Part shown: positions 1 through 54,645 of the stretch, piece by piece
How positions within the stretch are numbered: position 1 is the first letter of the stretch
How the letters are laid out: every line of letters begins with the position of its first letter
Virus record (IMG/VR): IMGVR_UViG_3300048833_000212
Location: 1-54,645 of that record
Length of the DNA stretch: 54,645 nt
Source: a virus
Taxonomy: Duplodnaviria; Caudoviricetes
Direction: 5' to 3' (one strand)
Notes under the pieces: model-generated
Told to the model about the DNA's origin: nothing
The model's input: only the letters and a program-made list of their open reading frames with translations
Databases searched by the model: none
Program-made: the position numbers and the translations under genes

Positions 1-127
1 GACCGTTCCCCACGCTGAACTGGAAGTCGCTCCGCGATGAGTGCGTGGCCTTCGCTGACTCGCTGCGTCGTGGCGAGATGAAGGCGGATGCCTCCACGCT
101 CGCTGACGATCCCTCGGCTGGCTCCAG
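1..127. repeat. 127-bp terminal overlap identical to 54519-54645 (circular assembly join)
   Basis: Exact match of the first and last 127 nt. An ORF reads through the join. Confidence 0.97.
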
Positions 128-158
128 CAGTGCGCAGGGTGACGATGCCCGCATGTGA
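1..158 (+). CDS. 3' end of the SSB-like protein that wraps from 53789
   Basis: Frame starting at nt 3 (PFPTLNWKSLRDECVAFADSLRRGEM...DDARM*) continues the ORF begun at 53789. Acidic tail. TGA at 156-158. Confidence 0.8.
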   Translation, partial: PFPTLNWKSLRDECVAFADSLRRGEMKADASTLADDPSAGSSSAQGDDARM

Positions 159-732
159 CGATGATGCGGCCGCATTCGACCTTCCACCGGTGAAGCCGGT
201 GGAAGGCGACGCGACGCTGGATGTGCTTCGTGCGAAGATGCGCGACGCCATCCGCGCCGAAGCGCGCGTGGAGGAACTGGAACTCCAGCTGAAGGCAGCG
301 AAGGGGGAACTGCTCCACCTTCGTCGCATGGTCATCCCGGAACTGATGGTGACCATCGGCTCCGATGACTTCACGCTGGACGGCACCCGGTTCCGCAACC
401 AGCTGATGGTGGAAGGCTCGCTGCCGAAGGAGCCGGTGGCACGCAAGAGCGCCATCGACTGGCTGGTGGCGAACGAAGCGGATGGGATCATCAAGACGGA
501 AATCGTCCTGGAGTTCCCCCGCTCTGAGCACAGCGTTGCGAAGGAGGTCTATGAGAAGCTGCGCGACGATGGACAGTCACCGCTGCTGAGCGAGACGGTC
601 CATGCGCAGACACTCATGGCCTTCGCGCGCGAGCGGCTGAAGAATGGCCAGCCTCTCAGCGACGAAGACCAGCTGCGGCTGGGCCTTCACTTCTTCCAGA
701 TCGCCAAGATGGAGAAGGTGAAGGAGAAGTGA
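145..732 (+). CDS. conserved phage protein typically adjacent to the SSB-like gene
   Basis: Coiled-coil N-terminus; IPELM, AIDWL..N and ETVHAQTL motifs. The start overlaps the upstream stop region. Confidence 0.7.
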   Translation: MPACDDDAAAFDLPPVKPVEGDATLDVLRAKMRDAIRAEARVEELELQLKAAKGELLHLRRMVIPELMVTIGSDDFTLDGTRFRNQLMVEGSLPKEPVARKSAIDWLVANEADGIIKTEIVLEFPRSEHSVAKEVYEKLRDDGQSPLLSETVHAQTLMAFARERLKNGQPLSDEDQLRLGLHFFQIAKMEKVKEK

Positions 733-738
733 TCTGCC

Positions 739-780
739 TGGGCTGCGCCGGGGGAACCTAGCGCAGCCCAACTCCCCGGC
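739..780 (+). other. intergenic GC-rich hairpin
   Basis: 10-bp stem TGGGCTGCGC/GCGCAGCCCA. The loop Gs can alternatively pair with TCCCCG at 773-778. Confidence 0.5.
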
Positions 781-815
781 GCCGCGTGCGCCTTCGATGA
801 ACGATGGAACGAGAC

Positions 816-1373
816 ATGACGAAGAAGCAGGCGAAGATCGCAGCAGTGGCTGCGTTGCTTCCGCAACCGGACCTCTCTGCTGACCTCCCGGAAGACCTCG
901 TGGCGCTGGAACTCCTGCGCATCGAGACGCTGCTGAAGAGCGGTGAGGTCACACGCTACCATACCTTTGGCGCGCGCATGGCGCAGAGCAACGCTGCCCA
1001 CTCGTGGGGCGTGGCAGCGATCCTCGCCATTGTGCGGCCTGATGCGTCGGCAGAACTCCTTCGCGCTGCGATCCTCCACGACTGCCAGGAGGTCGCATTT
1101 GCTGACATCCCATTCCCTGTGAAGCAGCAATTCCCTGTCCTTCGTGACATCGAAGGCAGGGTGGAGGAAGTGTTCTGGTATGACATGGGCATCACCCCTC
1201 CGGTCCTGAACGTCGAAGAGAAGGCGGTGCTCAGTGCTGCTGATCGCCTGGAGAGCATGCTGTTCATGCACCGTGCGAGCGAGCCTGCCATCAGCGACGA
1301 TGAGCAGGAGGCGATGGACAAAATCATCCTGGACTCAATCCAGAAGAAGATGGAAGGCTTCACCGATGGCTGA
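816..1373 (+). CDS. HD-domain phosphohydrolase (YfbR/5'-deoxynucleotidase-like)
   Basis: RYHT...AAHSWGV...AILHDCQE...AADRLE metal-binding pattern. GGAACGAGAC precedes ATG 816. Confidence 0.85.
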   Translation: MTKKQAKIAAVAALLPQPDLSADLPEDLVALELLRIETLLKSGEVTRYHTFGARMAQSNAAHSWGVAAILAIVRPDASAELLRAAILHDCQEVAFADIPFPVKQQFPVLRDIEGRVEEVFWYDMGITPPVLNVEEKAVLSAADRLESMLFMHRASEPAISDDEQEAMDKIILDSIQKKMEGFTDG

Positions 1374-1551
1374 CGCCTGGAAGATGATCATGGTGGCATG
1401 GATCCACAAGCGTGCAGAAGAGGTCGGTCTGCGGACAGCAGTCATCGAACTCCGCACGGCGCTCTTCCAGGCGGAGTGCGACGTGGGCTTTGACAGTGGC
1501 GCCAATCGGATGGCGCGCACAGATCGCATAGCGAAGGGACGCGAAGAATGA
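1366..1551 (+). CDS. hypothetical protein (61 aa)
   Basis: Overlaps both neighbouring genes; codon usage fits. Confidence 0.6.
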   Translation: MADAWKMIMVAWIHKRAEEVGLRTAVIELRTALFQAECDVGFDSGANRMARTDRIAKGREE

Positions 1552-2501
1552 TCACCATTGTTGGCGCAGGGATGGCCGGGCTGCTCGCTGCGAACATGTT
1601 CCGGAAGGATGACCGCGTGGCAGTCATTGAGGCAGCGCCATCGCTCCCGAACAACCACAGCGCAGTCCTCCGCTTTCGGTCGATGGTCGTCAGCGATGTG
1701 CTGGGCATCGAGTTCAAGAAGGTGAGCGTCATGCGCGCGATCCACCCGTGGAAGAACCCACTGGCAGATGCGCTGGCATACTCCTTCAAGAGCAACGGTG
1801 TCGGCTCGCTGCGGAGCATCGCTCATGCGGACGGGAGCATGGTGGATCGCTACATCGCTCCACCAGACCTCATCGCGCGGATGGCTGGCGGCGTGGCCAT
1901 CGGCTATGACATCCCTCTCACTGCGGAGATGGTGAGGGAGGGAAGGCTGGAAGGCCACCACATCATCAGCACGATCCCGATGCCGGCTGCGATGGACCTG
2001 CTGGAGTGGAATGGGTTCCGTCCTGAGTTCCGCTACCAGCACGGGACGAACATTGTGGTCAAGCTGAACGATGTGGAGGCGTGGGGATCGCTCTATGTCC
2101 CGGCTCCTTCGTTCCTCGGTGCGCGCCTCTCGCTGATGGGCAACACCATGATCATCGAGTGCCCGACCCTCGACAGCGAGGCGATGCGACTGCGCGACGA
2201 AGCTGCCGGCGCTGCGGAGGATGCAGTGGCGGAGGCATGCGCAATGATGGGCATTCCGCCAGGGAAGGTCGCACACTACCACATCCGCGCGCAGCGATAT
2301 GCGAAGATCATGGAAGTGCCGGATGCGATCCGAAAGACGTTCATCATGTGGGCGAGCGAGGTCCACAACTTCCATTCGCTGGGACGCTTCGCCACATGGC
2401 GTCCTGGCCTGCTGCTGGACGATGTTGTCCATGATGTGCGCGTGATCCAGCGTATCATCCGCGCCTCCCCGGCGCCGCGATACGAAGCGAGGAAGACATG
2501 A
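1548..2501 (+). CDS. FAD/NAD(P)-binding oxidoreductase
   Basis: N-terminal ITIVGAGMAGL Rossmann motif. C-terminal SLGRFATWR resembles UDP-galactopyranose mutase/PPO-type flavoproteins. Confidence 0.85.
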   Translation: MITIVGAGMAGLLAANMFRKDDRVAVIEAAPSLPNNHSAVLRFRSMVVSDVLGIEFKKVSVMRAIHPWKNPLADALAYSFKSNGVGSLRSIAHADGSMVDRYIAPPDLIARMAGGVAIGYDIPLTAEMVREGRLEGHHIISTIPMPAAMDLLEWNGFRPEFRYQHGTNIVVKLNDVEAWGSLYVPAPSFLGARLSLMGNTMIIECPTLDSEAMRLRDEAAGAAEDAVAEACAMMGIPPGKVAHYHIRAQRYAKIMEVPDAIRKTFIMWASEVHNFHSLGRFATWRPGLLLDDVVHDVRVIQRIIRASPAPRYEARKT

Positions 2502-2935
2502 AGGAAAGAGATGTGACCGAAGACCTGATGGACCTCGCGCACGACATTGTGCAGGCGAGGAACGGGTGGCGAGGGTTGACGCTTGTGGAGCGGGAGAGCC
2601 TTCCATTCAAGCCCAACTCCGGTGCATTCCACGCGGATGCGAAGCGCGCGGCGTTGACCTCGCGCCGCCTCCGTGAGGGACACTTCGCGGTCTCCTGCCG
2701 CGCTGTGGAGTATCTTCTGGATGCAGTCCACAACGAGCGTCTGCGCGAAGCCTTCGTGGTGGCATATGAATACCACCCGAACCAGGACCGCAATGGATAC
2801 CTCTTCCGCGCTGTCGGCATCATGGAGGCAGCAGCCTTCCGCCGCAAGGCAGGGAAGAACATTGATGGCCCACACGGTCCATACTGGATCGTGAACGACA
2901 ACATGGCGCCATTCGAGCACCATCGTCCATTCTGA
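2498..2935 (+). CDS. hypothetical protein
   Basis: ATGA overlap with the upstream gene; 145 aa. Confidence 0.75.
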   Translation: MKERDVTEDLMDLAHDIVQARNGWRGLTLVERESLPFKPNSGAFHADAKRAALTSRRLREGHFAVSCRAVEYLLDAVHNERLREAFVVAYEYHPNQDRNGYLFRAVGIMEAAAFRRKAGKNIDGPHGPYWIVNDNMAPFEHHRPF

Positions 2936-2949
2936 GAAGGAAGACCGAA

Positions 2950-3438
2950 GTGAACAAGCGAGAGTTTAAGACCTATAGTGACTTCAGCGAGCCTGGCTGG
3001 CGCGATGCAGATCAACAGAGATTGATCTATCATCACGGCATCCCAGAAAAGGTAAAGGGAAAGTTGAATGAGACTGAGAAGGTCGCAGTGCTGATTTTCC
3101 CGCGTGCGCGTAAAAGGGATTTCTTCATCTCTGTGAATGGAGTGGAACTGCTTCTGCGGCTGGAGAAGGCATACAAGGATGATCCGGAAGGGGAGAAGGC
3201 GAAGAAGGCAGGGAAGCCGCCGCCGCTTCCCATTCGCAAGACCTACATCTGCCTGCTTGACGAAGACAAGCAGACGATTGTGCATGTGATGACTGCAGGC
3301 GAGGCGAAACGCGCCAGCGGTAGCATCTATGCGGGAATTTACAACCACAAGACTAAGAAGAAGAACAGCGACTGGTTCCTTCTCACGGAAGAAGGACTGG
3401 CCACTTCCAATTCGTCTCCCGACCCTGACCGCATCTGA
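2950..3438 (+). CDS. hypothetical protein (lower GC; possible distant paralog of 2498-2935)
   Basis: GTG start after AAGGAAG; 162-aa ORF. Confidence 0.7.
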   Translation: MNKREFKTYSDFSEPGWRDADQQRLIYHHGIPEKVKGKLNETEKVAVLIFPRARKRDFFISVNGVELLLRLEKAYKDDPEGEKAKKAGKPPPLPIRKTYICLLDEDKQTIVHVMTAGEAKRASGSIYAGIYNHKTKKKNSDWFLLTEEGLATSNSSPDPDRI

Positions 3439-3454
3439 ACGAAGGAACAAGCAC

Positions 3455-4195
3455 ATGCAAGTCTCTCTCATCGACTACACCGGAATGGGATCGCCCAACC
3501 CGGCTCGCCACGCCGCCAATGTCCTGGTCTTCACGAAGAGCACGCGGCTGACGATGTCGCCTGGCCTCTTCGCAGACATCGAAGGATGGGGCGAGGATCG
3601 CATTGCTGCGGAACTCCGCTACATGGCCGACACCATCCCTTCCTCCTGGGAGTTCGTCCACTACTCCTTCATCATCACCGGCGTGACGCGCGCATTCACG
3701 CACCAGTTCGTGCGGACGCGCACCGCCTCCTTCGCGCAGCAGACGATGCGTGTGCTGGATGTGAGCGAGGGGAAGGGATGGGAATACGGCACTGGGCCGT
3801 CCATCCTGGAGGATGACGACACGAAGCGCATCTATGACGATGCCATGAACGGGATCGCCTGGGCCTATCGCTCGCTGCAGGCGAGGGACGCTGCGACGGA
3901 GGATGCGCGCGGCATCCTGCCGACCAACATCCTGACCAACATCGCAGTGTCGATGAACCTTCGGACCTTCGTGGAGACGGTGCGGAAGCGCACCAGCCCG
4001 CGCGTCCAGGGAGAGTATCGCGATGTGCTGAAGGCCATGCGCGAGGCAGTGCTGGCCGTCCACCCGTGGGCGGAGGTCTTCCTGAACCGTGGACCGGACG
4101 AAGCCGCACGCGAACTCTATGCAGCCATCGGCACGCTCCCGAAGGAGCAGGCCATGAAGATGGCCAAGCTGCTCGACAAGGTGTATGCGCCATGA
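3455..4195 (+). CDS. thyX: divergent ThyX-like flavin-dependent thymidylate synthase
   Basis: SSWEFVHYSF..GVTRAFTHQFVRTRTASFAQQTMR, EDARGILP, MNLR, QGEYR. AAGGA RBS. Confidence 0.85.
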   Translation: MQVSLIDYTGMGSPNPARHAANVLVFTKSTRLTMSPGLFADIEGWGEDRIAAELRYMADTIPSSWEFVHYSFIITGVTRAFTHQFVRTRTASFAQQTMRVLDVSEGKGWEYGTGPSILEDDDTKRIYDDAMNGIAWAYRSLQARDAATEDARGILPTNILTNIAVSMNLRTFVETVRKRTSPRVQGEYRDVLKAMREAVLAVHPWAEVFLNRGPDEAARELYAAIGTLPKEQAMKMAKLLDKVYAP

Positions 4196-4668
4196 GCGAC
4201 CTGCCGGCGCCGCGCGATGTGATCGTGGTGGACATGGACGGGACGGTGGCCGACTGTGCACACCGCATCCATCTCGCCCAGGACAAGGACTGGGAAGGCT
4301 TCCATGAACTGGCGAAGGAAGACAAGCCGCATGAAGATGTGCTGGCCTTCCTCCGCACGCTCCGTGAACCGGAGGCATTCGCCTTCTTCACCTTCGTCAT
4401 CTGCACAGGCCGCAACGAAGCCTGGCGCGGTGCGACGCGCGAGTGGCTGATGGCGCATGATGTTCCCTTCGATGTCATCCTGATGCGACCGGATGGCGAC
4501 TACAGCCGCGACGGGGAACTGAAGGTGCGGCTGCTCACAGAACACTTCGGCTCGCTGGAGCGAGCGAAGGAGCGCGTGCTCATGATCCTGGAGGATCGTG
4601 ACACTGCCATCGAAGGCCTGCGTGATGCAGGCTTCCCGGTCTGGCAGGTGCGGCCATCTGGATACTGA
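4192..4668 (+). CDS. HAD-family phosphatase (T4 Pnk 3'-phosphatase-like)
   Basis: VVDMDGT, CTGR, LMRP.GD, ILEDR motifs. Confidence 0.9.
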   Translation: MSDLPAPRDVIVVDMDGTVADCAHRIHLAQDKDWEGFHELAKEDKPHEDVLAFLRTLREPEAFAFFTFVICTGRNEAWRGATREWLMAHDVPFDVILMRPDGDYSRDGELKVRLLTEHFGSLERAKERVLMILEDRDTAIEGLRDAGFPVWQVRPSGY

Positions 4669-4705
4669 GCTGCCGCTGAGTGACTACAACATCAACAGAG
4701 GAACG

Positions 4706-5080
4706 ATGATGAGCAGTGAGAAGAAAATCCCCGGCGCCGGGGAAGAGCCGATGGTGGCAATTCGCATCGCAGCGAAGCCTGTGCCGGAACGCATCCATGC
4801 GCTGGCAGACCTCTTCGCGGATCGCAATGCTTCCTATGGGAACTCCTGGCATGAGATCGGCGCGATCATGCATGCCTTCTTCCCTCGCGGTGTGGCGCTG
4901 ACCGAGCCGGAAGACTTCGGGCGCTTCATGGTCCTGCAGCAGATCATCGGCAAGGTCCACCGCTACTGCCTGAACTTCTACCGTGGCGGCCACGTGGACA
5001 GCCTCGATGATCTCAGCGTCTATTCGCAGATGCTGCAGAACCTCGATGAGACCATCAACCTGAACAAGAAGGAAGACTGA
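4706..5080 (+). CDS. all-helical nucleotide-modification-associated protein (Nmad1/DUF6378-like)
   Basis: RNASYGNSW...KVHRY...HVDSLDDLSVYSQML pattern. Confidence 0.6.
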   Translation: MMSSEKKIPGAGEEPMVAIRIAAKPVPERIHALADLFADRNASYGNSWHEIGAIMHAFFPRGVALTEPEDFGRFMVLQQIIGKVHRYCLNFYRGGHVDSLDDLSVYSQMLQNLDETINLNKKED

Positions 5081-5082
5081 TC

Positions 5083-5490
5083 ATGAGCGACTATCGCGAA
5101 GCGATCCTGGTGGATGAAGACCTCCGTGCGCGGATGATCGAAGGCGGGCAGACGCTCGTGGACGTTTGCCACGGGCTGTCCGTGGAAGGCGGCTGGTGGA
5201 GCGGTCCTGATGCGGACCACCCGCTGATGGTCCCGACCAAGCTGGCACTCATCCACAGCGAGGTCAGCGAGGCGCTGGAAGGCCACCGGAAGAACCTGAA
5301 GGACGATCACCTGCCGCACCACTCGATGCTGGCGGTGGAACTCGCTGACGCGGTGATCCGCATCGGTGACCTCGCTGGCCGCCTGCGCATCCCCCTCGGC
5401 GCAGTCATCCTGGAGAAGCTGCTCTACAACGCGCAGCGCGCAGACCACAAGAAGGAAGCGCGTGAAGGCGAGCAGGGGAAGAAGTTCTGA
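5083..5490 (+). CDS. MazG-like nucleotide pyrophosphohydrolase
   Basis: KLALIHSEVSEALEG..K...ELADAVIRIGD...EKLLYNAQR. Confidence 0.9.
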   Translation: MSDYREAILVDEDLRARMIEGGQTLVDVCHGLSVEGGWWSGPDADHPLMVPTKLALIHSEVSEALEGHRKNLKDDHLPHHSMLAVELADAVIRIGDLAGRLRIPLGAVILEKLLYNAQRADHKKEAREGEQGKKF

Positions 5491-5750
5491 TGGACCGGCT
5501 CAAGATCGAAGAAGAGGCGCTGGCGCGCCTCTCCCTTCGCGTCTATCGCCAGGAGTTGGGCGACAAGGATGCAGACAGCCAGGTCGCCAAGGATGGCGAC
5601 AATGGAGAGAAGCAGGCGCGCCGCGCGATGGCCTATGGGCCACTGATGCGGTCGATGATCGAAGCGATCCTGCGCGAAGGTGGAACCGTTCCCGGCGCAT
5701 CGCTGGTGGACCCTCCGAAGCCGCAGGGGAAGAAGGGGAAGAAGAAGTGA
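5490..5750 (+). CDS. hypothetical protein
   Basis: TGATG overlap with the upstream gene. Confidence 0.7.
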   Translation: MDRLKIEEEALARLSLRVYRQELGDKDADSQVAKDGDNGEKQARRAMAYGPLMRSMIEAILREGGTVPGASLVDPPKPQGKKGKKK

Positions 5751-6019
5751 GCGGCACCAACTTCAACTCTCCTGTCGCGGCGCCGGGGGAGACGGAAGGG
5801 ATGAGTGATGACGAGTTCCTTCACTACTGCCTCGCTCATTCCGAAAGCCCGCGCTGCGGCTTCACTCCGGAGCAGGTGATTCGTCTCATGCTGCTTGCTG
5901 GGATGAAGGAGAGTGCGAGCATGGTGAGCCGCGATCCTCCGCGCGTGCTGGAGTGCGATCCGAAGACAATCCAGGATATGGTCCTGGATGCCCGACTAAA
6001 GGAAGGAAAGAACCCATGA
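5747..6019 (+). CDS. hypothetical protein
   Basis: GTGA overlap; fills the operon. Confidence 0.65.
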   Translation: MSGTNFNSPVAAPGETEGMSDDEFLHYCLAHSESPRCGFTPEQVIRLMLLAGMKESASMVSRDPPRVLECDPKTIQDMVLDARLKEGKNP

Positions 6020-6459
6020 GCCACCCGAACCTCCCGATGCCGCGCTACAAGCATGGCGACATCGTCTGGACCTATCACATCAACTCCACGAAGGCACTCC
6101 ACGAGTGCCCGGATTGCCTCGGCACGAAGAAGTGGGAAGCGACCTCGCCTGCCGGGGAGAAGCACACCGTCTCCTGCCCACGCTGTGAGTCGATGTCCTA
6201 CCTGGACCGCTCCATCCCTCCCCTCACCTACACGAAGAGCGTGGTGGAGGTCCGGAGGCTGACTGTCGGCTCCATCCAGGTGGACACGAAGGAGCGCAAT
6301 GGTGGGCCGCAGATTTCCTACATGGCTCATGAGACCGGCATCGGCTCCGGCAGCATCTGGGCAGAAGATCGCCTGTTTGCTACTGCTGAGGCTGCGGAGG
6401 TCGCTGGCCAGGGCGCAGCGATGGATCTTCCAGGATTTCATCGAGACGCTTTCCAATGA
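6016..6459 (+). CDS. Zn-ribbon protein (CPDCLG...CPRC)
   Basis: Two CxxC pairs; AAGGAAAG RBS. Confidence 0.7.
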   Translation: MSHPNLPMPRYKHGDIVWTYHINSTKALHECPDCLGTKKWEATSPAGEKHTVSCPRCESMSYLDRSIPPLTYTKSVVEVRRLTVGSIQVDTKERNGGPQISYMAHETGIGSGSIWAEDRLFATAEAAEVAGQGAAMDLPGFHRDAFQ

Positions 6460-6733
6460 GGAAGCGCGGCAGGGCGAAGAACTTGACAGCGTCGATGCAG
6501 TCGCAGAAGCTGCAGATGCGGTCCTGGCGCAGGCGAAGCGGATGGTGGTGCGCGAGCCGGGGGAACTGATGGATGAGATGATGGAGGTCATCTCTCTGCT
6601 GATGAAGCCGGTGATGCCTCCGGACGATCTGGATGAGGCAGTGATGCTCATTCTCGAAACTGCGAAGACTGCTTCGCTGAAGGCAGCGAAGGTCATGGAA
6701 CGTCTGCGGCCGCTGATGGAGAAGACGCCATGA
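6299..6733 (+). CDS. acidic helical hypothetical protein; start uncertain
   Basis: Coding-like from about 6425 onward, with no clear in-frame start there. Confidence 0.5.
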   Translation: MVGRRFPTWLMRPASAPAASGQKIACLLLLRLRRSLARAQRWIFQDFIETLSNEEARQGEELDSVDAVAEAADAVLAQAKRMVVREPGELMDEMMEVISLLMKPVMPPDDLDEAVMLILETAKTASLKAAKVMERLRPLMEKTP

Positions 6734-6867
6734 CCTTCATCTGGAACCTTCTCATCATCGGAGGCTTCGCTGGCGCGATGGTGTCGGTGATGCAGGATCG
6801 CACATCGCTTGCGATGCTCTTCTGCACCATCGTCCTCTTCGCTGCGGTGGTGGGGCGACCTCGGTGA
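6730..6867 (+). CDS. small two-TM membrane protein (45 aa, not in the ORF track)
   Basis: MTFIWNLLIIGGFAGAMVSVMQDRTSLAMLFCTIVLFAAVVGRPR*; ATGA and GTGA overlaps at its ends. Confidence 0.65.
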   Translation: MTFIWNLLIIGGFAGAMVSVMQDRTSLAMLFCTIVLFAAVVGRPR

Positions 6868-7046
6868 GAGACTACTCGATGCTGATGGAGGATGGCTCTT
6901 CTGTGAAGGTCTCAGACCTCCCCACGGAGGCGATCCTGGATTGCATCGATGGCGGCATTGAAGTGATGACAGGCGATACGAAGGAGGCTGTCCTGGAACG
7001 TCTCCGCCTGGAACTCTTCATCAGAGAGATGGGATTGAAGGAATGA
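6864..7046 (+). CDS. hypothetical protein
   Basis: Overlap-coupled 60-aa ORF. Confidence 0.65.
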   Translation: MRDYSMLMEDGSSVKVSDLPTEAILDCIDGGIEVMTGDTKEAVLERLRLELFIREMGLKE

Positions 7047-7540
7047 CCGAAGAAGATGCCGACCGGCTCCGGAAGCTGCTGGCCATGCTCGCTTCCCCTC
7101 ATGACGGGGAGGTTCTGGCTGCGGTGTCCCGGCTGAAGGCGACGCTGGAGCGGATGGGCCTCCGCCCGGAAGACCTCGTGCAGCCTCCAGGGATGGGTGC
7201 CCGCGCCTCCCCGGCGCCGGGGAGGTCCACTCGCCCATCCCCTCCCCCGGAGGCGCCTAGGCGCCCACCGGAGCCCAGCGAGGATGTAGAGGACCGGCTG
7301 GGGGAGGAAGTGCCGGTGGAACCGGCTCATGCCTTCGCAGCAGTCATCCTCTCGTATCGCACTCGGCTGCCACCGGCTGGGGTGCGGTTCCTCAATGACC
7401 TCGTGATGAACCGTCAGCGGAAGGTGAGCGTGAAGCAGGAAGCCTTCCTGCGCTCGCTGGCGTCCCAGACGATCCGAGATGTGAAGCGAGCCGGCATGGG
7501 CGACGCTCGCGCGCATGCGAACAAGGGGATGTGGTCATGA
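7043..7540 (+). CDS. hypothetical protein
   Basis: RLRKLLAMLASPHDGEVLAA helical N-terminus and a Pro-rich linker. Confidence 0.7.
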   Translation: MTEEDADRLRKLLAMLASPHDGEVLAAVSRLKATLERMGLRPEDLVQPPGMGARASPAPGRSTRPSPPPEAPRRPPEPSEDVEDRLGEEVPVEPAHAFAAVILSYRTRLPPAGVRFLNDLVMNRQRKVSVKQEAFLRSLASQTIRDVKRAGMGDARAHANKGMWS

Positions 7541-7785
7541 ATGAGCAGCTGGTCCTGCCCTTCGCGGTGGCCGACCTCTTCCGCATCTCGCATCGACCGG
7601 GCGATGTCTTCGTGCTGACGCTGCAGGGACAGTTCAGCTGGCGAGAAGTGGAGGCGCTGAAGGCGATGTGGAAGGCTTCGCCACTGAACGATGCGCCGCT
7701 CATCATCCTCCAGGAGGGGATGAAACTGGAATCAATTCGGCGGGTGCGCGACGATGACCTGCCTGGAGAGAGTGACTGGACATGA
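7537..7785 (+). CDS. hypothetical protein
   Basis: ATGA overlaps at both ends. Confidence 0.65.
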   Translation: MNEQLVLPFAVADLFRISHRPGDVFVLTLQGQFSWREVEALKAMWKASPLNDAPLIILQEGMKLESIRRVRDDDLPGESDWT

Positions 7786-8318
7786 AGCGCACGCTGGTCT
7801 TCGACACAGAGACGACATCTCTGCTCCCCATCTCCATCGCCCATGAGGATGCGCACCCTCGCATCATCGAGTTCTATGGCGCCATCGTGGATGAGCGCGG
7901 GGCGATCCTCCGTGAGCTGGAGTTCCTGGCGCACCCAGGCGCTCCCATCTCGGATGAGATCAGGAAGATCACCGGCATCAATGATGAGATGGTGGCTGGC
8001 CTTCCGCCCTTCGCTGCCCACATCGATGAGGTGGACAGCCTCCTGTGCGCTGCTGACTCGGTCGTGGCGCACAACCTGTCCTATGACTTCTCCGTGCTGA
8101 GTGTGGAGTTCGCACGCGAAGGTCGGAAGCCTTCGTGGCCGCTCATCCGCTTCTGCACAGTGGAGCAGACGATCCACCTGAAGGGCTTCCGCCTCTCGCT
8201 GGCGAACCTCCATGAATACCTCTTCGGTGAAGCCTTCACCGGAGCGCATCGGGCGAAGCGTGATGTCACGGCGCTCATCCGATGCTTCAACAAGCTGCGT
8301 GATGAGGACATGCTATGA
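7782..8318 (+). CDS. dnaQ: DEDDh 3'-5' exonuclease (DNA pol III epsilon-like)
   Basis: VFDTETT, VAHNLSYD, AHRAKRDV Exo I-III motifs. Confidence 0.93.
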   Translation: MKRTLVFDTETTSLLPISIAHEDAHPRIIEFYGAIVDERGAILRELEFLAHPGAPISDEIRKITGINDEMVAGLPPFAAHIDEVDSLLCAADSVVAHNLSYDFSVLSVEFAREGRKPSWPLIRFCTVEQTIHLKGFRLSLANLHEYLFGEAFTGAHRAKRDVTALIRCFNKLRDEDML

Positions 8319-8557
8319 GCGATCCTGGTCCAGGCCACAACCTCCCTCCGAACGTCTCGGTGGTCCTGAAGGCGGAGACAGCAGCGGCTCTGCTCGGCCA
8401 GACGGATGCGGCGCTCACCATGATGCTCGGCTTCCTGGGAGACGTGCGACTTTCACGGGAGAATGCGGAGCAGCTGGTGGCGCGCATCGAGGTCCAGAAG
8501 GAACTCCGTGCGGCGCTCATGGAAGCAGGAGTGAAGAATGAGTCCGATGGACAGTGA
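8315..8557 (+). CDS. hypothetical protein
   Basis: Overlap-coupled ORF. Confidence 0.65.
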   Translation: MSDPGPGHNLPPNVSVVLKAETAAALLGQTDAALTMMLGFLGDVRLSRENAEQLVARIEVQKELRAALMEAGVKNESDGQ

Positions 8558-8810
8558 GAGCCGCGTGCGCCTGGCAGAGATGATCGCAGGCGCGGCGCCG
8601 GGGGATACCATCGTGCTCGTGGTGATGAACGACAAGGAGGCTGCGCAGTGGACATACCTGCCGACCTCCGGAAGGCTTCTCAGCGCGGCCACGAGCCTTC
8701 TGGATCAGGCTGCGGACCTCGCTGAGAGCGAGGGGGATGAGGTGCTGGTGGAGAACATCCACGAAGCACTCGACATCCTCCCGGATCGCTTCGATGAGAA
8801 GGAGTCATGA
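8538..8810 (+). CDS. hypothetical protein
   Basis: GGAG RBS; 90 aa. Confidence 0.65.
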   Translation: MSPMDSESRVRLAEMIAGAAPGDTIVLVVMNDKEAAQWTYLPTSGRLLSAATSLLDQAADLAESEGDEVLVENIHEALDILPDRFDEKES

Positions 8811-9037
8811 GCGGTCAGAGCCGAGACGCAGCAGAGCGATCTGCGCATGTCCCTGGTAAGGATGCGCGCCGGTTCACTCCATGCTGCGTCTGTGGACGCG
8901 ACGTGAATATCAACAGCCAAGGAAAGGACACCTGCTCTTATGCTGCACGCGTCGGGCCACCGCTCCTTCAGGTGTGCTCCGAAGCCTGCGCCTCCCAGCC
9001 TCCATTCTTGCGTCATCATGACGCAAGCAAACAGTGA
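8807..9037 (+). CDS. small Cys-rich protein (CxxC...CSxxC)
   Basis: AAGGAG RBS; CCVC and CSEAC motifs. Confidence 0.6.
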   Translation: MSGQSRDAAERSAHVPGKDARRFTPCCVCGRDVNINSQGKDTCSYAARVGPPLLQVCSEACASQPPFLRHHDASKQ

Positions 9038-9047
9038 GAGAAGAACG

Positions 9048-9305
9048 ATGAGCAACGACGAAGACATCATGGGCCAGTATGGCGAGGATCGCATCACGGG
9101 CTTCCGTGGGCGCATCACAGGCATTGTGCGCTACATCAGCGGCTGCACCCAGGTGCTGCTGACTCCGAAGGTCGGCACCGATGGGAAGATGCCGGAAGGC
9201 CAGTTCATCGACATCCAGCGCATCAAGGTCGATGAGACGGTGGTGCGCATCATGCTCGACAACGCGCCCACGCCCGGCTTCGATCAGCTGCCGAAGGCGC
9301 GCTGA
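9048..9305 (+). CDS. conserved small phage protein
   Basis: DRITGFRGRITG...YISGC.Q.LLTP motif. Confidence 0.75.
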   Translation: MSNDEDIMGQYGEDRITGFRGRITGIVRYISGCTQVLLTPKVGTDGKMPEGQFIDIQRIKVDETVVRIMLDNAPTPGFDQLPKAR

Positions 9306-10414
9306 TGTCTGACCTCCGCACCAAGAAGCCATGGGTGTCGCCTCGGCTGCGCACTGGCTATTCCTTCCGGACGGCAGCGGGGATGCTGCCTGAAATCTTC
9401 ACGCGCTTGAAGGAGATTGGGGCGGAGGTCGCGCCAATCACAGACACAGCATCGACCTTCGGCTATGCAAAATGGGCGAAGGGAGCGAAGGATGCCGGGC
9501 TGCGGCCGATCTTCGGCGTGGAACTCTCCGTCACCCCTGCACCGAATGCGAAGAAGCCGGTGAGCAGCGCATGGACGTTCCTCGCCCACGACAGCATCCA
9601 GCCAATCAACAGGCTGGTGAACCTCGCCACATCGCAGTTCCGCTATGAGCCGCTGCTCACCTATGAGCAGGCAATGACAGTGGAGGGAGTGACGAAGATC
9701 GCAGGGCACGCCGCGCTGCTCAGCGAGATGTCGCCAGCACCCGACCTCTTCATGGGCCTTTCGCCTTCGTCGCCACGCGGTCAGGTTGTGGCAGCGATGA
9801 AGGCAGGCTTCCGTCTCATCGCCATCGGTGACAACCGCTTCCCGGCGCCGGGGGATTTGGCGCTGTATGAACTCGCTGCCGGGCGGAACTCCGGCACGCA
9901 GACTTATCCCCAGCACATCCTCAGCGAGGAAGAGTGGCGCGAGGCGATGGCCATGCTGCGGCTCACGGATGATGTGCTGGACGGCGCGCTGGTGGAGGCG
10001 AGCATCGCGCTGGAGAGGTCCACTGCGTCTCTCCGGAAGGCGACGATGGTGAAGCCTGCCCGACCGAAGACGTTGCGCGAGATGGCGGAGGATGGAGCGA
10101 GGCGCCGGGGGATAGACCTCGCTGACCCGGTCTATGCAGCGCGGCTGGAAAGGGAACTCTCCATCATCGAAGCGAAGCGGCTGGAGGATTACTTTTTCCT
10201 GATGGCCGACATCATGCAGTTCAGCCGGGCGCACATGCTGTGTGGACCGGCGCGCGGCTCCGCTGCCGGCTCGCTTCTCTCGTTCCTGCTCGACATCACG
10301 ACCATCGACCCCATCCCTGGTGGCCTACTGTTCGAGCGTTTCCTGGACGTGACGCGTGGTGGCTGGTTCTTCAAGACGGATTGGCTCAAGAATGTGATGG
10401 AGACGGAATCATGA
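9305..10414 (+). CDS. dnaE: DNA polymerase III alpha, N-terminal part (PHP domain + first palm segment)
   Basis: RTGYSF, PIFGVEL, ARLERELSII...YF, GPARGSAAGSL...ITTIDPI..GLLFERFLD. Confidence 0.92.
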   Translation: MSDLRTKKPWVSPRLRTGYSFRTAAGMLPEIFTRLKEIGAEVAPITDTASTFGYAKWAKGAKDAGLRPIFGVELSVTPAPNAKKPVSSAWTFLAHDSIQPINRLVNLATSQFRYEPLLTYEQAMTVEGVTKIAGHAALLSEMSPAPDLFMGLSPSSPRGQVVAAMKAGFRLIAIGDNRFPAPGDLALYELAAGRNSGTQTYPQHILSEEEWREAMAMLRLTDDVLDGALVEASIALERSTASLRKATMVKPARPKTLREMAEDGARRRGIDLADPVYAARLERELSIIEAKRLEDYFFLMADIMQFSRAHMLCGPARGSAAGSLLSFLLDITTIDPIPGGLLFERFLDVTRGGWFFKTDWLKNVMETES

Positions 10415-10593
10415 AGGTGAAGGAGTGCCGGACCTGCATCCATCGTCGCGAGGGGATGCTGGCTGTGGACCCATACGAGTGCCGCCGCTATCCTCCAGCA
10501 GTTGTCACATGGGATCATACTCGCAACCAGACGGTATGGCCGAAGGTCAAGCCAAACGACTGGTGCGGCGAATGGAAGGAAGACAAGTCATGA
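10411..10593 (+). CDS. small Cys-rich phage protein
   Basis: CRTC...CRRYPP...WPKV...DWCGEW. Confidence 0.75.
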   Translation: MKVKECRTCIHRREGMLAVDPYECRRYPPAVVTWDHTRNQTVWPKVKPNDWCGEWKEDKS

Positions 10594-10811
10594 GCGAGAC
10601 AAAGGCCCATCTACAGAATGTGATGAAGGCACTGGAAGACATCATCCCAGGCTGCGCCATCGTCCTGCTGGTTGCACCCTTCAATGCGCCGGAAGGAGCG
10701 AGGGTGAACTACATCTCCAACGGGAAGCGCGAGACGATGCTGGTGCTGCTGAAGGAGTTTGTCGCACGCGCCGAAGGTCGCGCCCACGACGCTCCGGAGA
10801 GGAAGCAATGA
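10590..10811 (+). CDS. hypothetical protein
   Basis: IVLLVAPF...RVNYISNGKR motif; ATGA overlap. Confidence 0.75.
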   Translation: MSETKAHLQNVMKALEDIIPGCAIVLLVAPFNAPEGARVNYISNGKRETMLVLLKEFVARAEGRAHDAPERKQ

Positions 10812-11125
10812 GCGAGACGAAGAAAAGGCGACAGGTCTTCTGCCGCGTCAAGCACACGAAGGCAGGGACGGACATTGCCCCATGCGATGCACTCTCATCA
10901 GTCCTGATTTATTCGTATGGCGGCGCAGGCGCTAGGCTCGCCACAATGTTCCCATTCACAGATGGCATCCCGCAAGAGGGAAGGAACAAGCGCCTTGTAA
11001 TTGCGCCGACGAAGAAGCAAGGCAAAGGAGTGGTGGCGAACTTCTGCCCGTATTGTGGCGAGCCTCTGACGGAGGGTGGTCGCGGTTTCGTTGCAGAGCA
11101 GGCGAAGCGAAGGTGCAAGGCATGA
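10808..11125 (+). CDS. hypothetical protein with FCPYCG Zn-knuckle
   Basis: ATGA overlaps at both ends. Confidence 0.7.
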   Translation: MSETKKRRQVFCRVKHTKAGTDIAPCDALSSVLIYSYGGAGARLATMFPFTDGIPQEGRNKRLVIAPTKKQGKGVVANFCPYCGEPLTEGGRGFVAEQAKRRCKA

Positions 11126-13200
11126 ACCCCATCGACGCGATCCGCGCCGCACTGATCCCCTCGCGCGTTCAGCAGGTGGGCCAGCAGGCGATTGACGATG
11201 AGATACACGCGCTCATCGCTGCCTTCGACTTCACGAAGTGGATGGTGGGGAGGCTCGATGCCGGAGCGCGCCTGTCCTCCGCTCATGGCTCTTCGCTGCT
11301 CTACTGCGTGGGCCTGGCCGACAATCCCCCGGCGCCGGGGGAGAAGAAGCATATGTGGTTTGACACGACGCTGCCGGACATCGACGTGGACCTGCAGGAC
11401 GATCTTCGCCACCTGACCTTCGCCCACATCGAAGCGACCTATGGGAAGGAGCGGGTGGCGCGCCTCGGAACGGTCGGCACCTTCAAGGCGCGCAGCGCGC
11501 TCCAGGAGGTCGGCATGGCACTCAAAATTCCGAAGTGGGAAACAGATGCTGTGGCTGACCAGATGATCAAGCGATCCTCCGGTGACGCTCGCGCGCAGCT
11601 GACGATCATCGACACGCTGGAGAATATGCCAGCTGGGAAGGACATGCTGAGGGACCATCCCGAAGCGATCATCGTGACGCGCATCGAAGGCCACCCGAAG
11701 AACGCAGGCCAACACGCGGCAGGCGTCGTCATCTCCAATGATGCCATTGATGAGATTGTCGCGGTGGATGCTCGCACAGGTGCTGCTATGTGCGACAAGG
11801 ATGATGCGGAGGGAGCGTATGGCCTCCTGAAGGCGGACATCCTCGGCCTCACGCAGCTGAGTGTCTTCGCGGAGACGCTGGAGCGTGCCGGCCTCCCGCG
11901 CGACTATCTGGACCACGTGCCGTATGACGACAAACTCGCCTTCGTTGTCATCAATGAGCGACGCTACAGCGGTGTGTTCCAGTTTGAGGGAGGCGCGCTG
12001 CAGAGCGTCGCACGCGCTGTGCACATCGACTCATTCAATGACTTCGTCGCGATGACGGCGCTGGCGCGTCCAGGGCCGCTCGCCAGTGGCTCCACCAACG
12101 AGTGGATCAACCGGCGCACAGGGAAGGATCGCGTCACCTATCCGCACGAGATGCTGCAGCCCTACATGGAAGAGACGCTGGGCGTCATCATCTACCAGGA
12201 GCAAATCCTCACCATCGGTCGCGCCGTTGGCGACCTCGACTGGCCTGAGTTGACTGCTCTTCGCAAGGCGATGAGCAAGAGCCTCGGCAAGGAATACTTC
12301 GACAGGTTCGGCAATCCATGGAAGAGCGCCGCGATACGGAAGGGGATGCCGACGCAGGTGGCGGAAGACGTGTGGACTGCGATGTGCGCATATGGATCGT
12401 ATGGCTTCAACAAGTCGCATGCCTACTCGTATGGACTCATCAGCTACTGGTGCGCTCACCTGAAGGCGCGCTATCCGCTGGAGTTCCTGGCGTCCACTCT
12501 CTCGCACACGAGCGACCCAGCGCAGCAGGTGGAACTCCTGCGCGACCTCCTGGCCGAAGGTTATGACTACATCCCCATTGATCCGTCTGTCTCCACCCAC
12601 CGCTGGGAGGTTGCGGAGAGGGAGGGGAAGAAGGTGGTGGTTGGACCTTTGACGGGTGTGCGTGGTATCGGCAGTGTGGCCGTCCAGAAAATCCTGAGCG
12701 CACGCGGCGCCGGGGAGCCGATGCCTGCGCGCTATGCGAAGCTGCTGGAGGCTCCGAAGACTGACATTGACTCGCTGTTCCCGATACGGGATGCGATCCG
12801 GCGCTGCACTCCGGACCTCCGTGAGAAGAACATCCACACGCCTCCCACGATGATCAGCGTGCTGGAGCACATGCCCGACAACAGCGAGGTTCTCATCATT
12901 GGCGTCCTGCTGAAGATCAACCAGCGTGACGAGAATGAGGAAATCAAGATCGCACGGCGCGGTGGGAAGCGCGTGACGGATGGCTTCCTGCTCTCGCTGA
13001 ATTTGAACATCAAGGATGACACCGGCCAGTTCTTCGCGAAGGTTGGCCGCTTCGATTTCGATGTGCTGGGGAAGCGCATCCTGGACCATGGCCGCGCAGG
13101 GAAGGCCATCTGGGCATTGAAGGGAAGGCTCTTCAAGCGCGGCTCCTTCTCAATGCTGACAGTGCGCAACGCGCGCCTCATCGGTGACCTCGATGAGTAG
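11122..13200 (+). CDS. dnaE: DNA polymerase III alpha, C-terminal part (catalytic palm, fingers, HhH, OB)
   Basis: LPDIDVD, GQHAAGVVI, LLKADILGL, GVFQFE, ALARPGPL, IIYQEQ, YGFNKSHA. Confidence 0.95.
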   Translation: MNPIDAIRAALIPSRVQQVGQQAIDDEIHALIAAFDFTKWMVGRLDAGARLSSAHGSSLLYCVGLADNPPAPGEKKHMWFDTTLPDIDVDLQDDLRHLTFAHIEATYGKERVARLGTVGTFKARSALQEVGMALKIPKWETDAVADQMIKRSSGDARAQLTIIDTLENMPAGKDMLRDHPEAIIVTRIEGHPKNAGQHAAGVVISNDAIDEIVAVDARTGAAMCDKDDAEGAYGLLKADILGLTQLSVFAETLERAGLPRDYLDHVPYDDKLAFVVINERRYSGVFQFEGGALQSVARAVHIDSFNDFVAMTALARPGPLASGSTNEWINRRTGKDRVTYPHEMLQPYMEETLGVIIYQEQILTIGRAVGDLDWPELTALRKAMSKSLGKEYFDRFGNPWKSAAIRKGMPTQVAEDVWTAMCAYGSYGFNKSHAYSYGLISYWCAHLKARYPLEFLASTLSHTSDPAQQVELLRDLLAEGYDYIPIDPSVSTHRWEVAEREGKKVVVGPLTGVRGIGSVAVQKILSARGAGEPMPARYAKLLEAPKTDIDSLFPIRDAIRRCTPDLREKNIHTPPTMISVLEHMPDNSEVLIIGVLLKINQRDENEEIKIARRGGKRVTDGFLLSLNLNIKDDTGQFFAKVGRFDFDVLGKRILDHGRAGKAIWALKGRLFKRGSFSMLTVRNARLIGDLDE

Positions 13201-13202
13201 CC

Positions 13203-13231
13203 TTCCCTTCGCGTCTGAGGAAGCGGAGGAT
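13203..13231 (+). promoter_or_regulatory. putative promoter TTCCCT-N17-GAGGAT
   Basis: One of five intergenic copies of TT(C/T)CCT with an identical 17-nt spacer. Confidence 0.5.
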
Positions 13232-13320
13232 AGGAGGCTGTGGGCGGGCAATCCTGCCAAGATGGCCGCTCATCACCATATCCCCTGCGACCAAACGCCC
13301 ACAGCACCTGGAACGAGAGA

Positions 13321-13671
13321 ATGACCGAACATCGATGTGCCGGAAGAGTTTTCACGCCCGGCTCCTTCCGTGACTCCGCCTGCTCCCGGAAGGGGAAGCA
13401 CTTCCAGAAGGAACGCTGGTGGTGCGGCACTCACCTCCCATCGAAGGAGGAAGAGCGAAGGGCAGAGCGGAACCGAATTGGCGATCTGAAGAGCGCCGTG
13501 ATGCGCGCAGGCTGGGACCGGGAGAAGATCGCAGGCGACCTCATCAAGGCCGCAATCGCCGCAACGAAGCAGCGTGGCTCGTGGACGCGCGTGGAAGAAC
13601 TCTCGGCGGAACTCGTGGCAGCAGAAGAGAAGATTGCCGCAGCGCAACGCAAGCTGGAGGAAGAACGGTGA
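13321..13671 (+). CDS. hypothetical protein (C...C...CxxH, coiled-coil tail)
   Basis: GGAACGAGAGA precedes the ATG. Confidence 0.7.
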   Translation: MTEHRCAGRVFTPGSFRDSACSRKGKHFQKERWWCGTHLPSKEEERRAERNRIGDLKSAVMRAGWDREKIAGDLIKAAIAATKQRGSWTRVEELSAELVAAEEKIAAAQRKLEEER

Positions 13672-13889
13672 TCAGTATCAATGGCATTTCCGCTACGAAA
13701 ATATACACTGACGACAATCTAATGGAGATGGAGCCTTATCCCCGCTCTCCGTCGCGAGCGAGGCGTCGCACTGCTTTGGGATACAAGCAGCACATGCGCG
13801 AGGTTCCGATGAAGAAGGCATTCCGGGTCGGGGAGGCACTGTGGATGCATCCGGCGCTCTTCGCAGAGTTGAAGGAGAAGATGAAATGA
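13668..13889 (+). CDS. hypothetical protein
   Basis: GTGA overlap; GGAGG RBS. Confidence 0.65.
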   Translation: MISINGISATKIYTDDNLMEMEPYPRSPSRARRRTALGYKQHMREVPMKKAFRVGEALWMHPALFAELKEKMK

Positions 13890-14119
13890 GCATCATCGAA
13901 GCCAAGCAGATCGCAGACGTTGACGACATCAACAAGGATGATGTTCCAGAAATCGCAGACATCGAGATGCTGCGCGAGATGGTCTATGCGGCGCAGGCTC
14001 ACGAGCGTGAAGGGACATTCGTCGCCATCACTGTCGATGCGCTGCGTGACCTTCTCTCCCGTCAGCTGTCGTCGCCCACTGCTGCGAAGAACTTCGTGCG
14101 CGTCCAGAGGTCGCAATGA
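13886..14119 (+). CDS. hypothetical protein
   Basis: ATGA overlaps; AAGGAG RBS. Confidence 0.65.
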   Translation: MSIIEAKQIADVDDINKDDVPEIADIEMLREMVYAAQAHEREGTFVAITVDALRDLLSRQLSSPTAAKNFVRVQRSQ

Positions 14120-15324
14120 TCAGCAACGAAGAGTTCCTGCAAACCGTATTCGGTGACGGGTGGCTCGCTGCACATCTCGCGTCCTTCGTGGATGATCCCA
14201 CGAGCGAGACGATGGACAGGAAGAAGTGGGGTGGCGGCGCCGCGAAGGAGAAGCTGCTGTGGGCCATCCCGACACGCAACAACTACTTCACAGTGTCCCT
14301 CTTCGCGAGGGACGATGAAGGGATCGCACGGCGCCGCAAGGCGCTGTTCCTGTCTATGCATCTCGTGGTGGTGGATGACGTGGACGAAGGGAAGGTGAAG
14401 AGCGAGACAGCGCGCCGTCTCCTGGGGGAGCCTTCCTATCGTCTCGAAACCTCCCCCGGCAACGAGCAGTGGGGATACCTCTTCGATGAGCCGCTGCGCG
14501 ACCGCTTCGCGGGTGAACTGCTCGTGGAAGCGATGGTGGCCCAGGGACTGACGACCACCGGCACCGATCCCGGCATGAAGGGTGTCACGCGATACGTGCG
14601 CCTCCCGGTTGGCACGAACATGAAGGCCAAGTATGGCGCCACCGGCTTCCGGACAGTGCTCCACGAATGGGCTCCGGAGCGCCGCTACAGCCCTGCGATC
14701 CTCGCCCAGGCCTTCGGCCTGCCCGACCTCGCGGAAGCCGCCCGCGTGGCCTGCAGGCGCGCGGAGATGGAACGGGAGGGGCTGGAGGGGAAGGGAGAGG
14801 ATGCGCTGCTGGCCGCACTCACCTTCCTCGGAAAGGTGAAGGACACCCGGCGCCGGGGAGATGCGGTGGACATCACCTGCCCGTTCATCGACACGCACAC
14901 GGGACGGGTGGACACAGGGACTGCCTACATGATCGGTGGCGGCGGCATCTCCTGCCATCATGGCCACTGCGTCGGGAGGTCGCGTGGAGAGTATGTTCAG
15001 AAGATCAAAGATGAACTCAGCGGGATTGTCGATGAGCGAGCAGCGGAGGCAGCTGCTGTAATTTACAGCATCAGCGCGCTGGCAGACCTCCGCCGCTCCC
15101 TTCGGCTCACTGCCTTCGGCCTGATGCGGCGCGGGTTGAAGGCGGAGGATCGCATCCGCGATATGGCCAACGAAGAGATTGATGATGCGAGTGTGGCAGA
15201 GGAAGAGATGTGGGCAGCCATCGCATGGGCGCGGGAGAAGGTGCAGGAGATTGAGACGAAGGAGAAGGTGGTGGAGGCTCCGATAAAGACAGTTAAATTC
15301 GATGTGCCGGAGGAATGGCTGTGA
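14116..15324 (+). CDS. RepB-type (AEP) DNA primase with Zn-binding domain
   Basis: VVVDDV, LETSPGNEQWGY, RYVRLPVGTN.K, CPF...H...CHHGHC. Confidence 0.85.
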   Translation: MISNEEFLQTVFGDGWLAAHLASFVDDPTSETMDRKKWGGGAAKEKLLWAIPTRNNYFTVSLFARDDEGIARRRKALFLSMHLVVVDDVDEGKVKSETARRLLGEPSYRLETSPGNEQWGYLFDEPLRDRFAGELLVEAMVAQGLTTTGTDPGMKGVTRYVRLPVGTNMKAKYGATGFRTVLHEWAPERRYSPAILAQAFGLPDLAEAARVACRRAEMEREGLEGKGEDALLAALTFLGKVKDTRRRGDAVDITCPFIDTHTGRVDTGTAYMIGGGGISCHHGHCVGRSRGEYVQKIKDELSGIVDERAAEAAAVIYSISALADLRRSLRLTAFGLMRRGLKAEDRIRDMANEEIDDASVAEEEMWAAIAWAREKVQEIETKEKVVEAPIKTVKFDVPEEWL

Positions 15325-17972
15325 GTATCGTTCATTGGTTGGCGAGCCGGGACGGGAGCGAAAGCCGCCCCACATCGCTGCTGAGCGGGATGGGCATTCG
15401 CGTCTCCCCGCTGTATGAGAGCGAGTATCACCGCAACTGGCTGAAGGGCCAAGGCGCAGAGGCGCGTGGCATCCTGACGGCCATCGTGCGGGAGGAAGCG
15501 AAGAATGGCACGTGGAAGGACACGAAGGCGATCCACTTCAATGTGGACGGGACGCCCAGCCACATCGTCTCCGCCAGCGGCGCGGTGGCCAACATCGAAG
15601 TGCTGCCGACTGAACGCAATGCCTTCCTCGCTGCCTTCGCTGCGCATCCCTTCGGGGAGAAGGTCGGTGCGGAGGTTCCGGACAGGCTGAGCAATAAGCA
15701 GATTGCCCAGCTGATGGACCTTCCGCCCTTTGCACGGGAGCATGGCGAACTCTTCTTCTTCCGCAATGAGAATGGAGCAGTCACCTTCGTTCACCAGCGG
15801 ATCGAAGTGAACAGTGCGAAGGTCTATGTGGCCTGGCACCTTCGGGAGGTCAGCGGCTCCCTCACGTGGTTCGCCAGTGAACCGGAAGGTGCGCTGCCAA
15901 TCTACGGTGCCCACCTGCTCCCCGGCGCCGCAGGGAAGGTGATCTACATCCATGAGAGCGCGCGTGCGGCGGAGGGAGCCGCTAGGATCGCGCGGGAGGC
16001 TGTTCTAGCGGCGGAGGCTCCGGAGGGACCGGAAGAGAAGCGGAGCCGCCTAGGCGCCCATCCCTGGGGCGAGGAACTAGCGGGCGCAGTCCATGTCGGG
16101 TGGCTCAGCGGCGGGATGAACGTGGAGCGGACCTCCTGGGCCGGCATCAACTCAGCCGCGCCATCGGATGTCGTCATCGTCGCGGACAATGATGAGTCTG
16201 GCCTCGCAAGCATCCCCAAGATCGCGAAGAGCCTGTTCATGACGACCAGTGCGGTGAAGTTCAACTCTTCCTTCCCGGTTGGCTTCGACATGGGTGACCC
16301 ATATCCCGACAGCGCGCGACGGTGGAAGAACGGGAAGCTGAAGCCGCTCCACCTTCAGCGACTGGAACTCATGAAGGTCTTCGCGACATGGGCGACGGAA
16401 GCCTACACGGTGCCGACCGCGAACGGCACAAAGGTGAAGTATCGCGTGCGACGCTCCTTCGCTCGCGCGGTGGGCTATGTGAAGAACATCGACCGCTTCG
16501 TGGTGCGGTCTGCGCCGACACCTGCTCTTGGCTCTTTGACCTTTGACAAAGCGTTCCGCTCCTTCTCCGATGTCGCACAGCTGAGCAATGTCGTTGTGGA
16601 GGATGCTGAGACGATCTTCGACAGCCTGGCATACGTGCCCGGCTCACCGACCGGCGCGATGATGCGTGACTCCATGATGCTCCTGAACACGTATCGGCCA
16701 CCGCTGATCCCCCGGCGCCGGGGAGATGTGAGGCTGTTCGATGAGTTCATGCGCTACCTCGTGCCAGGCGAGGAAGACCGCCTCAACCTCCTGCGGATCA
16801 TCGCGACGATTGTGGCGCATCCGGAGCGCCGCATTCGCTACTCTGTGCTGCTCATCTCCACGCAGGAAGGTGTGGGGAAGAACACGCTCACGGATGCGAT
16901 CCTCCAGCCGCTCGTGGGCCCGCACAACGTCTCGGTCGTGGGCGAGAGCGGCATCACCGGCTCATTCAACGGGTGGGCAGCCAATCGTCGCGTCATCATC
17001 GTCCCGGAAATCTATGAGGGTCACTCGTTTACCACAGCCAACAAGCTGAAGTCAATGGTGACGGATGACCGGATCATGGTGAATGAGAAGAACCAGCCCG
17101 CATATGAGGTGGACAACAACATCACCTTCTTCGCCTGCTCCAACTCGCTGCAGGCTCTGAAGATTGCAGAGGCTGACCGCCGCTGGTTCCTTCCGCAGCT
17201 GTCGGAGGTCGCGTGGCCGCGCGAGCGGTTCGCTGAACTCCACGATGCTCTCTCGCATGGCGACCTTCTGCCAGCGATCATGGACTGGGCACACGAGTAT
17301 GGTGACTATGTCCAGGATGGAGCCACGGCGCCGCGAAGCACCTTCAAGGATGAGTTCATTGAAGGCTCGATCAGCGGCGTGCGCAACGAAACGGATGCGC
17401 TCACCGCGCTCATGAAGAGCCTGCGTGCGCCTCCGGACGGATACAAGAAGCGGCTGCTCACCATGATCAGCAAGCTGCCGTCTGACGGGAAGATGAGTGT
17501 GGAAGGGAGGATGGCCAACAATGAGGCCAAGATGTTCCTCCGTGACGTCATCGATGGGCCGCGTGCGGCGTCGCTCGCGATCCCTGTCCCGCTCGCAGTG
17601 ACGAGTAAGGAGGCGCTGGCTCATGCGACGAAGGCAGTGACCAATCGTGAGCGCATCTTCGACCGTGAGCTGGATGTGCGGAAGAGGATGCTGAAGGAGG
17701 GGCTGGTGGACGGTGGCCGGGTGATGATCGGCAACCGCATGGGGAGGATCGTCTGCAACCGCGCGTGCGAAGACCTCGTGCGGCAGTTCGTGCGCTGGTA
17801 TGAAGAGAAGATGGACGGTGGTGGGCAGGTTCTTCAGGACCATATCCTGGCCAATGCGCTCTATCGCGCGGCGCTGGTTTTCCCCTCTGAACTTCTTCCA
17901 GAAGAGATGGGCGCGGATGGTGGCGGCATTGTTCGCGAGACGATGCACGACGACTGGGAGAGGGATGAATGA
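15315..17972 (+). CDS. Toprim-like + DUF5906/SF3-type primase-helicase
   Basis: IYIHES, VIVADNDESG (Toprim); STQEGVGKN Walker A, IIVPEI, LKSMVTD...VNEKNQP, DRRW. Confidence 0.85.
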   Translation: MAVSIVHWLASRDGSESRPTSLLSGMGIRVSPLYESEYHRNWLKGQGAEARGILTAIVREEAKNGTWKDTKAIHFNVDGTPSHIVSASGAVANIEVLPTERNAFLAAFAAHPFGEKVGAEVPDRLSNKQIAQLMDLPPFAREHGELFFFRNENGAVTFVHQRIEVNSAKVYVAWHLREVSGSLTWFASEPEGALPIYGAHLLPGAAGKVIYIHESARAAEGAARIAREAVLAAEAPEGPEEKRSRLGAHPWGEELAGAVHVGWLSGGMNVERTSWAGINSAAPSDVVIVADNDESGLASIPKIAKSLFMTTSAVKFNSSFPVGFDMGDPYPDSARRWKNGKLKPLHLQRLELMKVFATWATEAYTVPTANGTKVKYRVRRSFARAVGYVKNIDRFVVRSAPTPALGSLTFDKAFRSFSDVAQLSNVVVEDAETIFDSLAYVPGSPTGAMMRDSMMLLNTYRPPLIPRRRGDVRLFDEFMRYLVPGEEDRLNLLRIIATIVAHPERRIRYSVLLISTQEGVGKNTLTDAILQPLVGPHNVSVVGESGITGSFNGWAANRRVIIVPEIYEGHSFTTANKLKSMVTDDRIMVNEKNQPAYEVDNNITFFACSNSLQALKIAEADRRWFLPQLSEVAWPRERFAELHDALSHGDLLPAIMDWAHEYGDYVQDGATAPRSTFKDEFIEGSISGVRNETDALTALMKSLRAPPDGYKKRLLTMISKLPSDGKMSVEGRMANNEAKMFLRDVIDGPRAASLAIPVPLAVTSKEALAHATKAVTNRERIFDRELDVRKRMLKEGLVDGGRVMIGNRMGRIVCNRACEDLVRQFVRWYEEKMDGGGQVLQDHILANALYRAALVFPSELLPEEMGADGGGIVRETMHDDWERDE

Positions 17973-18110
17973 GCGGAGGAACGGAAGTGGGCAGGAGGCT
18001 TGAAAATCGTTTCGGATTGACGACGGATGGCCAACTGTGTCCCGCTCGCTTCCGTTCCATCTTTTTCTTTTGAAGACTTGCTTCCTGGGGAGGTCGCGCG
18101 GCGCCGCGAA

Positions 18111-18313
18111 GAATGGATTGTGAGGATTGTGAAGAGGCTGCGGAAAACCGCGAAAAAGCCTTTTCCTACTACACAATCCATTCTCTCTAAATTGCTAGGA
18201 TAAAAAGAGGATAGGACTGAATAATATGTTGAGTAATAAAAAGCCGTTCGTTTCGTATATCATTATTACATACTATCTTTTATAGCCTATCAAATTTTTC
18301 CGAATGGATTGTG
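18111..18313. other. AT-rich putative replication origin with 12-bp repeats
   Basis: GAATGGATTGTG at 18111 and 18302, its reverse complement at 18172, and a very AT-rich core between them; lies downstream of the helicase gene. Confidence 0.6.
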
Positions 18314-18394
18314 GAGAACGGACTGTGCAACCTCCCGACCTCCCGGCGCCGCGTGTCCTACCGTTCCCGAAACTGTTGTTCAACGGAGAGTGAG

Positions 18395-18844
18395 ATGAGT
18401 GGAAAGTTGAAGCCCTTCATGAACGAAGGCGACGTGCGAAAGACGCTGATGAATGACAGTTGGAAAGGCTTCCGGATCGAAGCCGCTCATGGCGGAACTC
18501 TCGGCCTGCCGGACTGCTTCTGGCCGCACAACGGCATGACGATCTTCGCTGAGGTGAAGTGCGCGGTGCTGAGCGCGAGGAATGTGCTCACCTACTCGGT
18601 GCGCCCTGACCAGTGCCGCACTCTTGGGCCGATGAAGGAGCGTGGCATGCCTGTCATGTTCTATGTCGGAGAGAAGGGCACACGCCGCGTCTTCCTACTC
18701 GACATCAACGACACGACGCTCACTGGTCGCGTGTCGCTCAAATTCCCGGCACCGTGGTGGCGCATGGTGGAGGAAGAGGATGTGCGCAGCGAGTGGTGGC
18801 TGGATGACGTGGCTGAGTTCGCACTCAGTAAGCGACAGCGGTGA
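18395..18844 (+). CDS. PD-(D/E)xK nuclease / Holliday junction resolvase-like
   Basis: MNE...RIE...GLPDCF...AEVK...RPDQ. Confidence 0.8.
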   Translation: MSGKLKPFMNEGDVRKTLMNDSWKGFRIEAAHGGTLGLPDCFWPHNGMTIFAEVKCAVLSARNVLTYSVRPDQCRTLGPMKERGMPVMFYVGEKGTRRVFLLDINDTTLTGRVSLKFPAPWWRMVEEEDVRSEWWLDDVAEFALSKRQR

Positions 18845-18848
18845 ATGC

Positions 18849-18877
18849 TTCCCTTCTGTGCGACAAAGAGCGAAGGT
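18849..18877 (+). promoter_or_regulatory. putative promoter TTCCCT-N17-GAAGGT
   Basis: Same motif family; lies just upstream of the HNH ATG. Confidence 0.5.
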
Positions 18878-18886
18878 CAGGGCGCG

Positions 18887-19351
18887 ATGAGCCGAGACAA
18901 GAAGCCCAGTGACGCATACCGCAAGGTTGATCCATTCTACCTCACAGCAGAGTGGAGGAAGGTCCGTGCGCGCGTTCTGAAGCGCGATGGGATATGCGTG
19001 GAGTGCCACGTGGTTCCTTCCTCCCACTGCGACCATATCAAGCCGCGCCGTCTCTTCCCTGAACTGGAACTGGATGAGACCAACCTGAGAGGTCTGTGCG
19101 TCTCGTGCCACAACACGCGGTCTGCTCAGCAATACTCGCCCAACGCGATGGGCTGGGATGAGAACGGCGAGCCGCTGGACCCGACCCACCCATGGCACGC
19201 AGGCGAGAGTGCACGTGTGGTCATGCGCGGAAGGGATCGCGCCCCAGCAGGATGGCAGCAGCCTGCCCTGCGCGAGGCGATGGGCCGCGCTCCATCGGAG
19301 GAACCAGCCGAGACTGACGCGCCGTTCTTCTTCGTGCCGAAGGAGCCGTGA
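18887..19351 (+). CDS. HNH endonuclease (terminase-associated)
   Basis: WRKVRARVLKRDGICVEC...DHIKP...NLRGLCVSCHN..S; G.DENG.PLDP.HPW. Confidence 0.92.
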   Translation: MSRDKKPSDAYRKVDPFYLTAEWRKVRARVLKRDGICVECHVVPSSHCDHIKPRRLFPELELDETNLRGLCVSCHNTRSAQQYSPNAMGWDENGEPLDPTHPWHAGESARVVMRGRDRAPAGWQQPALREAMGRAPSEEPAETDAPFFFVPKEP

Positions 19352-19733
19352 TGGGACCGAACCAGCCTAGGATCGCTTGCCGTGGGCGAGGAAGCCTGCC
19401 TGTGGCTCCGGATGGGCGACGGGAAGCCGGAAGCCTCCGCAGCCTTCTACGCCCACCCCTGGCCATCCCTGCGGCGCTCCCCTCGCGAGCCGGCAGGCCT
19501 GGGCCGGCACCCCACCCTGCCTGCCGCCACGTAACCCAGGAAAGAGCTGGGCTTCCCAGCGTTGGCGCTCGCAAACCCAGGCAGGGCCTGGGGTTCAGAT
19601 CGTTCCGGGGGGGGTATGATCGAATGTTGTGCCCCACAGCCCAAACCGGCGGGGGGACACGATCCTTCACCATTCATGGTCCCGGAACCACCCTCTGTAA
19701 AAACACTCTCCTGATGGAATGTGAGAACTGATC

Positions 19734-20138
19734 ATGGACGGACGCCATTCCGAATTGACGTCATTTCACCAGTCGCTTTCGCTGGAACCGACACGGCCAC
19801 TGTCGGCGCGCGAGCAATTCCACTGGGACCGCATCATCAACTCCTTTCCAGCAGCATCATTCTGCGACGCTGACATGATCCTTCTCACATCGCTGGTGAA
19901 GGCCATCGTGCGGCTGGAGGAAGCGGAGGAAGCGGACCCGCCTCTGACAAGCGCCGTCATCCACCGATACTTCAACACCGTCAACCACATGATGCGCGCG
20001 CTTCGCCTCCACCGCAACGAGCGGAACACAAAGCCCAACGGAACATCGGGTGACGGCGCCGATCCCAACACTGCGATCCACGATGTGGCGCAGATGAAGA
20101 CGATTTCCTACAAAAGCCCATGGGCGCAGGACAATTGA
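19734..20138 (+). CDS. terS: terminase small subunit (probable)
   Basis: Lies between HNH and TerL; helical P27-like pattern (W..I...D..LL...LRL...R). Confidence 0.7.
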   Translation: MDGRHSELTSFHQSLSLEPTRPLSAREQFHWDRIINSFPAASFCDADMILLTSLVKAIVRLEEAEEADPPLTSAVIHRYFNTVNHMMRALRLHRNERNTKPNGTSGDGADPNTAIHDVAQMKTISYKSPWAQDN

Positions 20139-20140
20139 CG

Positions 20141-21733
20141 ATGAGTGCCACAGCGAAGAAGCCGCGCGGCGCCGCGAAGCCCATGGAACTCGCTGCGCCA
20201 TCATATGGCCAGTGGGAACCTCCGCCCGGCCAGACGCTCTATGATGCGATGATTCAGTTCATGGAGTCGCTGCGCATCCCGGAAGGCCCACTGCTCGGCC
20301 AGCCGTGGCAGCTGCTTCCATACCAGCGCAAGGCGATCCGCGCGCTGTGCGATCCGAATGTGCGACGAATCATCATCTCCATCCCACGGAAGAGCGGCAA
20401 GACAGCCTTCGCTGCAGCACTTCTGCTGGCGACAATCTGCGGTCCTCTCTCCCGCATCAACTCGCAGGTGTATTCTGCAGCGCGCTCCCGCGACCAGGCA
20501 TCGCTCGTGTTCAGCCTCGCAGTGAAAATCCGGAACATCACTGCGTGGATGACGCGTGAGGTGAAGGTCTTCCCCTCGCGCAAGGCTCTCACCGGCCTCC
20601 GCTACAATGTGGAGTATCGCGCACTGGCAGCTGATGCGCAGCGCGCACACGGTCTGTCTCCTGTTCTCGCAATCCACGATGAACTCGGACAGGTCAGTGG
20701 GCCAAGCGATGATCTGTATGATGCCATCGAGACAGCATTTGGCGCGCAGGCTTCGCCAAAGTCTATCATCATCAGCACACAGGCCGCAGAAGACCGCGAC
20801 TTGCTCAGCACTCTCATTGATGATGCCATCGCAGCAGGCGATCCTCGCACTGTGGTGATCCTCTATGCGGCAGACCGCAACGATGATCCATACAGCGAAG
20901 CCACATGGAAGAAATGCCATCCCGCATATGGCCTCTTCCGAAACCCAGAAGAGTTTCGTGAAGCAGCAGACCGCGCATCGCGGATGCCGTCAGCAGAGGT
21001 CGCCTTCCGCCGCTACTACCTCAACCAGCGCGTCACAGGCGACACTGGACTGGTGACGCCCACGATCTGGCGTGCCAACAATGGCGCTCCTGATGCTTCG
21101 CTCTTCATGGATGGTCGGAAGGTCTATGGCGGCCTGGACCTCTCCAGCAGCCAAGACCTCACCGCACTCGCGCTGGTGACGGAAGATGATGATGGCAACA
21201 CGCACGCTCTCATTCGCGCGTGGACGCCTGGCAACAGCCTGATAGAACGTGCGAAGCGCGACCGCGCCCCATACATCAGCTGGCGTGATCATGGCTTCCT
21301 CACCGTCACTCCCGGCGCCGTGGTGTCATATGATCACGTCGCACACGACATCATGTCGATCACTGATGGCATGAACCTCATCGCCATCGCATATGACCGC
21401 TGGCGCATCAAGGATTTTCTGAACAGCATGGAGAAGCAGGGCATTGAACTCCCGCTCACACCATGCGGCCAAGGCTATCGCGACATGAGCCCACGCGTGG
21501 ACGCGACTTTGGAGACGCTGCTCAACGAAAAGTTGCGACACGGAGGCAATCCAGTCTTGACTTTCGCTATGTCCTCCGCGACGCTCGCGCGCGATCCTGC
21601 CGGCAACCGCAAGCTGGACAAAGGTCGCGACAACGGTCGCATTGATCCGGCGCAGGCACTGGTCATGGCGATTGGCGAGATGAAGGTGAACAACAGCGAA
21701 GGTGACGGCGCAGCGCCGATCTTCGTGATGTAG
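20141..21733 (+). CDS. terL: terminase large subunit (cos/HK97-like)
   Basis: LLPYQ, IPRKSGKT, AIHDE, ISTQ, GGLDLS...DLTA, RIDPAQA. Confidence 0.95.
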   Translation: MSATAKKPRGAAKPMELAAPSYGQWEPPPGQTLYDAMIQFMESLRIPEGPLLGQPWQLLPYQRKAIRALCDPNVRRIIISIPRKSGKTAFAAALLLATICGPLSRINSQVYSAARSRDQASLVFSLAVKIRNITAWMTREVKVFPSRKALTGLRYNVEYRALAADAQRAHGLSPVLAIHDELGQVSGPSDDLYDAIETAFGAQASPKSIIISTQAAEDRDLLSTLIDDAIAAGDPRTVVILYAADRNDDPYSEATWKKCHPAYGLFRNPEEFREAADRASRMPSAEVAFRRYYLNQRVTGDTGLVTPTIWRANNGAPDASLFMDGRKVYGGLDLSSSQDLTALALVTEDDDGNTHALIRAWTPGNSLIERAKRDRAPYISWRDHGFLTVTPGAVVSYDHVAHDIMSITDGMNLIAIAYDRWRIKDFLNSMEKQGIELPLTPCGQGYRDMSPRVDATLETLLNEKLRHGGNPVLTFAMSSATLARDPAGNRKLDKGRDNGRIDPAQALVMAIGEMKVNNSEGDGAAPIFVM

Positions 21734-21751
21734 GTCAGGAGACGATGCGCG

Positions 21752-23701
21752 ATGCCGATGCCCGGAGCAAGTGATCCATCCAAGATGGGCTTCGTGCGCG
21801 CCACGCAGTCCAAGAGTGATCCGTGGACGTTCATCGCGTCCACCGAGACAGTGGACCGCTACGGTGACGTCATCCTCGCCAGCGGCTGGGACCTCCGCTG
21901 GTTCAAGAAGAACCCCATTGCCCTTTGGGCACACAATCACTCGCAGCCCATCGGCACGTGGGAAGATGTCCGCGTGGAGGAAGGCTCGCTGGTGGCGCGC
22001 CTGGAGATGGTGAAGGCTGGCGTGTCCTCCATCGCAGATATGGTGCGAGCCTTCGTTGAGCAGCGCGTCCTGCGCGCCGTCTCCGTGGGCTTCATCCCCA
22101 AGGCTGCGGAGCCGCGCCTGGACGCGAAGGGCAACCCGACTGGTGGCTATACGTTCACCAAATCGGAGTTGCTGGAAATTTCTGTCGTCTCCGTCCCTGC
22201 CAATCAGGAAGCATTGGCAGTCGGCAAGTCGGCAGGGATCGCTGAGAACGAAATCCACCATCTGCTCTCCAAGGTCGATGAGCCCTGGCGGAACTCGAAC
22301 ACCAGCATCATCCGACCGAAGAACTTCAACCCCACCATCAAGGGAACACCGAAGATGCCGACCCTCGCGGAACGGATCGCCCAGCGCGAAGCCGAAGTGG
22401 TCACGCTGCGTGACCAGGTGACGGAACTCTCCGCTGCTGATGCCGATGAGTCCAACGAGACCAGCGCGGCCGCGCTGACCGAAGCGACCCGCAAGCTGGA
22501 CGAAGCCACCGCCTCGCTGGAGCGGCTGAAGTCGGCGCAGGCGACGCTCGCGCGTTCCGCCGCTCCCGCGCAGCCGGTGGCCGGCGTCACCGCTTCCGGC
22601 GCCGCGACCGTCCCTGCGCAGCCGAAGGCGAAGGGCAAGCCGGGCGAGGCGCTGTTCAAGGCAGGCTTCGCGACCTTCCGCGCCATCGTGGAGCGCCGCA
22701 GCGTCGATGACGTGATCAAGGGCATGTATGGCGATGCGCCGGATGTCGCGATCATGGCCAATGCGAAGGCGGCCACCGCTGCCGCGCGCACGGATGCGCC
22801 GGGCTGGGCGCAGGAACTCGTGCAGGATCAGGTGGTGGGCTTCGCCACGCTGCTCGTGCCGATGTCCATCTGGGCCGCGTTCCCCGGCCTGTCGCTGACC
22901 TTCGGTGGCGAAGGCAAGATCATCCTGCCGGGTCGCGACTACACGAAGAACGTGAGCGGCGGCTTCGTGGGCGAAGGCGGCGCCATCCCGGTGAAGGCGG
23001 GTGCGACCCGCTCCGTCACCCTGACGCCCGACAAGGTGGCCGTGATCATCGCGCTGACTCGCGAACTCGCGCGCCGCTCCAGCCCGGCTGCGCTGCCGCT
23101 CTTCCAGCAGATGGTGCTGGAGGATACGTCCATGATGCTGGACACGCTGTTCCTCGACAACAGCGCGGCAGTGCCGAATGTCCGGCCTGCCGGCCTGCAG
23201 ACGCTCGCCACCGGCATCAACACGCGCGCCTCCAGCGGCGCCACGCTGCAGAACATCATCGCGGACATGAAGGCGATGGTCGCGCAGATGGGCACCAACC
23301 GCATGGGCCGCACGCCCGTGTGGGTGATGTCGGAAGCGAACCGGCTGGCGCTGGCGATGCTGACCAACGACCTCGGCCAGTTCATGTTCAAGGATGAAAT
23401 CGGCCAGGGCCGCATGTTCGGCTATCCCATCCTGTCCTCGCTGAACGTGCCGGCTGGCGTCGTGTTCCTCATCGACGCCAATGAGATCGCGAAGGCGGCG
23501 GAAGGTGCGCCGGCATTCGATGTCTCGGAGCAGGCGACGATCCACATGGACAGCGCGCCGAATGCCGAACTCGGCGGCGTCACCACCGGCCTCGTGTCGC
23601 TGTGGCAGACCGACCAGATGGGCCTGCGGATGATCTGGGACCTCACCTGGGGTGCGCGCCAGACCGGCGCTGTGCAGACGCTCACCGGCGTGGCCTGGTG
23701 A
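21752..23701 (+). CDS. prohead protease-major capsid protein fusion (HK97 fold)
   Basis: ASTETVDRYGD, LWAHN, VSVGF, LLEISVVSVPAN; then coiled-coil and capsid motifs (FVGEGGAIP, SLWQTDQMGLR). Confidence 0.93.
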   Translation: MPMPGASDPSKMGFVRATQSKSDPWTFIASTETVDRYGDVILASGWDLRWFKKNPIALWAHNHSQPIGTWEDVRVEEGSLVARLEMVKAGVSSIADMVRAFVEQRVLRAVSVGFIPKAAEPRLDAKGNPTGGYTFTKSELLEISVVSVPANQEALAVGKSAGIAENEIHHLLSKVDEPWRNSNTSIIRPKNFNPTIKGTPKMPTLAERIAQREAEVVTLRDQVTELSAADADESNETSAAALTEATRKLDEATASLERLKSAQATLARSAAPAQPVAGVTASGAATVPAQPKAKGKPGEALFKAGFATFRAIVERRSVDDVIKGMYGDAPDVAIMANAKAATAAARTDAPGWAQELVQDQVVGFATLLVPMSIWAAFPGLSLTFGGEGKIILPGRDYTKNVSGGFVGEGGAIPVKAGATRSVTLTPDKVAVIIALTRELARRSSPAALPLFQQMVLEDTSMMLDTLFLDNSAAVPNVRPAGLQTLATGINTRASSGATLQNIIADMKAMVAQMGTNRMGRTPVWVMSEANRLALAMLTNDLGQFMFKDEIGQGRMFGYPILSSLNVPAGVVFLIDANEIAKAAEGAPAFDVSEQATIHMDSAPNAELGGVTTGLVSLWQTDQMGLRMIWDLTWGARQTGAVQTLTGVAW

Positions 23702-23707
23702 TCAATC

Positions 23708-23735
23708 GGCTCCCGGCAGACCTCTGCCGGGAGCC
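23708..23735 (+). terminator. 12-bp hairpin after the capsid gene (terminator or mRNA stabiliser)
   Basis: GGCTCCCGGCAG-ACCT-CTGCCGGGAGCC; no U tract. Confidence 0.55.
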
Positions 23736-23767
23736 ACCCGCCTCCAGAACCTCGCGAGGATTGTGCC

Positions 23768-24487
23768 ATGACCGTCGCTCCCTTCCTTCCCCGCCACGGT
23801 GTGGCATACATCCCCCGCCCGCATCTCGGCATTGTCGCGACCGCTGCCGGCGCAGGCGCAGTCGATGTGAAGGTGGAGAACATCACTGCTGGTCTTTCGG
23901 ACAGCACTGTGACCCTTCGCGTCTTCGACCCGGATGGCGTTCTGGTGCATGATGTGAACACCGTCGCAGCCATCGCATCGACGGAAGTGGAGTTCAGCGG
24001 AATCACCATCGCGAAGGCAGGGCCGCACCGCGTGGAGGCGCTGACCAGCCTCGGCCAGATCGGCCGCATGCTGGTGGACAGCGCGGCTCCCGCTGCGGTG
24101 ACATTCGTCAGCATCAGCCCGACCACGGTGGACGCAGGCGTCCACCAGTTTGTCATCACGGGCACCAACATCACTCCGGACTACCTCGTGTGGCCGACGA
24201 TGGTGCCAGGCCCGACCGATGCTGTCTATACGCCAACCAGCATCACCTTCACCCTGGACTACACCGGTCAGGCAGGGCAGAATGATTCCATCAACATGCG
24301 GAAGGATAGCGCAAATGTGCATCTCTTCCAGATGCCTGTGACTGCTGCTGCGCTGAAGGCGCCTTCCGGCACCGACACGACCGCAGGCGCAGGCGGCACC
24401 GACACGACCGCAGGTGCGGCTCCCGCTCCCCCTCCAGCGGCTGCTCCCCTCTCCGCCCGCACCACCCGCAAGGTCGCTCCGAAGTGA
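23768..24487 (+). CDS. beta-rich (Ig-like) probable virion decoration protein
   Basis: SISPTT...FVITGTN IPT/TIG-like motif; repeated GTDTTAGA tail. Confidence 0.6.
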   Translation: MTVAPFLPRHGVAYIPRPHLGIVATAAGAGAVDVKVENITAGLSDSTVTLRVFDPDGVLVHDVNTVAAIASTEVEFSGITIAKAGPHRVEALTSLGQIGRMLVDSAAPAAVTFVSISPTTVDAGVHQFVITGTNITPDYLVWPTMVPGPTDAVYTPTSITFTLDYTGQAGQNDSINMRKDSANVHLFQMPVTAAALKAPSGTDTTAGAGGTDTTAGAAPAPPPAAAPLSARTTRKVAPK

Positions 24488-24675
24488 AGGGCAGGCGGAG
24501 GTTCCTGGACCCTGCCGAGCAGGAAGCCCAGGAAATCTTCGCCAAGGCGAAGGCGGAGCGCGAGGCGCGCGCCGCACGTCTGGCAAAGATGCGTGACCAG
24601 CATTCGGGTGCAGATCGCGCAGAAGAGCGCGGCACCTATCTGGACAGGGAGATGAGGAATGTCCGCCGCCCGTGA
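24484..24675 (+). CDS. small hypothetical protein before the portal
   Basis: GTGA overlap; ends TYLDREM. Confidence 0.6.
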
Positions 24676-27253
24676 CGGTCTTCGCGGCGCCGCGTCGCGG
24701 GCTGTGTCTGCTCTTCGTCGCTCGCTCCTGAATGGCATCGGTCGCCTGCCGCAGTCCTTCCCTGTCAACTGGTGGCAGCTGGGGATGGATGCCAACATTG
24801 GCGGCGGGTCGCCTGCGATGGAGGCGTGCGTCAGCGCCATCTCGCAGACACTCGCCTCGCTCCCCATCGAGCACTGGCAGAAGGATGCGGATGGCGGCCA
24901 GACGCTGCTGACGAATAGCGTCGCAGCGCGCGTGCTCCGCCGCCCGAACAACTACCAGACGCGCGCAGACTTCTTCCTGAACCTCTCCCGCAATGAACTG
25001 CTGGAGGGGAATGGCTATGCCGTCGCGCTGGACAATGGCGACTTCCAGATTGAAAGCCTCCACATCGCTTCGTCGCCCACGACGATGCCGATGGTGGCGC
25101 CTGATGGAACGGTCTTCTACAACGTCGCACTGTCTGACATTGGCGCCGGCATCTTCAAGCAGCCGACGATCATGGTGCCGCAGGAGCGCATGCTGCACAT
25201 TCGGATGCAGACGCCACGGCACCCGCTGATCGGTGAGTCGCCAATCGTCGCAGCCGCACTCGCTGTCTCTTCTGGCGAGGCGATCCAGGCCCACCTGGCA
25301 GCGTTCTTCAAGAACATGTCCCGTCCATCCGGCTATCTGAAGGTGCCCGGCACCATCAGGGCGGAGGTCGGTGAGAAGCTGCGCGAGGAATGGCAGAAAG
25401 CATTCAGCGCTGGCGGCGCCGGGCGGGTGGCTGTCCTCCAGCAGGGGCTGGAGTGGACCTCGCTCACGATGAACGCAGTGGACGCTGCACTCATCGACAG
25501 CTACAAGATGACGGTGTCCGATATTGCGCGCGTCTATCGCGTGCCGCTCGCCATCATCGGAGAGAGTGGCGGCACAACCTATGCGAACACCGAGACGCTG
25601 ATCAACCACTGGCTGGCCACCGGCCTGTCATATGTGGTGGAGCACATCGAACTCGCGCTGGATCGTCTCTTCAATCTGCCGCCTGACCAGTTCATCTCCT
25701 TCGATCTGGATGCGCTGCTGCGCTCCGATTTCGCAGCGCGTGTCGATGCTCTGACGAAGGGCATCAGCGGAGGTCTGTTCAGCCCCAACGAAGCGCGTGG
25801 CCGGGAAGGCCTGCGGCGTGCGACGGCAGGCGATGAGCCGCGCCTCCAGGCGCAGGTTGTGCCGCTGTCCTTCGCGACGATGACCAACAAGCCTGCGGCG
25901 CCATCGATGCCTTCGGCTCCTGCTGCAGGGAAGGAAATCGAAGAGCATCTGACGCGCGCTCTGGACACTGCGCTGAACGAGTTTGGCGAAGCACTCACCC
26001 TGGCGACGGAAGAACTGCGCACGGAGGCGAAAGCCTTCATGACGAAGGATGAGGGTGCGCTGCTGGAGGCGCGTCTCGCAGCCGCCACTGCGGAGCGCGC
26101 GACCTCCGCCATGACCGCCATCAACGAGATGATGGCGCGCTTCATCGATGGCGCCATGCGCACCCCTCCACAAGGGGAGCGCGGCCTGCCGGGTGAGCGC
26201 GGTGAGAAGGGCGATCCAGGGGAGCGCGGGGAGCGTGGTGACCTTGGGGAGCGCGGGGAGAAGGGGGAGGCTGGCGAGCGAGGGGCTGACGGCGCGCCAG
26301 GGATGGCCGGGGAGCCTGGTCCGAAGGGCGAGCCGGGGGAGAGGGGCGCGCCGGGGGAGAAGGGTGCGGACGGGCTTCCCGGCCCAGCCGGGGAGAAGGG
26401 TGAGCGCGGGGAGCGCGGGGAGCCGGGTGAGCGCGGCCTGGACGGCGCGCCAGGGATGGCCGGGGAGCCTGGTCTGAAGGGCGAGACAGGGGAGAGGGGC
26501 GCACCGGGTGCAGACGGGCTTCCTGGCCCAGCCGGGGAGCGCGGGGAGAAGGGTGAGCGCGGGGAGCCGGGTGAGCGCGGGGAGCGCGGCGCTGATGGCT
26601 CCTTCGCGAGCGTCAGCACCTGGAAGCCGGATCATGTCTGGCGCGGTGCTGGTCACCTCGTGATCCATGAGTCGAGCACCTGGACTGCTGTGGCTGATCC
26701 CGAAGGCGCGGCGCCGGGGAGTGATGACCGCTGGCGCTGCGTCGCTGCCGGCATCTCTTCCATCCAGGCAGAGCAGGATGCGGACGATCCACGCATCATC
26801 ACGCTGGGCTTCCGTCTCGGCGCGACCGAAGTGCATGAGATGCGCTTCGCAATCCCTGCGCTGGTGTTCCGTGGGCTCTTCGATCAGTCGAAGAGTTACA
26901 GCATTGGCGATGTCGTGACCTTCAACGGGAGCAGCTGGGCTGCGCTGCGCGAGGTCGCAGGCGACATGCCGGGGAACTCCGATGCGTGGGCCCTGTCTGC
27001 CAAGCACGGTCGCGTGGGCCGCACAGGCGAACAGGGAGCCATTGGCCCAGCCGGTCCTGCCGGCGCCGTGGGCCCTGCCGCTGCAGGCATCATCGAGATG
27101 ATGGTGGAAGATGGATCGCTTGTCGTCATGATGAGCGATGGGGACGTGAAGACGATCCCCATTCCAGAGTTCACGCAAATGCGCAGTCGCCTCGACAGCA
27201 TTGAGCGTTGGCTGGGTGATGCATATGCGCGACGCGAGAGGGGAACCGAGTGA
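24659..27253 (+). CDS. HK97-family portal fused to collagen-like and CBM-like domains
   Basis: [38 protein letters not shown]; 47 G-X-Y triplets; [14 protein letters not shown]. Confidence 0.9.
26174..26599 (+). repeat. collagen-like Gly-X-Y coding repeat
   Basis: 47 uninterrupted triplets ([12 protein letters not shown]...). Confidence 0.95.
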
Positions 27254-27909
27254 TGGCCAGCTTCCCTGAAGTCACGCTTCCTGATCCTCTCCCTCCGCTT
27301 CTCAGCGCGACTCAGCTGCGGAGCCTGCTGGGGCTTGGCGCCAGCGATCCGCCAACTGATGAGCAGCTGACATTCGTGTCGGAGGTCGCATCCGCATCCA
27401 TCCGTGGAAACATCGGCAGGTCGCTCACGCTGGCAGACTACATTGACACGTTCTATGACATTGATCCTTCCGGCATGCTGTCGCTGTCGGAGTATCCTGT
27501 GAAGGATATCACAGAGGTCGATGTCAGCGGCGTCACCCATCCTGGCGATACCTTCCGTGTCCACGCGAAGACCGGCATTCTGTATGCGCCATCCTCCTTC
27601 ACCGTTGGCGATCCGGTGGTTGTGAAGTATGAGGCAGGCTATGCGACGATCCCGCATGACATCCAGGCGGTGATGCTGGAACTATCTCGCCAGCAGCTTC
27701 ACTCCATGGGCCTCCCGAATGGCGCTGTGGATATCAATACACCCATCCGCGCCGTCTCCATCGGTGCGCTGCGCGTGGAGTATGCGGTGTCCCTCACCGC
27801 ATCCGCGACGAAGGGTGCGCAAGCATCGGTGCTGACCTCCATCCTGAAGGAATATGAGGCGACGCTCCAGCCATATCGCCACTCGCGCATCCTGGCGTCT
27901 GTGCCATGA
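27253..27909 (+). CDS. head-tail adaptor
   Basis: LSEYPV..I, V.YEAGY..IPHDIQ; follows the portal. Confidence 0.8.
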   Translation: MASFPEVTLPDPLPPLLSATQLRSLLGLGASDPPTDEQLTFVSEVASASIRGNIGRSLTLADYIDTFYDIDPSGMLSLSEYPVKDITEVDVSGVTHPGDTFRVHAKTGILYAPSSFTVGDPVVVKYEAGYATIPHDIQAVMLELSRQQLHSMGLPNGAVDINTPIRAVSIGALRVEYAVSLTASATKGAQASVLTSILKEYEATLQPYRHSRILASVP

Positions 27910-28229
27910 GCATCGTCCTGCCTGCCGACCTCGCCCAGCGCCTGAAGGGCATACTGGCAGCCTTCGGGGAGCCGGTCACCTACACGTCTCCGGACGGCAG
28001 TGTGACGTGGACAGCAATGGCTTCCATCCAGTCGCCTGTCGCAGCTGGTCTGGTTGGCGACATTGATCAGGATGCGATGATCCTCTTCATCTCGGCTCTG
28101 GATGTCCCGGTCGCTCCCGTGAAGATGGGCACATTCCTCGTGCGCAGCATCCGACGCACCATTGAAGATGTGGTGCTGGAGACACCTGGCGGAAGCCCAA
28201 CCAACTACATGGTGAGGGCACGCGGATGA
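27906..28229 (+). CDS. head closure / head-tail joining protein
   Basis: FGEPVTY motif, size and position. Confidence 0.7.
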   Translation: MSIVLPADLAQRLKGILAAFGEPVTYTSPDGSVTWTAMASIQSPVAAGLVGDIDQDAMILFISALDVPVAPVKMGTFLVRSIRRTIEDVVLETPGGSPTNYMVRARG

Positions 28230-28648
28230 GTTCCTTGACGGTTCGCTCTGCCTTCCGCACCGGATGGCCGCTGGTTATGCCGAGCATTCCATTCGTGGAG
28301 TCCATCAATGTCCCAATGTCAGATGCGGACATTGAGGCACTGCCAGACATCTGGGGATCGCTCGCCTTCACTGCGGACAGCAACGCTCCTGTCACCATGG
28401 GCACCAGGCCATGGTATGAAGAGACAGGCACAGCATCCATCTTCTTGATGGGGCGATCCGGTGACGGAGACAATCCGGTTTCGGCTGCCGCTGAAGAAGC
28501 GTATGCTTCGTGGCGCGCATGGATCAATCCGACAGGAAACGTCTGGGTGCGCAACGCATCTGGGCCGCGTCCTCTCTCTGATGCTATCGTGGGCAACTGG
28601 CTGGTGCTCACGGTGGACCTATCATACGCCTTCCAGCACCGGCCATAG
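28226..28648 (+). CDS. tail terminator protein
   Basis: EETG...I.L....G.G pattern; precedes the tail tube gene. Confidence 0.65.
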   Translation: MSSLTVRSAFRTGWPLVMPSIPFVESINVPMSDADIEALPDIWGSLAFTADSNAPVTMGTRPWYEETGTASIFLMGRSGDGDNPVSAAAEEAYASWRAWINPTGNVWVRNASGPRPLSDAIVGNWLVLTVDLSYAFQHRP

Positions 28649-28659
28649 GAGGTCACATC

Positions 28660-29313
28660 ATGGCGCGCGAAAGCACCATTGGCTCGTTCTTCTTCCTGGA
28701 GAACCTCGACACCGTCGCAGTGTCGCAGGCCTTCAGTGCCGTCACGAAGGGACCCACCACGTCCCTCACCGTTGCTGCCGCACTCGCGGGCGCGGCGCCG
28801 GGGAAGTGGGTCCGGATCGCCGGCAGCGACATGCGCACGCTGGATCGCGCAGCGCCGCATCGCGTCATCAGCGCCTCCGCCTCCGCCATCGTGGTGGCGA
28901 CGGACACCAGCGATGAGACGGTCACCGCGACTGCCGGCACGGTGGAACTGGTGGACTTCGTGGAGACGTGCTTCACCGAGTTTACGCCCAACTCCCCGGA
29001 GCCGGGCGAGGTCGATGTGACCACGATGTGCGACACGGAGCGCCGCACCGTCGCAGGGCTGAGCAGCCCTGGCAGCGTCTCGTTCGGTGGGCCGCTCGAC
29101 ATGACCGACACCGGCGTGCTCGCGCTGATCGCAGCGCGGAAGGATGGCCTGGTGCGCGCCATGTATTGGCAGACGCGCGGCGGGCAGGCCGCATCGATGG
29201 CCGGGCAGGTGTCCTCCTTCGTGGGTGCGCCGCAGGCGGTGGAAGCTGCGGTGACCTTCTCCGGCACCTTCCAAATCCAGGATGGTCCGTTCTATCACGC
29301 GCCGCTCGCCTGA
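28660..29313 (+). CDS. major tail tube protein
   Basis: PGEVDVTTMCD...GLSSPG; AGGAGG RBS. Confidence 0.85.
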   Translation: MARESTIGSFFFLENLDTVAVSQAFSAVTKGPTTSLTVAAALAGAAPGKWVRIAGSDMRTLDRAAPHRVISASASAIVVATDTSDETVTATAGTVELVDFVETCFTEFTPNSPEPGEVDVTTMCDTERRTVAGLSSPGSVSFGGPLDMTDTGVLALIAARKDGLVRAMYWQTRGGQAASMAGQVSSFVGAPQAVEAAVTFSGTFQIQDGPFYHAPLA

Positions 29314-29606
29314 TGCTGCGCGAGGTCGAAGTGAGCGCGCCATCCTGGCAGGAAGGGATGACGCGCGTGCGCGAGCCGAGGGTGAAAGATTTCCTCGCGG
29401 CTCGCGCTGTGACCGATGAGCAGGAGCGCACCGTGCTCATGCTTGGCTCAATGGTCCTGGACAAGGACGGGAAGCCGGTCGGCAAGGATGCGATCCTGGA
29501 AGGGTCGGTGGCGGCGCTGGAAGAACTCAGCGCTGTCATCCCGCAGCTGCTGAGCCGGAAGAAGGAGGGGGATGCTGGTGCCCCTTTGACGCAACCGAGC
29601 GACTGA
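29313..29606 (+). CDS. tail assembly chaperone (gpG-like)
   Basis: TGATG overlap; ends in a slippery site. Confidence 0.8.
   Translation: MLREVEVSAPSWQEGMTRVREPRVKDFLAARAVTDEQERTVLMLGSMVLDKDGKPVGKDAILEGSVAALEELSAVIPQLLSRKKEGDAGAPLTQPSD
29582..29588 (+). other. programmed -1 frameshift site C CCT TTG
   Basis: X XXY YYZ heptamer. The -1 frame (PFDATERLSFKIAQALGM...) is open into 29633-29932. Confidence 0.85.
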
Positions 29607-29932
29607 GTTTCAAGATTGCTCAGGCGCTCGGCATGACGGTGGAAGAGGTTCATGCGAAGATGGCGCTGGGGGAGTTCTACCGCTGGGCTGACTATATGGC
29701 GGAAGAGCCACTGCTGCCGGATCGCGTGGATATCATCGGAGGCGTGATTGCCTCCACCATCGCGAATGTGAACCGTGCGAAGGGAGCGACTGCCTTCACC
29801 CATCTGGACTTCATGCCGATTGCGAAGGCTATACAGCAGCGTCATCTTGATGCCCTGGATGAAGAGCAGTTCGCGCTGATGCAGATGGAACGGTTCCGTG
29901 TGATTGTCGGAGGGAAGGGAAGACTGCGGTGA
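29582..29932 (+). CDS. tail assembly chaperone frameshift extension (gpT-like)
   Basis: ALGMTVEE...M...EF..W..Y...EP...R.D...IASTIAN.NR...DFMP. Confidence 0.8.
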   Translation, partial: PFDATERLSFKIAQALGMTVEEVHAKMALGEFYRWADYMAEEPLLPDRVDIIGGVIASTIANVNRAKGATAFTHLDFMPIAKAIQQRHLDALDEEQFALMQMERFRVIVGGKGRLR

Positions 29933-30393
29933 AAGTCGAAGGCATGGATGAACTCCTTGCTGCGCTCCAGGCTCTGCCGGAAGGATTGCAGAAGAGGGTC
30001 ATGCGTGCCTGGACCCTCCGGCAGGCACGAGCGGCGGCACGCGCTGCGCAGGCTGCGGCGCCGCGTGGACCGACTGGTAACTTGAAGAAGGGGATTGTGG
30101 CCCGGTCTTCCGGCTCTGCCAAGTTGCAGAAGACTGGCTCACTGGCTCGCGCAGTCGCCATCGGGAAGGCTCCTGCGTATCACTTCCACTGGGTCAACCG
30201 TGGCATCTCTTCCCCGCGCTTCACGAAGAAGGGAGCGAACCGAGGGACGATGCGCGGCAATCCATTCTTCCAGCAGGCCACGCAGCCGATCATCTCGGCA
30301 GCGCAGGCTGACGTCAGCAATGGCCTCGCTCGCGAGGTCCAGGCGCTCCTGGATAAGGCAGTGCGGCGCACAACGAAGAGGGGAGCCACCTGA
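29929..30393 (+). CDS. HK97 gp10-like tail-completion protein
   Basis: VEGMDELL..L..L, AP..TGNL, YHFHWVN.G, M...PFF. Confidence 0.8.
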   Translation: MKVEGMDELLAALQALPEGLQKRVMRAWTLRQARAAARAAQAAAPRGPTGNLKKGIVARSSGSAKLQKTGSLARAVAIGKAPAYHFHWVNRGISSPRFTKKGANRGTMRGNPFFQQATQPIISAAQADVSNGLAREVQALLDKAVRRTTKRGAT

Positions 30394-32561
30394 TGGCCAG
30401 CGCCGATCTTGTCATTGCCTTTGATGCCCGCATTGGGAACCTTGAGGCTGCGCTGAAGCGCACGCAGACTGCGCTCCGGAATACGGAGCAGGCAGCATCG
30501 AAGACAAGCACCACAATCTCAAACAACCTATCCACCGCTGCGCAGCGCGCGAGTTCTTCGCTGCTGGCAATGGGGCGGAACATCCTTGGTCTTGGTGCAG
30601 GCTTCCTGCTTGCACAGCGCGCAGTGGAAGCCATCACGACCGTCCTGCGCGACCTCGATGCCCTGAGCGATGTGGCCGCGCAGGTTGGCGTCGAAGCCAA
30701 TGACCTCCGGAACCTACAGGTCATCCTGGAAGAAGCAGGTGGCGCATCTGATCAGGCTGCAGCTGCGCTTGGCCGCCTCAATGACATGGTCGGGGATGCA
30801 GCGCGCGGGAGCGAGGAAGCCAACAACAAGTTCGCTGCACTCGGCATTGCCTATCGGAATGTGGATGGCTCTGTCAGGAGCACCACACAGGTCTTCGATG
30901 ATGTTATCAAGAAGATGCGCGAGGCATCCTCTGTCCAGGAACAGATGTCCATTGCGACAGAGTTCTTCGGGCGTGCTGCGGCGCGCACGATGGTTGCAGG
31001 CCTCAGCGAGATGGAGAATGGCCTCAGTGGTGCGACCTCGCGGCTGGAGAGGTTCGGCATCACACTCGGCGCCGACACCGTCAACAGGCTCGACAATTTG
31101 GGCACCGCGTTCGCAGACCTGGGGCGCGTCATCGGGACCAGCATTGCAAATGCCATCGCATACATCAGCCCTATCATCGTCACCTTCCTGGAGTGGCTGA
31201 CGCGTCAGGTCGCAAATGCAATCCAGATCATTGCCAACATCGTCGGCGCAGTCACGTCTGTGGTGGGGAGGATTGGCGAAGCACTAGGCATCGTCGTTGT
31301 CACTCCGCTGGAGCAGGCGCGCAGGGAGGTTGTTACTGCAGAAACACAGCTGCAGGGAACACTGCGTTTGGTTACGCGTGCAGCGGAGGTTCTTCAGACT
31401 GCATCTGCAGACCCAGACAGCTATGCTGCTCGCCTCGCTCGGCAGACATTCGATCAGATCAGTGCTCGCGCAGACGCTGAGAACTCGCGTCTCATTGATG
31501 CGCGCCGCGCTCTTCGTGCACTCACTCCGCCTGAGCCTCCCACTGTCGATCCGGCTCCAGCAATCGCACAGATGCAGGGAGGCGGCTCAACCACTCGTGC
31601 AGTCGATGAGATGGCGCGCGCCGCACAGCGTCTTTATGACAGCACGCGCGATCCGCTGGAGCAGTTTCAGATCAATGCCAGGGAGGCGCTGTCAGTCTGG
31701 TCATCTGGTCGCGTGACAGAAGCATTGGGCGGCTTCGACACGATCAGCCGCGCTATCAGCGAGTATGCAGTGAACGCATACAACGGTCTGACGCAGGCAG
31801 GCGCGACCTCTGAGCAGGCGCAGGCGCAGGTGTCTGCAGCAATCACCGCAATGGGCGCAAGCCTCACAGTCGGGAGCACGGAGTGGACGCGCTGGCAGGA
31901 GGTTGTCGCAGCAGCCAATGCCGAGGTCGCGCGCAATGTCCGTCAGACCAACAGCGAGTTGGAAGGTGCGACGAAGCAGGCCAGCGGGAACATCGACCAG
32001 TCTCTGCTCGGACTGCTCGAAAGCGTTGGCACTGGCACGTCCACATTTGAGGATGCATGGAAGCGCATGCTGGAAAGCATCCTGCGTAGCGTCATCGAGT
32101 TTGTCTATAAGATGACCATCCAGGCTGCGATCCTCAACGCTCTGAAGGCAGCATTCAATGCCTTCGGCGGAGTGCTGCCTAGCGCGAGCGGAGGCGCCAG
32201 CACGGGAGGGAGCGGGCAGGGGCGATCCTTCGCAGGCTTCCCAGCGGATGGAGGCACAGGCGACGCTCCCGGCGCCGCGCTCTTCTCTGCGTCTTCGTTC
32301 AGCACTGGTGGCGGCGGAGGCAGCACAGTTGGCCGTGGCCTTGTGCCTGCAGTCGATGCGCGCGAAGAGCCACAGGTGAACGTCTCCATCTACAACAACG
32401 CAAACAACACGACCACGCGCCAGCGCGAGACAACTGACAGCCGTGGGAACAAGACGATTGAGGTTATGATCGAAGAGGTTGTGAAGGGAGCCTTCGCATC
32501 CGGCAAGATGGACCCGGTCATGCAGCAGGGATACGGGCTGAGCAGGCAGGGGAGGATTTGA
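30393..32561 (+). CDS. tape measure protein (722 aa)
   Basis: Long Ala-rich helical ORF after the chaperones, with a lambda-H-like C-terminus. Confidence 0.9.
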   Translation: MASADLVIAFDARIGNLEAALKRTQTALRNTEQAASKTSTTISNNLSTAAQRASSSLLAMGRNILGLGAGFLLAQRAVEAITTVLRDLDALSDVAAQVGVEANDLRNLQVILEEAGGASDQAAAALGRLNDMVGDAARGSEEANNKFAALGIAYRNVDGSVRSTTQVFDDVIKKMREASSVQEQMSIATEFFGRAAARTMVAGLSEMENGLSGATSRLERFGITLGADTVNRLDNLGTAFADLGRVIGTSIANAIAYISPIIVTFLEWLTRQVANAIQIIANIVGAVTSVVGRIGEALGIVVVTPLEQARREVVTAETQLQGTLRLVTRAAEVLQTASADPDSYAARLARQTFDQISARADAENSRLIDARRALRALTPPEPPTVDPAPAIAQMQGGGSTTRAVDEMARAAQRLYDSTRDPLEQFQINAREALSVWSSGRVTEALGGFDTISRAISEYAVNAYNGLTQAGATSEQAQAQVSAAITAMGASLTVGSTEWTRWQEVVAAANAEVARNVRQTNSELEGATKQASGNIDQSLLGLLESVGTGTSTFEDAWKRMLESILRSVIEFVYKMTIQAAILNALKAAFNAFGGVLPSASGGASTGGSGQGRSFAGFPADGGTGDAPGAALFSASSFSTGGGGGSTVGRGLVPAVDAREEPQVNVSIYNNANNTTTRQRETTDSRGNKTIEVMIEEVVKGAFASGKMDPVMQQGYGLSRQGRI

Positions 32562-32562
32562 G

Positions 32563-32919
32563 ATGAGTCAGACATACGCCGCATGGCCGTTTGCGTGCCC
32601 GACCTTGTGGCAGGAGGTGCCGCATCCGGCACTGATCCGCAGCGAGGTTGATGATGGCTATCCGAAGGTGCGCCGCCGCTTCACGAAGACGTGGCGGGAG
32701 TATCAGGCGAAGTGGCGTTTGGGTTGGGAGCAGTTCGCAGCATTCAACTCCTTCGTGGAGACAGACTGCGGCGCAGGCGCGATCCCCTTCACCATGCCGC
32801 ACCCGATGACCGGCGTGACGATCCTCGTGCGCTGGAAGGAGCCGCCCACGACGATGGCCGACACAGGCAGCAAGCCCGTGTTTGAAATCAGCGGCAATCT
32901 GGAAGAGATGTTCAGCTGA
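32563..32919 (+). CDS. distal tail protein
   Basis: IRSEVDDG.PKVRRRFT...F..F...GA.PF...HP. Confidence 0.75.
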   Translation: MSQTYAAWPFACPTLWQEVPHPALIRSEVDDGYPKVRRRFTKTWREYQAKWRLGWEQFAAFNSFVETDCGAGAIPFTMPHPMTGVTILVRWKEPPTTMADTGSKPVFEISGNLEEMFS

Positions 32920-33398
32920 TGCCGCGCGCTCTCACCCCACGCGCCGTCCTGGAGGCACAGCGAGAGAACAGTGGCGATGTATTCCTCGCGCTGGTGACGA
33001 TCCACATGGGCGGAGTGACGGATGACATTCGTGTCGTCAACAACACCGAGAACATCATGTCGCGCGGCGTGGAGTTCATTGGCTGCCCATTCTCCATCTC
33101 ACTCCCGGATGACCTGGAGCAGGCCACGACCTCAGCACGCCTATCCATCGACAATGTGGACACTCGCATCTGGCAGGGAGTTCGCATGCTGGGCTTCGCG
33201 CCGGATGTTGTCATTGAGGTTGTGATGGCCAGTCAGCCGGATGAGGTCGTGATGGCGACAATGGGCCTCAAGCTGCGCGATGCGACTGCGAACCTTCAGA
33301 CGGTTTCCGGCACGCTCGTGCCCGACAGCATCTGGCAGTCAGGCTATCCTGAAGGCGACTTCGACCCGCCGCAGAATGCTGGTCTGTTTGCGCTATGA
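32919..33398 (+). CDS. DUF1833-like tail tip protein
   Basis: LVTIH...IRVVNN...F...PFSISLP...LSIDNV. Confidence 0.8.
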   Translation: MPRALTPRAVLEAQRENSGDVFLALVTIHMGGVTDDIRVVNNTENIMSRGVEFIGCPFSISLPDDLEQATTSARLSIDNVDTRIWQGVRMLGFAPDVVIEVVMASQPDEVVMATMGLKLRDATANLQTVSGTLVPDSIWQSGYPEGDFDPPQNAGLFAL

Positions 33399-33781
33399 GG
33401 GAACTGATCGGCATCCCGTATCTGAACCGTGGGACCTCCCCCGCAGGGGTGGACTGCTGGGGCTTGGTTGTGCTGTTCCACCGCATGGTCATGCAGAGCG
33501 AGGTTCCGCGCTATGATGAAACCTACAGCGATGCCGACAATGTCGGAGATGCGATCACTGCAGGCTGGGTGGACTGGGAGCCTGTCGCGCTAGGCCAGGA
33601 GAGGAAGGGTGATGTGCTCGCCTTCCGCGATCCTCGCGGCGCCGAGGTCATTCACTGCGGTGTTGTCATTGCGCCTGGGAAATTCCTTCACTGCCTCTCC
33701 GGTCGGAACTCGTGCGTGGAGAGTTACGACAAGGGCATGTGGAAGCAGCTGCTGGTGAGGATCGGTCGATGGAACTCCTGA
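33395..33781 (+). CDS. NlpC/P60 tail-associated peptidase
   Basis: IGIPY...G.DCWGLV, GDV, HCGV, FLH. Confidence 0.9.
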   Translation: MRELIGIPYLNRGTSPAGVDCWGLVVLFHRMVMQSEVPRYDETYSDADNVGDAITAGWVDWEPVALGQERKGDVLAFRDPRGAEVIHCGVVIAPGKFLHCLSGRNSCVESYDKGMWKQLLVRIGRWNS

Positions 33782-36700
33782 CGCGCAGCCGCGCAATTGA
33801 CTCCAGGACGGAGCGGCATGAGCTGCCTGAAGGCCTGGTAGTCAACGACATGATGCGCGCAGTCGGGTGGGACCTCGCCCTGCGCGACTACACTGTTGTG
33901 CTCATCGAAGGTCGCGAGGTTCCGAAGGAAGCGTGGGAGGTCTATGCGCCTCCTGTCGGCTCGCGCGTCATGATTGCTCTGCGGCCATCCGGAGGTCGCA
34001 TGGGCGGTGGCGGCAGCGGCAAGTCGGTCATCATGGCAGTTGCTTCGATTGCCATCATGGTCGTGGCAGCTGTCGTCGCTCCCTACCTCGCGGTGGGCCT
34101 AGGCTTCGTCGCAGGAACCACAGGCTACACGGTTGCCGTGGGTGCTATCACTGCTGGTATCGCCCTGGGTGGTAGCCTCGCCCTATCCGCCTTCATCAAG
34201 CCTCCCGCGATGAGCAACCGCGCCCTGACCCAGAATGCGCCGGGCGGCTCTGGCCCATCGGAGGGGAGCCTGTATGGCGTCACAGGATCGCAGAACCGGG
34301 CGGCACCCTATGGTGTCGTGCCGCGCATCTTCGGTCGCGTGCGCGTCTCCCCCTACCTCGCTGCGGAGCCGTTCGTTGTGTCGTCTGGACCGACCCAGAC
34401 ACTGCGCCTCCTGCTGGACTTCGGCTATGGGCCGCTGCTCATCGAAGATGTTCGCATTGGCACCACGCCCATCTCGCAGTTCCCGACCGCACGCTACAAT
34501 GTCCACACCTTCTACAAGAAGGGTGATCCCCTCACCATCTACACGAATGATCAGTCCAGCCTTTCAGTCGCAGCATCGCTGACGCAGGGTGTGGACAATA
34601 TCCGTCGCGCACCGCAAGACTGCAATGCGGTCTATCTGGAGTTTGCTTTCCCTGGCGGCCTCGTGCAGTTCGATGCCCAGGGGAACTCCTATGACCGGAG
34701 GGAGCACATCACCGTCTTCGCACGCGACGTGGCGAACAATGGCGGATGGATCAGCATCGGAGACGCGCCGCATTGGGCATGGTTCGGAGCGAACGATGTG
34801 GCCGGTGTCGGTCAGTCAGGCGATGTTCAGATCACTGCTTTCTCTCCAACCTTCGCCTTCCGCAGCGACAACAAGCTGCTGGTCAATCGTGGCTATGGCA
34901 TCTTCCAGGTTGGCCAGACGGTGCGCTGGGTCGGCAACCAGTATCAGATCACTGCTGTGGACACCACCACGCCTCCGCCTGAATGGGCGTCGCAGGATTA
35001 CTGGGTGACACTCAGCGGCCTGCCAAACGGGATCGCATGGGGTCAGACTGGCGGCGCAAACACTGATCCAAATATGGCAGCGCGACCTCTGTGGGATCAG
35101 CCGCAGCCTTCGGTCTGGAACCTCTCATATTCATCGCAGGCAGGCCAGCTGTCTGTTCAGTTTGGTCCATCCATCTACGATGTGGAGTTCATCGGGCGCA
35201 CGCGCATCCCTCGCACGGTGACTGTCGCAATGGTCCTCCCCTACTATGGCGAGTGGGAGGTGCTGGTGCGGAGGTCCACGCCCGTCTCGGCTGACCCACT
35301 CATCGCGAACGGCATCACATGGGCGACGCTCCGTGCGGAAGCCTGGCGCAGCCCCATCGCGCCGAATGTCCCGCGCACGATCATGGAAGTGGAGGTCACC
35401 GCCAGCGAAGAGATCAACGGCCAGGTCCAGAACGTCAGCGCGCTGGCAACCTCCTTCTACTGGGATGAGCGCATTCAGCAGATGGTCGTCAGCCGCTCGC
35501 CTGCGCTCGCGTATCAAGACCTTCTCACCGGCGCCGCGAACCGGAAGCGCATCGGCTGGGATCGCATCGACAGTGCGCGCATTCAGGCATGGCAGGACTG
35601 GTGCGCAGCCAAGTCGCCTCAGAACGATGTGAACGCGACGTGCGACATGATTGTGGACTATCGCACGACTGTGGCAGAGGTCGCGCAGACAATCTGCGCT
35701 GCAGGTCGCGCCACGCCAATCGTCGTGGAAGGCTTGTATTCGATCATCACTGAGGAAGAGGATCGTGTGCCAGTCCAGATGCTGACCAACCGCAATGCGC
35801 GGGAGTTCAGCACGACGCGAACCTGGATTGATGAACCGGAGGCAGTGAAGGTTCGCTACATTGATGAGACCACGTGGGAGCGCGCAGAGGTCATCGCCTT
35901 CATGGATGGCCAGGACGCGAACAACACGACCAAGTATGACACCCTGGACCTCGTGGGCACGACGCGACCTTGGCAGGCATGGCGCATGGGCCGCTACTAT
36001 CTGGCCGCTGCTCGCCTGCGAAAGGAGAAGATGTCGCTGACGACTGACGTTGAGAACCTGGTCTGCCAGCGGGGCGACCTCGTGCTTGTTGCGCACGATC
36101 ACCTGCTCAACTCGGCAGTCGCTCGTGTGCGTCAGGTGGACGGGAGCCTGTGGACGCTTGATGCTGACTTTGAGAGCAGCATCGTCAGCGAGCCGTTCCC
36201 TATCACAGAGGCGAATGCCGGCGCATCGAACCAGTGGCCATCCGGCTGGGGCAATTCCGGGCATGTCAATGCTGGCGTAACCGTCGCAATTATCGGGAAG
36301 GGAACTGACGCACAAGGGCGAGGCTTTGTTGATGCGGAGGTCGTGAAGGCAGTCGCAGCAGGGACCACCAACTTCTTTCAGTTGTTCCCTTCTTCGTTCC
36401 AGCGTTTTGTCAACTCGGATGACAACATCGTCTCGGAGTGGGAGATTGAAAATCTCCACATGGAGAATTTTGTTGGCAATACGATTGCGATGCAGACGCA
36501 GCCGACCACTACCACCGGAGGCACTGGCCTTGGCTCGCCAAGCATAACTGTTCCATTCCCGGCAGAAGGCGCGAGCGTCCTCATTCAGGACACGCGCCAG
36601 CCCGGCAACACGCTTGGGGTGGTGGGCGGCTGGCGCCCAAGCATCATCATCAGCTGGAACGCTACCACAGATTATCCAGCGGTGATGCGGCTCCGCTTCT

Positions 36701-38958
36701 TCACGCCGCGCTTCTTCCTCAACAACCGCAAGCCCGACCTCCTGCAGCGCGTCGTGGCAGTGCGCGATCAGCTTGTTGTCAACCCGGAAGGGACCGGCGC
36801 GAATGTCGGCGGTGCAACAGGCAACGGCACAAACATCTATCCAACCGGCTGGTATAATGCACAATACACCGGATGGACGCGCGAGGTTGTGCGCATTGAC
36901 GATGCATGGTCATACAAGGACATTGATGTTCGCGTCGCGGCTCCTGCCGGCACCGCGTCAATGTCCATCGTCTTCGTCGGCAACGCCAAACTCCCGCCAT
37001 CGAAGGTGGTGTGGGGATCGGTCGGTGTTCGCCGCATCTCCGCAGTCGGCACAGCGCCGACAGTGAACACGCGCTTCAGCGCGAAGACCGAAGCAGGCGG
37101 CTTCATCAGCAACAGCGTGTCAGCCGCACACACCATTAGCACAAATGCTGAGTTCCGTGTCGAGCACGGCCCAGTCAACTACTCCGCAACCGCCAATGCA
37201 GAGCGTTTCGATTTCGCCATCATCTTCACCCCGGCAGCAGGTGTCGCATGCGATGCTGTCTTCCGCATTCGCCTGCCAATGGTGTCGGAGACGGTGAGCC
37301 CAACTGCTTCGCTTCCGGCTCCCCCGGAGCCTGCGCCACTATATGCGCAGCTGCGTGGATCGGATGGGGTGATCCACGACCCGGCGCGCGTGCTCGCGCT
37401 CCCTTCCTCCGATCAGGCTCGCATCACCGCGCCTCCCCTCGCGGCGCCGGGGGATGTTGTGGCGTTCGGGCAGCTGGATCAGATCGTCACCGAGTGGCTG
37501 GTGGAAGGTATCTCTCCCGGCACGCAGCTGTCTGCGCAGCTGAACCTCATCGAGTATGCGCCACTGCTGCGCGATGTGGATGATGGCGTCATTCCTCCAT
37601 ACGTGCCGCCCAATTCTGAGAGTGGCTTCCTGACCGAGTTTGGGCCGGTCACAAACATCACCATCCTCGTGAGCGAGACGTTTGAAGACATCTTCTCCGT
37701 CAACGCAGTTCAGGTGACGTGGCTCGCTCCCGGATACGCAGTGGATCACTACATCATTGAGCGCGTCCTGGGAGATGGGAACCGCACGCTGGTGGCGAAT
37801 GTCACAGATGCCCGCTACACAGAGACGATCCCGACAGACGGCATCCCGAAGACCGGCACGCCGGTGGAATACTTCATCACGCCTGTCACCCGTCGCGGCT
37901 TCCGTGGCGCGACCGCATCAGGGACTGCGACTGTTCTGCCGGACACCACCGCGCCGGATGCGCCTCGGCTGAACTCCAATGTGCTGGGGACAATCACGCG
38001 CCTCAGCTGGACGCTCCCGAAGGCGCCGGACATCCGAAACTTTGAAATCCGTTGGTCGCCAGATTACACCACGACGCAGTGGAGCCGGATGCAGCTGGTG
38101 AGCCGGACTATCTCCGGCACAACCAACACGATGAGCACCAACACGCGCTCTGGCCTCTATGCGATCCGCGCTGTGGACCGTTCTGGCAACTACTCGCCTG
38201 TTGCCTACACGCGCACCATCGTGGACGTTGCTCCAGAAGTGGATACGTCTTTCACCATCGCTGGTCCTCCGTGGACTGGCGTATTCGATCGGTGCGAGGT
38301 CGGTTCTGACGGCCACCTTCGTCTCTCCATCGACCCGGCCACTGGCCTATATCACCGCGAAGGCTTCTTCTATTTCGACAACAAGTTTGTCGAGACAAAG
38401 ACGTGGGGCATGCGCGCTGAGTCGGCAGTCGTCATGCGCTCATTCCCTGATACCGCAGACGATGCGACAGGGCATGATGCGCAGGTCATCCTCTCAGTCA
38501 CGAAGGTGCTGCCTGTCCTTAGCAGCCCATGGTTCACTCCGCTTGCTCACGCGATCCCTCTGGCAGGCGATCCAACCAACAAGTCTGAATGGTCGCCACT
38601 TATCGCAGAGTGGCTGGACGGGAGGATCGTGGAAGGCGGCATGTGGCTGCAGTCCTTCGATGGCGTCAACACCCCTGTCGTCCACTCTGCTACGCTTGAT
38701 CTCTTCTTCGATCCGCGCACAGAGTTCGGCAACGATGTCGCGGCGCCGGGGGGAGTTCTGAGTGTGGCGTATCGCTATCCATTCTTCCAGCCACCAGGCC
38801 TCCAGCTGACTCTCAACGCAGGCGCACCGACCGACTACATGGTGCGGACTGCGAACACCGAGACAGGCTTCACTGTGGAGGTCCGTGCAGCTGGCGGTGC
38901 GCTCGTGACGGGACGGCGCATCGACTGGAAAGCAACCGGCATCGGCATCAGCCTGTAA
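33769..38958 (+). CDS. central tail tip / host specificity protein (gpI-like N-terminus + gpJ-like body, FN3 repeats)
   Basis: Ubiquitin-like N-terminus and hydrophobic segment; NRAAPYGVVPRIFGR; RGDLVLVAHD; YAIRAVDRSGN. Confidence 0.88.
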   Translation: MELLTRSRAIDSRTERHELPEGLVVNDMMRAVGWDLALRDYTVVLIEGREVPKEAWEVYAPPVGSRVMIALRPSGGRMGGGGSGKSVIMAVASIAIMVVAAVVAPYLAVGLGFVAGTTGYTVAVGAITAGIALGGSLALSAFIKPPAMSNRALTQNAPGGSGPSEGSLYGVTGSQNRAAPYGVVPRIFGRVRVSPYLAAEPFVVSSGPTQTLRLLLDFGYGPLLIEDVRIGTTPISQFPTARYNVHTFYKKGDPLTIYTNDQSSLSVAASLTQGVDNIRRAPQDCNAVYLEFAFPGGLVQFDAQGNSYDRREHITVFARDVANNGGWISIGDAPHWAWFGANDVAGVGQSGDVQITAFSPTFAFRSDNKLLVNRGYGIFQVGQTVRWVGNQYQITAVDTTTPPPEWASQDYWVTLSGLPNGIAWGQTGGANTDPNMAARPLWDQPQPSVWNLSYSSQAGQLSVQFGPSIYDVEFIGRTRIPRTVTVAMVLPYYGEWEVLVRRSTPVSADPLIANGITWATLRAEAWRSPIAPNVPRTIMEVEVTASEEINGQVQNVSALATSFYWDERIQQMVVSRSPALAYQDLLTGAANRKRIGWDRIDSARIQAWQDWCAAKSPQNDVNATCDMIVDYRTTVAEVAQTICAAGRATPIVVEGLYSIITEEEDRVPVQMLTNRNAREFSTTRTWIDEPEAVKVRYIDETTWERAEVIAFMDGQDANNTTKYDTLDLVGTTRPWQAWRMGRYYLAAARLRKEKMSLTTDVENLVCQRGDLVLVAHDHLLNSAVARVRQVDGSLWTLDADFESSIVSEPFPITEANAGASNQWPSGWGNSGHVNAGVTVAIIGKGTDAQGRGFVDAEVVKAVAAGTTNFFQLFPSSFQRFVNSDDNIVSEWEIENLHMENFVGNTIAMQTQPTTTTGGTGLGSPSITVPFPAEGASVLIQDTRQPGNTLGVVGGWRPSIIISWNATTDYPAVMRLRFFTPRFFLNNRKPDLLQRVVAVRDQLVVNPEGTGANVGGATGNGTNIYPTGWYNAQYTGWTREVVRIDDAWSYKDIDVRVAAPAGTASMSIVFVGNAKLPPSKVVWGSVGVRRISAVGTAPTVNTRFSAKTEAGGFISNSVSAAHTISTNAEFRVEHGPVNYSATANAERFDFAIIFTPAAGVACDAVFRIRLPMVSETVSPTASLPAPPEPAPLYAQLRGSDGVIHDPARVLALPSSDQARITAPPLAAPGDVVAFGQLDQIVTEWLVEGISPGTQLSAQLNLIEYAPLLRDVDDGVIPPYVPPNSESGFLTEFGPVTNITILVSETFEDIFSVNAVQVTWLAPGYAVDHYIIERVLGDGNRTLVANVTDARYTETIPTDGIPKTGTPVEYFITPVTRRGFRGATASGTATVLPDTTAPDAPRLNSNVLGTITRLSWTLPKAPDIRNFEIRWSPDYTTTQWSRMQLVSRTISGTTNTMSTNTRSGLYAIRAVDRSGNYSPVAYTRTIVDVAPEVDTSFTIAGPPWTGVFDRCEVGSDGHLRLSIDPATGLYHREGFFYFDNKFVETKTWGMRAESAVVMRSFPDTADDATGHDAQVILSVTKVLPVLSSPWFTPLAHAIPLAGDPTNKSEWSPLIAEWLDGRIVEGGMWLQSFDGVNTPVVHSATLDLFFDPRTEFGNDVAAPGGVLSVAYRYPFFQPPGLQLTLNAGAPTDYMVRTANTETGFTVEVRAAGGALVTGRRIDWKATGIGISL

Positions 38959-38968
38959 GGATAAGATC

Positions 38969-40621
38969 ATGACACAGTTTGCAAAGCCCACGCTGGTCGC
39001 TACCACGGACGATGGCACGACGCTCGCTGCCAAGTTCAATGGCGCAATCGGCGCACTCTATTCGATGCACTCGGGAGCGACTGCGCCTGCCTCTCCCACC
39101 GAAGGGCAGGGGTGGGTTGACACGTCGCAGATCAGCGGCACTCCGAAGCGCGTGACGTTCCGGACCTTCCAGGCGGGAGCGTGGTATGCCATCGGCACAC
39201 TCGACATGGACGCCAACCTCTACACCGTCACTGGCGGCGTCCCTTCGTCAGGCGGCACGCTGACGGGACCGATGCTGTTCCCCTTCGGGACGGCAGCTGC
39301 ACCATCCATCGCCTTCGCAGGCAACACCAACACCGGCATCTTCCGGATCGCTGCGAACTCTATCGGCTTCACCACGAATGGCGTTCAGCGTGTCGCGCTC
39401 ACTGGCACATCATTCGACATTGCGACAGGGAACATGAGCCTGTCGGGCGCATCGTCCACATTCAACATCGACCGCGCAGGCTCTGCTGGCTGGTCGCAGA
39501 TCAACTGGCGTGTCGGAACCTCCAACCGTTTCGTCGCTCGGGTTTCTGGAGCGGAGTCAACCGGCAATGCAGGCTCCAGCTTCAACCTCCTGATGTTCGA
39601 TGATGCTGGCACCCAGATCGTCAACTTCATGAACATCCAGCGCAACACCCGCCAGATGGGCATCAATGGGACGTTCATCGGCTCTGCTACCGTAGGCATC
39701 CGGTCCAACGATGGCGCGAGTGCGGCGTATGATGCCATCGAGTGCATGAATACCAGCACTGCAGCAGATGCCTACGCAAGCATCAATCTGCGGACTGCTT
39801 CCGGCGCTCTTCGTGCGGCCATCCGTGGCGAGCGTCCTGGGTCCACAAACCATGGCGACCTCGGCATTTGGACAGGCGTGACTGGCGTCCTGACGAAGGC
39901 TGCGACCTTCCGCTCCAACAATGACCTGGACGTGGTTGGGCAGGTGAATGCTCCGTCCTTCAATGGCGTTCTTGTCTCGCCAACCGGAGGGAAGATCAGG
40001 TCATTCGCAGGTATCAATGACGTCACCTTTGGCTGGCAGGTCATTGGCACCGGCGCCCAACTTTTCTATCGCATTGACGGCGCCAATGACCGCACGCTTC
40101 CCACTGCGACGAATGCCACTGGCTTCACCTATGCGGCAGGCGGCGGTGGACCGACCGGCGTGGCCTTCAATGGCCTGTCCTTCGCTGGTGACTTCTTCGG
40201 CATCTTCGTGGACGCCATCTCCGATGAACGGGTGAAGGAGAACATTCGTCCAACTGAGGTCGATGCTCTCGGCATCGTCGCCTCGGTTCCTGTCCGCGCC
40301 TTCGATGTGAAGGCGGAGGTCGCAGCGTGGCAGAGCACCATCGGCCTCGCGCATGAGCAGCGTGTTGAGCGGATGGCCAATGCGAAGGCAGCGCCGATCC
40401 CCATTGGCTTCGTCACACAGGAACTCGGCGCACGCGTGCCGGAAGCAATCAACACTCCGCCCGCAAGCCACAAGCAGCCGGAAGGTTCCCCGCTGCCGGA
40501 CGATTGCCAGACATACTCGCCAGAGGCGCTGGTGCCTTACCTGTGGCGCGCCATCCAGCAGCAGCAGGAGATGATCAGCGCACTCACCAGCCGGATCGCT
40601 TCCCTGGAGGCGACGAAATAG
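38969..40621 (+). CDS. tail fibre with C-terminal intramolecular chaperone (peptidase S74)
   Basis: GTAAAPSIAF..NTNTG; ISDERVKENI...GFVTQEL...LVPYLWRAIQ coiled coil. Confidence 0.88.
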   Translation: MTQFAKPTLVATTDDGTTLAAKFNGAIGALYSMHSGATAPASPTEGQGWVDTSQISGTPKRVTFRTFQAGAWYAIGTLDMDANLYTVTGGVPSSGGTLTGPMLFPFGTAAAPSIAFAGNTNTGIFRIAANSIGFTTNGVQRVALTGTSFDIATGNMSLSGASSTFNIDRAGSAGWSQINWRVGTSNRFVARVSGAESTGNAGSSFNLLMFDDAGTQIVNFMNIQRNTRQMGINGTFIGSATVGIRSNDGASAAYDAIECMNTSTAADAYASINLRTASGALRAAIRGERPGSTNHGDLGIWTGVTGVLTKAATFRSNNDLDVVGQVNAPSFNGVLVSPTGGKIRSFAGINDVTFGWQVIGTGAQLFYRIDGANDRTLPTATNATGFTYAAGGGGPTGVAFNGLSFAGDFFGIFVDAISDERVKENIRPTEVDALGIVASVPVRAFDVKAEVAAWQSTIGLAHEQRVERMANAKAAPIPIGFVTQELGARVPEAINTPPASHKQPEGSPLPDDCQTYSPEALVPYLWRAIQQQQEMISALTSRIASLEATK

Positions 40622-40685
40622 CCTAGGCTCCCGACCTGCTACCGCGACCCGGCGGAACCGGGCAAAACACGAAGGAGACACCGTC

Positions 40686-41132
40686 ATGCGTCCCATCATC
40701 CTCGCCTCCGCCGTCGCGCTGGCCGTCCTGTTCGGTGACCCCACCGCGTCGCGCTCCCAGGAACTCGGCATCGGCCTCGGCTCCATCACCACCGGCGCGC
40801 TGTCCGGCACCGTCCAGGGTGTCCAGTCGCAGGTGGGCGCCGGTTCGCTGACCGCACTCGCGGGCATCGGCGTGGCGGGTGCCACCGCTGGCCAGACCGC
40901 CACCGGAGCCGGTGCGGCCACCGGCCTCGCGGCCTGCAACGGGAACAACTGCGCCTCCGCTGCCGGCAACATCCAGCAGAACACCACGCAGGGTGCCGCC
41001 GCTGGCGGCTCCTTCGCGCTGGGTGGCGCGCTGTCGGGTGCGACCGGCATCGGCGCCGGCCAGTCGCTGGGCGAGAGCATCGGCCAGGGCGGCACCACCT
41101 ACAACTATGGCAGCATCTTCGCGCAGCCCTGA
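40686..41132 (+). CDS. exported Gly/Ala-rich low-complexity protein
   Basis: Signal peptide; AAGGAG RBS; G/A/S/T/Q-rich with CNGNNC. Confidence 0.75.
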   Translation: MRPIILASAVALAVLFGDPTASRSQELGIGLGSITTGALSGTVQGVQSQVGAGSLTALAGIGVAGATAGQTATGAGAATGLAACNGNNCASAAGNIQQNTTQGAAAGGSFALGGALSGATGIGAGQSLGESIGQGGTTYNYGSIFAQP

Positions 41133-41212
41133 TCGGCGCGCGGCTGAACGAGACGGCGCGGGCCACCTGCGCCGTCTCAACGTATCAACAACGAATGCCA
41201 GGAGGTTTCGCC

Positions 41213-41932
41213 ATGCTTGATCCCGACTATTCCCCGGAGGAAGAGCGCGCATTTGCACGTGGCCTCCGCAATTGCCTTCCCATCTCGCTCGGAATGTGGG
41301 CAGCCATCATCGCTGTGATCCTGGTGATGTGTGGCGCAGCATCTGCGCAGAATGCGACTGCCGGCGCCGCGTCGCAGTCGGGTGCCCAGGCAGCTGCCGG
41401 GTCCAATGCTGGCTCCGCTTCGATCATCCAGCAGACCTTCCAGGGCGCACCCGCCGCCACCCGCAATGTCGTGGGCTATGAGGGATCGTATCGCCAGGAC
41501 TATCGCGCGACGATCCGCAACACGCCTGATGCCTATGCGCCGCCTGTCACAGGCGGAACCAACCCATGCTCGCGTGGCCTGTCGGCTGGCGGCTCCGTCG
41601 CAGGCTTTGGCCTGGGGCTGGGCGGCTCGTGGAGCGATCCGGATTGCGAGCGTCGCAACCTCAGCGCGCTGCTCCACAACCAGGGCCAGCAGGCACTCGC
41701 GCAGGAAGTGCTGTGCGAGACGGATGCTGTGCGCAATGCGCGCCGTCGCCTCGGTCAGCCCTGCGCTGCCGACATTCCGCCCGGCACGCCTGTCGTCTCC
41801 CCGGCTCCCGTCGCTGCGGCGCCGCGCGAGGTCATCGGCGGTGGCGCGGCTCCCGTCGCCTTCACGCGGCCTGCGTGGTGCGAGACGGCATCGCCTGCGG
41901 AGCGCCGCCAGTATCGCTCCACGTGCGGGTGA
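41213..41932 (+). CDS. membrane-anchored or exported Cys-containing protein
   Basis: AGGAGG RBS; one TM/signal segment; NPC...GFGLGLGGSWSDPDCERR...VLC. Confidence 0.75.
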   Translation: MLDPDYSPEEERAFARGLRNCLPISLGMWAAIIAVILVMCGAASAQNATAGAASQSGAQAAAGSNAGSASIIQQTFQGAPAATRNVVGYEGSYRQDYRATIRNTPDAYAPPVTGGTNPCSRGLSAGGSVAGFGLGLGGSWSDPDCERRNLSALLHNQGQQALAQEVLCETDAVRNARRRLGQPCAADIPPGTPVVSPAPVAAAPREVIGGGAAPVAFTRPAWCETASPAERRQYRSTCG

Positions 41933-41936
41933 CGCC

Positions 41937-42476
41937 ATGAACCGGATTGTCGCCGCTGCCGCCCTTCTGCTCACCCTGTCCCTCGCGGCGCCGGGTGCGC
42001 TGAAGGCGGAGGTCTATGCTGGGCCATTCGCCATGGCCATCGTCCTGGACCAGACGCGCACCGTCAACAACACCAAGCTGGTGGACCTCGGTGGTGATGC
42101 GTTTGGCGGCGGCATCCGTGCTGGATGGGGAACTGCTCTGTCCAGCGGCATCTACCTCGGCGTGGAGGGGGAAGCCTTCGCCCTGACGGGACGATCCCGT
42201 GCTGTGGTGAATGGCGTCGCCTATTCCTACTCGCTGCGTGGTGGCGCGGCTGCGTATGCGCGCGCCGGGTGGAGGTCGCCTGGAGGCGCGCTGCTCTTCG
42301 TGCGCGGTGGCGCTGTCTCCTTCGACACGAATGATGGATGGCAGACAATGCCAGCTGTCGGTGTCGGCATGGAGGTTCCGCTCACCAGCCGCTGGTCAGC
42401 GCGGCTGGACGGAACCTATGCGTGGAACGACATCGAACACTATGGCATTGCGCTTGGCGCGGTGTATCGCTGGTAG
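41937..42476 (+). CDS. outer-membrane beta-barrel protein (Omp25/RopB-like)
   Basis: Signal peptide; GGGIRAGW, YLGVEGE, ARAGW, VGVGMEV...WSARL; terminal YRW. Confidence 0.8.
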   Translation: MNRIVAAAALLLTLSLAAPGALKAEVYAGPFAMAIVLDQTRTVNNTKLVDLGGDAFGGGIRAGWGTALSSGIYLGVEGEAFALTGRSRAVVNGVAYSYSLRGGAAAYARAGWRSPGGALLFVRGGAVSFDTNDGWQTMPAVGVGMEVPLTSRWSARLDGTYAWNDIEHYGIALGAVYRW

Positions 42477-42491
42477 GGGGGGAGACGTATC

Positions 42492-42980
42492 ATGGCGTCA
42501 ATCATTGACAACCTGATCGCATGGGCGATCACGCAGGGATACGATCCTGCGGTGGACTACACGGCGCCGGTCCTGCCGGAGACACCGGAGCCGAATGAGC
42601 CGGAAGGCGCACCGGAGTTGGTGCTGCCTCCAGGCCAGCTGTCGCGGAACTTCCATGAGGATGAGTTCCGCTGCCGTGGGACAGGCACGCTCCCGCCTGC
42701 TGGCATGGACCCGGAATTGATCCGCATCCTCCAGGCGATCCGCGACCACTATGGCGCGCCAGTGACGATCAACAGCGGCTATCGCTCGCCATCGCACAAT
42801 GCGTCAGTCGGTGGCGCGCCGAACTCGCAGCACCTGCTCGGCACTGCTGCTGACTTCGTCGTGCGCGGCGTCTCGCCACAGGCAGTCTTCGATCTGCTCA
42901 ATCCACTCCATGCGGGTGGGCTGGGGCGATACAATTCCTTCACCCACATCGACACGCGGTCCAGCCGCGCGCGCTGGTAG
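42492..42980 (+). CDS. endolysin, peptidase M15A family
   Basis: LSRNF...EFRC, INSGYRSP.HN..VGG..NSQH..G.AAD, FTHIDTR. Confidence 0.92.
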   Translation: MASIIDNLIAWAITQGYDPAVDYTAPVLPETPEPNEPEGAPELVLPPGQLSRNFHEDEFRCRGTGTLPPAGMDPELIRILQAIRDHYGAPVTINSGYRSPSHNASVGGAPNSQHLLGTAADFVVRGVSPQAVFDLLNPLHAGGLGRYNSFTHIDTRSSRARW

Positions 42981-42981
42981 G

Positions 42982-43392
42982 ATGCCAACTGTGAATGACA
43001 CCATCGTGAAGGGCATCGGGATCGGCGCGCTGATCGTGCTCGCGCTCGCACTCGCGTCGTGCTCGCCTTCGTCGCTGCGCGCTGTCGGCCTGCTCGCGAG
43101 CGGAGGGATGGGTGGCGGAGGTCCACCCGACCTGAATGTGCCGCTGGTGCGGTCGGATGATGGGTCCAATGCGTCTCTGTCGCTGACCACCTGCATCATC
43201 ACCATCGGCCCAAACAGCGCCGCACTCGTGGAAATCCTCCAGTCACTCACTCGCCATGGCGTGCTCGTTCAGGCGGCTGGCGGCGGATCGTCTCGCCTGT
43301 CAATCAACAACTGCCCGCACCCCATCGATGCGGCCATGATCCGGGAAGCCGGGCAGGCAGTGCGGACGGTTCGCCAGCCGGTGGGGCGATAG
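42982..43392 (+). CDS. predicted lipoprotein
   Basis: Hydrophobic signal ending in an LASC lipobox. Confidence 0.65.
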   Translation: MPTVNDTIVKGIGIGALIVLALALASCSPSSLRAVGLLASGGMGGGGPPDLNVPLVRSDDGSNASLSLTTCIITIGPNSAALVEILQSLTRHGVLVQAAGGGSSRLSINNCPHPIDAAMIREAGQAVRTVRQPVGR

Positions 43393-43650
43393 CGCGCCAG
43401 GGATGGGCGCCTAGGCCTGCCGGCTCCCGCGCCTGGGCAACCCTCCCTCCCGGCGCCGCGTCGCCTTCTCCGCCCATCCCTGCCCCAGGAAGGCGATCCC
43501 CTCGGCCAGTCTGGGGAGGTTCCCCGGCCAGGATGCGGCTCCCTGGCCGGGGGAGGGGAGACGATCCCCACGCGGCTGGGCAGGGATGGTCGCCTAGGCC
43601 TGTCCGGCTTCCGCCCGGTCCACCCCTACAGCCCACCCATCCGGAGGCGC

Positions 43651-43869
43651 CTAGGCGCCCACCCTAGGCCGGTCCCGGTCCAGCCTCAGAAGAGCCTCCG
43701 CCCGGCGCCCATCCCCGGCTGCGATCCGGAGCGCGACCTCAGCGAGGTCGCCCAGCCGCACCGCGTGCCGGTTGTCTTCCGGCTTCCGCCCGGCAGCACG
43801 GATGGCGTCATTCATCTCGATGCTGGCCGACACGAGCGCATCGGCCAGAGCGTCGATGTTTGTCGTCAT
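43651..43869 (-). CDS. hypothetical protein
   Basis: ATGA overlap with the helicase stop. Confidence 0.6.
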   Translation of the reverse strand: MTTNIDALADALVSASIEMNDAIRAAGRKPEDNRHAVRLGDLAEVALRIAAGDGRRAEALLRLDRDRPRVGA

Positions 43870-45305
43870 GACTCCCAGTCTTCATCTTCCAGGATGCGGA
43901 GGATGTCCGGCATCGCCATCGCAGCGATGGTCGCTCCATCGACATAGGACTGGAGGGTGCGCGCATCGAAGGATCGTGCGGCCACGAGGTCCGTGTAATT
44001 GACGACACCAACAGTGCCGAGACGGTGGATGCGATCCTCGCTCTGCCAGCGCGCGATGGCGCCAGGCACGTGCGAATAGTAGATGGCGTCATTGCAGCCA
44101 CCCTGCAGGTTCAGCCCGGCTCCACCCGCCTTCGGGTTGGAGACGAAGAACCTGATGCTTGGGTCGGTGAGGAAGCGAGCCTTCGCCACCTCACGGTTCT
44201 TGTCATTCGTCTCGCCATCATAGCGCACAGCCTGCTCGCCAAGCACGTCCATCAGCAGGGAGATGTCGTCACGGAAGCGTGCCCATATGGCGATCTTCCC
44301 CTCTGTGGCTTCGATCTTCTCCATCAGCGCCGCCATCCGTGGGTTGCGCAGCGGATCATCGAACAAGCGGTGTATCTTCCCCGCCTCATCCTTCACGAAG
44401 CCGCTGGCAACTTGCGAGATGCGGGTGAAGGCGACAGCAGCATTGGCAGCACTCACGACCTCGCCACTGCGGATGGCCGATGCCATCCCCTTCTTCAGCG
44501 TCTTGATCATTGCCAGCTGCTCGGCTGTTAGGTCGAAGTGCCACTTGCCTCGCATCTTCGCTTCGATGCCGGCCTGGTCCTTCGTGAAGTGCGCGATGTA
44601 TGGCGCCGTCTTCTCCTTCCACCGCGCGACATTCCGATGGCCGATGATTTCCCGGTTCTCAAATCCGCCCATGATGCAATACTCGCGGCGGAAGTGCGTG
44701 ACGTATTGGATGCCGATGATGGTGGGGTCCAGGAATAGGAACTGCGCCCACTCTTCCTCCAGGCTCTTCGCGAGCGGAGTGCCAGTCATGATCACGCGAT
44801 GGCTGACCATCGCTCCCAGCCGCCTCGCCTCCTTCGCGCGGCGGCTGCGTGGGTTCTTGATCGTCTGGCTCTCATCGATGATGATGAGCACGCGACCTTT
44901 GTGGAGGTCGATGAACTGCTTGGCGATGTTGAAGCCATTCGCGCTGGCGCTGATCGCGTCGATGTTCATGGAGAGAAACCGGAGCGAGTTCCCCGGCGCC
45001 GCGCTCTCAGGGAGTTTCTTCACAGGCCATTCGATCCCCACGAAGGGGAGAGGCGCGTGGACGGGCAGCTGCTCGCGTATCCACTGGCGATGGACTCCCT
45101 TCAGCGAGAGGATGAGCACGCCAGTGATGACTCCCTCTGCCCAGCGGATGAAGGAGAGGTCAATGCCCACCTTCGTCTTCCCCAGGCCTTGTTCAAAGAA
45201 GACTGCGAAGTGCCGTTGCTTCCGCGCCTTCTCAAGCGCGTCCACCTGCCAGAATTTTCCCGGCACCTTCTCCACGAATGGGATCGCATCTTCAATCATC
45301 ATCAC
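43866..45305 (-). CDS. SNF2-family helicase
   Basis: EQGLGKT, IIDESQTIKN, MTGTP, GGAGLNL, QSEDRIHRLG. Confidence 0.93.
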   Translation of the reverse strand: MMMIEDAIPFVEKVPGKFWQVDALEKARKQRHFAVFFEQGLGKTKVGIDLSFIRWAEGVITGVLILSLKGVHRQWIREQLPVHAPLPFVGIEWPVKKLPESAAPGNSLRFLSMNIDAISASANGFNIAKQFIDLHKGRVLIIIDESQTIKNPRSRRAKEARRLGAMVSHRVIMTGTPLAKSLEEEWAQFLFLDPTIIGIQYVTHFRREYCIMGGFENREIIGHRNVARWKEKTAPYIAHFTKDQAGIEAKMRGKWHFDLTAEQLAMIKTLKKGMASAIRSGEVVSAANAAVAFTRISQVASGFVKDEAGKIHRLFDDPLRNPRMAALMEKIEATEGKIAIWARFRDDISLLMDVLGEQAVRYDGETNDKNREVAKARFLTDPSIRFFVSNPKAGGAGLNLQGGCNDAIYYSHVPGAIARWQSEDRIHRLGTVGVVNYTDLVAARSFDARTLQSYVDGATIAAMAMPDILRILEDEDWES

Positions 45306-45396
45306 TCTCGCTTGGCAGGTGGGGAGAGGATCGCCGCAACGGTCCTCACCTCACCTGCCTGGATCGCTCCAGGCAGGCTGGCCGTGAAGGCGAAGG

Positions 45397-45696
45397 TCAC
45401 TTCACCTTCACGAACTCGTGGGCGACATCCCAGTTCAAATCCTGGGACCGGCCACCCTTCTTGATGTAGTCCTCATACACGATCCCCGGATTGCGCATGA
45501 TGATCGCGTGCGACTTGAAGCCGGTGGAGTTGGGACGGCGCGGGTTGGCCTCGCACGTGCTGGTCAGCGTCTTCCCCGCATGGGCGGAGGGACGCCCGGT
45601 GCCGGTGGCCTTCGCCTTCGGTGCCGCCTTCGGTGCCGCCTTCGGTGCCGCCTTCGCCTTCGGCGCCGTCTTCTTTGTCGTGGTGACTTTCGCCAT
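45397..45696 (-). CDS. basic protein: H1-like KAAP repeats + small C-terminal domain
   Basis: KAAP repeats; NPRR...PGIVYEDY...GG...DL.WD; AGGAG RBS. Confidence 0.8.
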   Translation of the reverse strand: MAKVTTTKKTAPKAKAAPKAAPKAAPKAKATGTGRPSAHAGKTLTSTCEANPRRPNSTGFKSHAIIMRNPGIVYEDYIKKGGRSQDLNWDVAHEFVKVK

Positions 45697-45717
45697 TGTA
45701 GTCTCTCCTGCTGTCTG

Positions 45718-45742
45718 GTCCCTGGCGGGATGCCAGGGACCG
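45718..45742 (-). terminator. intergenic hairpin
   Basis: GGTCCCTGGC...GCCAGGGACC 10-bp stem. Confidence 0.45.
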
Positions 45743-45756
45743 GGTGGTGGCCTGCG

Positions 45757-46383
45757 TCAGGCCTTCTTCGGCTCGCTCACCAGAACGTGCCCGAACTTGA
45801 TGTCCCAGCGGAGGTCCACATTGCGACCTCCCGCCGCGATGAAGTCTTCATACTTGATGCCCGGCTTCTGGAGGATGATCTCCATGCTGTTGAATCCGTG
45901 CGACGGATTGCGCCGGTGGTTCTTGTCCTTCACCGCCTTCAGCGTCATGCCGGTGAACTCCGCGACCTTCCCCCGCTTCGCCCCGCCAGCCGCCTTCAGT
46001 GCTGCCTTCTCCGCAGCCTTCTCCGCCTTCACCCGCGCGCGCTCCGCCTTCGCAGTGGTGGCCGCCACCGTCGCCTCCGCGACCTTCGCTGCGATGGAGC
46101 CGGTGACCTTCGTGGTCTTCTCCTTCGGCTGCGTGTTGGCCTCCAGATCGGCCGCAGCCTTCTCCACCGCCTTCGCCGGCACCGCCGCCTTCAGCGTCTC
46201 GGTGATCTTCGCGATCCGCTTCATGGCGGTGGCACGGTCGGTGAACTTGTTCACTTCCGGCTCACCCAGCATCTTCGCCATCGCGTTGTAGAGGTTCACG
46301 ATGCCCTTCATGTTCGCGGTGGCGGTCAAGCCTTCCGCTTCCACGATGCAGTCACCCGCTTCCTGCGCATCAATCTTCGCCAT
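45757..46383 (-). CDS. Lys/Ala-rich protein with the same C-terminal domain
   Basis: LYN...VNKFTDRATA..RI N-domain; PGIKYEDF..GG..VDLRWD. Confidence 0.8.
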   Translation of the reverse strand: MAKIDAQEAGDCIVEAEGLTATANMKGIVNLYNAMAKMLGEPEVNKFTDRATAMKRIAKITETLKAAVPAKAVEKAAADLEANTQPKEKTTKVTGSIAAKVAEATVAATTAKAERARVKAEKAAEKAALKAAGGAKRGKVAEFTGMTLKAVKDKNHRRNPSHGFNSMEIILQKPGIKYEDFIAAGGRNVDLRWDIKFGHVLVSEPKKA

Positions 46384-46462
46384 GTCACTCGCTCCATGAT
46401 GGCGCCGTCCCTCGGCGCCGTGGTGATGATAACTGAGCAGCACATGCTGCCCAGGCAGTTGA

Positions 46463-47419
46463 CTACTCGGCCAGCTTCAGCAGAAGCGTCTGGGCCATCG
46501 CCTTCTTCGTGCGCAGATCACCGACCCACGACCGTGCCAGCCGCGACTCAGCGGAGGTCGATGCGATGTGATCGCTCCAGAACGTGATACCGTTCATCAC
46601 GCCCCACGCATCCCCCGGAGTTGCGCCCGGTCCATTCACGATGGCGCCGATCAGCTGCTGAAGAACCTTCGGCTGATTCTCCGGCTGCATGATCACTGCC
46701 GCCAGCTCATTGTCCTCGATGATGTCCGGGAAGAAGGTCGGCAGCAGCACCTTGTTGACCGCATCCTCCAGCCCCAGCTTCGTCTTCGCCAGCAGCCGCG
46801 CATTCGCCTCATGCTGGCCGAAGGCTTCGTTGGCCAGCGCCAGCTGGAGCCGCGCCGCATTGAAGTCGAAAGCCTTCATGTGGTTCTGGCGATACTCCAC
46901 CGAGCCTTCGTTCATCGCGGCCATCATGGTGTTCATGCACACCACACGCACGCTCGTGGTGGAGAGCAGCGAAGCCTTCCCCACGATGTGGGGCGAAGTG
47001 AACAGGACGTATCCCTTCACCCTGTCGCCCTTCCGCACTTCAAACTCCCGGTTGAGGCGCATCAGCCCCCAGATGATCTCACCACCACGCAGTGAGCCGG
47101 CAGTCTCCAGCGCCGCGCCTCCCGCCTTCGCATACTCCCCCATGAACTCCAGCACGTCAGTGTTCTGGATCGGCGCCCACGCTTCGCCAGTGATGGTCAT
47201 CATCTTCTGGTCGCTGTCGCGCACGAGCGCATACTTGTTGTTGGCACGATAGACCTCGCCATCCGTGCCCTGGAAAAACATCGGCTGCTTCGTCACCATC
47301 CAGTCGATGCCAGCCGCCTTCGCCATCTCGGCAGGCGTGACCAGACCTTCGACCTTCGTGCCCTGGCCATGCCACGGCGTCTCACCGGCATATGCCATCG
47401 TCTCAACTTCAGAACTCAT
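46463..47419 (-). CDS. DUF932/DUF945-family protein
   Basis: ETMAYAGETPWHG.G, AGIDW.V, PIQN, ETAGSLRGG, VRVVCMNT, AWG..N.IT...DH. Confidence 0.9.
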   Translation of the reverse strand: MSSEVETMAYAGETPWHGQGTKVEGLVTPAEMAKAAGIDWMVTKQPMFFQGTDGEVYRANNKYALVRDSDQKMMTITGEAWAPIQNTDVLEFMGEYAKAGGAALETAGSLRGGEIIWGLMRLNREFEVRKGDRVKGYVLFTSPHIVGKASLLSTTSVRVVCMNTMMAAMNEGSVEYRQNHMKAFDFNAARLQLALANEAFGQHEANARLLAKTKLGLEDAVNKVLLPTFFPDIIEDNELAAVIMQPENQPKVLQQLIGAIVNGPGATPGDAWGVMNGITFWSDHIASTSAESRLARSWVGDLRTKKAMAQTLLLKLAE

Positions 47420-47441
47420 CACCGTCATTCCTTCTTCATCG

Positions 47442-47470
47442 ACCGTGCCTGTTCCTCCGGAAAAAGGGAA
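47442..47470 (-). promoter_or_regulatory. putative promoter TTCCCT-N17-CACGGT
   Basis: Same motif family; upstream of the DUF932 RBS. Confidence 0.5.
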
Positions 47471-47499
47471 GCCCCAAAATCCAGTCGGCACAAGTGCTG

Positions 47500-47579
47500 C
47501 ATTTGAGCTGGCTCATCAGCGGAGGATGCTCATGTCTCCGGACCTCCCCCGGCGCCGCGATGCCAGGGAGGGTTTCGCC
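47500..47579 (-). ncRNA. type II hammerhead ribozyme with loop I-3' tail pseudoknot
   Basis: ggc-GAAA-stem III-GUC^-cggag[acaugagcauc]cuccg-CUGAUGA-gcc-agcucaaaug; predicted cut 47541/47540. Confidence 0.9.
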
Positions 47580-48020
47580 TTATGTGACGTATTGATATGA
47601 CCTGCTCTTCTCCGTGGGCACCCACAGGTATCCGCGACCGCCAACCCCTTGTGGCTTGTTGTTCCCTTCAACAAGCCCCATCAGCTTAAGATCATTGAGC
47701 GTCCCAGACACATTCCCCTCAAAGCCAGGCAAAGACCTTGACAGCTGCTGCTTGATCTCCCTGCTTCCAATCCCGTTTGGGTTCGCAGCGACAACGCGCA
47801 GGACAGCCTCACGCTGACGGTTTGTGACGCGGGGATCAGGGCTGCGGCGCTTCTCCCTTTGTGCTGCCGCCACCGGAGCCGCCACCGGAGCCGCCACCGG
47901 AGCCGCCACTGGCATTGCTGTCCCGTCAGCGAAGATCATCACTGACGTGTTGTCAGGGAAAATCCAGTCACCTTTCGTGACAAGGTGGATGACCTCATGC
48001 TTCTTAAAAGTTTCGCTCAT
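47580..48020 (-). CDS. protein with PVAA repeats and a probable C-terminal winged helix
   Basis: VLRVV..NP.GI.S.EI...VSGTLNDLK..GLV; AAGGA RBS. Confidence 0.7.
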   Translation of the reverse strand: MSETFKKHEVIHLVTKGDWIFPDNTSVMIFADGTAMPVAAPVAAPVAAPVAAAQREKRRSPDPRVTNRQREAVLRVVAANPNGIGSREIKQQLSRSLPGFEGNVSGTLNDLKLMGLVEGNNKPQGVGGRGYLWVPTEKSRSYQYVT

Positions 48021-48247
48021 CACTTCGTTCCTTCGTTCATGTTGCGTTCGCTCGCGAGCCGCAGCGCGGCTTTCGCTTTGGATGGCAGCTTCCGCACTGC
48101 GCGGAAATCGCCTGGGGTGGATAAGAAGAAGATCGTCACACCGCTGCTGTGGACGATACGCAAGTGGTTGGTCGATGTCCGTCCATCGACCTTCCATCCT
48201 TCGCCCAAGGTCTTCTCAACCTCAGTGAAGAATTTACGGACGCCCAT
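48020..48247 (-). CDS. HicA-like small protein
   Basis: GWKV....NHLRIVH..G..I...STPGD.R pattern. Confidence 0.55.
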   Translation of the reverse strand: MGVRKFFTEVEKTLGEGWKVDGRTSTNHLRIVHSSGVTIFFLSTPGDFRAVRKLPSKAKAALRLASERNMNEGTK

Positions 48248-48540
48248 CAGCGCCTCCTGCTGTAGTGGGTCCTGTGGCGAGGATAGGCGCGGCAGTGGTA
48301 GCAGAACACCGGCTCCACCGGAGCCTCCAGCCATGCGCGGTATCGGTCTGCGGAGCCGCGTGCCACGCAGGCCTCCATCGTCTCTCCGTCGCGGATGCCT
48401 CCGGCACCGCGTGGCGTGGCAGTGTAGCAGTCCAGGGATCGCGCCTCCGCCGCGAAGCGCCGTCCCAGCGGCGTGTCCGGTCCTGGCGTCCCGCAATGTG
48501 CGAGTGCCAGGAGAGTAAGGAGCATGAGCGCGCGCTTCAC
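48247..48540 (-). CDS. predicted lipoprotein
   Basis: MKRALMLLTLLALAHC signal and lipobox-like Cys. Confidence 0.6.
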   Translation of the reverse strand: MKRALMLLTLLALAHCGTPGPDTPLGRRFAAEARSLDCYTATPRGAGGIRDGETMEACVARGSADRYRAWLEAPVEPVFCYHCRAYPRHRTHYSRRR

Positions 48541-48902
48541 AGCGTGTTGCTCATACAGAAGGTGAAGGCGCGCTGCTCGGCTCCTGCTGAGGTGCGCGTC
48601 TCATATCCGATGGCGCTGGCAGCGCGGATGCGGAGGCGCACTGCCTCGCTGCTTCCGTTCCGCCGCGCCTGTGCGTCATTGATCGCCTGGAGCGATGCCA
48701 GGGGAACTCCCCGCAGCTTCGCATCGAAGGCGGAAGCCGCGATGGCTCCCAAGGCGCGGCAGATACGCTCCCGCTGGCTTGCGGTGGGCGCTGAGGCTGC
48801 GCTAGAGGGAGGGACAGGCGAGGGTGCGGGAGCAGGGAACACCCCGCTCGCGCCCCACGCTACGGCCAGCAAGGTCGCACTGGCCAGCAGCATCGTCTTC
48901 AT
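48537..48902 (-). CDS. exported hypothetical protein
   Basis: Signal peptide, Pro-rich linker, two Cys. Confidence 0.65.
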   Translation of the reverse strand: MKTMLLASATLLAVAWGASGVFPAPAPSPVPPSSAASAPTASQRERICRALGAIAASAFDAKLRGVPLASLQAINDAQARRNGSSEAVRLRIRAASAIGYETRTSAGAEQRAFTFCMSNTL

Positions 48903-48905
48903 GGC

Positions 48906-49100
48906 TCAGCCTCCCGCGCTGTAGGGCGAGACGCTGACCAGCACCGTCTTACCGCCAGTGGCGCTGTTCATGCACCGCACGTAGTCTTCGGCCTGCTTCT
49001 GCGCATCGGCAGGCGAGGCTGCAGTGATGATCTTCCCCGGCATGTTCTTCGGCGCGCCACCGAGCAGCTGGTTGGTCGTGTGGATGATGTAATAGTTCAT
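48906..49100 (-). CDS. hypothetical protein (MNYYIIH...)
   Basis: AAGGA RBS directly after a ribozyme. Confidence 0.7.
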   Translation of the reverse strand: MNYYIIHTTNQLLGGAPKNMPGKIITAASPADAQKQAEDYVRCMNSATGGKTVLVSVSPYSAGG

Positions 49101-49118
49101 GACTCGTTCCTTCGTGGT

Positions 49119-49185
49119 TGGCTCATCAGGTGGGGTCATCCCCACGACCTTCGCGGCGCCGGGGGAGCGCCGCTAGGTTTCGCCA
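49119..49185 (-). ncRNA. type II hammerhead ribozyme
   Basis: uggc-GAAA-ccuagcggcgc..gcgccgcgaag-GUC^-gugggg-auga-ccccac-CUGAUGA-gcca; cut 49146/49145. Confidence 0.92.
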
Positions 49186-49356
49186 TCAGTGTGTCTTCCC
49201 TGTCACCATCTGCCCGATGATGAAGCGCGTCATGTCGTTTATGAACATGATGTGGTCTGCGCTCTTCGGCTCTTCGCTGAGGATCGCTCGCATGTGGGCA
49301 CGATATGCGCGCGCCTCCTTCGCGGCTGCGTCGCGCGCAGTCTTGTCCTCCAGCAT
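49186..49356 (-). CDS. hypothetical protein (56 aa)
   Basis: GGAGG RBS; the stop abuts the ribozyme. Confidence 0.65.
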   Translation of the reverse strand: MLEDKTARDAAAKEARAYRAHMRAILSEEPKSADHIMFINDMTRFIIGQMVTGKTH

Positions 49357-49766
49357 CACGCAGCCTCCTTCGCCAGCGCGATCTTCTCTGCGAAGGGAAG
49401 CGCGCTCCACTCCTTCTTCTCTTCGGTGCTCAGGCCGCAGTAGCTGTCGAAGCATCCGAGGTTCACCACGCAGTCTGCGATGTCGTCTGCGCCCATCTCA
49501 TCCGCGCCATCGATGTCGAATGCGATTGCGTTCCAGACGCGCGAGCATGCCTGGATGAAAGTCTTTCGGTCAGTAAGCCTTCTGGCCCACTCGCAGACGA
49601 TCTTGAACTCATCGCCAAGATCGTTGGCGGCCCATCCGCCATTGTTGTCCCATGGGTCAAGCCGTGTGACCGTCGCCCACTCTCGCGGCCCATCTCCTGA
49701 CAGGCTCAACGGATAGGAAATGCGATCCCCAACCGCAAGACCGTAGTGCCGCCCGTTTCTGCACAT
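49356..49766 (-). CDS. hypothetical protein
   Basis: GGAGG RBS; TGATG overlaps. Confidence 0.7.
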   Translation of the reverse strand: MCRNGRHYGLAVGDRISYPLSLSGDGPREWATVTRLDPWDNNGGWAANDLGDEFKIVCEWARRLTDRKTFIQACSRVWNAIAFDIDGADEMGADDIADCVVNLGCFDSYCGLSTEEKKEWSALPFAEKIALAKEAA

Positions 49767-50017
49767 CACGCAGCCTCCATCATCTCGGCGCGGAACTCCC
49801 AGAGGTCTTGCGCCTCATTGAAGGAGAAGTGCCGCACGATCCAGTCTGCGCACTCGGTGCTGGTGGCCGTCATCGCCCACCGTCCCTTCGTGCCGTAGAA
49901 ATCCTTGTGGGACTCATACACCCACTCGCGCAGGCTGTCGTGAAGGTCGCGCTCTTCGCCCTGCGCAGCCTCCAACAAGCGCACGCGATCCTTCGCCTGC
50001 TTCTCATCCAACACCAT
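49766..50017 (-). CDS. hypothetical protein (MVLDEKQ...)
   Basis: AAGGAG RBS after a ribozyme; YESHKDFYG.K.R motif. Confidence 0.7.
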   Translation of the reverse strand: MVLDEKQAKDRVRLLEAAQGEERDLHDSLREWVYESHKDFYGTKGRWAMTATSTECADWIVRHFSFNEAQDLWEFRAEMMEAA

Positions 50018-50031
50018 CGTCTCGCTCCTTC

Positions 50032-50099
50032 GGCTCATCAGGTGGGGTCCATCCCCACGACGCTCCCCGGAACCTCGCGGCGCCAGGGAGCGTTTCGCC
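50032..50099 (-). ncRNA. type II hammerhead ribozyme
   Basis: ggc-GAAA-cgcuccc...ggggagc-GUC^-gugggg-augga-ccccac-CUGAUGA-gcc; cut 50059/50058. Confidence 0.93.
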
Positions 50100-50100
50100 A

Positions 50101-50325
50101 TCAGTCGTCGCCTGCTTCCTTCGGCACGATCTTTGCGCCAGCACCGAAGCCTTCGGTGATCACCTTCCCATCCGGCTCGCAGGCGATCTTCACGCCATGG
50201 ATGCTGACCACGAGAGGTCGCGACTGGAACACGATGCCGACCTGCCGCAGCGTCTCCTTTCCGCGCTTCCACACGAGCGTGACACTCATGCCGTATTTGA
50301 ATTTGAGGTCGCTGCCGATTGCCAT
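50101..50325 (-). CDS. hypothetical protein (MAIGSD...)
   Basis: AGGAGG RBS; the stop abuts the ribozyme. Confidence 0.7.
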   Translation of the reverse strand: MAIGSDLKFKYGMSVTLVWKRGKETLRQVGIVFQSRPLVVSIHGVKIACEPDGKVITEGFGAGAKIVPKEAGDD

Positions 50326-50621
50326 CACGCGACCTCCTGCGTGGAGAGAGGGATCACCGACTGATAGAGGCTCCACGCGAGCCACCGACCGCCAGTGCGC
50401 TTCCGGACCTCCGCCAGCAGAGCGTCCCAGGTCATGCCCGTCTCCCCCTCCACTTCTGCGATGGCGTCCAGCACCACGCGATCCACGCCGCCATATGCGA
50501 GCGTAGCGCACTCACTCGGCGCGTGGAAAGCAGCCATGTCTTCGCTGATGTCTGCCATCAGCTGGATCGCCTGCTCATTCGCGCGCCACACGCGACCGAA
50601 AGCCGCGCCAAGGTTCATCAT
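50325..50621 (-). CDS. hypothetical protein
   Basis: GGAG RBS; TGATG overlap. Confidence 0.7.
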   Translation of the reverse strand: MMNLGAAFGRVWRANEQAIQLMADISEDMAAFHAPSECATLAYGGVDRVVLDAIAEVEGETGMTWDALLAEVRKRTGGRWLAWSLYQSVIPLSTQEVA

Positions 50622-50635
50622 CACTCTCACTCCGT

Positions 50636-51025
50636 TCAGGTCTTGATGCGGTTCAGGATGCGGGTGAACTCGCGAAGGAGTTCCCCGCGCGCTTCTGTCT
50701 TCGCAGCCTCCAGCGCGTTGGAGAAGATGTCAGTGCTGCCAGAGGTCGCATTGCAGGCGGAGGTCAGCAGGCGATCCGACAAGTGGGCCACCGTCTCGCG
50801 CGCCGTCGCGATCATCGCATCATCATCCTCCATGCAGTGAGGGTCGAAGCGATAGAGTTCATCAGCAGTGAACTGCGCGACGGCCAGACGGCGCGTGTCG
50901 CTCCAGTCAAGCCTTCCACCATCTGCCAGCGCCTCGCTCATCGCCTTCGCGCGGCTCAAGGCTTCGTCTCGCGCACCCTCGACATTGGCGAGGATCATCT
51001 GCGCAGCGCGGCTCTTCGTCTTCAT
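50636..51025 (-). CDS. hypothetical protein (MKTKSRAA...)
   Basis: AAGGA RBS after a ribozyme. Confidence 0.7.
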   Translation of the reverse strand: MKTKSRAAQMILANVEGARDEALSRAKAMSEALADGGRLDWSDTRRLAVAQFTADELYRFDPHCMEDDDAMIATARETVAHLSDRLLTSACNATSGSTDIFSNALEAAKTEARGELLREFTRILNRIKT

Positions 51026-51039
51026 CGTCTCGTTCCTTC

Positions 51040-51107
51040 GGCTCATCAGGTGGGGTCCATCCCCACGACGCTCCCCGGAACCTCGCGGCGCCGGGGAGCG
51101 TTTCGCC
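51040..51107 (-). ncRNA. type II hammerhead ribozyme
   Basis: Near-identical to the 50032 copy; cut 51067/51066. Confidence 0.93.
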
Positions 51108-51109
51108 AT

Positions 51110-51850
51110 TCACTTGAGCAGGCCTGCGGTCTTCGTCGCAGCAGGCTTCTTGTCGGCGCCAACCGACATCGTCAGCTGCGCCTTCGCGCCGTGCTCCCGC
51201 CCGGCTTCGCTCGCTGCCGAGTAGCGGTTCACCGTCACAGCCTTGCGCGGCTTCGCCAGCTTCACGTTGTTGTCCACCCAGGCCTGCGCAGCCGACATCT
51301 TCGCCTCATAGAGGTTGACGACCACGAGCGCACGCCCATCGCTCTCAGCGGTGCCGCCTTCCTTCGCCTGCTTGATGAGTTCCTTGCAGCGCCAGTAGAT
51401 CGTCTTGGCTGCCGCATTCGTGAAGTCGGTGCGCGCGCGAGCCGCAGTCAGCTGCATGTTCGCCTTCGCAGCGATCAGCGCGCCAGCCCACACGCCGCTC
51501 AAGATCATCTTCGCGACCGAGTGTGCGACCTCCACATCTGCGCGCGTCCCCACGAAGGTCACGATCAGCGTCTGCGACGGGGAGCGGGTCCAGTAGAATT
51601 TGCAGAAGTAAAGTTCAGCGATGGCGGAGCAAATCCAGCGCGACCACGGGCTGGTGTTGAACTTGTAGCCAAAGGTCGCAGCGTCCACCGTCTCTTCCAC
51701 CGCATCGTCGCCTGCGATGTCAGCCTGGCTGAGGTTGTGCTCCAAGAGCATCGCGTGCGCCTTCGCCAGCGCGCTCTGGCGCTCCGCTTCGCTGCTGTTG
51801 TTGTTGGCGAGCGCCAGCAGCTTGCGAATGCGGTCAATCGTCTTTTCCAT
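51110..51850 (-). CDS. DUF2786-domain protein
   Basis: IDRIRKLLALA....SEAE...ALAKA..MLLEHNLS; FVG...DVE.A; G...G. Confidence 0.85.
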   Translation of the reverse strand: MEKTIDRIRKLLALANNNSSEAERQSALAKAHAMLLEHNLSQADIAGDDAVEETVDAATFGYKFNTSPWSRWICSAIAELYFCKFYWTRSPSQTLIVTFVGTRADVEVAHSVAKMILSGVWAGALIAAKANMQLTAARARTDFTNAAAKTIYWRCKELIKQAKEGGTAESDGRALVVVNLYEAKMSAAQAWVDNNVKLAKPRKAVTVNRYSAASEAGREHGAKAQLTMSVGADKKPAATKTAGLLK

Positions 51851-51868
51851 CTCAGTCTCCTTCGTGTG

Positions 51869-51933
51869 GGCTCATCAGGTGGGGTCCATCCCCACGACAC
51901 ATCCCTGCTCCTGGGAGCAGGGAGTGTTTCGCC
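51869..51933 (-). ncRNA. type II hammerhead ribozyme
   Basis: ggc-GAAA-cacucccugcuc..gagcagggaugu-GUC^-gugggg-augga-ccccac-CUGAUGA-gcc; cut 51896/51895. Confidence 0.93.
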
Positions 51934-51935
51934 AT

Positions 51936-52160
51936 TCACTTCCGCGCGCGGCGCGGCTTCGTCGTGGTCACGTTCCCGTGGGCGATGTCCCAGCGGACAT
52001 CGACCGGGCGGCCACCCTTCGCCACAAAGTCTTCGTAGGTGATGCCAGGGTTGCGGAGGATGATCTTCATGGAGTGGAAGCCGCAGCTGTCCTTCCGGCG
52101 CGGGTTGGTCGCGACGGTCGGAAAGAGCGGCTTGGAAGCAATGGAAGAGATGCGGGCCAT
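51936..52160 (-). CDS. stand-alone copy of the small domain found in 45397 and 45757 (74 aa)
   Basis: NPRRKDSCGFHSMKIILRNPGITYEDFVAKGGRPVDVRWD. Confidence 0.8.
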   Translation of the reverse strand: MARISSIASKPLFPTVATNPRRKDSCGFHSMKIILRNPGITYEDFVAKGGRPVDVRWDIAHGNVTTTKPRRARK

Positions 52161-52179
52161 TGTCGTGTTCCTTCGTGTG

Positions 52180-52232
52180 GGCTCATCAGGTGGGGTCCAT
52201 CCCCACGACGCTCCAATGCGGAGCGTTTCGCC
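52180..52232 (-). ncRNA. type II hammerhead ribozyme (shortest copy)
   Basis: ggc-GAAA-cgcucc-gcauu-ggagc-GUC^-gugggg-augga-ccccac-CUGAUGA-gcc; cut 52207/52206. Confidence 0.93.
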
Positions 52233-52234
52233 AT

Positions 52235-52381
52235 TCACTTCGCAGCGCGCCTCTCAGCAGCGCGCGCTTCCTTCAGCTGCTCACGCAGCTTCGCGACCCG
52301 GCGCAGCAGCGCCTCTGTCGGATAGGAAGCGGCGTGGATGCGTGCGGTTAAGAGGCGCGCTGCAATCGTCTTCGCGTTCAT
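52235..52381 (-). CDS. 48-aa basic helical peptide (not in the ORF track)
   Basis: MNAKTIAARLLTARIHAASYPTEALLRRVAKLREQLKEARAAERRAAK*; AAGGA RBS; bracketed by two ribozymes. Confidence 0.7.
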   Translation of the reverse strand: MNAKTIAARLLTARIHAASYPTEALLRRVAKLREQLKEARAAERRAAK

Positions 52382-52396
52382 CGTCGTGTTCCTTTG

Positions 52397-52459
52397 GACT
52401 CATCAGGCGAGGTCTATCCCCGCGACCTTCGCGGCGCCGAGGCGCCGCTAGGTTTCGTC
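52397..52459 (-). ncRNA. type II hammerhead ribozyme (first in the transcript)
   Basis: gac-GAAA-ccuagcggcgcc-uc-ggcgccgcgaag-GUC^-gcgggg-auaga-ccucgc-CUGAUGA-guc; compensatory changes in stems I and II; cut 52424/52423. Confidence 0.92.
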
Positions 52460-52800
52460 GTTGTTTTTGTTTGGTTGAGAAGACCTGGGGTTAACCTTCC
52501 GAGCGTCGCTGCTGTCTCCGTCTCCTTCCCCTGTGGGTGCGCCTCCCGGCGCTCCTTTCTGGTAGGAAGATCGGCGCATGCTTCGCCTTCTTCTCTGGGT
52601 TCGCTCCGGTGGGTCGCTTCCTCTCCCAGGCTCTTCCGCCGCAGGGGTTAGAGGGTCGCTCTCCGAAACTACTAGCCGGTCAACTACCGGCCGGTTTTTT
52701 CGTCGCTCTTCGGTCCCTTCCGGGAGCCTGCGACGGGGAACCGTATCCCCGCTTCGCTACTCAGCGCCTCCTGGGGATCAGCCCCACCGCGTTTCGCCAG
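52460..52800 (-). ncRNA. candidate structured leader RNA
   Basis: About 340 nt without a convincing gene; several short stems, two capped by GNRA loops; lies between the putative promoter and the first hammerhead. Confidence 0.4.
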
Positions 52801-52803
52801 ACC

Positions 52804-52832
52804 TTTATCGTCCAGCGCCTGGAGGAAGGGAA
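52804..52832 (-). promoter_or_regulatory. putative leftward promoter TTCCCT-N17-GATAAA
   Basis: Same motif family; heads the minus-strand arm. Confidence 0.5.
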
Positions 52833-53338
52833 GCAGGAAAAGTGATGGAACCCAAAAAATTTTTGCATAGAGAGGAACGCGCGCGCGGCTTCTGCAGAAG
52901 GCTCCCTGCCCGGCCACCGGGAGAGGTCGCACCCGGCTCCCCTCCGATGGGCGCCGGGGAGGCGCACCCGGCTCCCCTCCCTCCGGTGGGGTCCGGACCT
53001 CGCACCCCACCCCTCGCCCATCCCTGCCCAGCCGCGCCCCATTCCAGGGGAGGGAGGGGAGGCGACGAAAGCGGACACCCACAGGAATGGGCTAGGATGG
53101 GCGCCTAGGCCTGTCTCCCGGTTCCGCACAAGATCGTATGTCCCACGCTCCGAAAACCAGCCTAGCACCCCTCCCTGAAGATGTGAAATCTATTCTTGCA
53201 ATTACTGCATTGTTACGATCCGTTTTCAGTATTGGCTGCAAGAACTCGTGCAGTATTGGAAGAACTCATCAAGTGAAAGAAGGCTGGTGAAAGGTCTAAA
53301 TAATTAGTTCATCCAGTTTGACTTTCCTTATCTTCCCC

Positions 53339-53545
53339 AGATCATTCCGGCTCCCAAAGGCATGTCGGGCTGGAGCCGGATCATTCTTGCAGCGGGCTGA
53401 CCGACCTTCCGCCAGAGGATCATTCCTCCAGCGTCCCAGGTTCCCTTCTGGCAGAGGATCATTCTTGCAGCGGGCTGACCGACCTTCCGCCAAAGGATCA
53501 TTCCTCCAGCGGCTGGACCTTCGACCTTTTGCCAGAGGATCATTC
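53339..53545. repeat. tandem array of six GATCATTC-anchored units, period 39 (once 42) bp
   Basis: Anchors at 53339, 53378, 53417, 53456, 53495, 53537; units 2 and 4 are nearly identical. Confidence 0.9.
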
Positions 53546-53699
53546 TGCTGGTAGTGTGAACTGGCTCCCCACCGCGACGATCCCCCGGCGCCGCGATGGC
53601 GATGCTGGCAGTCACCGGCTCTTCGATGATGGGCGGAGACTTTACTGAACATGTCATGAATAGTTGAAGAACTGTTTCACCAGCACCAGGAAAACCAGC

Positions 53700-53728
53700 T
53701 TTCCTTCCACGAAGAGTTCCCCGATTAT
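53700..53728 (+). promoter_or_regulatory. putative rightward promoter TTTCCT-N17-GATTAT
   Basis: Same motif family; upstream of the SSB-like gene. Confidence 0.5.
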
Positions 53729-53788
53729 TCCGCCTGCCGCAAAAGTGGTGTGGATAACCCGCACACAAGTCGGCAGGAGACTTATGCT

Positions 53789-54645
53789 GTGAAGAATAAA
53801 GACGCCAAGACGAAGGAAGCGGAAGTGCCGACTGCTTCCGATGTGGTCACCGAGACCACGATGGACAAGCTGCCGGTCCCGCTGGACCCGCCCGATACAT
53901 CGGATGACTTCTCCGAACATGCCGGCGCAGGCATGGAGAATGTCGGCGCTGCCGACCTCCTGGTGCCGCGCCTCACGATCCTCCAGCAGCTGTCGCCCCA
54001 GCTGAATGACCGCAAGGCGGAGTTCATCGAAGGCGCGAAGCAGGGGATGCTCTGCGACGTGGGCGTGGGCGAGGTCTGGACGGCCATCCACTTCGTGCCC
54101 TGCCACTATGAGAAGGTCTGGCTGGAGTGGGCGCCGCGCGCTTCCGGGAAGGGACTGGTGGCCGTCCACAACTCCCCGGCCATCCTCGACAAGTGCCGGC
54201 TGAATGAGAAGAACCAGCCGATGAATGGGCCGAACCTCGTGAGCGAGACGGCGCAGGTGTATGGCATCAACCTCTCGGCTGGTGGCCGTCGCTCCTTCAT
54301 CTCCTTCGCGAGCACCCAGCTGAAGAGCGCGCGCAAGTGGATGATGCTCGCCACCGGGGAGAAGCTGATGAGCGCGAAGACCGGGAAGGAGTTCACGCCT
54401 CCCCTGTTCTATCGCAGCTACATCATCGACAGCACGATGACCAGCAATGCGGAGGGTGACTGGTTCCTCTATCGCGTGGCGCGGGCGGAGGCTCTGCCTG
54501 CTCTCGCGGCGCCGGGTGGACCGTTCCCCACGCTGAACTGGAAGTCGCTCCGCGATGAGTGCGTGGCCTTCGCTGACTCGCTGCGTCGTGGCGAGATGAA
54601 GGCGGATGCCTCCACGCTCGCTGACGATCCCTCGGCTGGCTCCAG
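53789..54645 (+). CDS. putative ssDNA-binding/annealing protein (about 295 aa, continues to nt 158)
   Basis: GTG after AGGAGA; AGAGMENV...DLLVPRLTILQQLSPQ, LEWAPR, STQLKSARKW, PPLF, SNAEGDW. Missing from the ORF track because it wraps the join. Confidence 0.75.
   Translation, partial: MKNKDAKTKEAEVPTASDVVTETTMDKLPVPLDPPDTSDDFSEHAGAGMENVGAADLLVPRLTILQQLSPQLNDRKAEFIEGAKQGMLCDVGVGEVWTAIHFVPCHYEKVWLEWAPRASGKGLVAVHNSPAILDKCRLNEKNQPMNGPNLVSETAQVYGINLSAGGRRSFISFASTQLKSARKWMMLATGEKLMSAKTGKEFTPPLFYRSYIIDSTMTSNAEGDWFLYRVARAEALPALAAPGGPFPTLNWKSLRDECVAFADSLRRGEMKADASTLADDPSAGS
54519..54645. repeat. 127-bp terminal overlap identical to 1-127
   Basis: Exact match. Confidence 0.97.

Follow-up and report, generated by a model that had tools for sequence, protein, structure and literature searches.

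Origin and organization of a dnaE gene in two parts

The window, a stretch of 54,645 nt covering positions 1 to 54,645 of a Caudoviricetes virus record (IMGVR_UViG_3300048833_000212), raises the question of how a phage polymerase can be encoded by two genes whose break falls inside the catalytic palm, and what produced that break. All window features given below lie on the + strand. The first-pass annotation had read the two genes as a DnaE divided within the palm, and we identified them jointly as encoding a family C DNA polymerase alpha subunit of the DnaE type.

Gene 1, the dnaE N-half (9305..10414, 369 aa), was identified from Pfam matches and invariant columns and encodes, in order, a PHP domain (PF02811, residues 14-112, E 3.8e-8, 34.3 bits against a cut-off of 26.4), a palm segment, the linker R351-G352-G353-W354, and a 15-aa tail. 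The canonical palm sub-domain that we call segment S (10115..10357, gene 1 aa 271-351) was recognized by hhalign and within-window alignment and includes R317-G318-S319 and G322-S323, which were invariant in 21 of 21 N-halves. The protein terminates as LLFERFLDVTR followed by GGWFFKTDWLKNVMETES; these last residues and the stop codon occupy 10358..10414. Gene 2, the dnaE C-half (11122..13200, 692 aa), was identified from Pfam, invariant columns, an AF2 model, and a fold match. It lies in a longer ORF (11053..13200), with the actual start at ATG 11122, and the start position is the same in 3 relatives (P0104, P0118, and P0119). Its product comprises a leader, the catalytic palm (PDIDVD), thumb, fingers (PF17657, E 5.1e-33), and a C-terminal OB fold, and the catalytic residues D86, D88, and D90 were invariant in 54 of 54 C-parts. 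The AF2 model of the C-half (mean pLDDT 85.8) matched 2hnh with a Z of 26.6 and an rmsd of 3.4 over 454 aligned residues, and 5lew, 7pu7, and 4jom with Z of 25-26.

The position of the break could be defined to the residue. Profile positions 2-98 of the palm family PF07733 matched gene 1 residues 256-351, and positions 99-260 matched gene 2 residues 82-242, so the break falls exactly between adjacent profile positions; it separates the GS-motif segment from the catalytic PDIDVD strand, and the full PF07733 palm, with GS motif and PDxDxD strand, is obtained only from both genes together. For 75 of the 78 IMG/VR relatives that could be evaluated, the counterparts of gene 1 residue 351 and of the first 1-4 gene 2 core residues are neighbors in a single frame, 0-9 nt apart; fusing R (10357) with T (11365) therefore gives back the canonical spacing, as had been proposed from the letters of the window. 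The WF dipeptide noticed near the break at the same time is present in both extensions, the gene 1 tail and the gene 2 leader.

The gap between the halves (1007 nt) is fully coding and holds 3 small ORFs. Gap ORF A (10411..10593, 60 aa) is Cys-rich, its ATG overlaps the gene 1 stop, and family searches assigned it no family. Gap ORF B (10590..10811, 73 aa) belongs to phrog_35296. Gap ORF C (10808..11125, 105 aa) carries a C-terminal zinc-ribbon-like CPYC motif and is similar to small proteins of prophages; searches detected no nuclease domain in it, and no nuclease family matched any of the 3 gap ORFs. The translational coupling first suggested for these ORFs extends to all 5 genes, which are linked by ATGA stop/start overlaps at 10411, 10590, 10808, and 11122, leaving no non-coding room in the gap. 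Misassembly, which had been raised as an explanation of the locus, was not borne out at either junction: X1 contigs tile 9000-13500 with 0 differences, and contigs from a second study span both junctions (10301-10481 with 3 differences and 11299-11449 with 1 difference).

The gene 2 leader

The leader, S' (11122..11373), runs for 84 aa to the P of PDIDVD, 81 aa of which precede the gene 2 core starting at residue 82. It was predicted by AF2 as 5 helices with a pLDDT of 85, and the RGS motif was absent from it and from all 14 aligned leaders. The first-pass annotation had described it as a decayed echo of a gene 1 segment, which profile comparison, shuffling, colinear BLAST alignments, and a fold search all upheld. 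With 6 leaders compared against 21 N-halves, hhalign aligned leader residues 16-74 to gene 1 residues 285-340 (Prob 89%, E 2.2e-6); enlarging the set to 14 leaders gave a score of 37.0, against 15.8 for a reversed control and a maximum of 17.8 in 20 column shuffles. A global protein alignment confined to the window scored 29 (shuffle mean -22.6, sd 10.1), a value reached by 1 of 1000 shuffles. Alignments of unsplit DnaE continued colinearly into the leader in BLASTP and tblastn, and in 385 of 630 phage records the match took in 80% or more of gene 2 residues 1-140. Further, a search of 48,161 PDB chains with the leader-only AF2 model placed C-family polymerases in the top 7 positions (Z 6.0-3.9). 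The echo went undetected when leader and gene 1 were compared directly by BLASTP, a library-wide search with the leader profile returned no unsplit DnaE at E<=1e-3, and within-window alignment of the DNA gave no signal, its score being reached by 112 of 500 codon shuffles. Profile-profile (Prob 77-89%) and fold (Z at most 6.0) comparisons together give moderate support to the leader being a diverged copy of segment S.

Recurrence and probable mobility of the split

We surveyed homologues for the same breakpoint. The ending R-GG[WYF] followed by 13-24 aa (108 aa in one case) was identified in 24 of the 101 other proteins listed in the N-half search, and GG[W/Y/F] was conserved in all split N-halves. 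On the C side, 10 of the 131 other proteins listed carried the leader, and a leader profile recovered 13 further C-half clusters among 1.84 billion representatives; other leader-bearing C-halves number about 25. Gap content was surveyed in 9 distinct split loci with DNA. An HNH endonuclease gene was identified in L111 (Pfam HNH_3 at cut-off; phrog_1872, E 9.7e-17), a Vsr/PD-(D/E)xK-like endonuclease gene in L052-type gaps (phrog_9019, E 1e-20), and a stop-interrupted copy of the latter in G002. The gaps of L054 and L105 were empty, the short locus L110 had a phrog_4652 ORF in its gap, L104 had small ORFs like the window, and in G001 the halves lay in inverted order, 6 kb apart.

Split alleles were scattered in the polymerase core tree, and monophyly of a single split clade was rejected by the AU test (lnL difference 906, p-AU 0.0004). 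The starred branches forced at least 8 state changes, with 16 split rows of 132, and at least 9 were forced with 15 split rows of 43. Leaders were also decoupled from their cores, judging by sequence identity: P0129 and P0171 have cores that are 89% identical and leaders that are 30% identical, whereas P0171 and P0177 share 96% of leader and 84% of core residues. The split allele P0177 and the unsplit allele P0139 are 98-100% identical over core residues 81-420, and the P0177 leader has 20-32% identity to the own S segment of P0139.

We consider it probable that a homing-type cassette, arriving with a tail and a leader of its own, turned this locus into an intein-less "fractured" dnaE, and that the two products work as a non-covalent two-subunit polymerase in which both contribute to a composite active site. 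The N-half would supply the PHP domain and the palm segment with its RGS/GS nucleotide-binding motif, and the C-half the catalytic aspartates (PDIDVD), thumb, fingers, and OB fold, the two polypeptides of this phage replicative DnaE assembling without a covalent bond. The break would have been created by an in-frame insert placed exactly between R351 and the xxL-PDID strand and consisting of (i) a GG[W/Y/F] linker, short tail, and stop codon; (ii) a middle of variable content; (iii) a new start codon; and (iv) a helical leader of ~80 aa, an old diverged copy of the palm segment. Such an insert would behave as a mobile cassette of the homing-endonuclease kind, with an HNH or Vsr-like gene as its middle in relatives, and the gene 1 tail would be cassette-borne. 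Because the middle in the window is 3 small coupled ORFs without a nuclease, this copy of the cassette has probably lost its autonomy, and the case for mobility comes from the relatives rather than from the window copy.

The alternative that survives best, although we regard it as unlikely, is a tandem partial duplication made in place in an ancestor, followed by complementary decay and vertical inheritance, with no mobile element. The leader's resemblance to segment S suits it, as do the lack of a nuclease gene in the window gap and the finding that ORF B-like genes are ordinary dnaE neighbors in relatives: in L055 and L057 a homologue directly precedes the unsplit dnaE, and another was found in L080. 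Further, all four of the window's closest relatives have the split and group in one clade (99% support), and because the window's own clade of 4 split alleles is monophyletic, vertical descent is sufficient for that clade. However, the split alleles occupy at least 8-9 separate places in the core tree, near-identical split and unsplit alleles exist, and the incongruence among tail, leader, and core argues against a duplication in place. Endonuclease genes in relatives' gaps weigh against it as well, and all split N-halves carry GG[WYF] where unsplit kin carry [DTNS]D[LM]. Of the partial duplication and subfunctionalisation that the first-pass annotation had suggested, the degenerate copy of S stands; its origin in this lineage is not supported in the form proposed, as split alleles are scattered, leaders are decoupled, the P0177/P0139 pair exists, and relatives' gaps hold endonucleases. 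Tail and leader would instead act like parts of a transferable cassette. The cassette reading has its own competitor for the patchy distribution, which could reflect repeated precise loss or recombination of polymerase alleles instead of gains by homing.

Predicted assembly of the halves

We modeled the two halves as a complex with ESMFold2, fed with alignments built for this analysis. The N-half/C-half pair scored 0.86 (best control, 0.00); 58 of 80 solved complexes attain this mark, as do 2 of 110 mismatched pairs. Contact agreement between runs was at least 96% and partner pLDDT at least 82. Resemblance to solved Pol III alpha structures may account for much of this score, which could also reflect unsplit DnaE structures stored in the model. 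The predicted interface takes in the tail (chain 1 residues 344-368) and leader helices (chain 2 residues 25-57), so that a contact between tail and leader is consistent with the interface lists. The model packs N-half residues 303-307 onto core helix 98-102, the arrangement of the unsplit enzyme. Tail and leader are most likely docking pieces that keep the halves together. Selection on both halves for a joint active site is indicated by the invariant RGS/GS motif, the invariant aspartates, and the leaders that lack RGS.

The leader's confident folding on the C-half as a palm-like helical domain (pLDDT 81-92) and the unlinked halves of one phage (G001) would also fit a C-half that, with its S-like leader, is a polymerase sufficient in itself, the N-half being a separate PHP accessory such as an exonuclease or pyrophosphatase. 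We judge this improbable, somewhat more so than duplication in place, since RGS occurs in 0 of 14 leaders against 21 of 21 N-halves, the N-half always keeps the full palm segment up to the break, and the predicted placement of residues 303-307 is that of the unsplit enzyme.

Alternatives based on splicing at the protein or RNA level

Protein trans-splicing by an atypical split intein, with an 18-aa N part and an 81-aa C part, appears very improbable. The insert is in frame with all host residues retained, Thr directly follows the leader in this phage, and a distant lineage is broken at the same residue with an intein-like tail (Pfam Intein_splicing, E 8.6e-5, below cut-off), all of which speak in its favor. 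However, the tail opens with Gly, not Cys or Ser, in 21 of 21 N-halves, the leader is all-helical rather than a HINT beta fold, and the C junction shows no HN and no conserved Ser/Thr/Cys, leaders ending in TTL, PTT, QDL, PSQ|A, or NSL. No HINT or intein Pfam match was identified in tail or leader at E<=1, which agrees with the first reading of a two-gene family C polymerase without an intein.

A group I/II intron, ribosomal bypass, assembly artefact, or pseudogene is the least probable of the explanations and close to negligible, and the unrecognised splicing or bypass once proposed is not supported either: the exact junction spacing would be expected from an intron or bypass too, but a search of 9000-13500 against Rfam returned 0 matches at E<=10 (a divergent intron could escape covariance models), the ATGA-chained gap ORFs have their own starts, tail and leader are conserved as protein families, neither junction has a conserved nucleophile, the halves are inverted in G001, and independent contigs bridge the junctions. 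Bypass of the T4 gene 60 type involves a short non-coding gap and matching codons for take-off and landing; programmed bypass was rejected here on the length of the gap and its 3 ORFs.

Comparison with known split genes

The fractured genes described by Dassa, London, Stoddard & Pietrokovski (2009, PMC2677866) include conserved phage replication genes, dnaE among them, divided into two adjacent same-strand ORFs, an arrangement shared by the window. In those genes a free-standing homing endonuclease gene (Vsr-like or other) lies between the halves, and under the model presented there it can later be lost and the halves become uncoupled; one intein-less fracture is described, in an SbcD-like gene whose break carries 25 and 9 additional residues. 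The window break differs in that it has no split-intein parts and is flanked on one side by a GG-aromatic tail and on the other by a helical 80-aa copy of a host palm segment, and its gap holds 3 non-nuclease ORFs in place of an endonuclease, which L111 and L052-type relatives do have. Also comparable are Aeh1 nrdA, interrupted by the mobE endonuclease gene, and T4-like gp43, a family B polymerase split in two, both intein-less (as cited in PMC2677866); there a free-standing endonuclease gene divides the gene of an essential enzyme, whose products come together non-covalently and work. In contrast to these, a family C polymerase is broken here inside its Pol-beta-like catalytic core, the cassette would bring a duplicated host-derived domain, and the element occurs scattered over many alleles. 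The split DnaE of cyanobacteria, which PMC2677866 also cites, is likewise encoded by two genes that can be unlinked; its halves are joined covalently through trans-splicing by a canonical split intein, at another site and from a single ancient event, whereas the break in this phage has no intein features.

More tentatively, and as a proposal that we rate a little below an even chance, the GG-aromatic tail and palm-like leader may form a self-contained, intein-independent re-assembly module, a pair of docking peptides of which one is a domesticated sub-domain copy from the target protein. A homing-endonuclease cassette carrying them could fracture the catalytic core of any dnaE allele at R|xxL-PDID while the enzyme still works as two non-covalently joined subunits. 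If so, a selfish endonuclease gene would have a third way, beside introns and inteins, of residing in an essential gene. Cassette-borne docking pieces would be a natural answer to essential-gene invasion without intron or intein, and possibly a natural split-protein re-assembly tag. The Pol-beta-like core can apparently be cut between the nucleotide-binding GS loop and the catalytic aspartates and be maintained by selection all the same in many phages, which bears on the folding and assembly of family C polymerases. The near-identical split and unsplit allele pairs offer a ready system for tests of homing and fitness cost. In annotation, halves of this kind are readily labeled "partial" or "pseudogene", though they are probably functional.

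An interrupted polymerase gene in the replication module

The window record is a complete virus of 54,645 bp bounded by direct terminal repeats, and both dnaE genes sit in its replication module, along with a DnaQ-like exonuclease gene (RNase_T, 7782-8318), a primase-like gene (phrog_4861, 14116-15324), and a helicase-primase gene (DUF5906, 15315-17972). Gene 1, the dnaE N-half (9305-10414, 369 aa), encodes the PHP domain and positions 2-98 of the 260 in Pfam PF07733, and gene 2, the C-half (ATG at 11122 to 13200, 692 aa), resumes at residue 82 with positions 99-260 and then continues into the fingers domain; the break is therefore residue-exact, confirming the first-pass annotation's claim of a split inside the palm. 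The RGS/GS-motif segment lies on one side of the break and on the other the PDIDVD strand, which we take to be the bearer of the catalytic aspartates, the roles of both motifs being assumed from Pol III alpha. Beyond R351, gene 1 carries a tail of 18 extra residues (GGWFFKTDWLKNVMETES), and TTLPDIDVD in gene 2 is preceded by a leader of 81 residues. The 1007-nt gap is filled by ORFs A, B, and C (10411-10593, 10590-10811, and 10808-11125), of 60, 73, and 105 aa. ATGA stop/start overlaps chain all 5 genes, in keeping with the translational coupling previously proposed for the gap ORFs; no promoter-like sites were found in the region, and terminator-like sites were confined to the minus strand. 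Misassembly is not borne out: contigs of sequencing run X1, which may itself be the sample of origin, tile 9000-13500 with 0 differences, and short contigs from a second study span 10301-10481 (3 differences) and 11299-11449 (1 difference), so both junctions are crossed and the break is no assembly artefact.

Recurrence of the break and content of the gap

The survey of homologues suggested in the first-pass annotation found the same breakpoint again, both in N-halves and in C-halves with a leader. The search with the N-half was restricted to proteins of 202-646 aa, so halves and fragments were favored; 24 of its 101 other proteins end in FERFxxxxR-GG[W/Y/F] followed by 13-24 residues (108 in one), and contigs bearing split N-halves reach 113 kb. 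On the C side, the 131 other listed proteins with the motif include 10 C-halves, with leaders of 42-85 aa, and 116 unsplit polymerases. A leader profile searched against 1.84 billion representatives added 13 further C-half clusters, with repeat proteins making up 3 of its 18 matches. Among the best 80 IMG/VR relatives, 78 were evaluable, of which 75 are unsplit at the break site and 3 split. Additional split loci were found with a DNA pattern for the motif, gene 1 alone as a query in IMG/VR recovered no relative, and a narrow GGWF pattern matched only 4 stretches in metagenome contigs, 2 of them duplicating IMG/VR loci. Scanning bacterial and archaeal genomes for a sequence pattern yielded no form A split among the 120 matches listed; it did return at least 15 native unsplit R-GG[YFW]-PDID genes and at least 1 form B locus, plus chance matches.

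We compared the gap content across 9 distinct split loci with DNA. The gap holds 3 small ORFs in the window, an HNH endonuclease gene in L111, a gene for a 299-aa HTH and Vsr/PD-(D/E)xK-like endonuclease in loci of the L052 type, a copy of that L052-type gene broken by a stop in genome G002, 2 small ORFs in L104, and a phrog_4652 ORF in L110 (a short contig); in L054 and L105, it is empty and the dnaE halves overlap. In G001, a complete 53-kb phage genome and the record behind L103 and L115-L117, the order is inverted on the same strand, the C-half (~14418-17318), with a leader of just 41 aa, lying ~6 kb upstream of the N-half (~23338-24525). No nuclease signature was identified in the window's ORFs A, B, and C. 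ORF B is a member of phrog_35296 with homologues in phages with unsplit dnaE (L055, 7745-7861; L057, 6818-6934; L080, 2806-2931), at 45-49% identity over 40-43 aa, and in L055 and L057, the homologue lies directly upstream of the unsplit gene; ORF C in the ESM Atlas matched only unnamed prophage proteins. The window gap ORFs look like ordinary small replication-module genes in a slot that an endonuclease gene holds in relatives. ORFs B and C both start with MSETK. They share a 20-nt repeat of 85% identity around their ATGA starts (10585-10604 and 10803-10822), which hints at shuffling of modules or a short duplication. For ORF A, contigs of runs X2 and X3 match just 46 nt (10417-10462), with 5 differences and unlike flanks, so soil metagenomes also hold ORF A-like sequence in a different genomic setting.

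The leader as a diverged palm-segment copy

The leader had been described as a degenerate duplicate of segment S, the palm segment before the break, and this was confirmed by profile comparison, colinear alignments, and the fold match of the leader to family C polymerases. When profiles built from 6 leaders and from 21 N-halves were compared, leader residues 16-74 aligned to gene 1 residues 285-340 (Prob 89%, E 2.2e-6). With 14 leaders, the score was 37.0, against 15.8 for the reversed control and 17.8 for the best of 20 column shuffles, and leader and S lay equally distant from the break. BLASTP against the unsplit relative P0105 gave a colinear alignment continuing through the leader, and in tblastn with gene 2 residues 1-140, 385 of 630 cultured-phage records matched over at least 80% of the query. 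The AF2 model of the leader, for which the input alignment contained leaders only, has 5 helices (pLDDT 84.7), and all 7 of its top matches among 48,161 PDB representatives are family C polymerases (PolC, M. tuberculosis DnaE1, and the Pol III alpha of E. coli and Taq), with Z-scores that are modest in absolute terms (6.0-3.9; 82-83 residues aligned; rmsd 4.7-5.2; next row Z 3.5). The structural match begins at E. coli Pol III alpha residue 286.

Within the window, the protein echo of S in the leader is significant (reached by 1 of 1000 shuffles), and no likeness between S and leader was detected at the DNA level, where 112 of 500 codon shuffles reached the observed score; the copy is therefore old. 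RGS is retained in 0 of 14 leaders versus 21 of 21 N-halves. In a direct BLASTP comparison with gene 1, the echo in the leader was missed and a different region aligned at E 0.002; the leader profile reached no unsplit DnaE among the 1.84 billion representatives at E<=1e-3, the ESM Atlas gave no usable match to the leader (best score 0.85), and comparison of the whole C-half with PDB structures left the leader unplaced, most rows beginning at model residues 79-85.

Split state and polymerase phylogeny

Of the 132 polymerase cores in a first tree, 16 are split, and well-supported branches force at least 8 changes of state among them. A 43-row IQ-TREE tree, with rows picked after viewing the first tree and L117 omitted as a long branch, needs at least 9 changes for 15 split rows, and the best tree keeping these 15 together is 906 log-likelihood units worse (p-AU 0.0004). 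The C-side proteins P0129 and P0171 share 89% identity in the core and 30% in the leader; for P0171 and P0177, the figures are 84% and 96%. Core residues 81-420 of split P0177 and unsplit P0139 are 98-100% identical, the P0177 leader sharing only 20-32% identity with the corresponding P0139 segment, and the pair P0129/P0140 resembles P0177/P0139 in this contrast. Judged from these sequences, the split state and the leaders are decoupled from inheritance of the polymerase core.

After the arginine, all split N-halves have GG[W/Y/F], and their unsplit kin have [DTNS]D[LM]; a native GG[YFW] linker is present in other unsplit family C polymerases (at least 15 bacterial loci and L106). Tail types pair with leader types among the listed pairs compared. 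Together, the scatter in the trees, the decoupled leaders, the GG[W/Y/F] start, and the tail/leader pairing point to tail, gap content, and leader travelling among dnaE alleles as a single cassette inserted between R351 and the PDID strand, or being lost precisely, which is the behavior of a homing-type element. Recombination among alleles would be expected to leave an equal pattern and belongs to the same process. The first-pass annotation had favored partial duplication with subfunctionalization; the duplicated segment stands, and a mobile cassette is likelier than subfunctionalization in place because split rows are scattered, leaders decoupled, and split and unsplit alleles near-identical.

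Predicted assembly of the 2 halves

As an ESMFold2 complex, N-half and C-half scored 0.86 (best of 3 controls, 0.00) on alignments that we made ourselves, a pass that may stem from resemblance and not from knowledge of this pair, as unsplit Pol III alpha structures have been solved; in the benchmark, the mark was reached by 58 of the 80 solved complexes and by 2 of the 110 mismatched pairs. The runs share at least 96% of contacts, with partner pLDDT of at least 82. In the model, core helix 98-102 packs against N-half segment 303-307, and core residues 213-224 pack against PHP residues 51-54 and 101-109, predicted contacts that match expectation for the intact enzyme. The interface also takes in the tail (344-368) and leader helices (25-57); with the N-half segment, tail, and leader all present, the leader would add contacts and not replace the N-half segment. 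The model suggests that the 2 polypeptides most likely assemble into a single enzyme, with tail and leader as probable docking pieces.

Relation to fractured genes and inteins

Dassa et al. (2009; PMC2677866) described fractured phage-like genes, among them three dnaE loci, in which split inteins flank a break made by a free-standing endonuclease gene, often of Vsr-like type; an SbcD-like case without an intein has 25 and 9 extra residues, and nrdA and gp43 are cited as intein-less. This is the nearest described kind and shares its arrangement with the window, whereas the window dnaE fails intein tests and its gap lacks an endonuclease gene. Unrecognized splicing or bypass at the break, raised previously, is unlikely: Rfam gave no match over 9000-13500 at E<=10, the leader is helical, the first tail residue is Gly, and neither junction has a conserved nucleophile, which likewise upholds the earlier claim that inteins are absent. 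In the literature that we searched, no dnaE broken here without an intein is described. Three features appear to be new: a break inside the catalytic core, a conserved tail borne by the cassette together with a host-derived leader, and, from sequence comparison, evidence that near-identical alleles have repeatedly gained or lost the split. The case is relevant to the replisome, intein, and homing endonuclease fields.

The identical residue is also the break point (FERFLLPER|GGL...) in a distant dnaE lineage, represented by L085, L091, L092, L093, L097, L102, L108, and L109 from IMG/VR and by L213, a MAG. Its N-tail, ~75 aa long and beta-rich, gives a subthreshold match to Pfam Intein_splicing (E 8.6e-5), and its C-leader of ~35 aa ends in RGSL|PDIDTD; the tail start has no Cys/Ser, and the leader end no HN. 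Tail and leader have the look of a split intein that is catalytically dead and serves as a docking pair. Unsplit L004 (1170-4826) carries an HNH-containing intein at GHPRHY|C...N|SQHAAG. Core inserts of ~230-250 aa are present in split C-halves P0177, P0219, L104, L111, and L117 (PF14890 is precomputed on P0177 and P0219), so cassette and intein can coexist in one dnaE. Unsplit family C polymerases of the RGSAANS...FERFLSEAR type have a native R-GG[Y/F/W/L]-PDIDxD, identified in bacterial genomes (L149, L166, L167, L169, L171, L177, L179, L201, L216, L224, L225, L231, L232, and L237) and also in L106; the GG-aromatic start of the tail is therefore of native linker type and no new motif.

Follow-up and report, generated by a model that had tools for sequence, protein, structure and literature searches.

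Does a phage cut its own polycistronic message with ribozymes carried between its genes? This question is raised by a minus-strand operon in which seven elements resembling type II hammerhead ribozymes lie one after another among small genes. The role of hammerheads in prokaryotes was still described as an open question in a 2017 review, which also pointed to their persistent link with phages (PMC6155905). The window analysed here, a DNA stretch of 54,645 bp, is the complete genome of a tailed phage (54.6 kb, with terminal repeats) which is apparently free and encodes terminase, capsid, portal and tape-measure proteins. The phage is uncultured, and the nearest matches of its DUF932 gene and of its ribozyme subtype point to the Alphaproteobacteria.

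Seven type II hammerhead motifs on the minus strand

The pattern CGAAAC-N10-40-GTC-N8-30-CTGANGA matched the window seven times, always on the minus strand and between positions 47,513 and 52,457; shuffled sequences gave a mean of 0.12 matches, and none of 100 shuffles reached seven. A rule-based detector, set to accept only elements with CUGANGA, GAAA, H17, A15.1-U16.1 in stem III and minimum lengths of 4, 1 and 3 bp for stems I, II and III, returned the identical seven elements on the minus strand and none on the plus strand. The original prediction, which had placed seven minus-strand type II hammerheads at the positions listed in Table 1, is therefore borne out by pattern, detector and shuffles, and its downstream 5′ ends (52423, 52206, 51895, 51066, 50058, 49145 and 47540) are identical to the list given by the detector.

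Table 1 Features of the minus-strand operon and its control region, in order of predicted transcription.
Feature	Coordinates	Strand	Description
Divergent control region	52460..53749		Non-coding, upstream of HH1
HH1	52397..52459	-	Type II; C17 52424; stem II GAC/GUC; stem I GCGGGG/CCUCGC
Unit 1	52235..52381	-	Gene A, 48 aa, no family; predicted RNA 52423 to 52207, 217 nt
HH2	52180..52232	-	Shortest copy, 53 nt; C17 52207
Unit 2	51936..52160	-	Gene B, 74 aa; predicted RNA 311 nt
HH3	51869..51933	-	C17 51896; stem III 13+4 bp (-22 kcal/mol)
Unit 3	51110..51850	-	Gene C, 246 aa, DUF2786 + DUF7168, phrog_421; predicted RNA 829 nt
HH4	51040..51107	-	C17 51067; stem III -28.9 kcal/mol
Unit 4	50101..51025	-	Genes D, E, F: 129, 101, 74 aa, no family; predicted RNA 1008 nt
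HH5	50032..50099	-	C17 50059
Unit 5	49186..50017	-	Genes G, H, I: 83, 137, 56 aa, no family; predicted RNA 913 nt
HH6	49119..49185	-	C17 49146; stem II 4 bp
Unit 6	47580..49100	-	Genes J to N: 64, 121, 97, 75, 146 aa; predicted RNA 1605 nt
HH7	47500..47579	-	C17 47541; stem I CGGAG/CUCCG, 11-nt loop
Downstream unit	43651..47422	-	DUF932 protein, two gene B paralogues, SNF2-type helicase, 72-aa ORF

The published rules for the core read C3 U4 G5 A6 N7 G8 A9, G12 A13 A14, A15.1-U16.1 and H17 (not G), and disallow core-adjacent mispairs at 10.1-11.1, 1.1-2.1 and 15.1-16.1 (Perreault et al. 2011, PMC3088659, Methods). All seven copies carry CUGAUGA, GAAA and U-C17 in the correct order and spacing, none has a mispair next to the core (G10.1-C11.1; G-C or C-G at 1.1-2.1; A15.1-U16.1), and all have type II topology, with loops closing stems I and III and stem II opening to the flanks. 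Together they span 4,960 nt of the coding strand. Their MFE fold is a three-way junction in six copies (z-scores -2.4 to -4.7), and that of HH7 is not a hammerhead (z -0.40). The stem III hairpins are GC-rich (-11 to -29 kcal/mol), and those of HH1 and HH6 both contain a UA/GAN-like internal loop.

No core position is substituted in any copy, despite pairwise identities as low as 63%, and compensatory changes are present in all three stems, in agreement with the predicted combination of a fixed core and covarying stems. The predicted stem variants, GGC/GCC versus GAC/GUC in stem II and GUGGGG/CCCCAC versus GCGGGG/CCUCGC versus CGGAG/CUCCG in stem I, are all found in the sequence. Among the seven copies, double compensatory changes occur at 5 of 16 consensus pairs. 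When 27 related copies were included (34 sequences in all, 32 of them distinct), in an alignment which was fitted to the model and whose members were chosen by a pattern fixing part of stem I, 94.4% of cells were paired and 12 of the 16 pairs were doubly changed; none of 500 shuffles scored as high, and slid controls paired at 27–47%. A covariance model built from the seven, which recovers its own training set by construction, found no eighth copy (next best hit 16.6 bits, versus at least 62.6 bits for the seven). Judged by their sequences, all seven are genuine hammerhead motifs of type II.

Placement of the ribozymes and predicted processing of the operon

The minus strand is the coding strand, as judged from its GC3 pattern, its Shine-Dalgarno sequences and Pfam/PHROG matches for genes C, O (DUF932) and R. 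Six of the elements had been predicted to lie 0–2 nt after a stop codon and six to end shortly before an AAGGA Shine-Dalgarno sequence, and both statements hold: HH2 to HH7 start 2, 2, 2, 1, 1 and 0 nt past the stop codon, and HH1 to HH6 are followed by AAGGA 1–7 nt and by ATG 14–19 nt past stem II. HH1 is preceded by no ORF and ends a non-coding leader of ~700 nt, the ATG of gene A following after 15 nt, and HH7 has no Shine-Dalgarno nearby, the next start being ~87 nt off. Between 47.5 and 52.5 kb each intercistronic gap longer than 12 nt contains a hammerhead, and genes inside the units overlap or are separated by no more than 12 nt (stop on start for genes E and F; overlapping stops and starts for genes G, H and I). 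By coordinates, the elements delimit units of 1, 1, 1, 3, 3 and 5 genes plus the downstream unit, matching the 1- to 5-gene units originally proposed. Within the downstream unit, which holds genes P and Q, the paralogues of gene B, there are gaps of 60 and 91 nt without a hammerhead. By eye, the N-termini of genes K and L resemble signal peptides or lipoboxes.

Upstream of HH1, the control region comprises a leader that is rich in GC and folds strongly (52460-53160), a stretch rich in AT (~53200-53330) and a repeat of ~39–42 nt present in four copies (53378-53553); no promoter was located in this region. A part of the leader (~52756-52798) resembles, by eye, a decayed hammerhead copy.

This layout makes it plausible that ribozymes cut the polycistron into units of 1 to 5 genes. 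A look for RNA sequencing runs containing this sequence returned none. The reading we favour, with a probability of roughly 0.65, is that genuine type II hammerheads in the intercistronic gaps self-cut the minus-strand operon into separate units. Host RNA polymerase, assumed because no phage RNA polymerase was found among the ORFs searched, would start in the divergent control region at ~53.2 kb and transcribe the operon, whose genes are small and mostly belong to no family, and each ribozyme would cut itself after C17. As the products would be joined only by a 3-bp open stem II, they should separate. The upstream mRNA would then end, 0–2 nt beyond the stop codon, in a GC-rich stem III hairpin bearing an overhang of one nucleotide and a 2′,3′-cyclic phosphate, while the downstream mRNA would start with a 5′-hydroxyl at the base of its stem I hairpin, followed by the Shine-Dalgarno sequence and by the ATG at the spacing given above. 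The operon would be resolved into these units of one to five genes and a distal unit, HH1 would remove the structured leader from the first gene, and every unit would gain a uniform start of translation and ends that are protected by hairpins and poorly accessible to nucleases. In Escherichia coli, ends combining a hairpin with a 5′-OH or a cyclic phosphate stabilise RNA, which may not apply to the host of this phage. We infer cleavage in vivo, stabilisation of the products, insulation of translation and early timing, the label "early" itself being drawn only from the position of the operon and its ORFan content.

Alternatively, the ribozymes could be active but have a mainly evolutionary value, the junction of stop codon, hammerhead and Shine-Dalgarno acting as a portable cassette boundary at which recombination shuffles small genes, and cleavage merely making new neighbours expressible. 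In line with this, HH4 and HH5 are identical at 67 of 68 positions while their surrounding genes are unrelated, their similarity continues past the Shine-Dalgarno sequence as far as the ATG, and HH2 to HH4 have a preceding AAG-TGA-AU in common. Moreover, the small ORFs set apart one by one by the arrays of other phages differ in identity, genes C (DUF2786) and O have homologues in further viral stretches with hammerheads, and the genes flanked by published clusters are not constant (Perreault et al. 2011, PMC3088659). However, no recombinant or cassette polymorphism was seen, no close relative of the phage was found for comparison, and direct repeats of 53–70 nt are also prone to deletion from a phage genome. 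Nor would recombination by itself preserve all 13 core nucleotides in every one of the seven copies, and we regard this reading as unlikely, though the best placed of the alternatives.

Differences among the copies

In the majority of type II examples, although not in all, loop I forms a pseudoknot with the 3′ tail; this contact was critical for fast cleavage at 0.5 mM Mg2+, and its loss slowed one tested type II ribozyme 20- to >100-fold (Perreault et al. 2011, PMC3088659). A clear canonical pseudoknot (at least 5 bp) is found in HH7 only, where 5 Watson-Crick pairs join loop I (47532-47528) to the 3′ tail (47508-47504), 1 nt past stem II. HH2 and HH3 have a contact of at most 3 bp that overlaps or competes with stem II (in HH2 this may be UGG:CCA, 3 bp long and overlapping the third pair of stem II), HH4 can form at most three pairs, including one G-U, with bases of stem II, and HH1, HH5 and HH6 show no pseudoknot pairing near the stem. 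Four to six of the seven copies are without an evident pseudoknot and, given the slowing seen in the tested ribozyme, several of them may be slow at cellular Mg2+.

Such heterogeneity, with 5 bp in HH7, a marginal 3 bp in HH2 and HH3 and none in others, would be expected if cleavage tuned or lowered expression, copies being cut at different speeds or conditionally so as to set the lifetimes or stoichiometries of the units, or to uncouple distal genes from upstream control. Perreault et al. suggested that slower phage variants may be regulated (PMC3088659). Nevertheless, no aptamer-like or ligand-binding extension was recognised, Rfam shows nothing else in the region and the uniform spacing of stop codon, ribozyme and Shine-Dalgarno looks constitutive, so that we consider tuning improbable, slightly more so than a cassette boundary.

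The Rfam check proposed with the original prediction succeeded for one element. With RF02276 (Hammerhead_II), whose gathering score is 37 bits, HH2 passed at 37.4 bits and the other six did not: HH4, HH5 and HH7 scored 32.5, 32.1 and 28.8 bits, and HH1, HH3 and HH6 gave no type II hit up to E = 10. We attribute this to a stem I of 5–6 bp, shorter than the ~9 bp of the model, to stem III insertions of up to ~20 nt and to a consensus pseudoknot tail which is reduced or missing in HH1 to HH6; HH7 aligns with the pseudoknot-forming 3′ tail of the model. Under a third alternative, most copies would descend from hammerheads but be catalytically dead or irrelevant, intergenic hairpin repeats retained for other purposes, such as barriers to RNase III or 3′-exonucleases, or simply not yet decayed. 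This would fit these six low scores, the lack of an evident tertiary contact in most copies and the decayed-looking leader copy, from which it follows that decay does occur, but is very unlikely given an unchanged core at pairwise identities down to 63%, compensatory changes in all three stems and the cleavage of hammerheads of the same type and context in published tests (PMC3088659, PMC8782182).

Comparison with known systems

Self-cutting of the operon by its hammerheads, the reading we prefer, is a concept fifteen years old. The arrangement is real and of an already described kind, and the novelty implied by the original prediction was overstated, as hammerhead clusters flanking prophage genes, with the same processing role proposed, were published in 2011 (Perreault et al., PLoS Comput Biol, PMC3088659) and arrays of 7, 8 and 24 copies occur in other IMG/VR contigs. 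Triple arrays were described in Agrobacterium tumefaciens (flanking ardA), Azorhizobium caulinodans and Clostridium scindens; they cleave in vitro, and one also in E. coli (PMC3088659). As in our operon, several hammerheads in the same orientation flank single phage genes or short blocks, and the class Alphaproteobacteria, also indicated by the nearest matches here, is represented among the examples. The arrays named in that study are triples in prophages, although larger ones may be drawn there, whereas the present genome, apparently that of a free phage, has seven copies in 5 kb. Three type II hammerheads of Desulfovibrio vulgaris, also beside hypothetical and phage-like genes and two of them ~300 nt apart, cleave in vivo as determined by cyPhyRNA-seq; unlike here, these copies lie in a bacterial chromosome and form no operon-wide array (PMC8782182).

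Close parallels are the other IMG/VR arrays, in which stop codon, type II hammerhead, Shine-Dalgarno sequence and ATG also follow each other on one strand among small ORFs. The largest, in a 57-kb record (G161), has 24 type II hammerheads, all passing Rfam, with the stop codon at -1 to +5 nt from the ribozyme in 21 of 24 cases and 14–21 nt between ribozyme and ATG in 22 of 24. The phages carrying the 24-, 7- and 8-copy arrays are unrelated to ours, the terminase of the window having no match in them. Their ribozymes score 45–72 bits in Rfam and have the canonical 4–5-bp pseudoknot, unlike most copies here, and in most cases they set off one gene at a time, with a spacing of about 316 nt.

In T7, the host protein RNase III cuts double-stranded stems of the polycistronic early mRNA at intercistronic hairpins, giving discrete mRNAs which keep a 3′ hairpin. 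A similar outcome is predicted here, with the difference that the RNA would cut itself, leaving 5′-OH and 2′,3′-cyclic-phosphate ends. The synthetic insulator RiboJ, a self-cleaving ribozyme placed before a ribosome-binding site, strips the variable RNA ahead of it, so that the message begins with a hairpin. HH1 is likewise placed after a long leader, although RiboJ is engineered and not type II, and the phage operon has a natural serial array.

Implications

It is conceivable, though we hold it unlikely, that hammerhead arrays are a general phage device for small accessory-gene islands, with the junction being both self-processing punctuation and a recombination-competent cassette boundary, and with pseudoknot differences setting cleavage speed and hence the order or dosage of the units. 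If so, a small gene placed between two junctions would acquire its own end-protected mRNA, in a somewhat integron-like manner.

The window offers a clean test case in a complete genome: its seven ribozymes are intact, the predicted cleavage sites are exact to the nucleotide, the predicted products have defined sizes (217, 311, 829, 1008, 913 and 1605 nt), and copies with the pseudoknot contrast naturally with those that lack it. Because annotation at the Rfam threshold sees only one of the seven, the number of dense arrays formed by divergent type II hammerheads in phage genomes is probably underestimated. The recurrence of the stop codon, ribozyme and Shine-Dalgarno layout in unrelated phages, with up to 24 copies, suggests that it is a common and selectable way of organising accessory-gene operons.

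Seven type II hammerheads on the minus strand

The full type II hammerhead pattern matched seven times in the window, always on the minus strand and between 47,513 and 52,457, against a shuffle mean of 0.12, with none of 100 shuffles reaching seven, which rules out a chance origin of these elements. The motif CTGATGAG on its own is unexceptional (11 matches versus 4.4 expected). A rule-based detector, separate from the pattern, found the same seven elements (HH1 to HH7) and none on the plus strand, and the downstream 5' ends that it predicts are identical to those of the original prediction (Table).

All core positions demanded in the text of Perreault et al. (PMC3088659) are present in each of the seven copies, and the three pairs adjoining the core are intact throughout. 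Five of the 16 consensus pairs have changed on both sides yet still pair, and the copies share 63% to 99% pairwise identity, indicating that the core has been kept while the stems drifted, as originally proposed. The three-way junction is the minimum-free-energy fold in six of the seven (z -2.4 to -4.7), HH7 being the exception. In a nearest-neighbour ensemble with 40-nt flanks the junction probability is 0.00-0.20, a measure that we consider uninformative and did not count against activity, because ribozymes with strong Rfam scores from G161, another IMG/VR viral record, score lower still (median 0.000). Most of the seven copies very probably self-cleave at some rate.

No eighth copy was found in the genome using a covariance model built from the seven, the next match (16.6 bits) being the antisense of a stem III. 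Searching the window against Rfam at E-values up to 10 gave nothing credible beside the hammerheads, the residual matches being weak snoRNA- or miRNA-like ones and a 19.2-bit partial type I match within HH1. By eye, a minus-strand stretch in the leader (Table), which the covariance model did not report, resembles a decayed hammerhead: it keeps the start (stem II/GAAAC) and a hairpin like that of stem I, lacks stem III and the GUC site, and has an altered core heptamer.

HH1 and HH6 share an identical asymmetric internal loop in stem III, two pairs above the core, with UA on one strand and GA plus one variable base opposite. It recurs in ten related copies (L009, L010, L011, L013, L014, L015, L016, L017, L019 and L020), and the helix beyond it covaries freely. 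The loop, which we take to resemble UA-handle/GAN-type motifs, could be a tertiary or protein-binding module. We found no mention of it in the text of Perreault et al. 2011 (PMC3088659).

Table. Positions of the hammerheads and other features in the window.
Feature	Position	Strand	Predicted downstream 5' end	Genes that follow, or remarks
HH1	52397-52459	minus	52423	A (48 aa)
HH1 stem III (with internal loop)	52451-52425	minus
HH2		minus	52206	B (74 aa; 51936-52160, minus)
HH3		minus	51895	C (246 aa; DUF2786 + DUF7168, phrog_421)
HH4		minus	51066	D, E, F
HH5		minus	50058	G, H, I
HH6		minus	49145	J, K, L, M, N
HH6 stem III (with internal loop)	49177-49147	minus
HH7	47500-47579	minus	47540	DUF932 gene (O), two paralogues of B, SNF2-type helicase, small ORF
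HH7 pseudoknot	47532-47528 with 47508-47504	minus		loop I with 3' tail
Paralogues of B	45757-46443; 45397-45696	minus		same operon
Divergent non-coding region	52460-53749			1.3 kb
Leader	52460-53160	minus		~700 nt, closed by HH1
Decayed hammerhead-like stretch	~52756-52798	minus
Terminator-like hairpin	52674-52696	plus		within leader stretch
Repeats	53378-53553			four copies, ~39-42 nt spacing
Pam3 gp34-like gene	53750-54645	plus		runs off right end of record, continues at 1
Pam3 gp33-like gene	88-732	plus		first plus-strand ORF
Family A DNA polymerase, two ORFs	9305-10414; 11053-13200	plus		consecutive parts of phrog_405
128-aa ORF between polymerase ORFs	10425-10811			phrog_35296, unknown function
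ThyX-like and HD-domain nucleotide enzymes		plus
Primase; large terminase		plus
Protease-capsid fusion; portal protein; tape measure protein		plus

Rfam scores and the loop I pseudoknot

In the Rfam cmsearch check suggested with the original prediction, HH2 (37.4 bits) passes the RF02276 gathering score of 37, HH4 (32.5), HH5 (32.1) and HH7 (28.8) fall below it, and HH1, HH3 and HH6 are not reported at E-values up to 10. The alignments trace these scores to a stem I of 5-6 bp rather than about 9, to long insertions in stem III and to the 3' tail, the partner of loop I in the RF02276 consensus, which is mostly missing from the window copies.

The pseudoknot between loop I and this tail varies among copies. 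HH7 has it, with five Watson-Crick pairs to the tail one nucleotide past stem II; in HH2 and HH3 only UGG:CCA is possible, and forming it would give up the third stem II pair; the contact in HH4 is weaker still, and near the stem of HH1, HH5 and HH6 none was found. In the text of Perreault et al. (PMC3088659), trimming the pseudoknot slowed a tested ribozyme about 20-fold, and then more than 100-fold at 0.5 mM Mg2+, and only about 40% of hammerheads apparently use such a pseudoknot. Because the contact varies and trimming lowers the rate, the window copies may differ in cleavage speed, and the weak or absent pseudoknots are our main reservation about activity.

Relatives of the ribozyme subtype

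A subtype pattern that fixed four stem I pairs matched 19 IMG/VR stretches and one Hyphomicrobiaceae MAG. The DNA retrieved for these carries one to three copies each; run over whole records, our custom covariance model reported fewer copies than cmsearch did for the same DNA. In an alignment of 34 copies (32 distinct), 94.4% of 497 cells pair and double changes occur in 12 of 16 pairs, values that none of 500 shuffles reaches; partners slid out of register pair at 27-47%. These figures are subject to the fit of the alignment to the covariance model and to the four stem I pairs that the search pattern fixed. The MAG is the only bacterial genome contig with this subtype, carrying three copies in 650 nt; among 151 genomes of its order it alone gave a match, a result of little weight, as no more than 31 of the first-look candidates, which number hundreds to thousands in each genome, were scored.

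Placement of the hammerheads in the operon

The minus-strand arm was read from the sequence, the ORF list and codon-position G+C. Within each gene block between consecutive hammerheads, stops and starts overlap or lie no more than 12 nt apart, and between 47.5 and 52.5 kb every gap longer than 12 nt contains a hammerhead. A stop codon precedes HH2 to HH7 at distances of 2, 2, 2, 1, 1 and 0 nt, and past stem II of HH1 to HH6 come AAGGA and, at 14-19 nt, an ATG, so that the placement described in the original prediction, six elements directly after stop codons and six before a Shine-Dalgarno sequence, holds for both sets. HH1 has no preceding ORF and closes the GC-rich leader.

Of the 14 genes A to N, the ORFs between HH1 and HH7, only C and, weakly, K have a Pfam or PHROG match; the other twelve have none. 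Gene B shares a domain of 54-60 residues (55-59% identity), of no known family, with its two paralogues downstream of HH7. Plus-strand ORFs over the hammerhead region (e.g. 50783-52042) were ruled out as coding by the GC3 pattern and by the Pfam and PHROG matches of the minus strand.

The genome (54,645 bp, about 62% G+C), a whole IMG/VR virus record, has two arms that diverge from the 1.3-kb non-coding region. Plus-strand genes run from 53,750 over the record end and on to about 43 kb, and minus-strand genes occupy the stretch between about 52.4 and 43.65 kb. An exact 127-bp terminal repeat interrupts a gene region, and this is consistent with circular assembly of the genome, not with true physical ends. 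The split of the family A polymerase may be due to a mobile insertion, or the enzyme may truly have two subunits. An ORF at 4598-5080 has a phrog match to "polynucleotide kinase" (E 5.8e-12) that covers the C-terminal part only and lacks Pfam support, and we do not connect it with ribozyme ends. No tRNA genes were found in the window, and no RNA polymerase gene was found among the ORFs searched, a non-exhaustive set, for which reason host transcription is assumed.

The leader folds more strongly than shuffles (z -3.0, 20 shuffles) and contains direct and inverted repeats, with no Rfam family match and no convincing ORF. Further upstream, still in the divergent region, are four repeat copies (61-98% identical to the reference) that share a GGATCATTC core and resemble iterons or operators. 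A promoter scan gave two promoter-like sites versus 1.3 expected, neither of them upstream of HH1, and a terminator scan gave only weak matches on the minus strand.

Hammerhead arrays in other viral contigs

A looser type II pattern matched at least 120 IMG/VR stretches. On the richer strand of the 120 listed, the detector found no copy in 16, one in 74, two in 20, three in 4, four in 2, seven in 2, eight in 1 and eleven in 1, against none in 120 reversed-sequence controls, and Rfam confirms 34 hits across five of the at least 120 stretches. G161 (57,338 bp) carries 24 type II hammerheads, all over the gathering score, on one strand and within 7.6 kb (L148 = G161:C1:9000-18500, minus strand); other whole records searched hold 7, 4, 3 and 1. 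Other contigs carry seven (G162; L052) or eight (L120) copies.

Of the 24 ribozymes of G161, 21 start -1 to +5 nt from a stop codon, and 22 have an ATG with a GAGG-type Shine-Dalgarno sequence 14-21 nt after them; most copies are separated by single ORFs of 47-120 codons, and the pseudoknots are canonical (4-5 bp). Since this phage is unrelated to ours by terminase, the order of stop codon, ribozyme and Shine-Dalgarno sequence is a recurrent design and not a peculiarity of the window.

Genes C and O have distant homologues (22-41% identity) in further viral stretches with hammerheads, DUF2786-like in L045, L085, L108 and L118 and DUF932-like in L031, L047 and L125, which hints at a recurrent gene set around hammerheads; in L045 a hammerhead lies 35 nt upstream of the start of the gene C homologue. 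DUF932 and DUF2786 have been regarded as markers of anti-defence or leading regions of plasmids, a reading that we dropped as our literature search on leading regions, anti-defence and antirestriction turned up neither name.

Searches for close relatives and environmental contigs

A blastn search of 50,697 phage records returned a single 176-bp match, to Aminobacter phage Erebus, whose region around the DUF932 gene has no hammerhead at E-values up to 1. For the DUF932 protein, identity is 44% with the Erebus protein and 42% with one from a Rhizobium phage; these closest matches, together with the Hyphomicrobiaceae MAG, point to a putative host among Hyphomicrobiales. IMG/VR gave no match to the exact 28-nt motif or to the DUF932 protein, and metagenome scans gave no contigs and then five short ones without protein similarity to genes A to S, the ORFs of the minus-strand arm.

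No RNA runs containing 47400-52600 were listed. Contigs of four DNA runs were compared with the window. Those of the probable source run, which are public and unitig-style, end within hammerheads (50037-50084, 51063, 51869-51887 and 52185-52198), and we ascribe this to the effect of the repeats on assembly. Repeats of this kind break up assemblies and may conceal arrays where contigs are short. From three soil runs of a single study came a few short pieces, nearly identical to the window and of low depth, and two of them span HH2 and HH4. One piece has a loop III substitution in HH2 and one a single-base insertion in the C-run of HH4 stem I/loop I, with the stems still pairable; at depth 2-3 these variants may be errors, and the pieces carry no weight as evidence on habitat or conservation.

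A model of operon processing and its precedents

In the model that we favour, cleavage would take place after C17, the nucleotide 5' of the predicted cut. The upstream RNA would then terminate in the stem III hairpin (predicted at -11.1 to -28.9 kcal/mol) with a one-base overhang and a cyclic phosphate, and the downstream RNA would have its 5' end, a 5'-OH, at the point where the stem I hairpin (-5.1 to -9.7 kcal/mol) begins. Judging from the topology, product release would be fast and religation unlikely, as only the 3-bp stem II joins the products. In bacterial mRNA decay 3' hairpins hinder 3' exonucleases, poly(A) cannot be added to a cyclic phosphate, and 5'-OH ends and 5' hairpins disfavour 5'-end-dependent attack by RNase E. 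Such ends disfavour degradation. Under the model the operon would be split into units with protected ends, all sharing one ribosome-binding context, and HH1 would act like a natural insulator that strips the leader. We put the probability of this full model of processing and stabilisation at roughly two in three.

The original prediction, that the array cuts an early polycistron into units of one to five genes, is a reasonable but unproven interpretation that matches a published hypothesis; the label "early" is a guess. According to the text of Perreault et al. (PMC3088659), triple arrays from three bacteria cleaved in vitro, that of A. tumefaciens also in E. coli, and these authors also name alternatives, such as inactive copies, splicing or circles, that they did not detect. 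Cleavage in vivo has been reported for three type II hammerheads of D. vulgaris (PMC8782182). Reviews of 2017 (PMC6155905) and 2019 still list hammerhead function as open, and on hammerhead arrays in phage infection we found no work beyond the text of Perreault et al. 2011 (PMC3088659). Neither did we find a paper describing arrays as large as the 24 of G161, the figures and supplements of PMC3088659, as distinct from its text, being places where larger clusters may be shown.

The seven copies of the window exceed the triples in the text of Perreault et al. 2011 (PMC3088659), but are fewer than those of arrays in public viral data, and the array belongs to a kind already described. It would hold no surprise for specialists, and its significance is as a neat case on which a question that has long been open could be tested.

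Follow-up and report, generated by a model that had tools for sequence, protein, structure and literature searches.

In an uncultured tailed phage, seven hammerhead ribozymes lie in intergenic spacers of a 4.9 kb region, each encoded on the minus strand, and these ribozymes probably cut a long operon transcript into separate messages capped by hairpins. The window, i.e., the whole stretch of 54,645 nucleotides that was analysed, is the complete 54.6 kb genome of this phage. The minus-strand block from 52.4 to 43.9 kb is best explained as a single long operon of small genes, mostly without known function. We estimate at roughly 0.7 the joint probability of this operon and of co-transcriptional cutting into uniform hairpin-ended units, uncoupled from the adjoining RNAs and from the leader. 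What the sequences show directly is the seven motifs, where they sit, that orthologous junctions in a related phage keep them, and that the layout recurs across IMG/VR.

The seven hammerheads and the operon

The features of the block are listed below from 5′ to 3′ of the minus strand (HH, hammerhead; F, predicted fragment; L001, a related phage contig).

52460..53330, minus strand: GC-rich untranslated leader 5′ of HH1, predicted to be removed by HH1 cleavage
52397..52459, minus strand: HH1, type II hammerhead in the untranslated leader; predicted cut before 52423; stem II GAC/GUC
52235..52381, minus strand: F1, ORF of 48 aa; no known family
52180..52232, minus strand: HH2, type II hammerhead; predicted cut before 52206; RF02276 37.4 bits; MFE fold is the canonical three-way junction
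51936..52160, minus strand: F2, ORF of 74 aa; homologue in L001, and two paralogous segments downstream within the window
51869..51933, minus strand: HH3, type II hammerhead; predicted cut before 51895; RF02276 22.0 bits; canonical MFE fold, z -4.17; intact core
51110..51850, minus strand: F3, ORF of 246 aa with DUF2786 and DUF7168; 66% identity to L001 6001-6693
51040..51107, minus strand: HH4, type II hammerhead; predicted cut before 51066; RF02276 32.5 bits; canonical MFE fold
50101..51025, minus strand: F4, three ORFs (129, ~98 and 74 aa) with overlapping or adjacent stop and start codons; no known family
50032..50099, minus strand: HH5, type II hammerhead; predicted cut before 50058; RF02276 32.1 bits; canonical MFE fold
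49186..50017, minus strand: F5, three ORFs (83, 136 and ~56 aa) with ATGA-type stop/start overlaps; no known family
49120..49184, minus strand: HH6, type II hammerhead; predicted cut before 49145; core and stems intact by descriptor; canonical MFE fold
47580..49100, minus strand: F6, four ORFs (64, 121, 97 and 205 aa); no Pfam family
47510..47579, minus strand: HH7, type II hammerhead 3′ of the last small gene; predicted cut before 47540; RF02276 28.8 bits; descriptor match
43866..47540, minus strand: distal product past HH7, with DUF932/TIGR03299, a 228-aa ORF, a 99-aa ORF and an SNF2-type helicase

All seven elements have CUGAUGA, GAAA, the A15.1-U16.1 pair and a C at the cleavage position (17), and Watson-Crick pairs adjoin the core in all three stems of each. 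In every element stem II is open (3-4 bp), stem I is capped (5-6 bp) and stem III is capped with at least three closing pairs. Run over the window, our own descriptor gave seven hits and none of them on the plus strand; 100 shuffles that preserve dinucleotides averaged 0.07 hits and never had more than 1. The Rfam type II family RF02276 matched five of the seven; the gathering score of 37 bits was reached by one (37.4 bits), and the other four scored 22.0-32.5 bits. HH1 gave a weak type I match alone in Rfam (19.2 bits), and its predicted fold has stems I and III. HH6, with a loop I one base shorter than in HH2-5, had no match in the Rfam search. The canonical junction is the MFE fold in 5/7, and the MFE fold of HH7 as an isolated slice is not canonical. 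HH7 also has a stem I unlike the others, and its loop I pairs with the tail in a pseudoknot of 5 bp. This pseudoknot with the nucleotides just 3′ of stem II is found in HH7 only; the best helix at the same place in HH1-HH6 has at most 2 bp. We concluded that, at the level of sequence, the seven elements are genuine type II hammerheads. An eighth CTGATGA (50859-50865) lies inside an ORF, outside any hammerhead context, and was rejected.

A search of the distal product (43866..47540) with the descriptor found no further hammerheads, and a Pfam search with the in-frame ORF 50101-50325, within F4, returned no family. Scanning 5′ of HH1 for sigma-70 promoters revealed no sigma-70-like site. The region had no blastn match among cultured phages; homologues of the DUF2786 protein in cultured phages are all below 33% identity, and no relative of this protein was confirmed in the bacterial genomes searched.

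Units between the predicted cuts

The predicted 3′ products start at 52423, 52206, 51895, 51066, 50058, 49145 and 47540, and the fragment sizes given in an earlier sequence-only reading (217, 311, 829, 1008, 913 and 1605 nt) agree exactly with the recomputed cut sites. From the 5′ end, F1-F6 consist of a flush stem I hairpin, CUGAUGA, a GAAGGA-type Shine-Dalgarno sequence and an ATG, and each ends in the stem III hairpin, as had been described, plus one unpaired C. The standardised 5′ UTR of that reading holds for F1-F6, with the ATG 41-46 nt past the cut (6/7 hammerheads), and breaks down at HH7, whose stem I differs. From there it is ~121 nt to the next probable start codon, that of the DUF932 gene, so HH7 is without the standard UTR. 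In 6/6 internal units a stop codon lies 0-2 nt 5′ of the stem II strand; HH1 is preceded by the untranslated leader, not by a gene. There is one ORF in each of F1-F3, three in each of F4 and F5, and four in F6; since 3/6 fragments are polycistronic, the units are not cut gene by gene.

In the proposed mechanism, each ribozyme would fold on being transcribed and cut 3′ of its GUC. The HH1 cut would take off the long structured leader, and the HH2-HH7 cuts would yield six RNAs of one to four cistrons and a distal RNA of 3.7 kb. Because the open stem II is outermost in the type II topology, the upstream product would end in the stem III hairpin, followed by one unpaired C with a 2′,3′-cyclic phosphate. 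The downstream product would begin with the stem I hairpin, carrying a 5′-OH and no unpaired base, and past stem I would come a single-stranded A/G-rich stretch that holds the Shine-Dalgarno site. Each unit would thereby start with one and the same short 5′ UTR and be closed by a blunt hairpin at either end, and the likely effect is that its stability and translation would be uncoupled from the neighbours and the leader. Type II is the only topology with a terminal hairpin on both products, which may explain its prevalence at gene junctions. Were end protection true, such elements would be natural, ready-made insulator parts.

We infer that cleavage takes place in vivo and may affect half-life or translation. 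Stabilisation of an mRNA by a 5′-OH hinges on host RNases; the 5′-OH RNA left by glmS self-cleavage is a substrate for degradation by RNase J1. In silico, the mean unpaired probability of the RBS was 0.55-0.75 in the cleaved RNAs vs. 0.35-0.77 with 200 nt of upstream context, a weak sign of insulation (n = 6).

The leader also bears on another possible function, in which a cut in the nascent RNA would free the transcribing polymerase of Rho, or of 5′-end-dependent nucleases that had loaded on the long leader or a preceding cistron. Rho action needs RNA continuity, and the leader before HH1 is several hundred nt long with no conserved ORF: across 52460..53330 it has no ORF in common with L001, where its hairpin 52657-52702 is kept with a compensatory change. 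Such insulation from polarity is, in our estimate, very unlikely to be what the array is for.

Conservation and recurrence of the arrays

L001 has nine RF02276 matches, five of which reach the gathering score, plus one truncated by the contig end. Around its homologues of the 74-aa and DUF2786 genes stand three hammerheads, in the same places as HH2-HH4 in the window. Between the two phages, stems I and III have diverged in sequence yet are still paired: among 16 hammerheads, pair 1 of stem I is GC in 6, CG in 5 and UA in 5, and pair 3 of stem III is GC in 12, CG in 3 and AU in 1. Stem covariation was read from pair tables anchored on the core. When 14 hammerheads aligned with MAFFT were given to RNAalifold, stem II and a part of stem I were all that came out, owing to misalignment of the length-variable stem III. 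The intact cores together with the compensatory stems argue for selection on the ribozyme itself.

The window and L001 have only the 74-aa and DUF2786 genes in common, and the DNA homology between L001 5678-6690 and window 52134-51164 ends inside a hammerhead-bounded block. These features would also fit a recombination module, i.e., a stop-to-start cassette that would mainly be a recurrent intergenic element, multiplied by duplication or gene conversion, and that would favour the shuffling of early genes, cleavage being secondary. The units of HH4 and HH5 share an 87-nt repeat (98% identity) that reaches from the start codon to the stop region, with unrelated flanking genes; stem I is identical in four hammerheads, and gene content differs between arrays. 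However, identity of stem I within a source is rare overall (15/352 pairs), so the homogeneity is a trait of the window's lineage and not of arrays generally, and the selection on the ribozyme evident from cores and stems also speaks against a module of this kind. We regard it as quite unlikely, and it is compatible with the cutting of the transcript into units.

The motif was found in at least 119 IMG/VR stretches. Such arrays are common across IMG/VR and have the same stop/start layout. All sources with at least four hammerheads carry them on a single strand (20/20), at a median spacing of 598 nt. We judged 245 hammerheads, 7/252 being left out as too near the locus end. An upstream ORF with its stop abutting the hammerhead was present in 177/245, vs. 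16% at random same-strand positions, and a downstream Shine-Dalgarno sequence plus start in 201/245, vs. 33%; both were present in 152/245 (62%), vs. 5.7% at random, an approximately eleven-fold excess. Of 179 hammerheads with an ORF upstream, 162 have the end of its stop codon -1 to 5 nt from the stem II strand. Gene content varies between arrays, and an exact stem I and core string had no other IMG/VR match. The loop I pseudoknot of at least 4 bp is present in 9/9 L001 elements and in 145/252 hammerheads overall, and is thus common, not universal. To the description published in 2011 this survey adds figures for strand consistency, approximately gene-length spacing and the wedging between stop codon and RBS.

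As HH1-HH6 are without the pseudoknot, they might be slow at cellular Mg2+. Slow ribozymes could in turn serve conditional or down-regulating cleavage: terminating ribosomes would block the fold, cleavage would report upstream translation or the Mg2+/growth state, and it may trigger decay rather than protection. The position of the stop codons in the survey is in line with this, since ribosome and ribozyme fold would be mutually exclusive there, as is the lack of the usual tertiary pseudoknot in 6/7 elements; regulation of slower phage variants was suggested by Perreault et al. (2011; PMC3088659). It also counts against the proposed cutting into protected units that a ribosome terminating there would sit on the 5′ half of a ribozyme before cleavage and on its 3′ hairpin afterwards. 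On the other hand, stems that stay paired despite divergence are expected of any active ribozyme, and flush hairpin ends speak for protection over decay. Conditional cleavage is unlikely in our view, and co-transcriptional cutting into hairpin-ended messages is the preferred explanation.

Proposed circular products and known systems

The sequence-only reading had further called circular mRNAs conceivable, as the shared cores would let the two ends of a fragment rebuild a hammerhead. In such a scheme the ends would form a chimeric hammerhead via stem II, be joined by the reverse reaction or by host RtcB, and give a translatable circle. All six fragments have compatible halves (five GGC × GCC, F1 through G-U) and RNA ends tend to be near each other, so circles are physically possible; the 5′-OH and 2′,3′-cyclic phosphate ends suit RtcB. 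When the last 60 nt and the first 45 nt were folded as two pieces, the chimeric canonical junction was the MFE structure for 4/6 fragments, with a gain of -2.1 to -8.7 kcal/mol at the MFE level. However, the only helix joining the fragment ends is stem II, with 3-4 bp and no extended end pairing. Among successive hammerhead pairs in IMG/VR, 87/135 would pair 3 of 3 in stem II, but pairs with a strand departing from GGC/GCC do so fully in only 9/57, which indicates that cross-compatibility in the window follows the family consensus, not selection. Both ribozyme halves would in addition lie beneath the footprints of terminating and initiating ribosomes. RtcB, RNA_ligase, RNA_lig_T4_1 and the AAA_33 kinase had no match in the phage genome, and RtcB is encoded in only 7/14 isolate genomes bearing such hammerheads. 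Perreault et al. (PMC3088659) state that spliced or circular products were looked for and none detected (data not shown there). Circular mRNAs are therefore highly improbable, and this part of the earlier reading is unsupported.

The suggested action of the Pnk-like phosphatase (4192) on the ribozyme ends was rejected. ORF 4192-4668 has just the HAD_PNKP phosphatase domain and lies amid genes of nucleotide metabolism, its neighbours being ThyX, a MazG-like pyrophosphatase and an HD 5′-nucleotidase-like protein; the ORF next to it showed no P-loop, and the phage has neither the kinase nor any of the ligases searched for above. Compared with T4 Pnkp-type RNA healing and sealing, the phosphatase here is without a 5′-kinase domain or an RNA ligase. 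Of the earlier reading, the placement of the ribozymes is supported at the level of sequence: cleavage would leave a base-paired hairpin at both new ends. Viroid-like RNAs and retrozymes have the same ligase-joinable cleavage ends, 5′-OH and 2′,3′-cyclic phosphate; they are mostly non-coding and extensive self-complementarity holds their ends, whereas the ends in the window are linked by the 3-4 bp helix alone and the RNAs are mRNAs. The phage and L001 provide a compact test case, with a 5 kb operon, seven ribozymes, exact stop-to-start cassettes and orthologous junctions whose stems have diverged.

Clustered prophage hammerheads flanking genes were first described by Perreault et al. (2011; PMC3088659), who proposed that long phage transcripts are processed to single-gene or operon-length mRNAs and also considered circular or spliced products; the kind of array and both interpretations have been in print since then. 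Tandem prophage hammerheads were reported there to cleave in vitro, and those of A. tumefaciens in vivo. Like the arrays in that work, the present one has several hammerheads on the coding strand that flank phage genes or short blocks, and some of the earlier ones are type II. It differs in lying in a complete uncultured phage genome, in having seven elements, and in lacking in 6/7 the type II pseudoknot described there. The HHphage ribozyme of haloviruses HF1/HF2, whose cleavage site is close to a mapped 5′ end (PMC3088659), is, unlike the window array, a single element, a salt-dependent variant, and from an archaeal virus. Three type II hammerheads of Desulfovibrio vulgaris cleave in vivo by cyPhyRNA-seq (PMC8782182); as in the window they are near phage or phage-like genes, but they are reported at three separate loci and not as an array. 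A 2019 review, where it treats phage hammerhead arrays, calls their biological role still undefined.

RiboJ increased transcript abundance about twofold, and the terminal hairpin was suggested as the cause (Clifton et al., 2018; PMC6206723). The RiboJ-like action proposed earlier fits HH1 at the level of sequence, since HH1 is placed to remove a long leader as RiboJ does: in RiboJ upstream RNA is removed and a hairpin-led standard 5′ UTR is left before the RBS, and HH1 would do the same for a natural leader. In contrast to RiboJ, an sTRSV derivative extended by a 23-nt hairpin and placed a single time before each gene (PMC6206723), the elements in the window are type II and iterated, and would also define the 3′ end of the preceding RNA.

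Seven hammerheads and their predicted products

All hammerhead elements of the window are encoded by the minus strand. Scanned whole against Rfam at gathering thresholds, the window gave one match, to the type II hammerhead (52175-52233, 37.4 bits), and a permissive scan of 46500-53500 gave five matches to RF02276, the type II family (37.4, 32.5, 32.1, 28.8, and 22.0 bits), plus a weak type I match at 52370-52412 (19.2 bits). Strand reading combined with a descriptor script identified seven units, HH1 to HH7 in transcript order, confirming the hammerhead array of the sequence-only reading. CUGAUGA, GAAA, the A15.1-U16.1 pair, the C at the cleavage position, and the standard core-adjacent pairs are present in 7/7 units; the sixth (~49120-49184) has no Rfam match, though it is intact by the descriptor. 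The descriptor count of 7 compares with a mean of 0.07 and a maximum of 1 in 100 dinucleotide-preserving shuffles. The canonical three-way junction was the MFE structure for five of the seven isolated slices; the HH1 slice ended short of stem II, and the MFE structure of the isolated HH7 slice was not the canonical junction. The predicted cuts are as follows.

Predicted cleavage sites (first nucleotide of each 3' product)
52423, minus strand, HH1
52206, minus strand, HH2
51895, minus strand, HH3
51066, minus strand, HH4
50058, minus strand, HH5
49145, minus strand, HH6
47540, minus strand, HH7

Cleavage at these sites would release six fragments (F1-F6) of 217, 311, 829, 1008, 913, and 1605 nt, the sizes predicted earlier. 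The predicted products also have the expected ends: the stem I hairpin begins at the 5' terminus itself, and the 3' terminus is 1 nt past the stem III hairpin. The 5' UTRs from cut to ATG measure 42, 46, 45, 41, 41, and 45 nt, and each of the six internal units has a stop codon whose end is 0-2 nt ahead of the GGC strand of stem II. There is a single ORF in each of F1-F3, against three in F4, three in F5, and four in F6; within F4, F5, and F6, the stop codon of one ORF overlaps or adjoins the start codon of the next. Only one ORF in F1-F6 belongs to Pfam families (DUF2786 + DUF7168). At 51046 (F4) and 50038 (F5), the CUGAUGA core contains an AUG that shares the reading frame of the first ORF, and no stop intervenes; the ATG 21 nt further downstream, preceded by a Shine-Dalgarno sequence, is the more likely start.

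A leader with no conserved ORF precedes HH1, and the promoter scan found no sigma-70-like promoter ahead of HH1. Upstream of the leader, four head-to-tail repeats of ~39-42 nt (53378-53553; 61-98% identical to the reference copy) adjoin the window's only AT-rich stretch and are candidate operator or iteron sites. By strand reading, a spacer of ~121 nt separates HH7 from the likely start of a DUF932/TIGR03299 gene (46463-47491), and a SNF2-type helicase gene is also found after HH7. DUF932/TIGR03299 homologues occur in four further hammerhead-bearing IMG/VR loci (L048, L024, L031, and L003), in L048 directly downstream of a same-strand hammerhead.

The IMG/VR virus record that makes up the window is complete and has direct terminal repeats; its gene products include TerL, portal protein, prohead protease, tail proteins, ThyX, and an RNase T-like exonuclease. 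At its C terminus the portal protein (24659-27253) has collagen-like repeats, and it also matches CBM_5_12 weakly. DNA polymerase III alpha comes in two parts, encoded by separate ORFs (9305-10414 and 11053-13200), and its NTPase domain is divided across both; the ~640 nt between them hold an ORF with a weak zinc-ribbon match.

Conservation and generality of the array

One related contig was found (L001), with a DUF2786 protein 66% identical to that of the window. RF02276 matches L001 at nine sites, with scores above the gathering threshold at five, and the contig end interrupts a tenth element. Only the genes for a 74-aa protein and the DUF2786 protein are common to the two phages, and in both there are hammerheads before, between, and after them. 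The 74-aa protein (51936-52160), which has a homologue in L001, is also paralogous to two segments (45757-46443 and 45397-45696) of genes located downstream of HH7. Stems I and III differ between the window and L001 yet stay paired: among 16 elements, pair 1 of stem I occurs as GC (6), CG (5), or UA (5), and pair 3 of stem III as GC (12), CG (3), or AU (1). The first element has GUC as its stem II 3' strand in both phages; the 5' boundary of that element in L001 is ambiguous between descriptor and Rfam. Both phages also keep a hairpin that lies ~250 nt upstream of the first hammerhead, with a compensatory stem change.

Conserved upstream hairpin
Window 52657-52702, hairpin with conserved 7-nt loop
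L001 3165-3209, hairpin with conserved 7-nt loop

On the plus strand, 52657-52702 resembles a terminator, with a T run after the hairpin.

Four window elements have an identical stem I. The 87 nt that the HH4 and HH5 units share at 98% identity are delimited by the start codon at one end and the stop region at the other. Across arrays, among the matches listed, identical stem I within one source is rare (15/352 pairs), and most of the 15 pairs come from the window and L001. The shared stem I and the HH4/HH5 identity point to recent cassette duplication or gene conversion in the window's lineage.

A pattern scan retrieved at least 119 IMG/VR stretches, and the same pattern occurs in at least 120 bacterial-genome stretches from many phyla. 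Among the matches listed, the descriptor gave 252 hammerheads in 115 sources (the window and L001-L120); 20 sources have four or more, on a single strand in 20/20, with hammerheads spaced 598 nt apart at the median (10th-90th percentile, 275-1595 nt). Flanks were judged for 245 hammerheads, 7 being dropped as too close to the locus end, and compared with 4900 random same-strand positions. Among the matches listed, an upstream ORF (≥30 codons) ends at the ribozyme in 177/245 (16% at random), a Shine-Dalgarno sequence and start lie within 90 nt downstream in 201/245 (33%), and both occur together in 152/245 (5.7%); in 162/179 hammerheads with an upstream ORF, the distance from the end of the stop codon to the stem II strand is -1 to 5 nt.

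Proposed circular mRNAs and the Pnk-like phosphatase

The sequence-only reading had proposed that the two ends of one fragment can rebuild a hammerhead, making circular mRNAs conceivable. When 60 nt from the 3' end and 45 nt from the 5' end of each fragment were folded as two pieces, the canonical chimeric junction was the MFE structure for 4/6 fragments, with a gain of -2.1 to -8.7 kcal/mol. Re-association of the ends is thus possible but weak; it depends on a stem II of 3-4 bp. Stem II lengths in the 252 hammerheads were 2 bp (12), 3 bp (125), 4 bp (105), 5 bp (9), and 6 bp (1). Chimeric stem II would be fully paired in 87/135 successive pairs among the matches listed, and in only 9/57 where a strand departs from GGC/GCC, counts that come from loci retrieved by the GGC/GCC pattern and may include some false descriptor matches. 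The phage gave no match to RtcB, RNA_ligase, RNA_lig_T4_1, or AAA_33; RtcB is present in 7/14 isolate genomes bearing such hammerheads. No report of circular mRNAs from phage hammerhead arrays was found in the literature searched. Given the short stem II, the 9/57 compatibility, and the lack of a ligase match in the phage, circularization is not supported.

The suggestion that a Pnk-like HAD phosphatase might act on the cleaved ends is not supported either. The phosphatase domain (HAD_PNKP) is the sole match of ORF 4192-4668, the next ORF has no P-loop, and the surrounding genes are those of nucleotide metabolism. This cluster (804-5490) encodes an HD 5'-deoxynucleotidase-like protein, ThyX, the lone phosphatase, and a MazG-like pyrophosphatase; another of its ORFs matches PHROG 4889 in the C-terminal part.

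Predicted activity, possible insulation, and known hammerhead arrays

Perreault et al. (2011; PMC3088659) described natural type II hammerheads along with a pseudoknot joining loop I and the tail. In HH1-HH6, loop I is 4-5 nt with no complement in the tail (best helix ≤2 bp); the loop I-tail helix is 5 bp in HH7 and 4-6 bp in 9/9 L001 elements. Lacking this complement, HH1-HH6 could have low or conditional cleavage rates in vivo. Computed ribosome-binding-site accessibility was 0.55-0.75 in cleaved versus 0.35-0.77 in uncleaved RNAs, a weak hint of insulation.

We concluded that the earlier interpretation is partly supported, its circular mRNA and Pnk parts excepted, and that in outline it is already in print. 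Prophage hammerhead clusters flanking genes are described by Perreault et al. (2011; PMC3088659), where spliced or circular products are named as an alternative that could not be detected. A 2019 review calls for further work on the purpose of phage hammerhead arrays. In D. vulgaris, three type II hammerheads are shown to cleave in vivo (PMC8782182), and RiboJ raised transcript abundance ~twofold, possibly via its terminal hairpin (PMC6206723).
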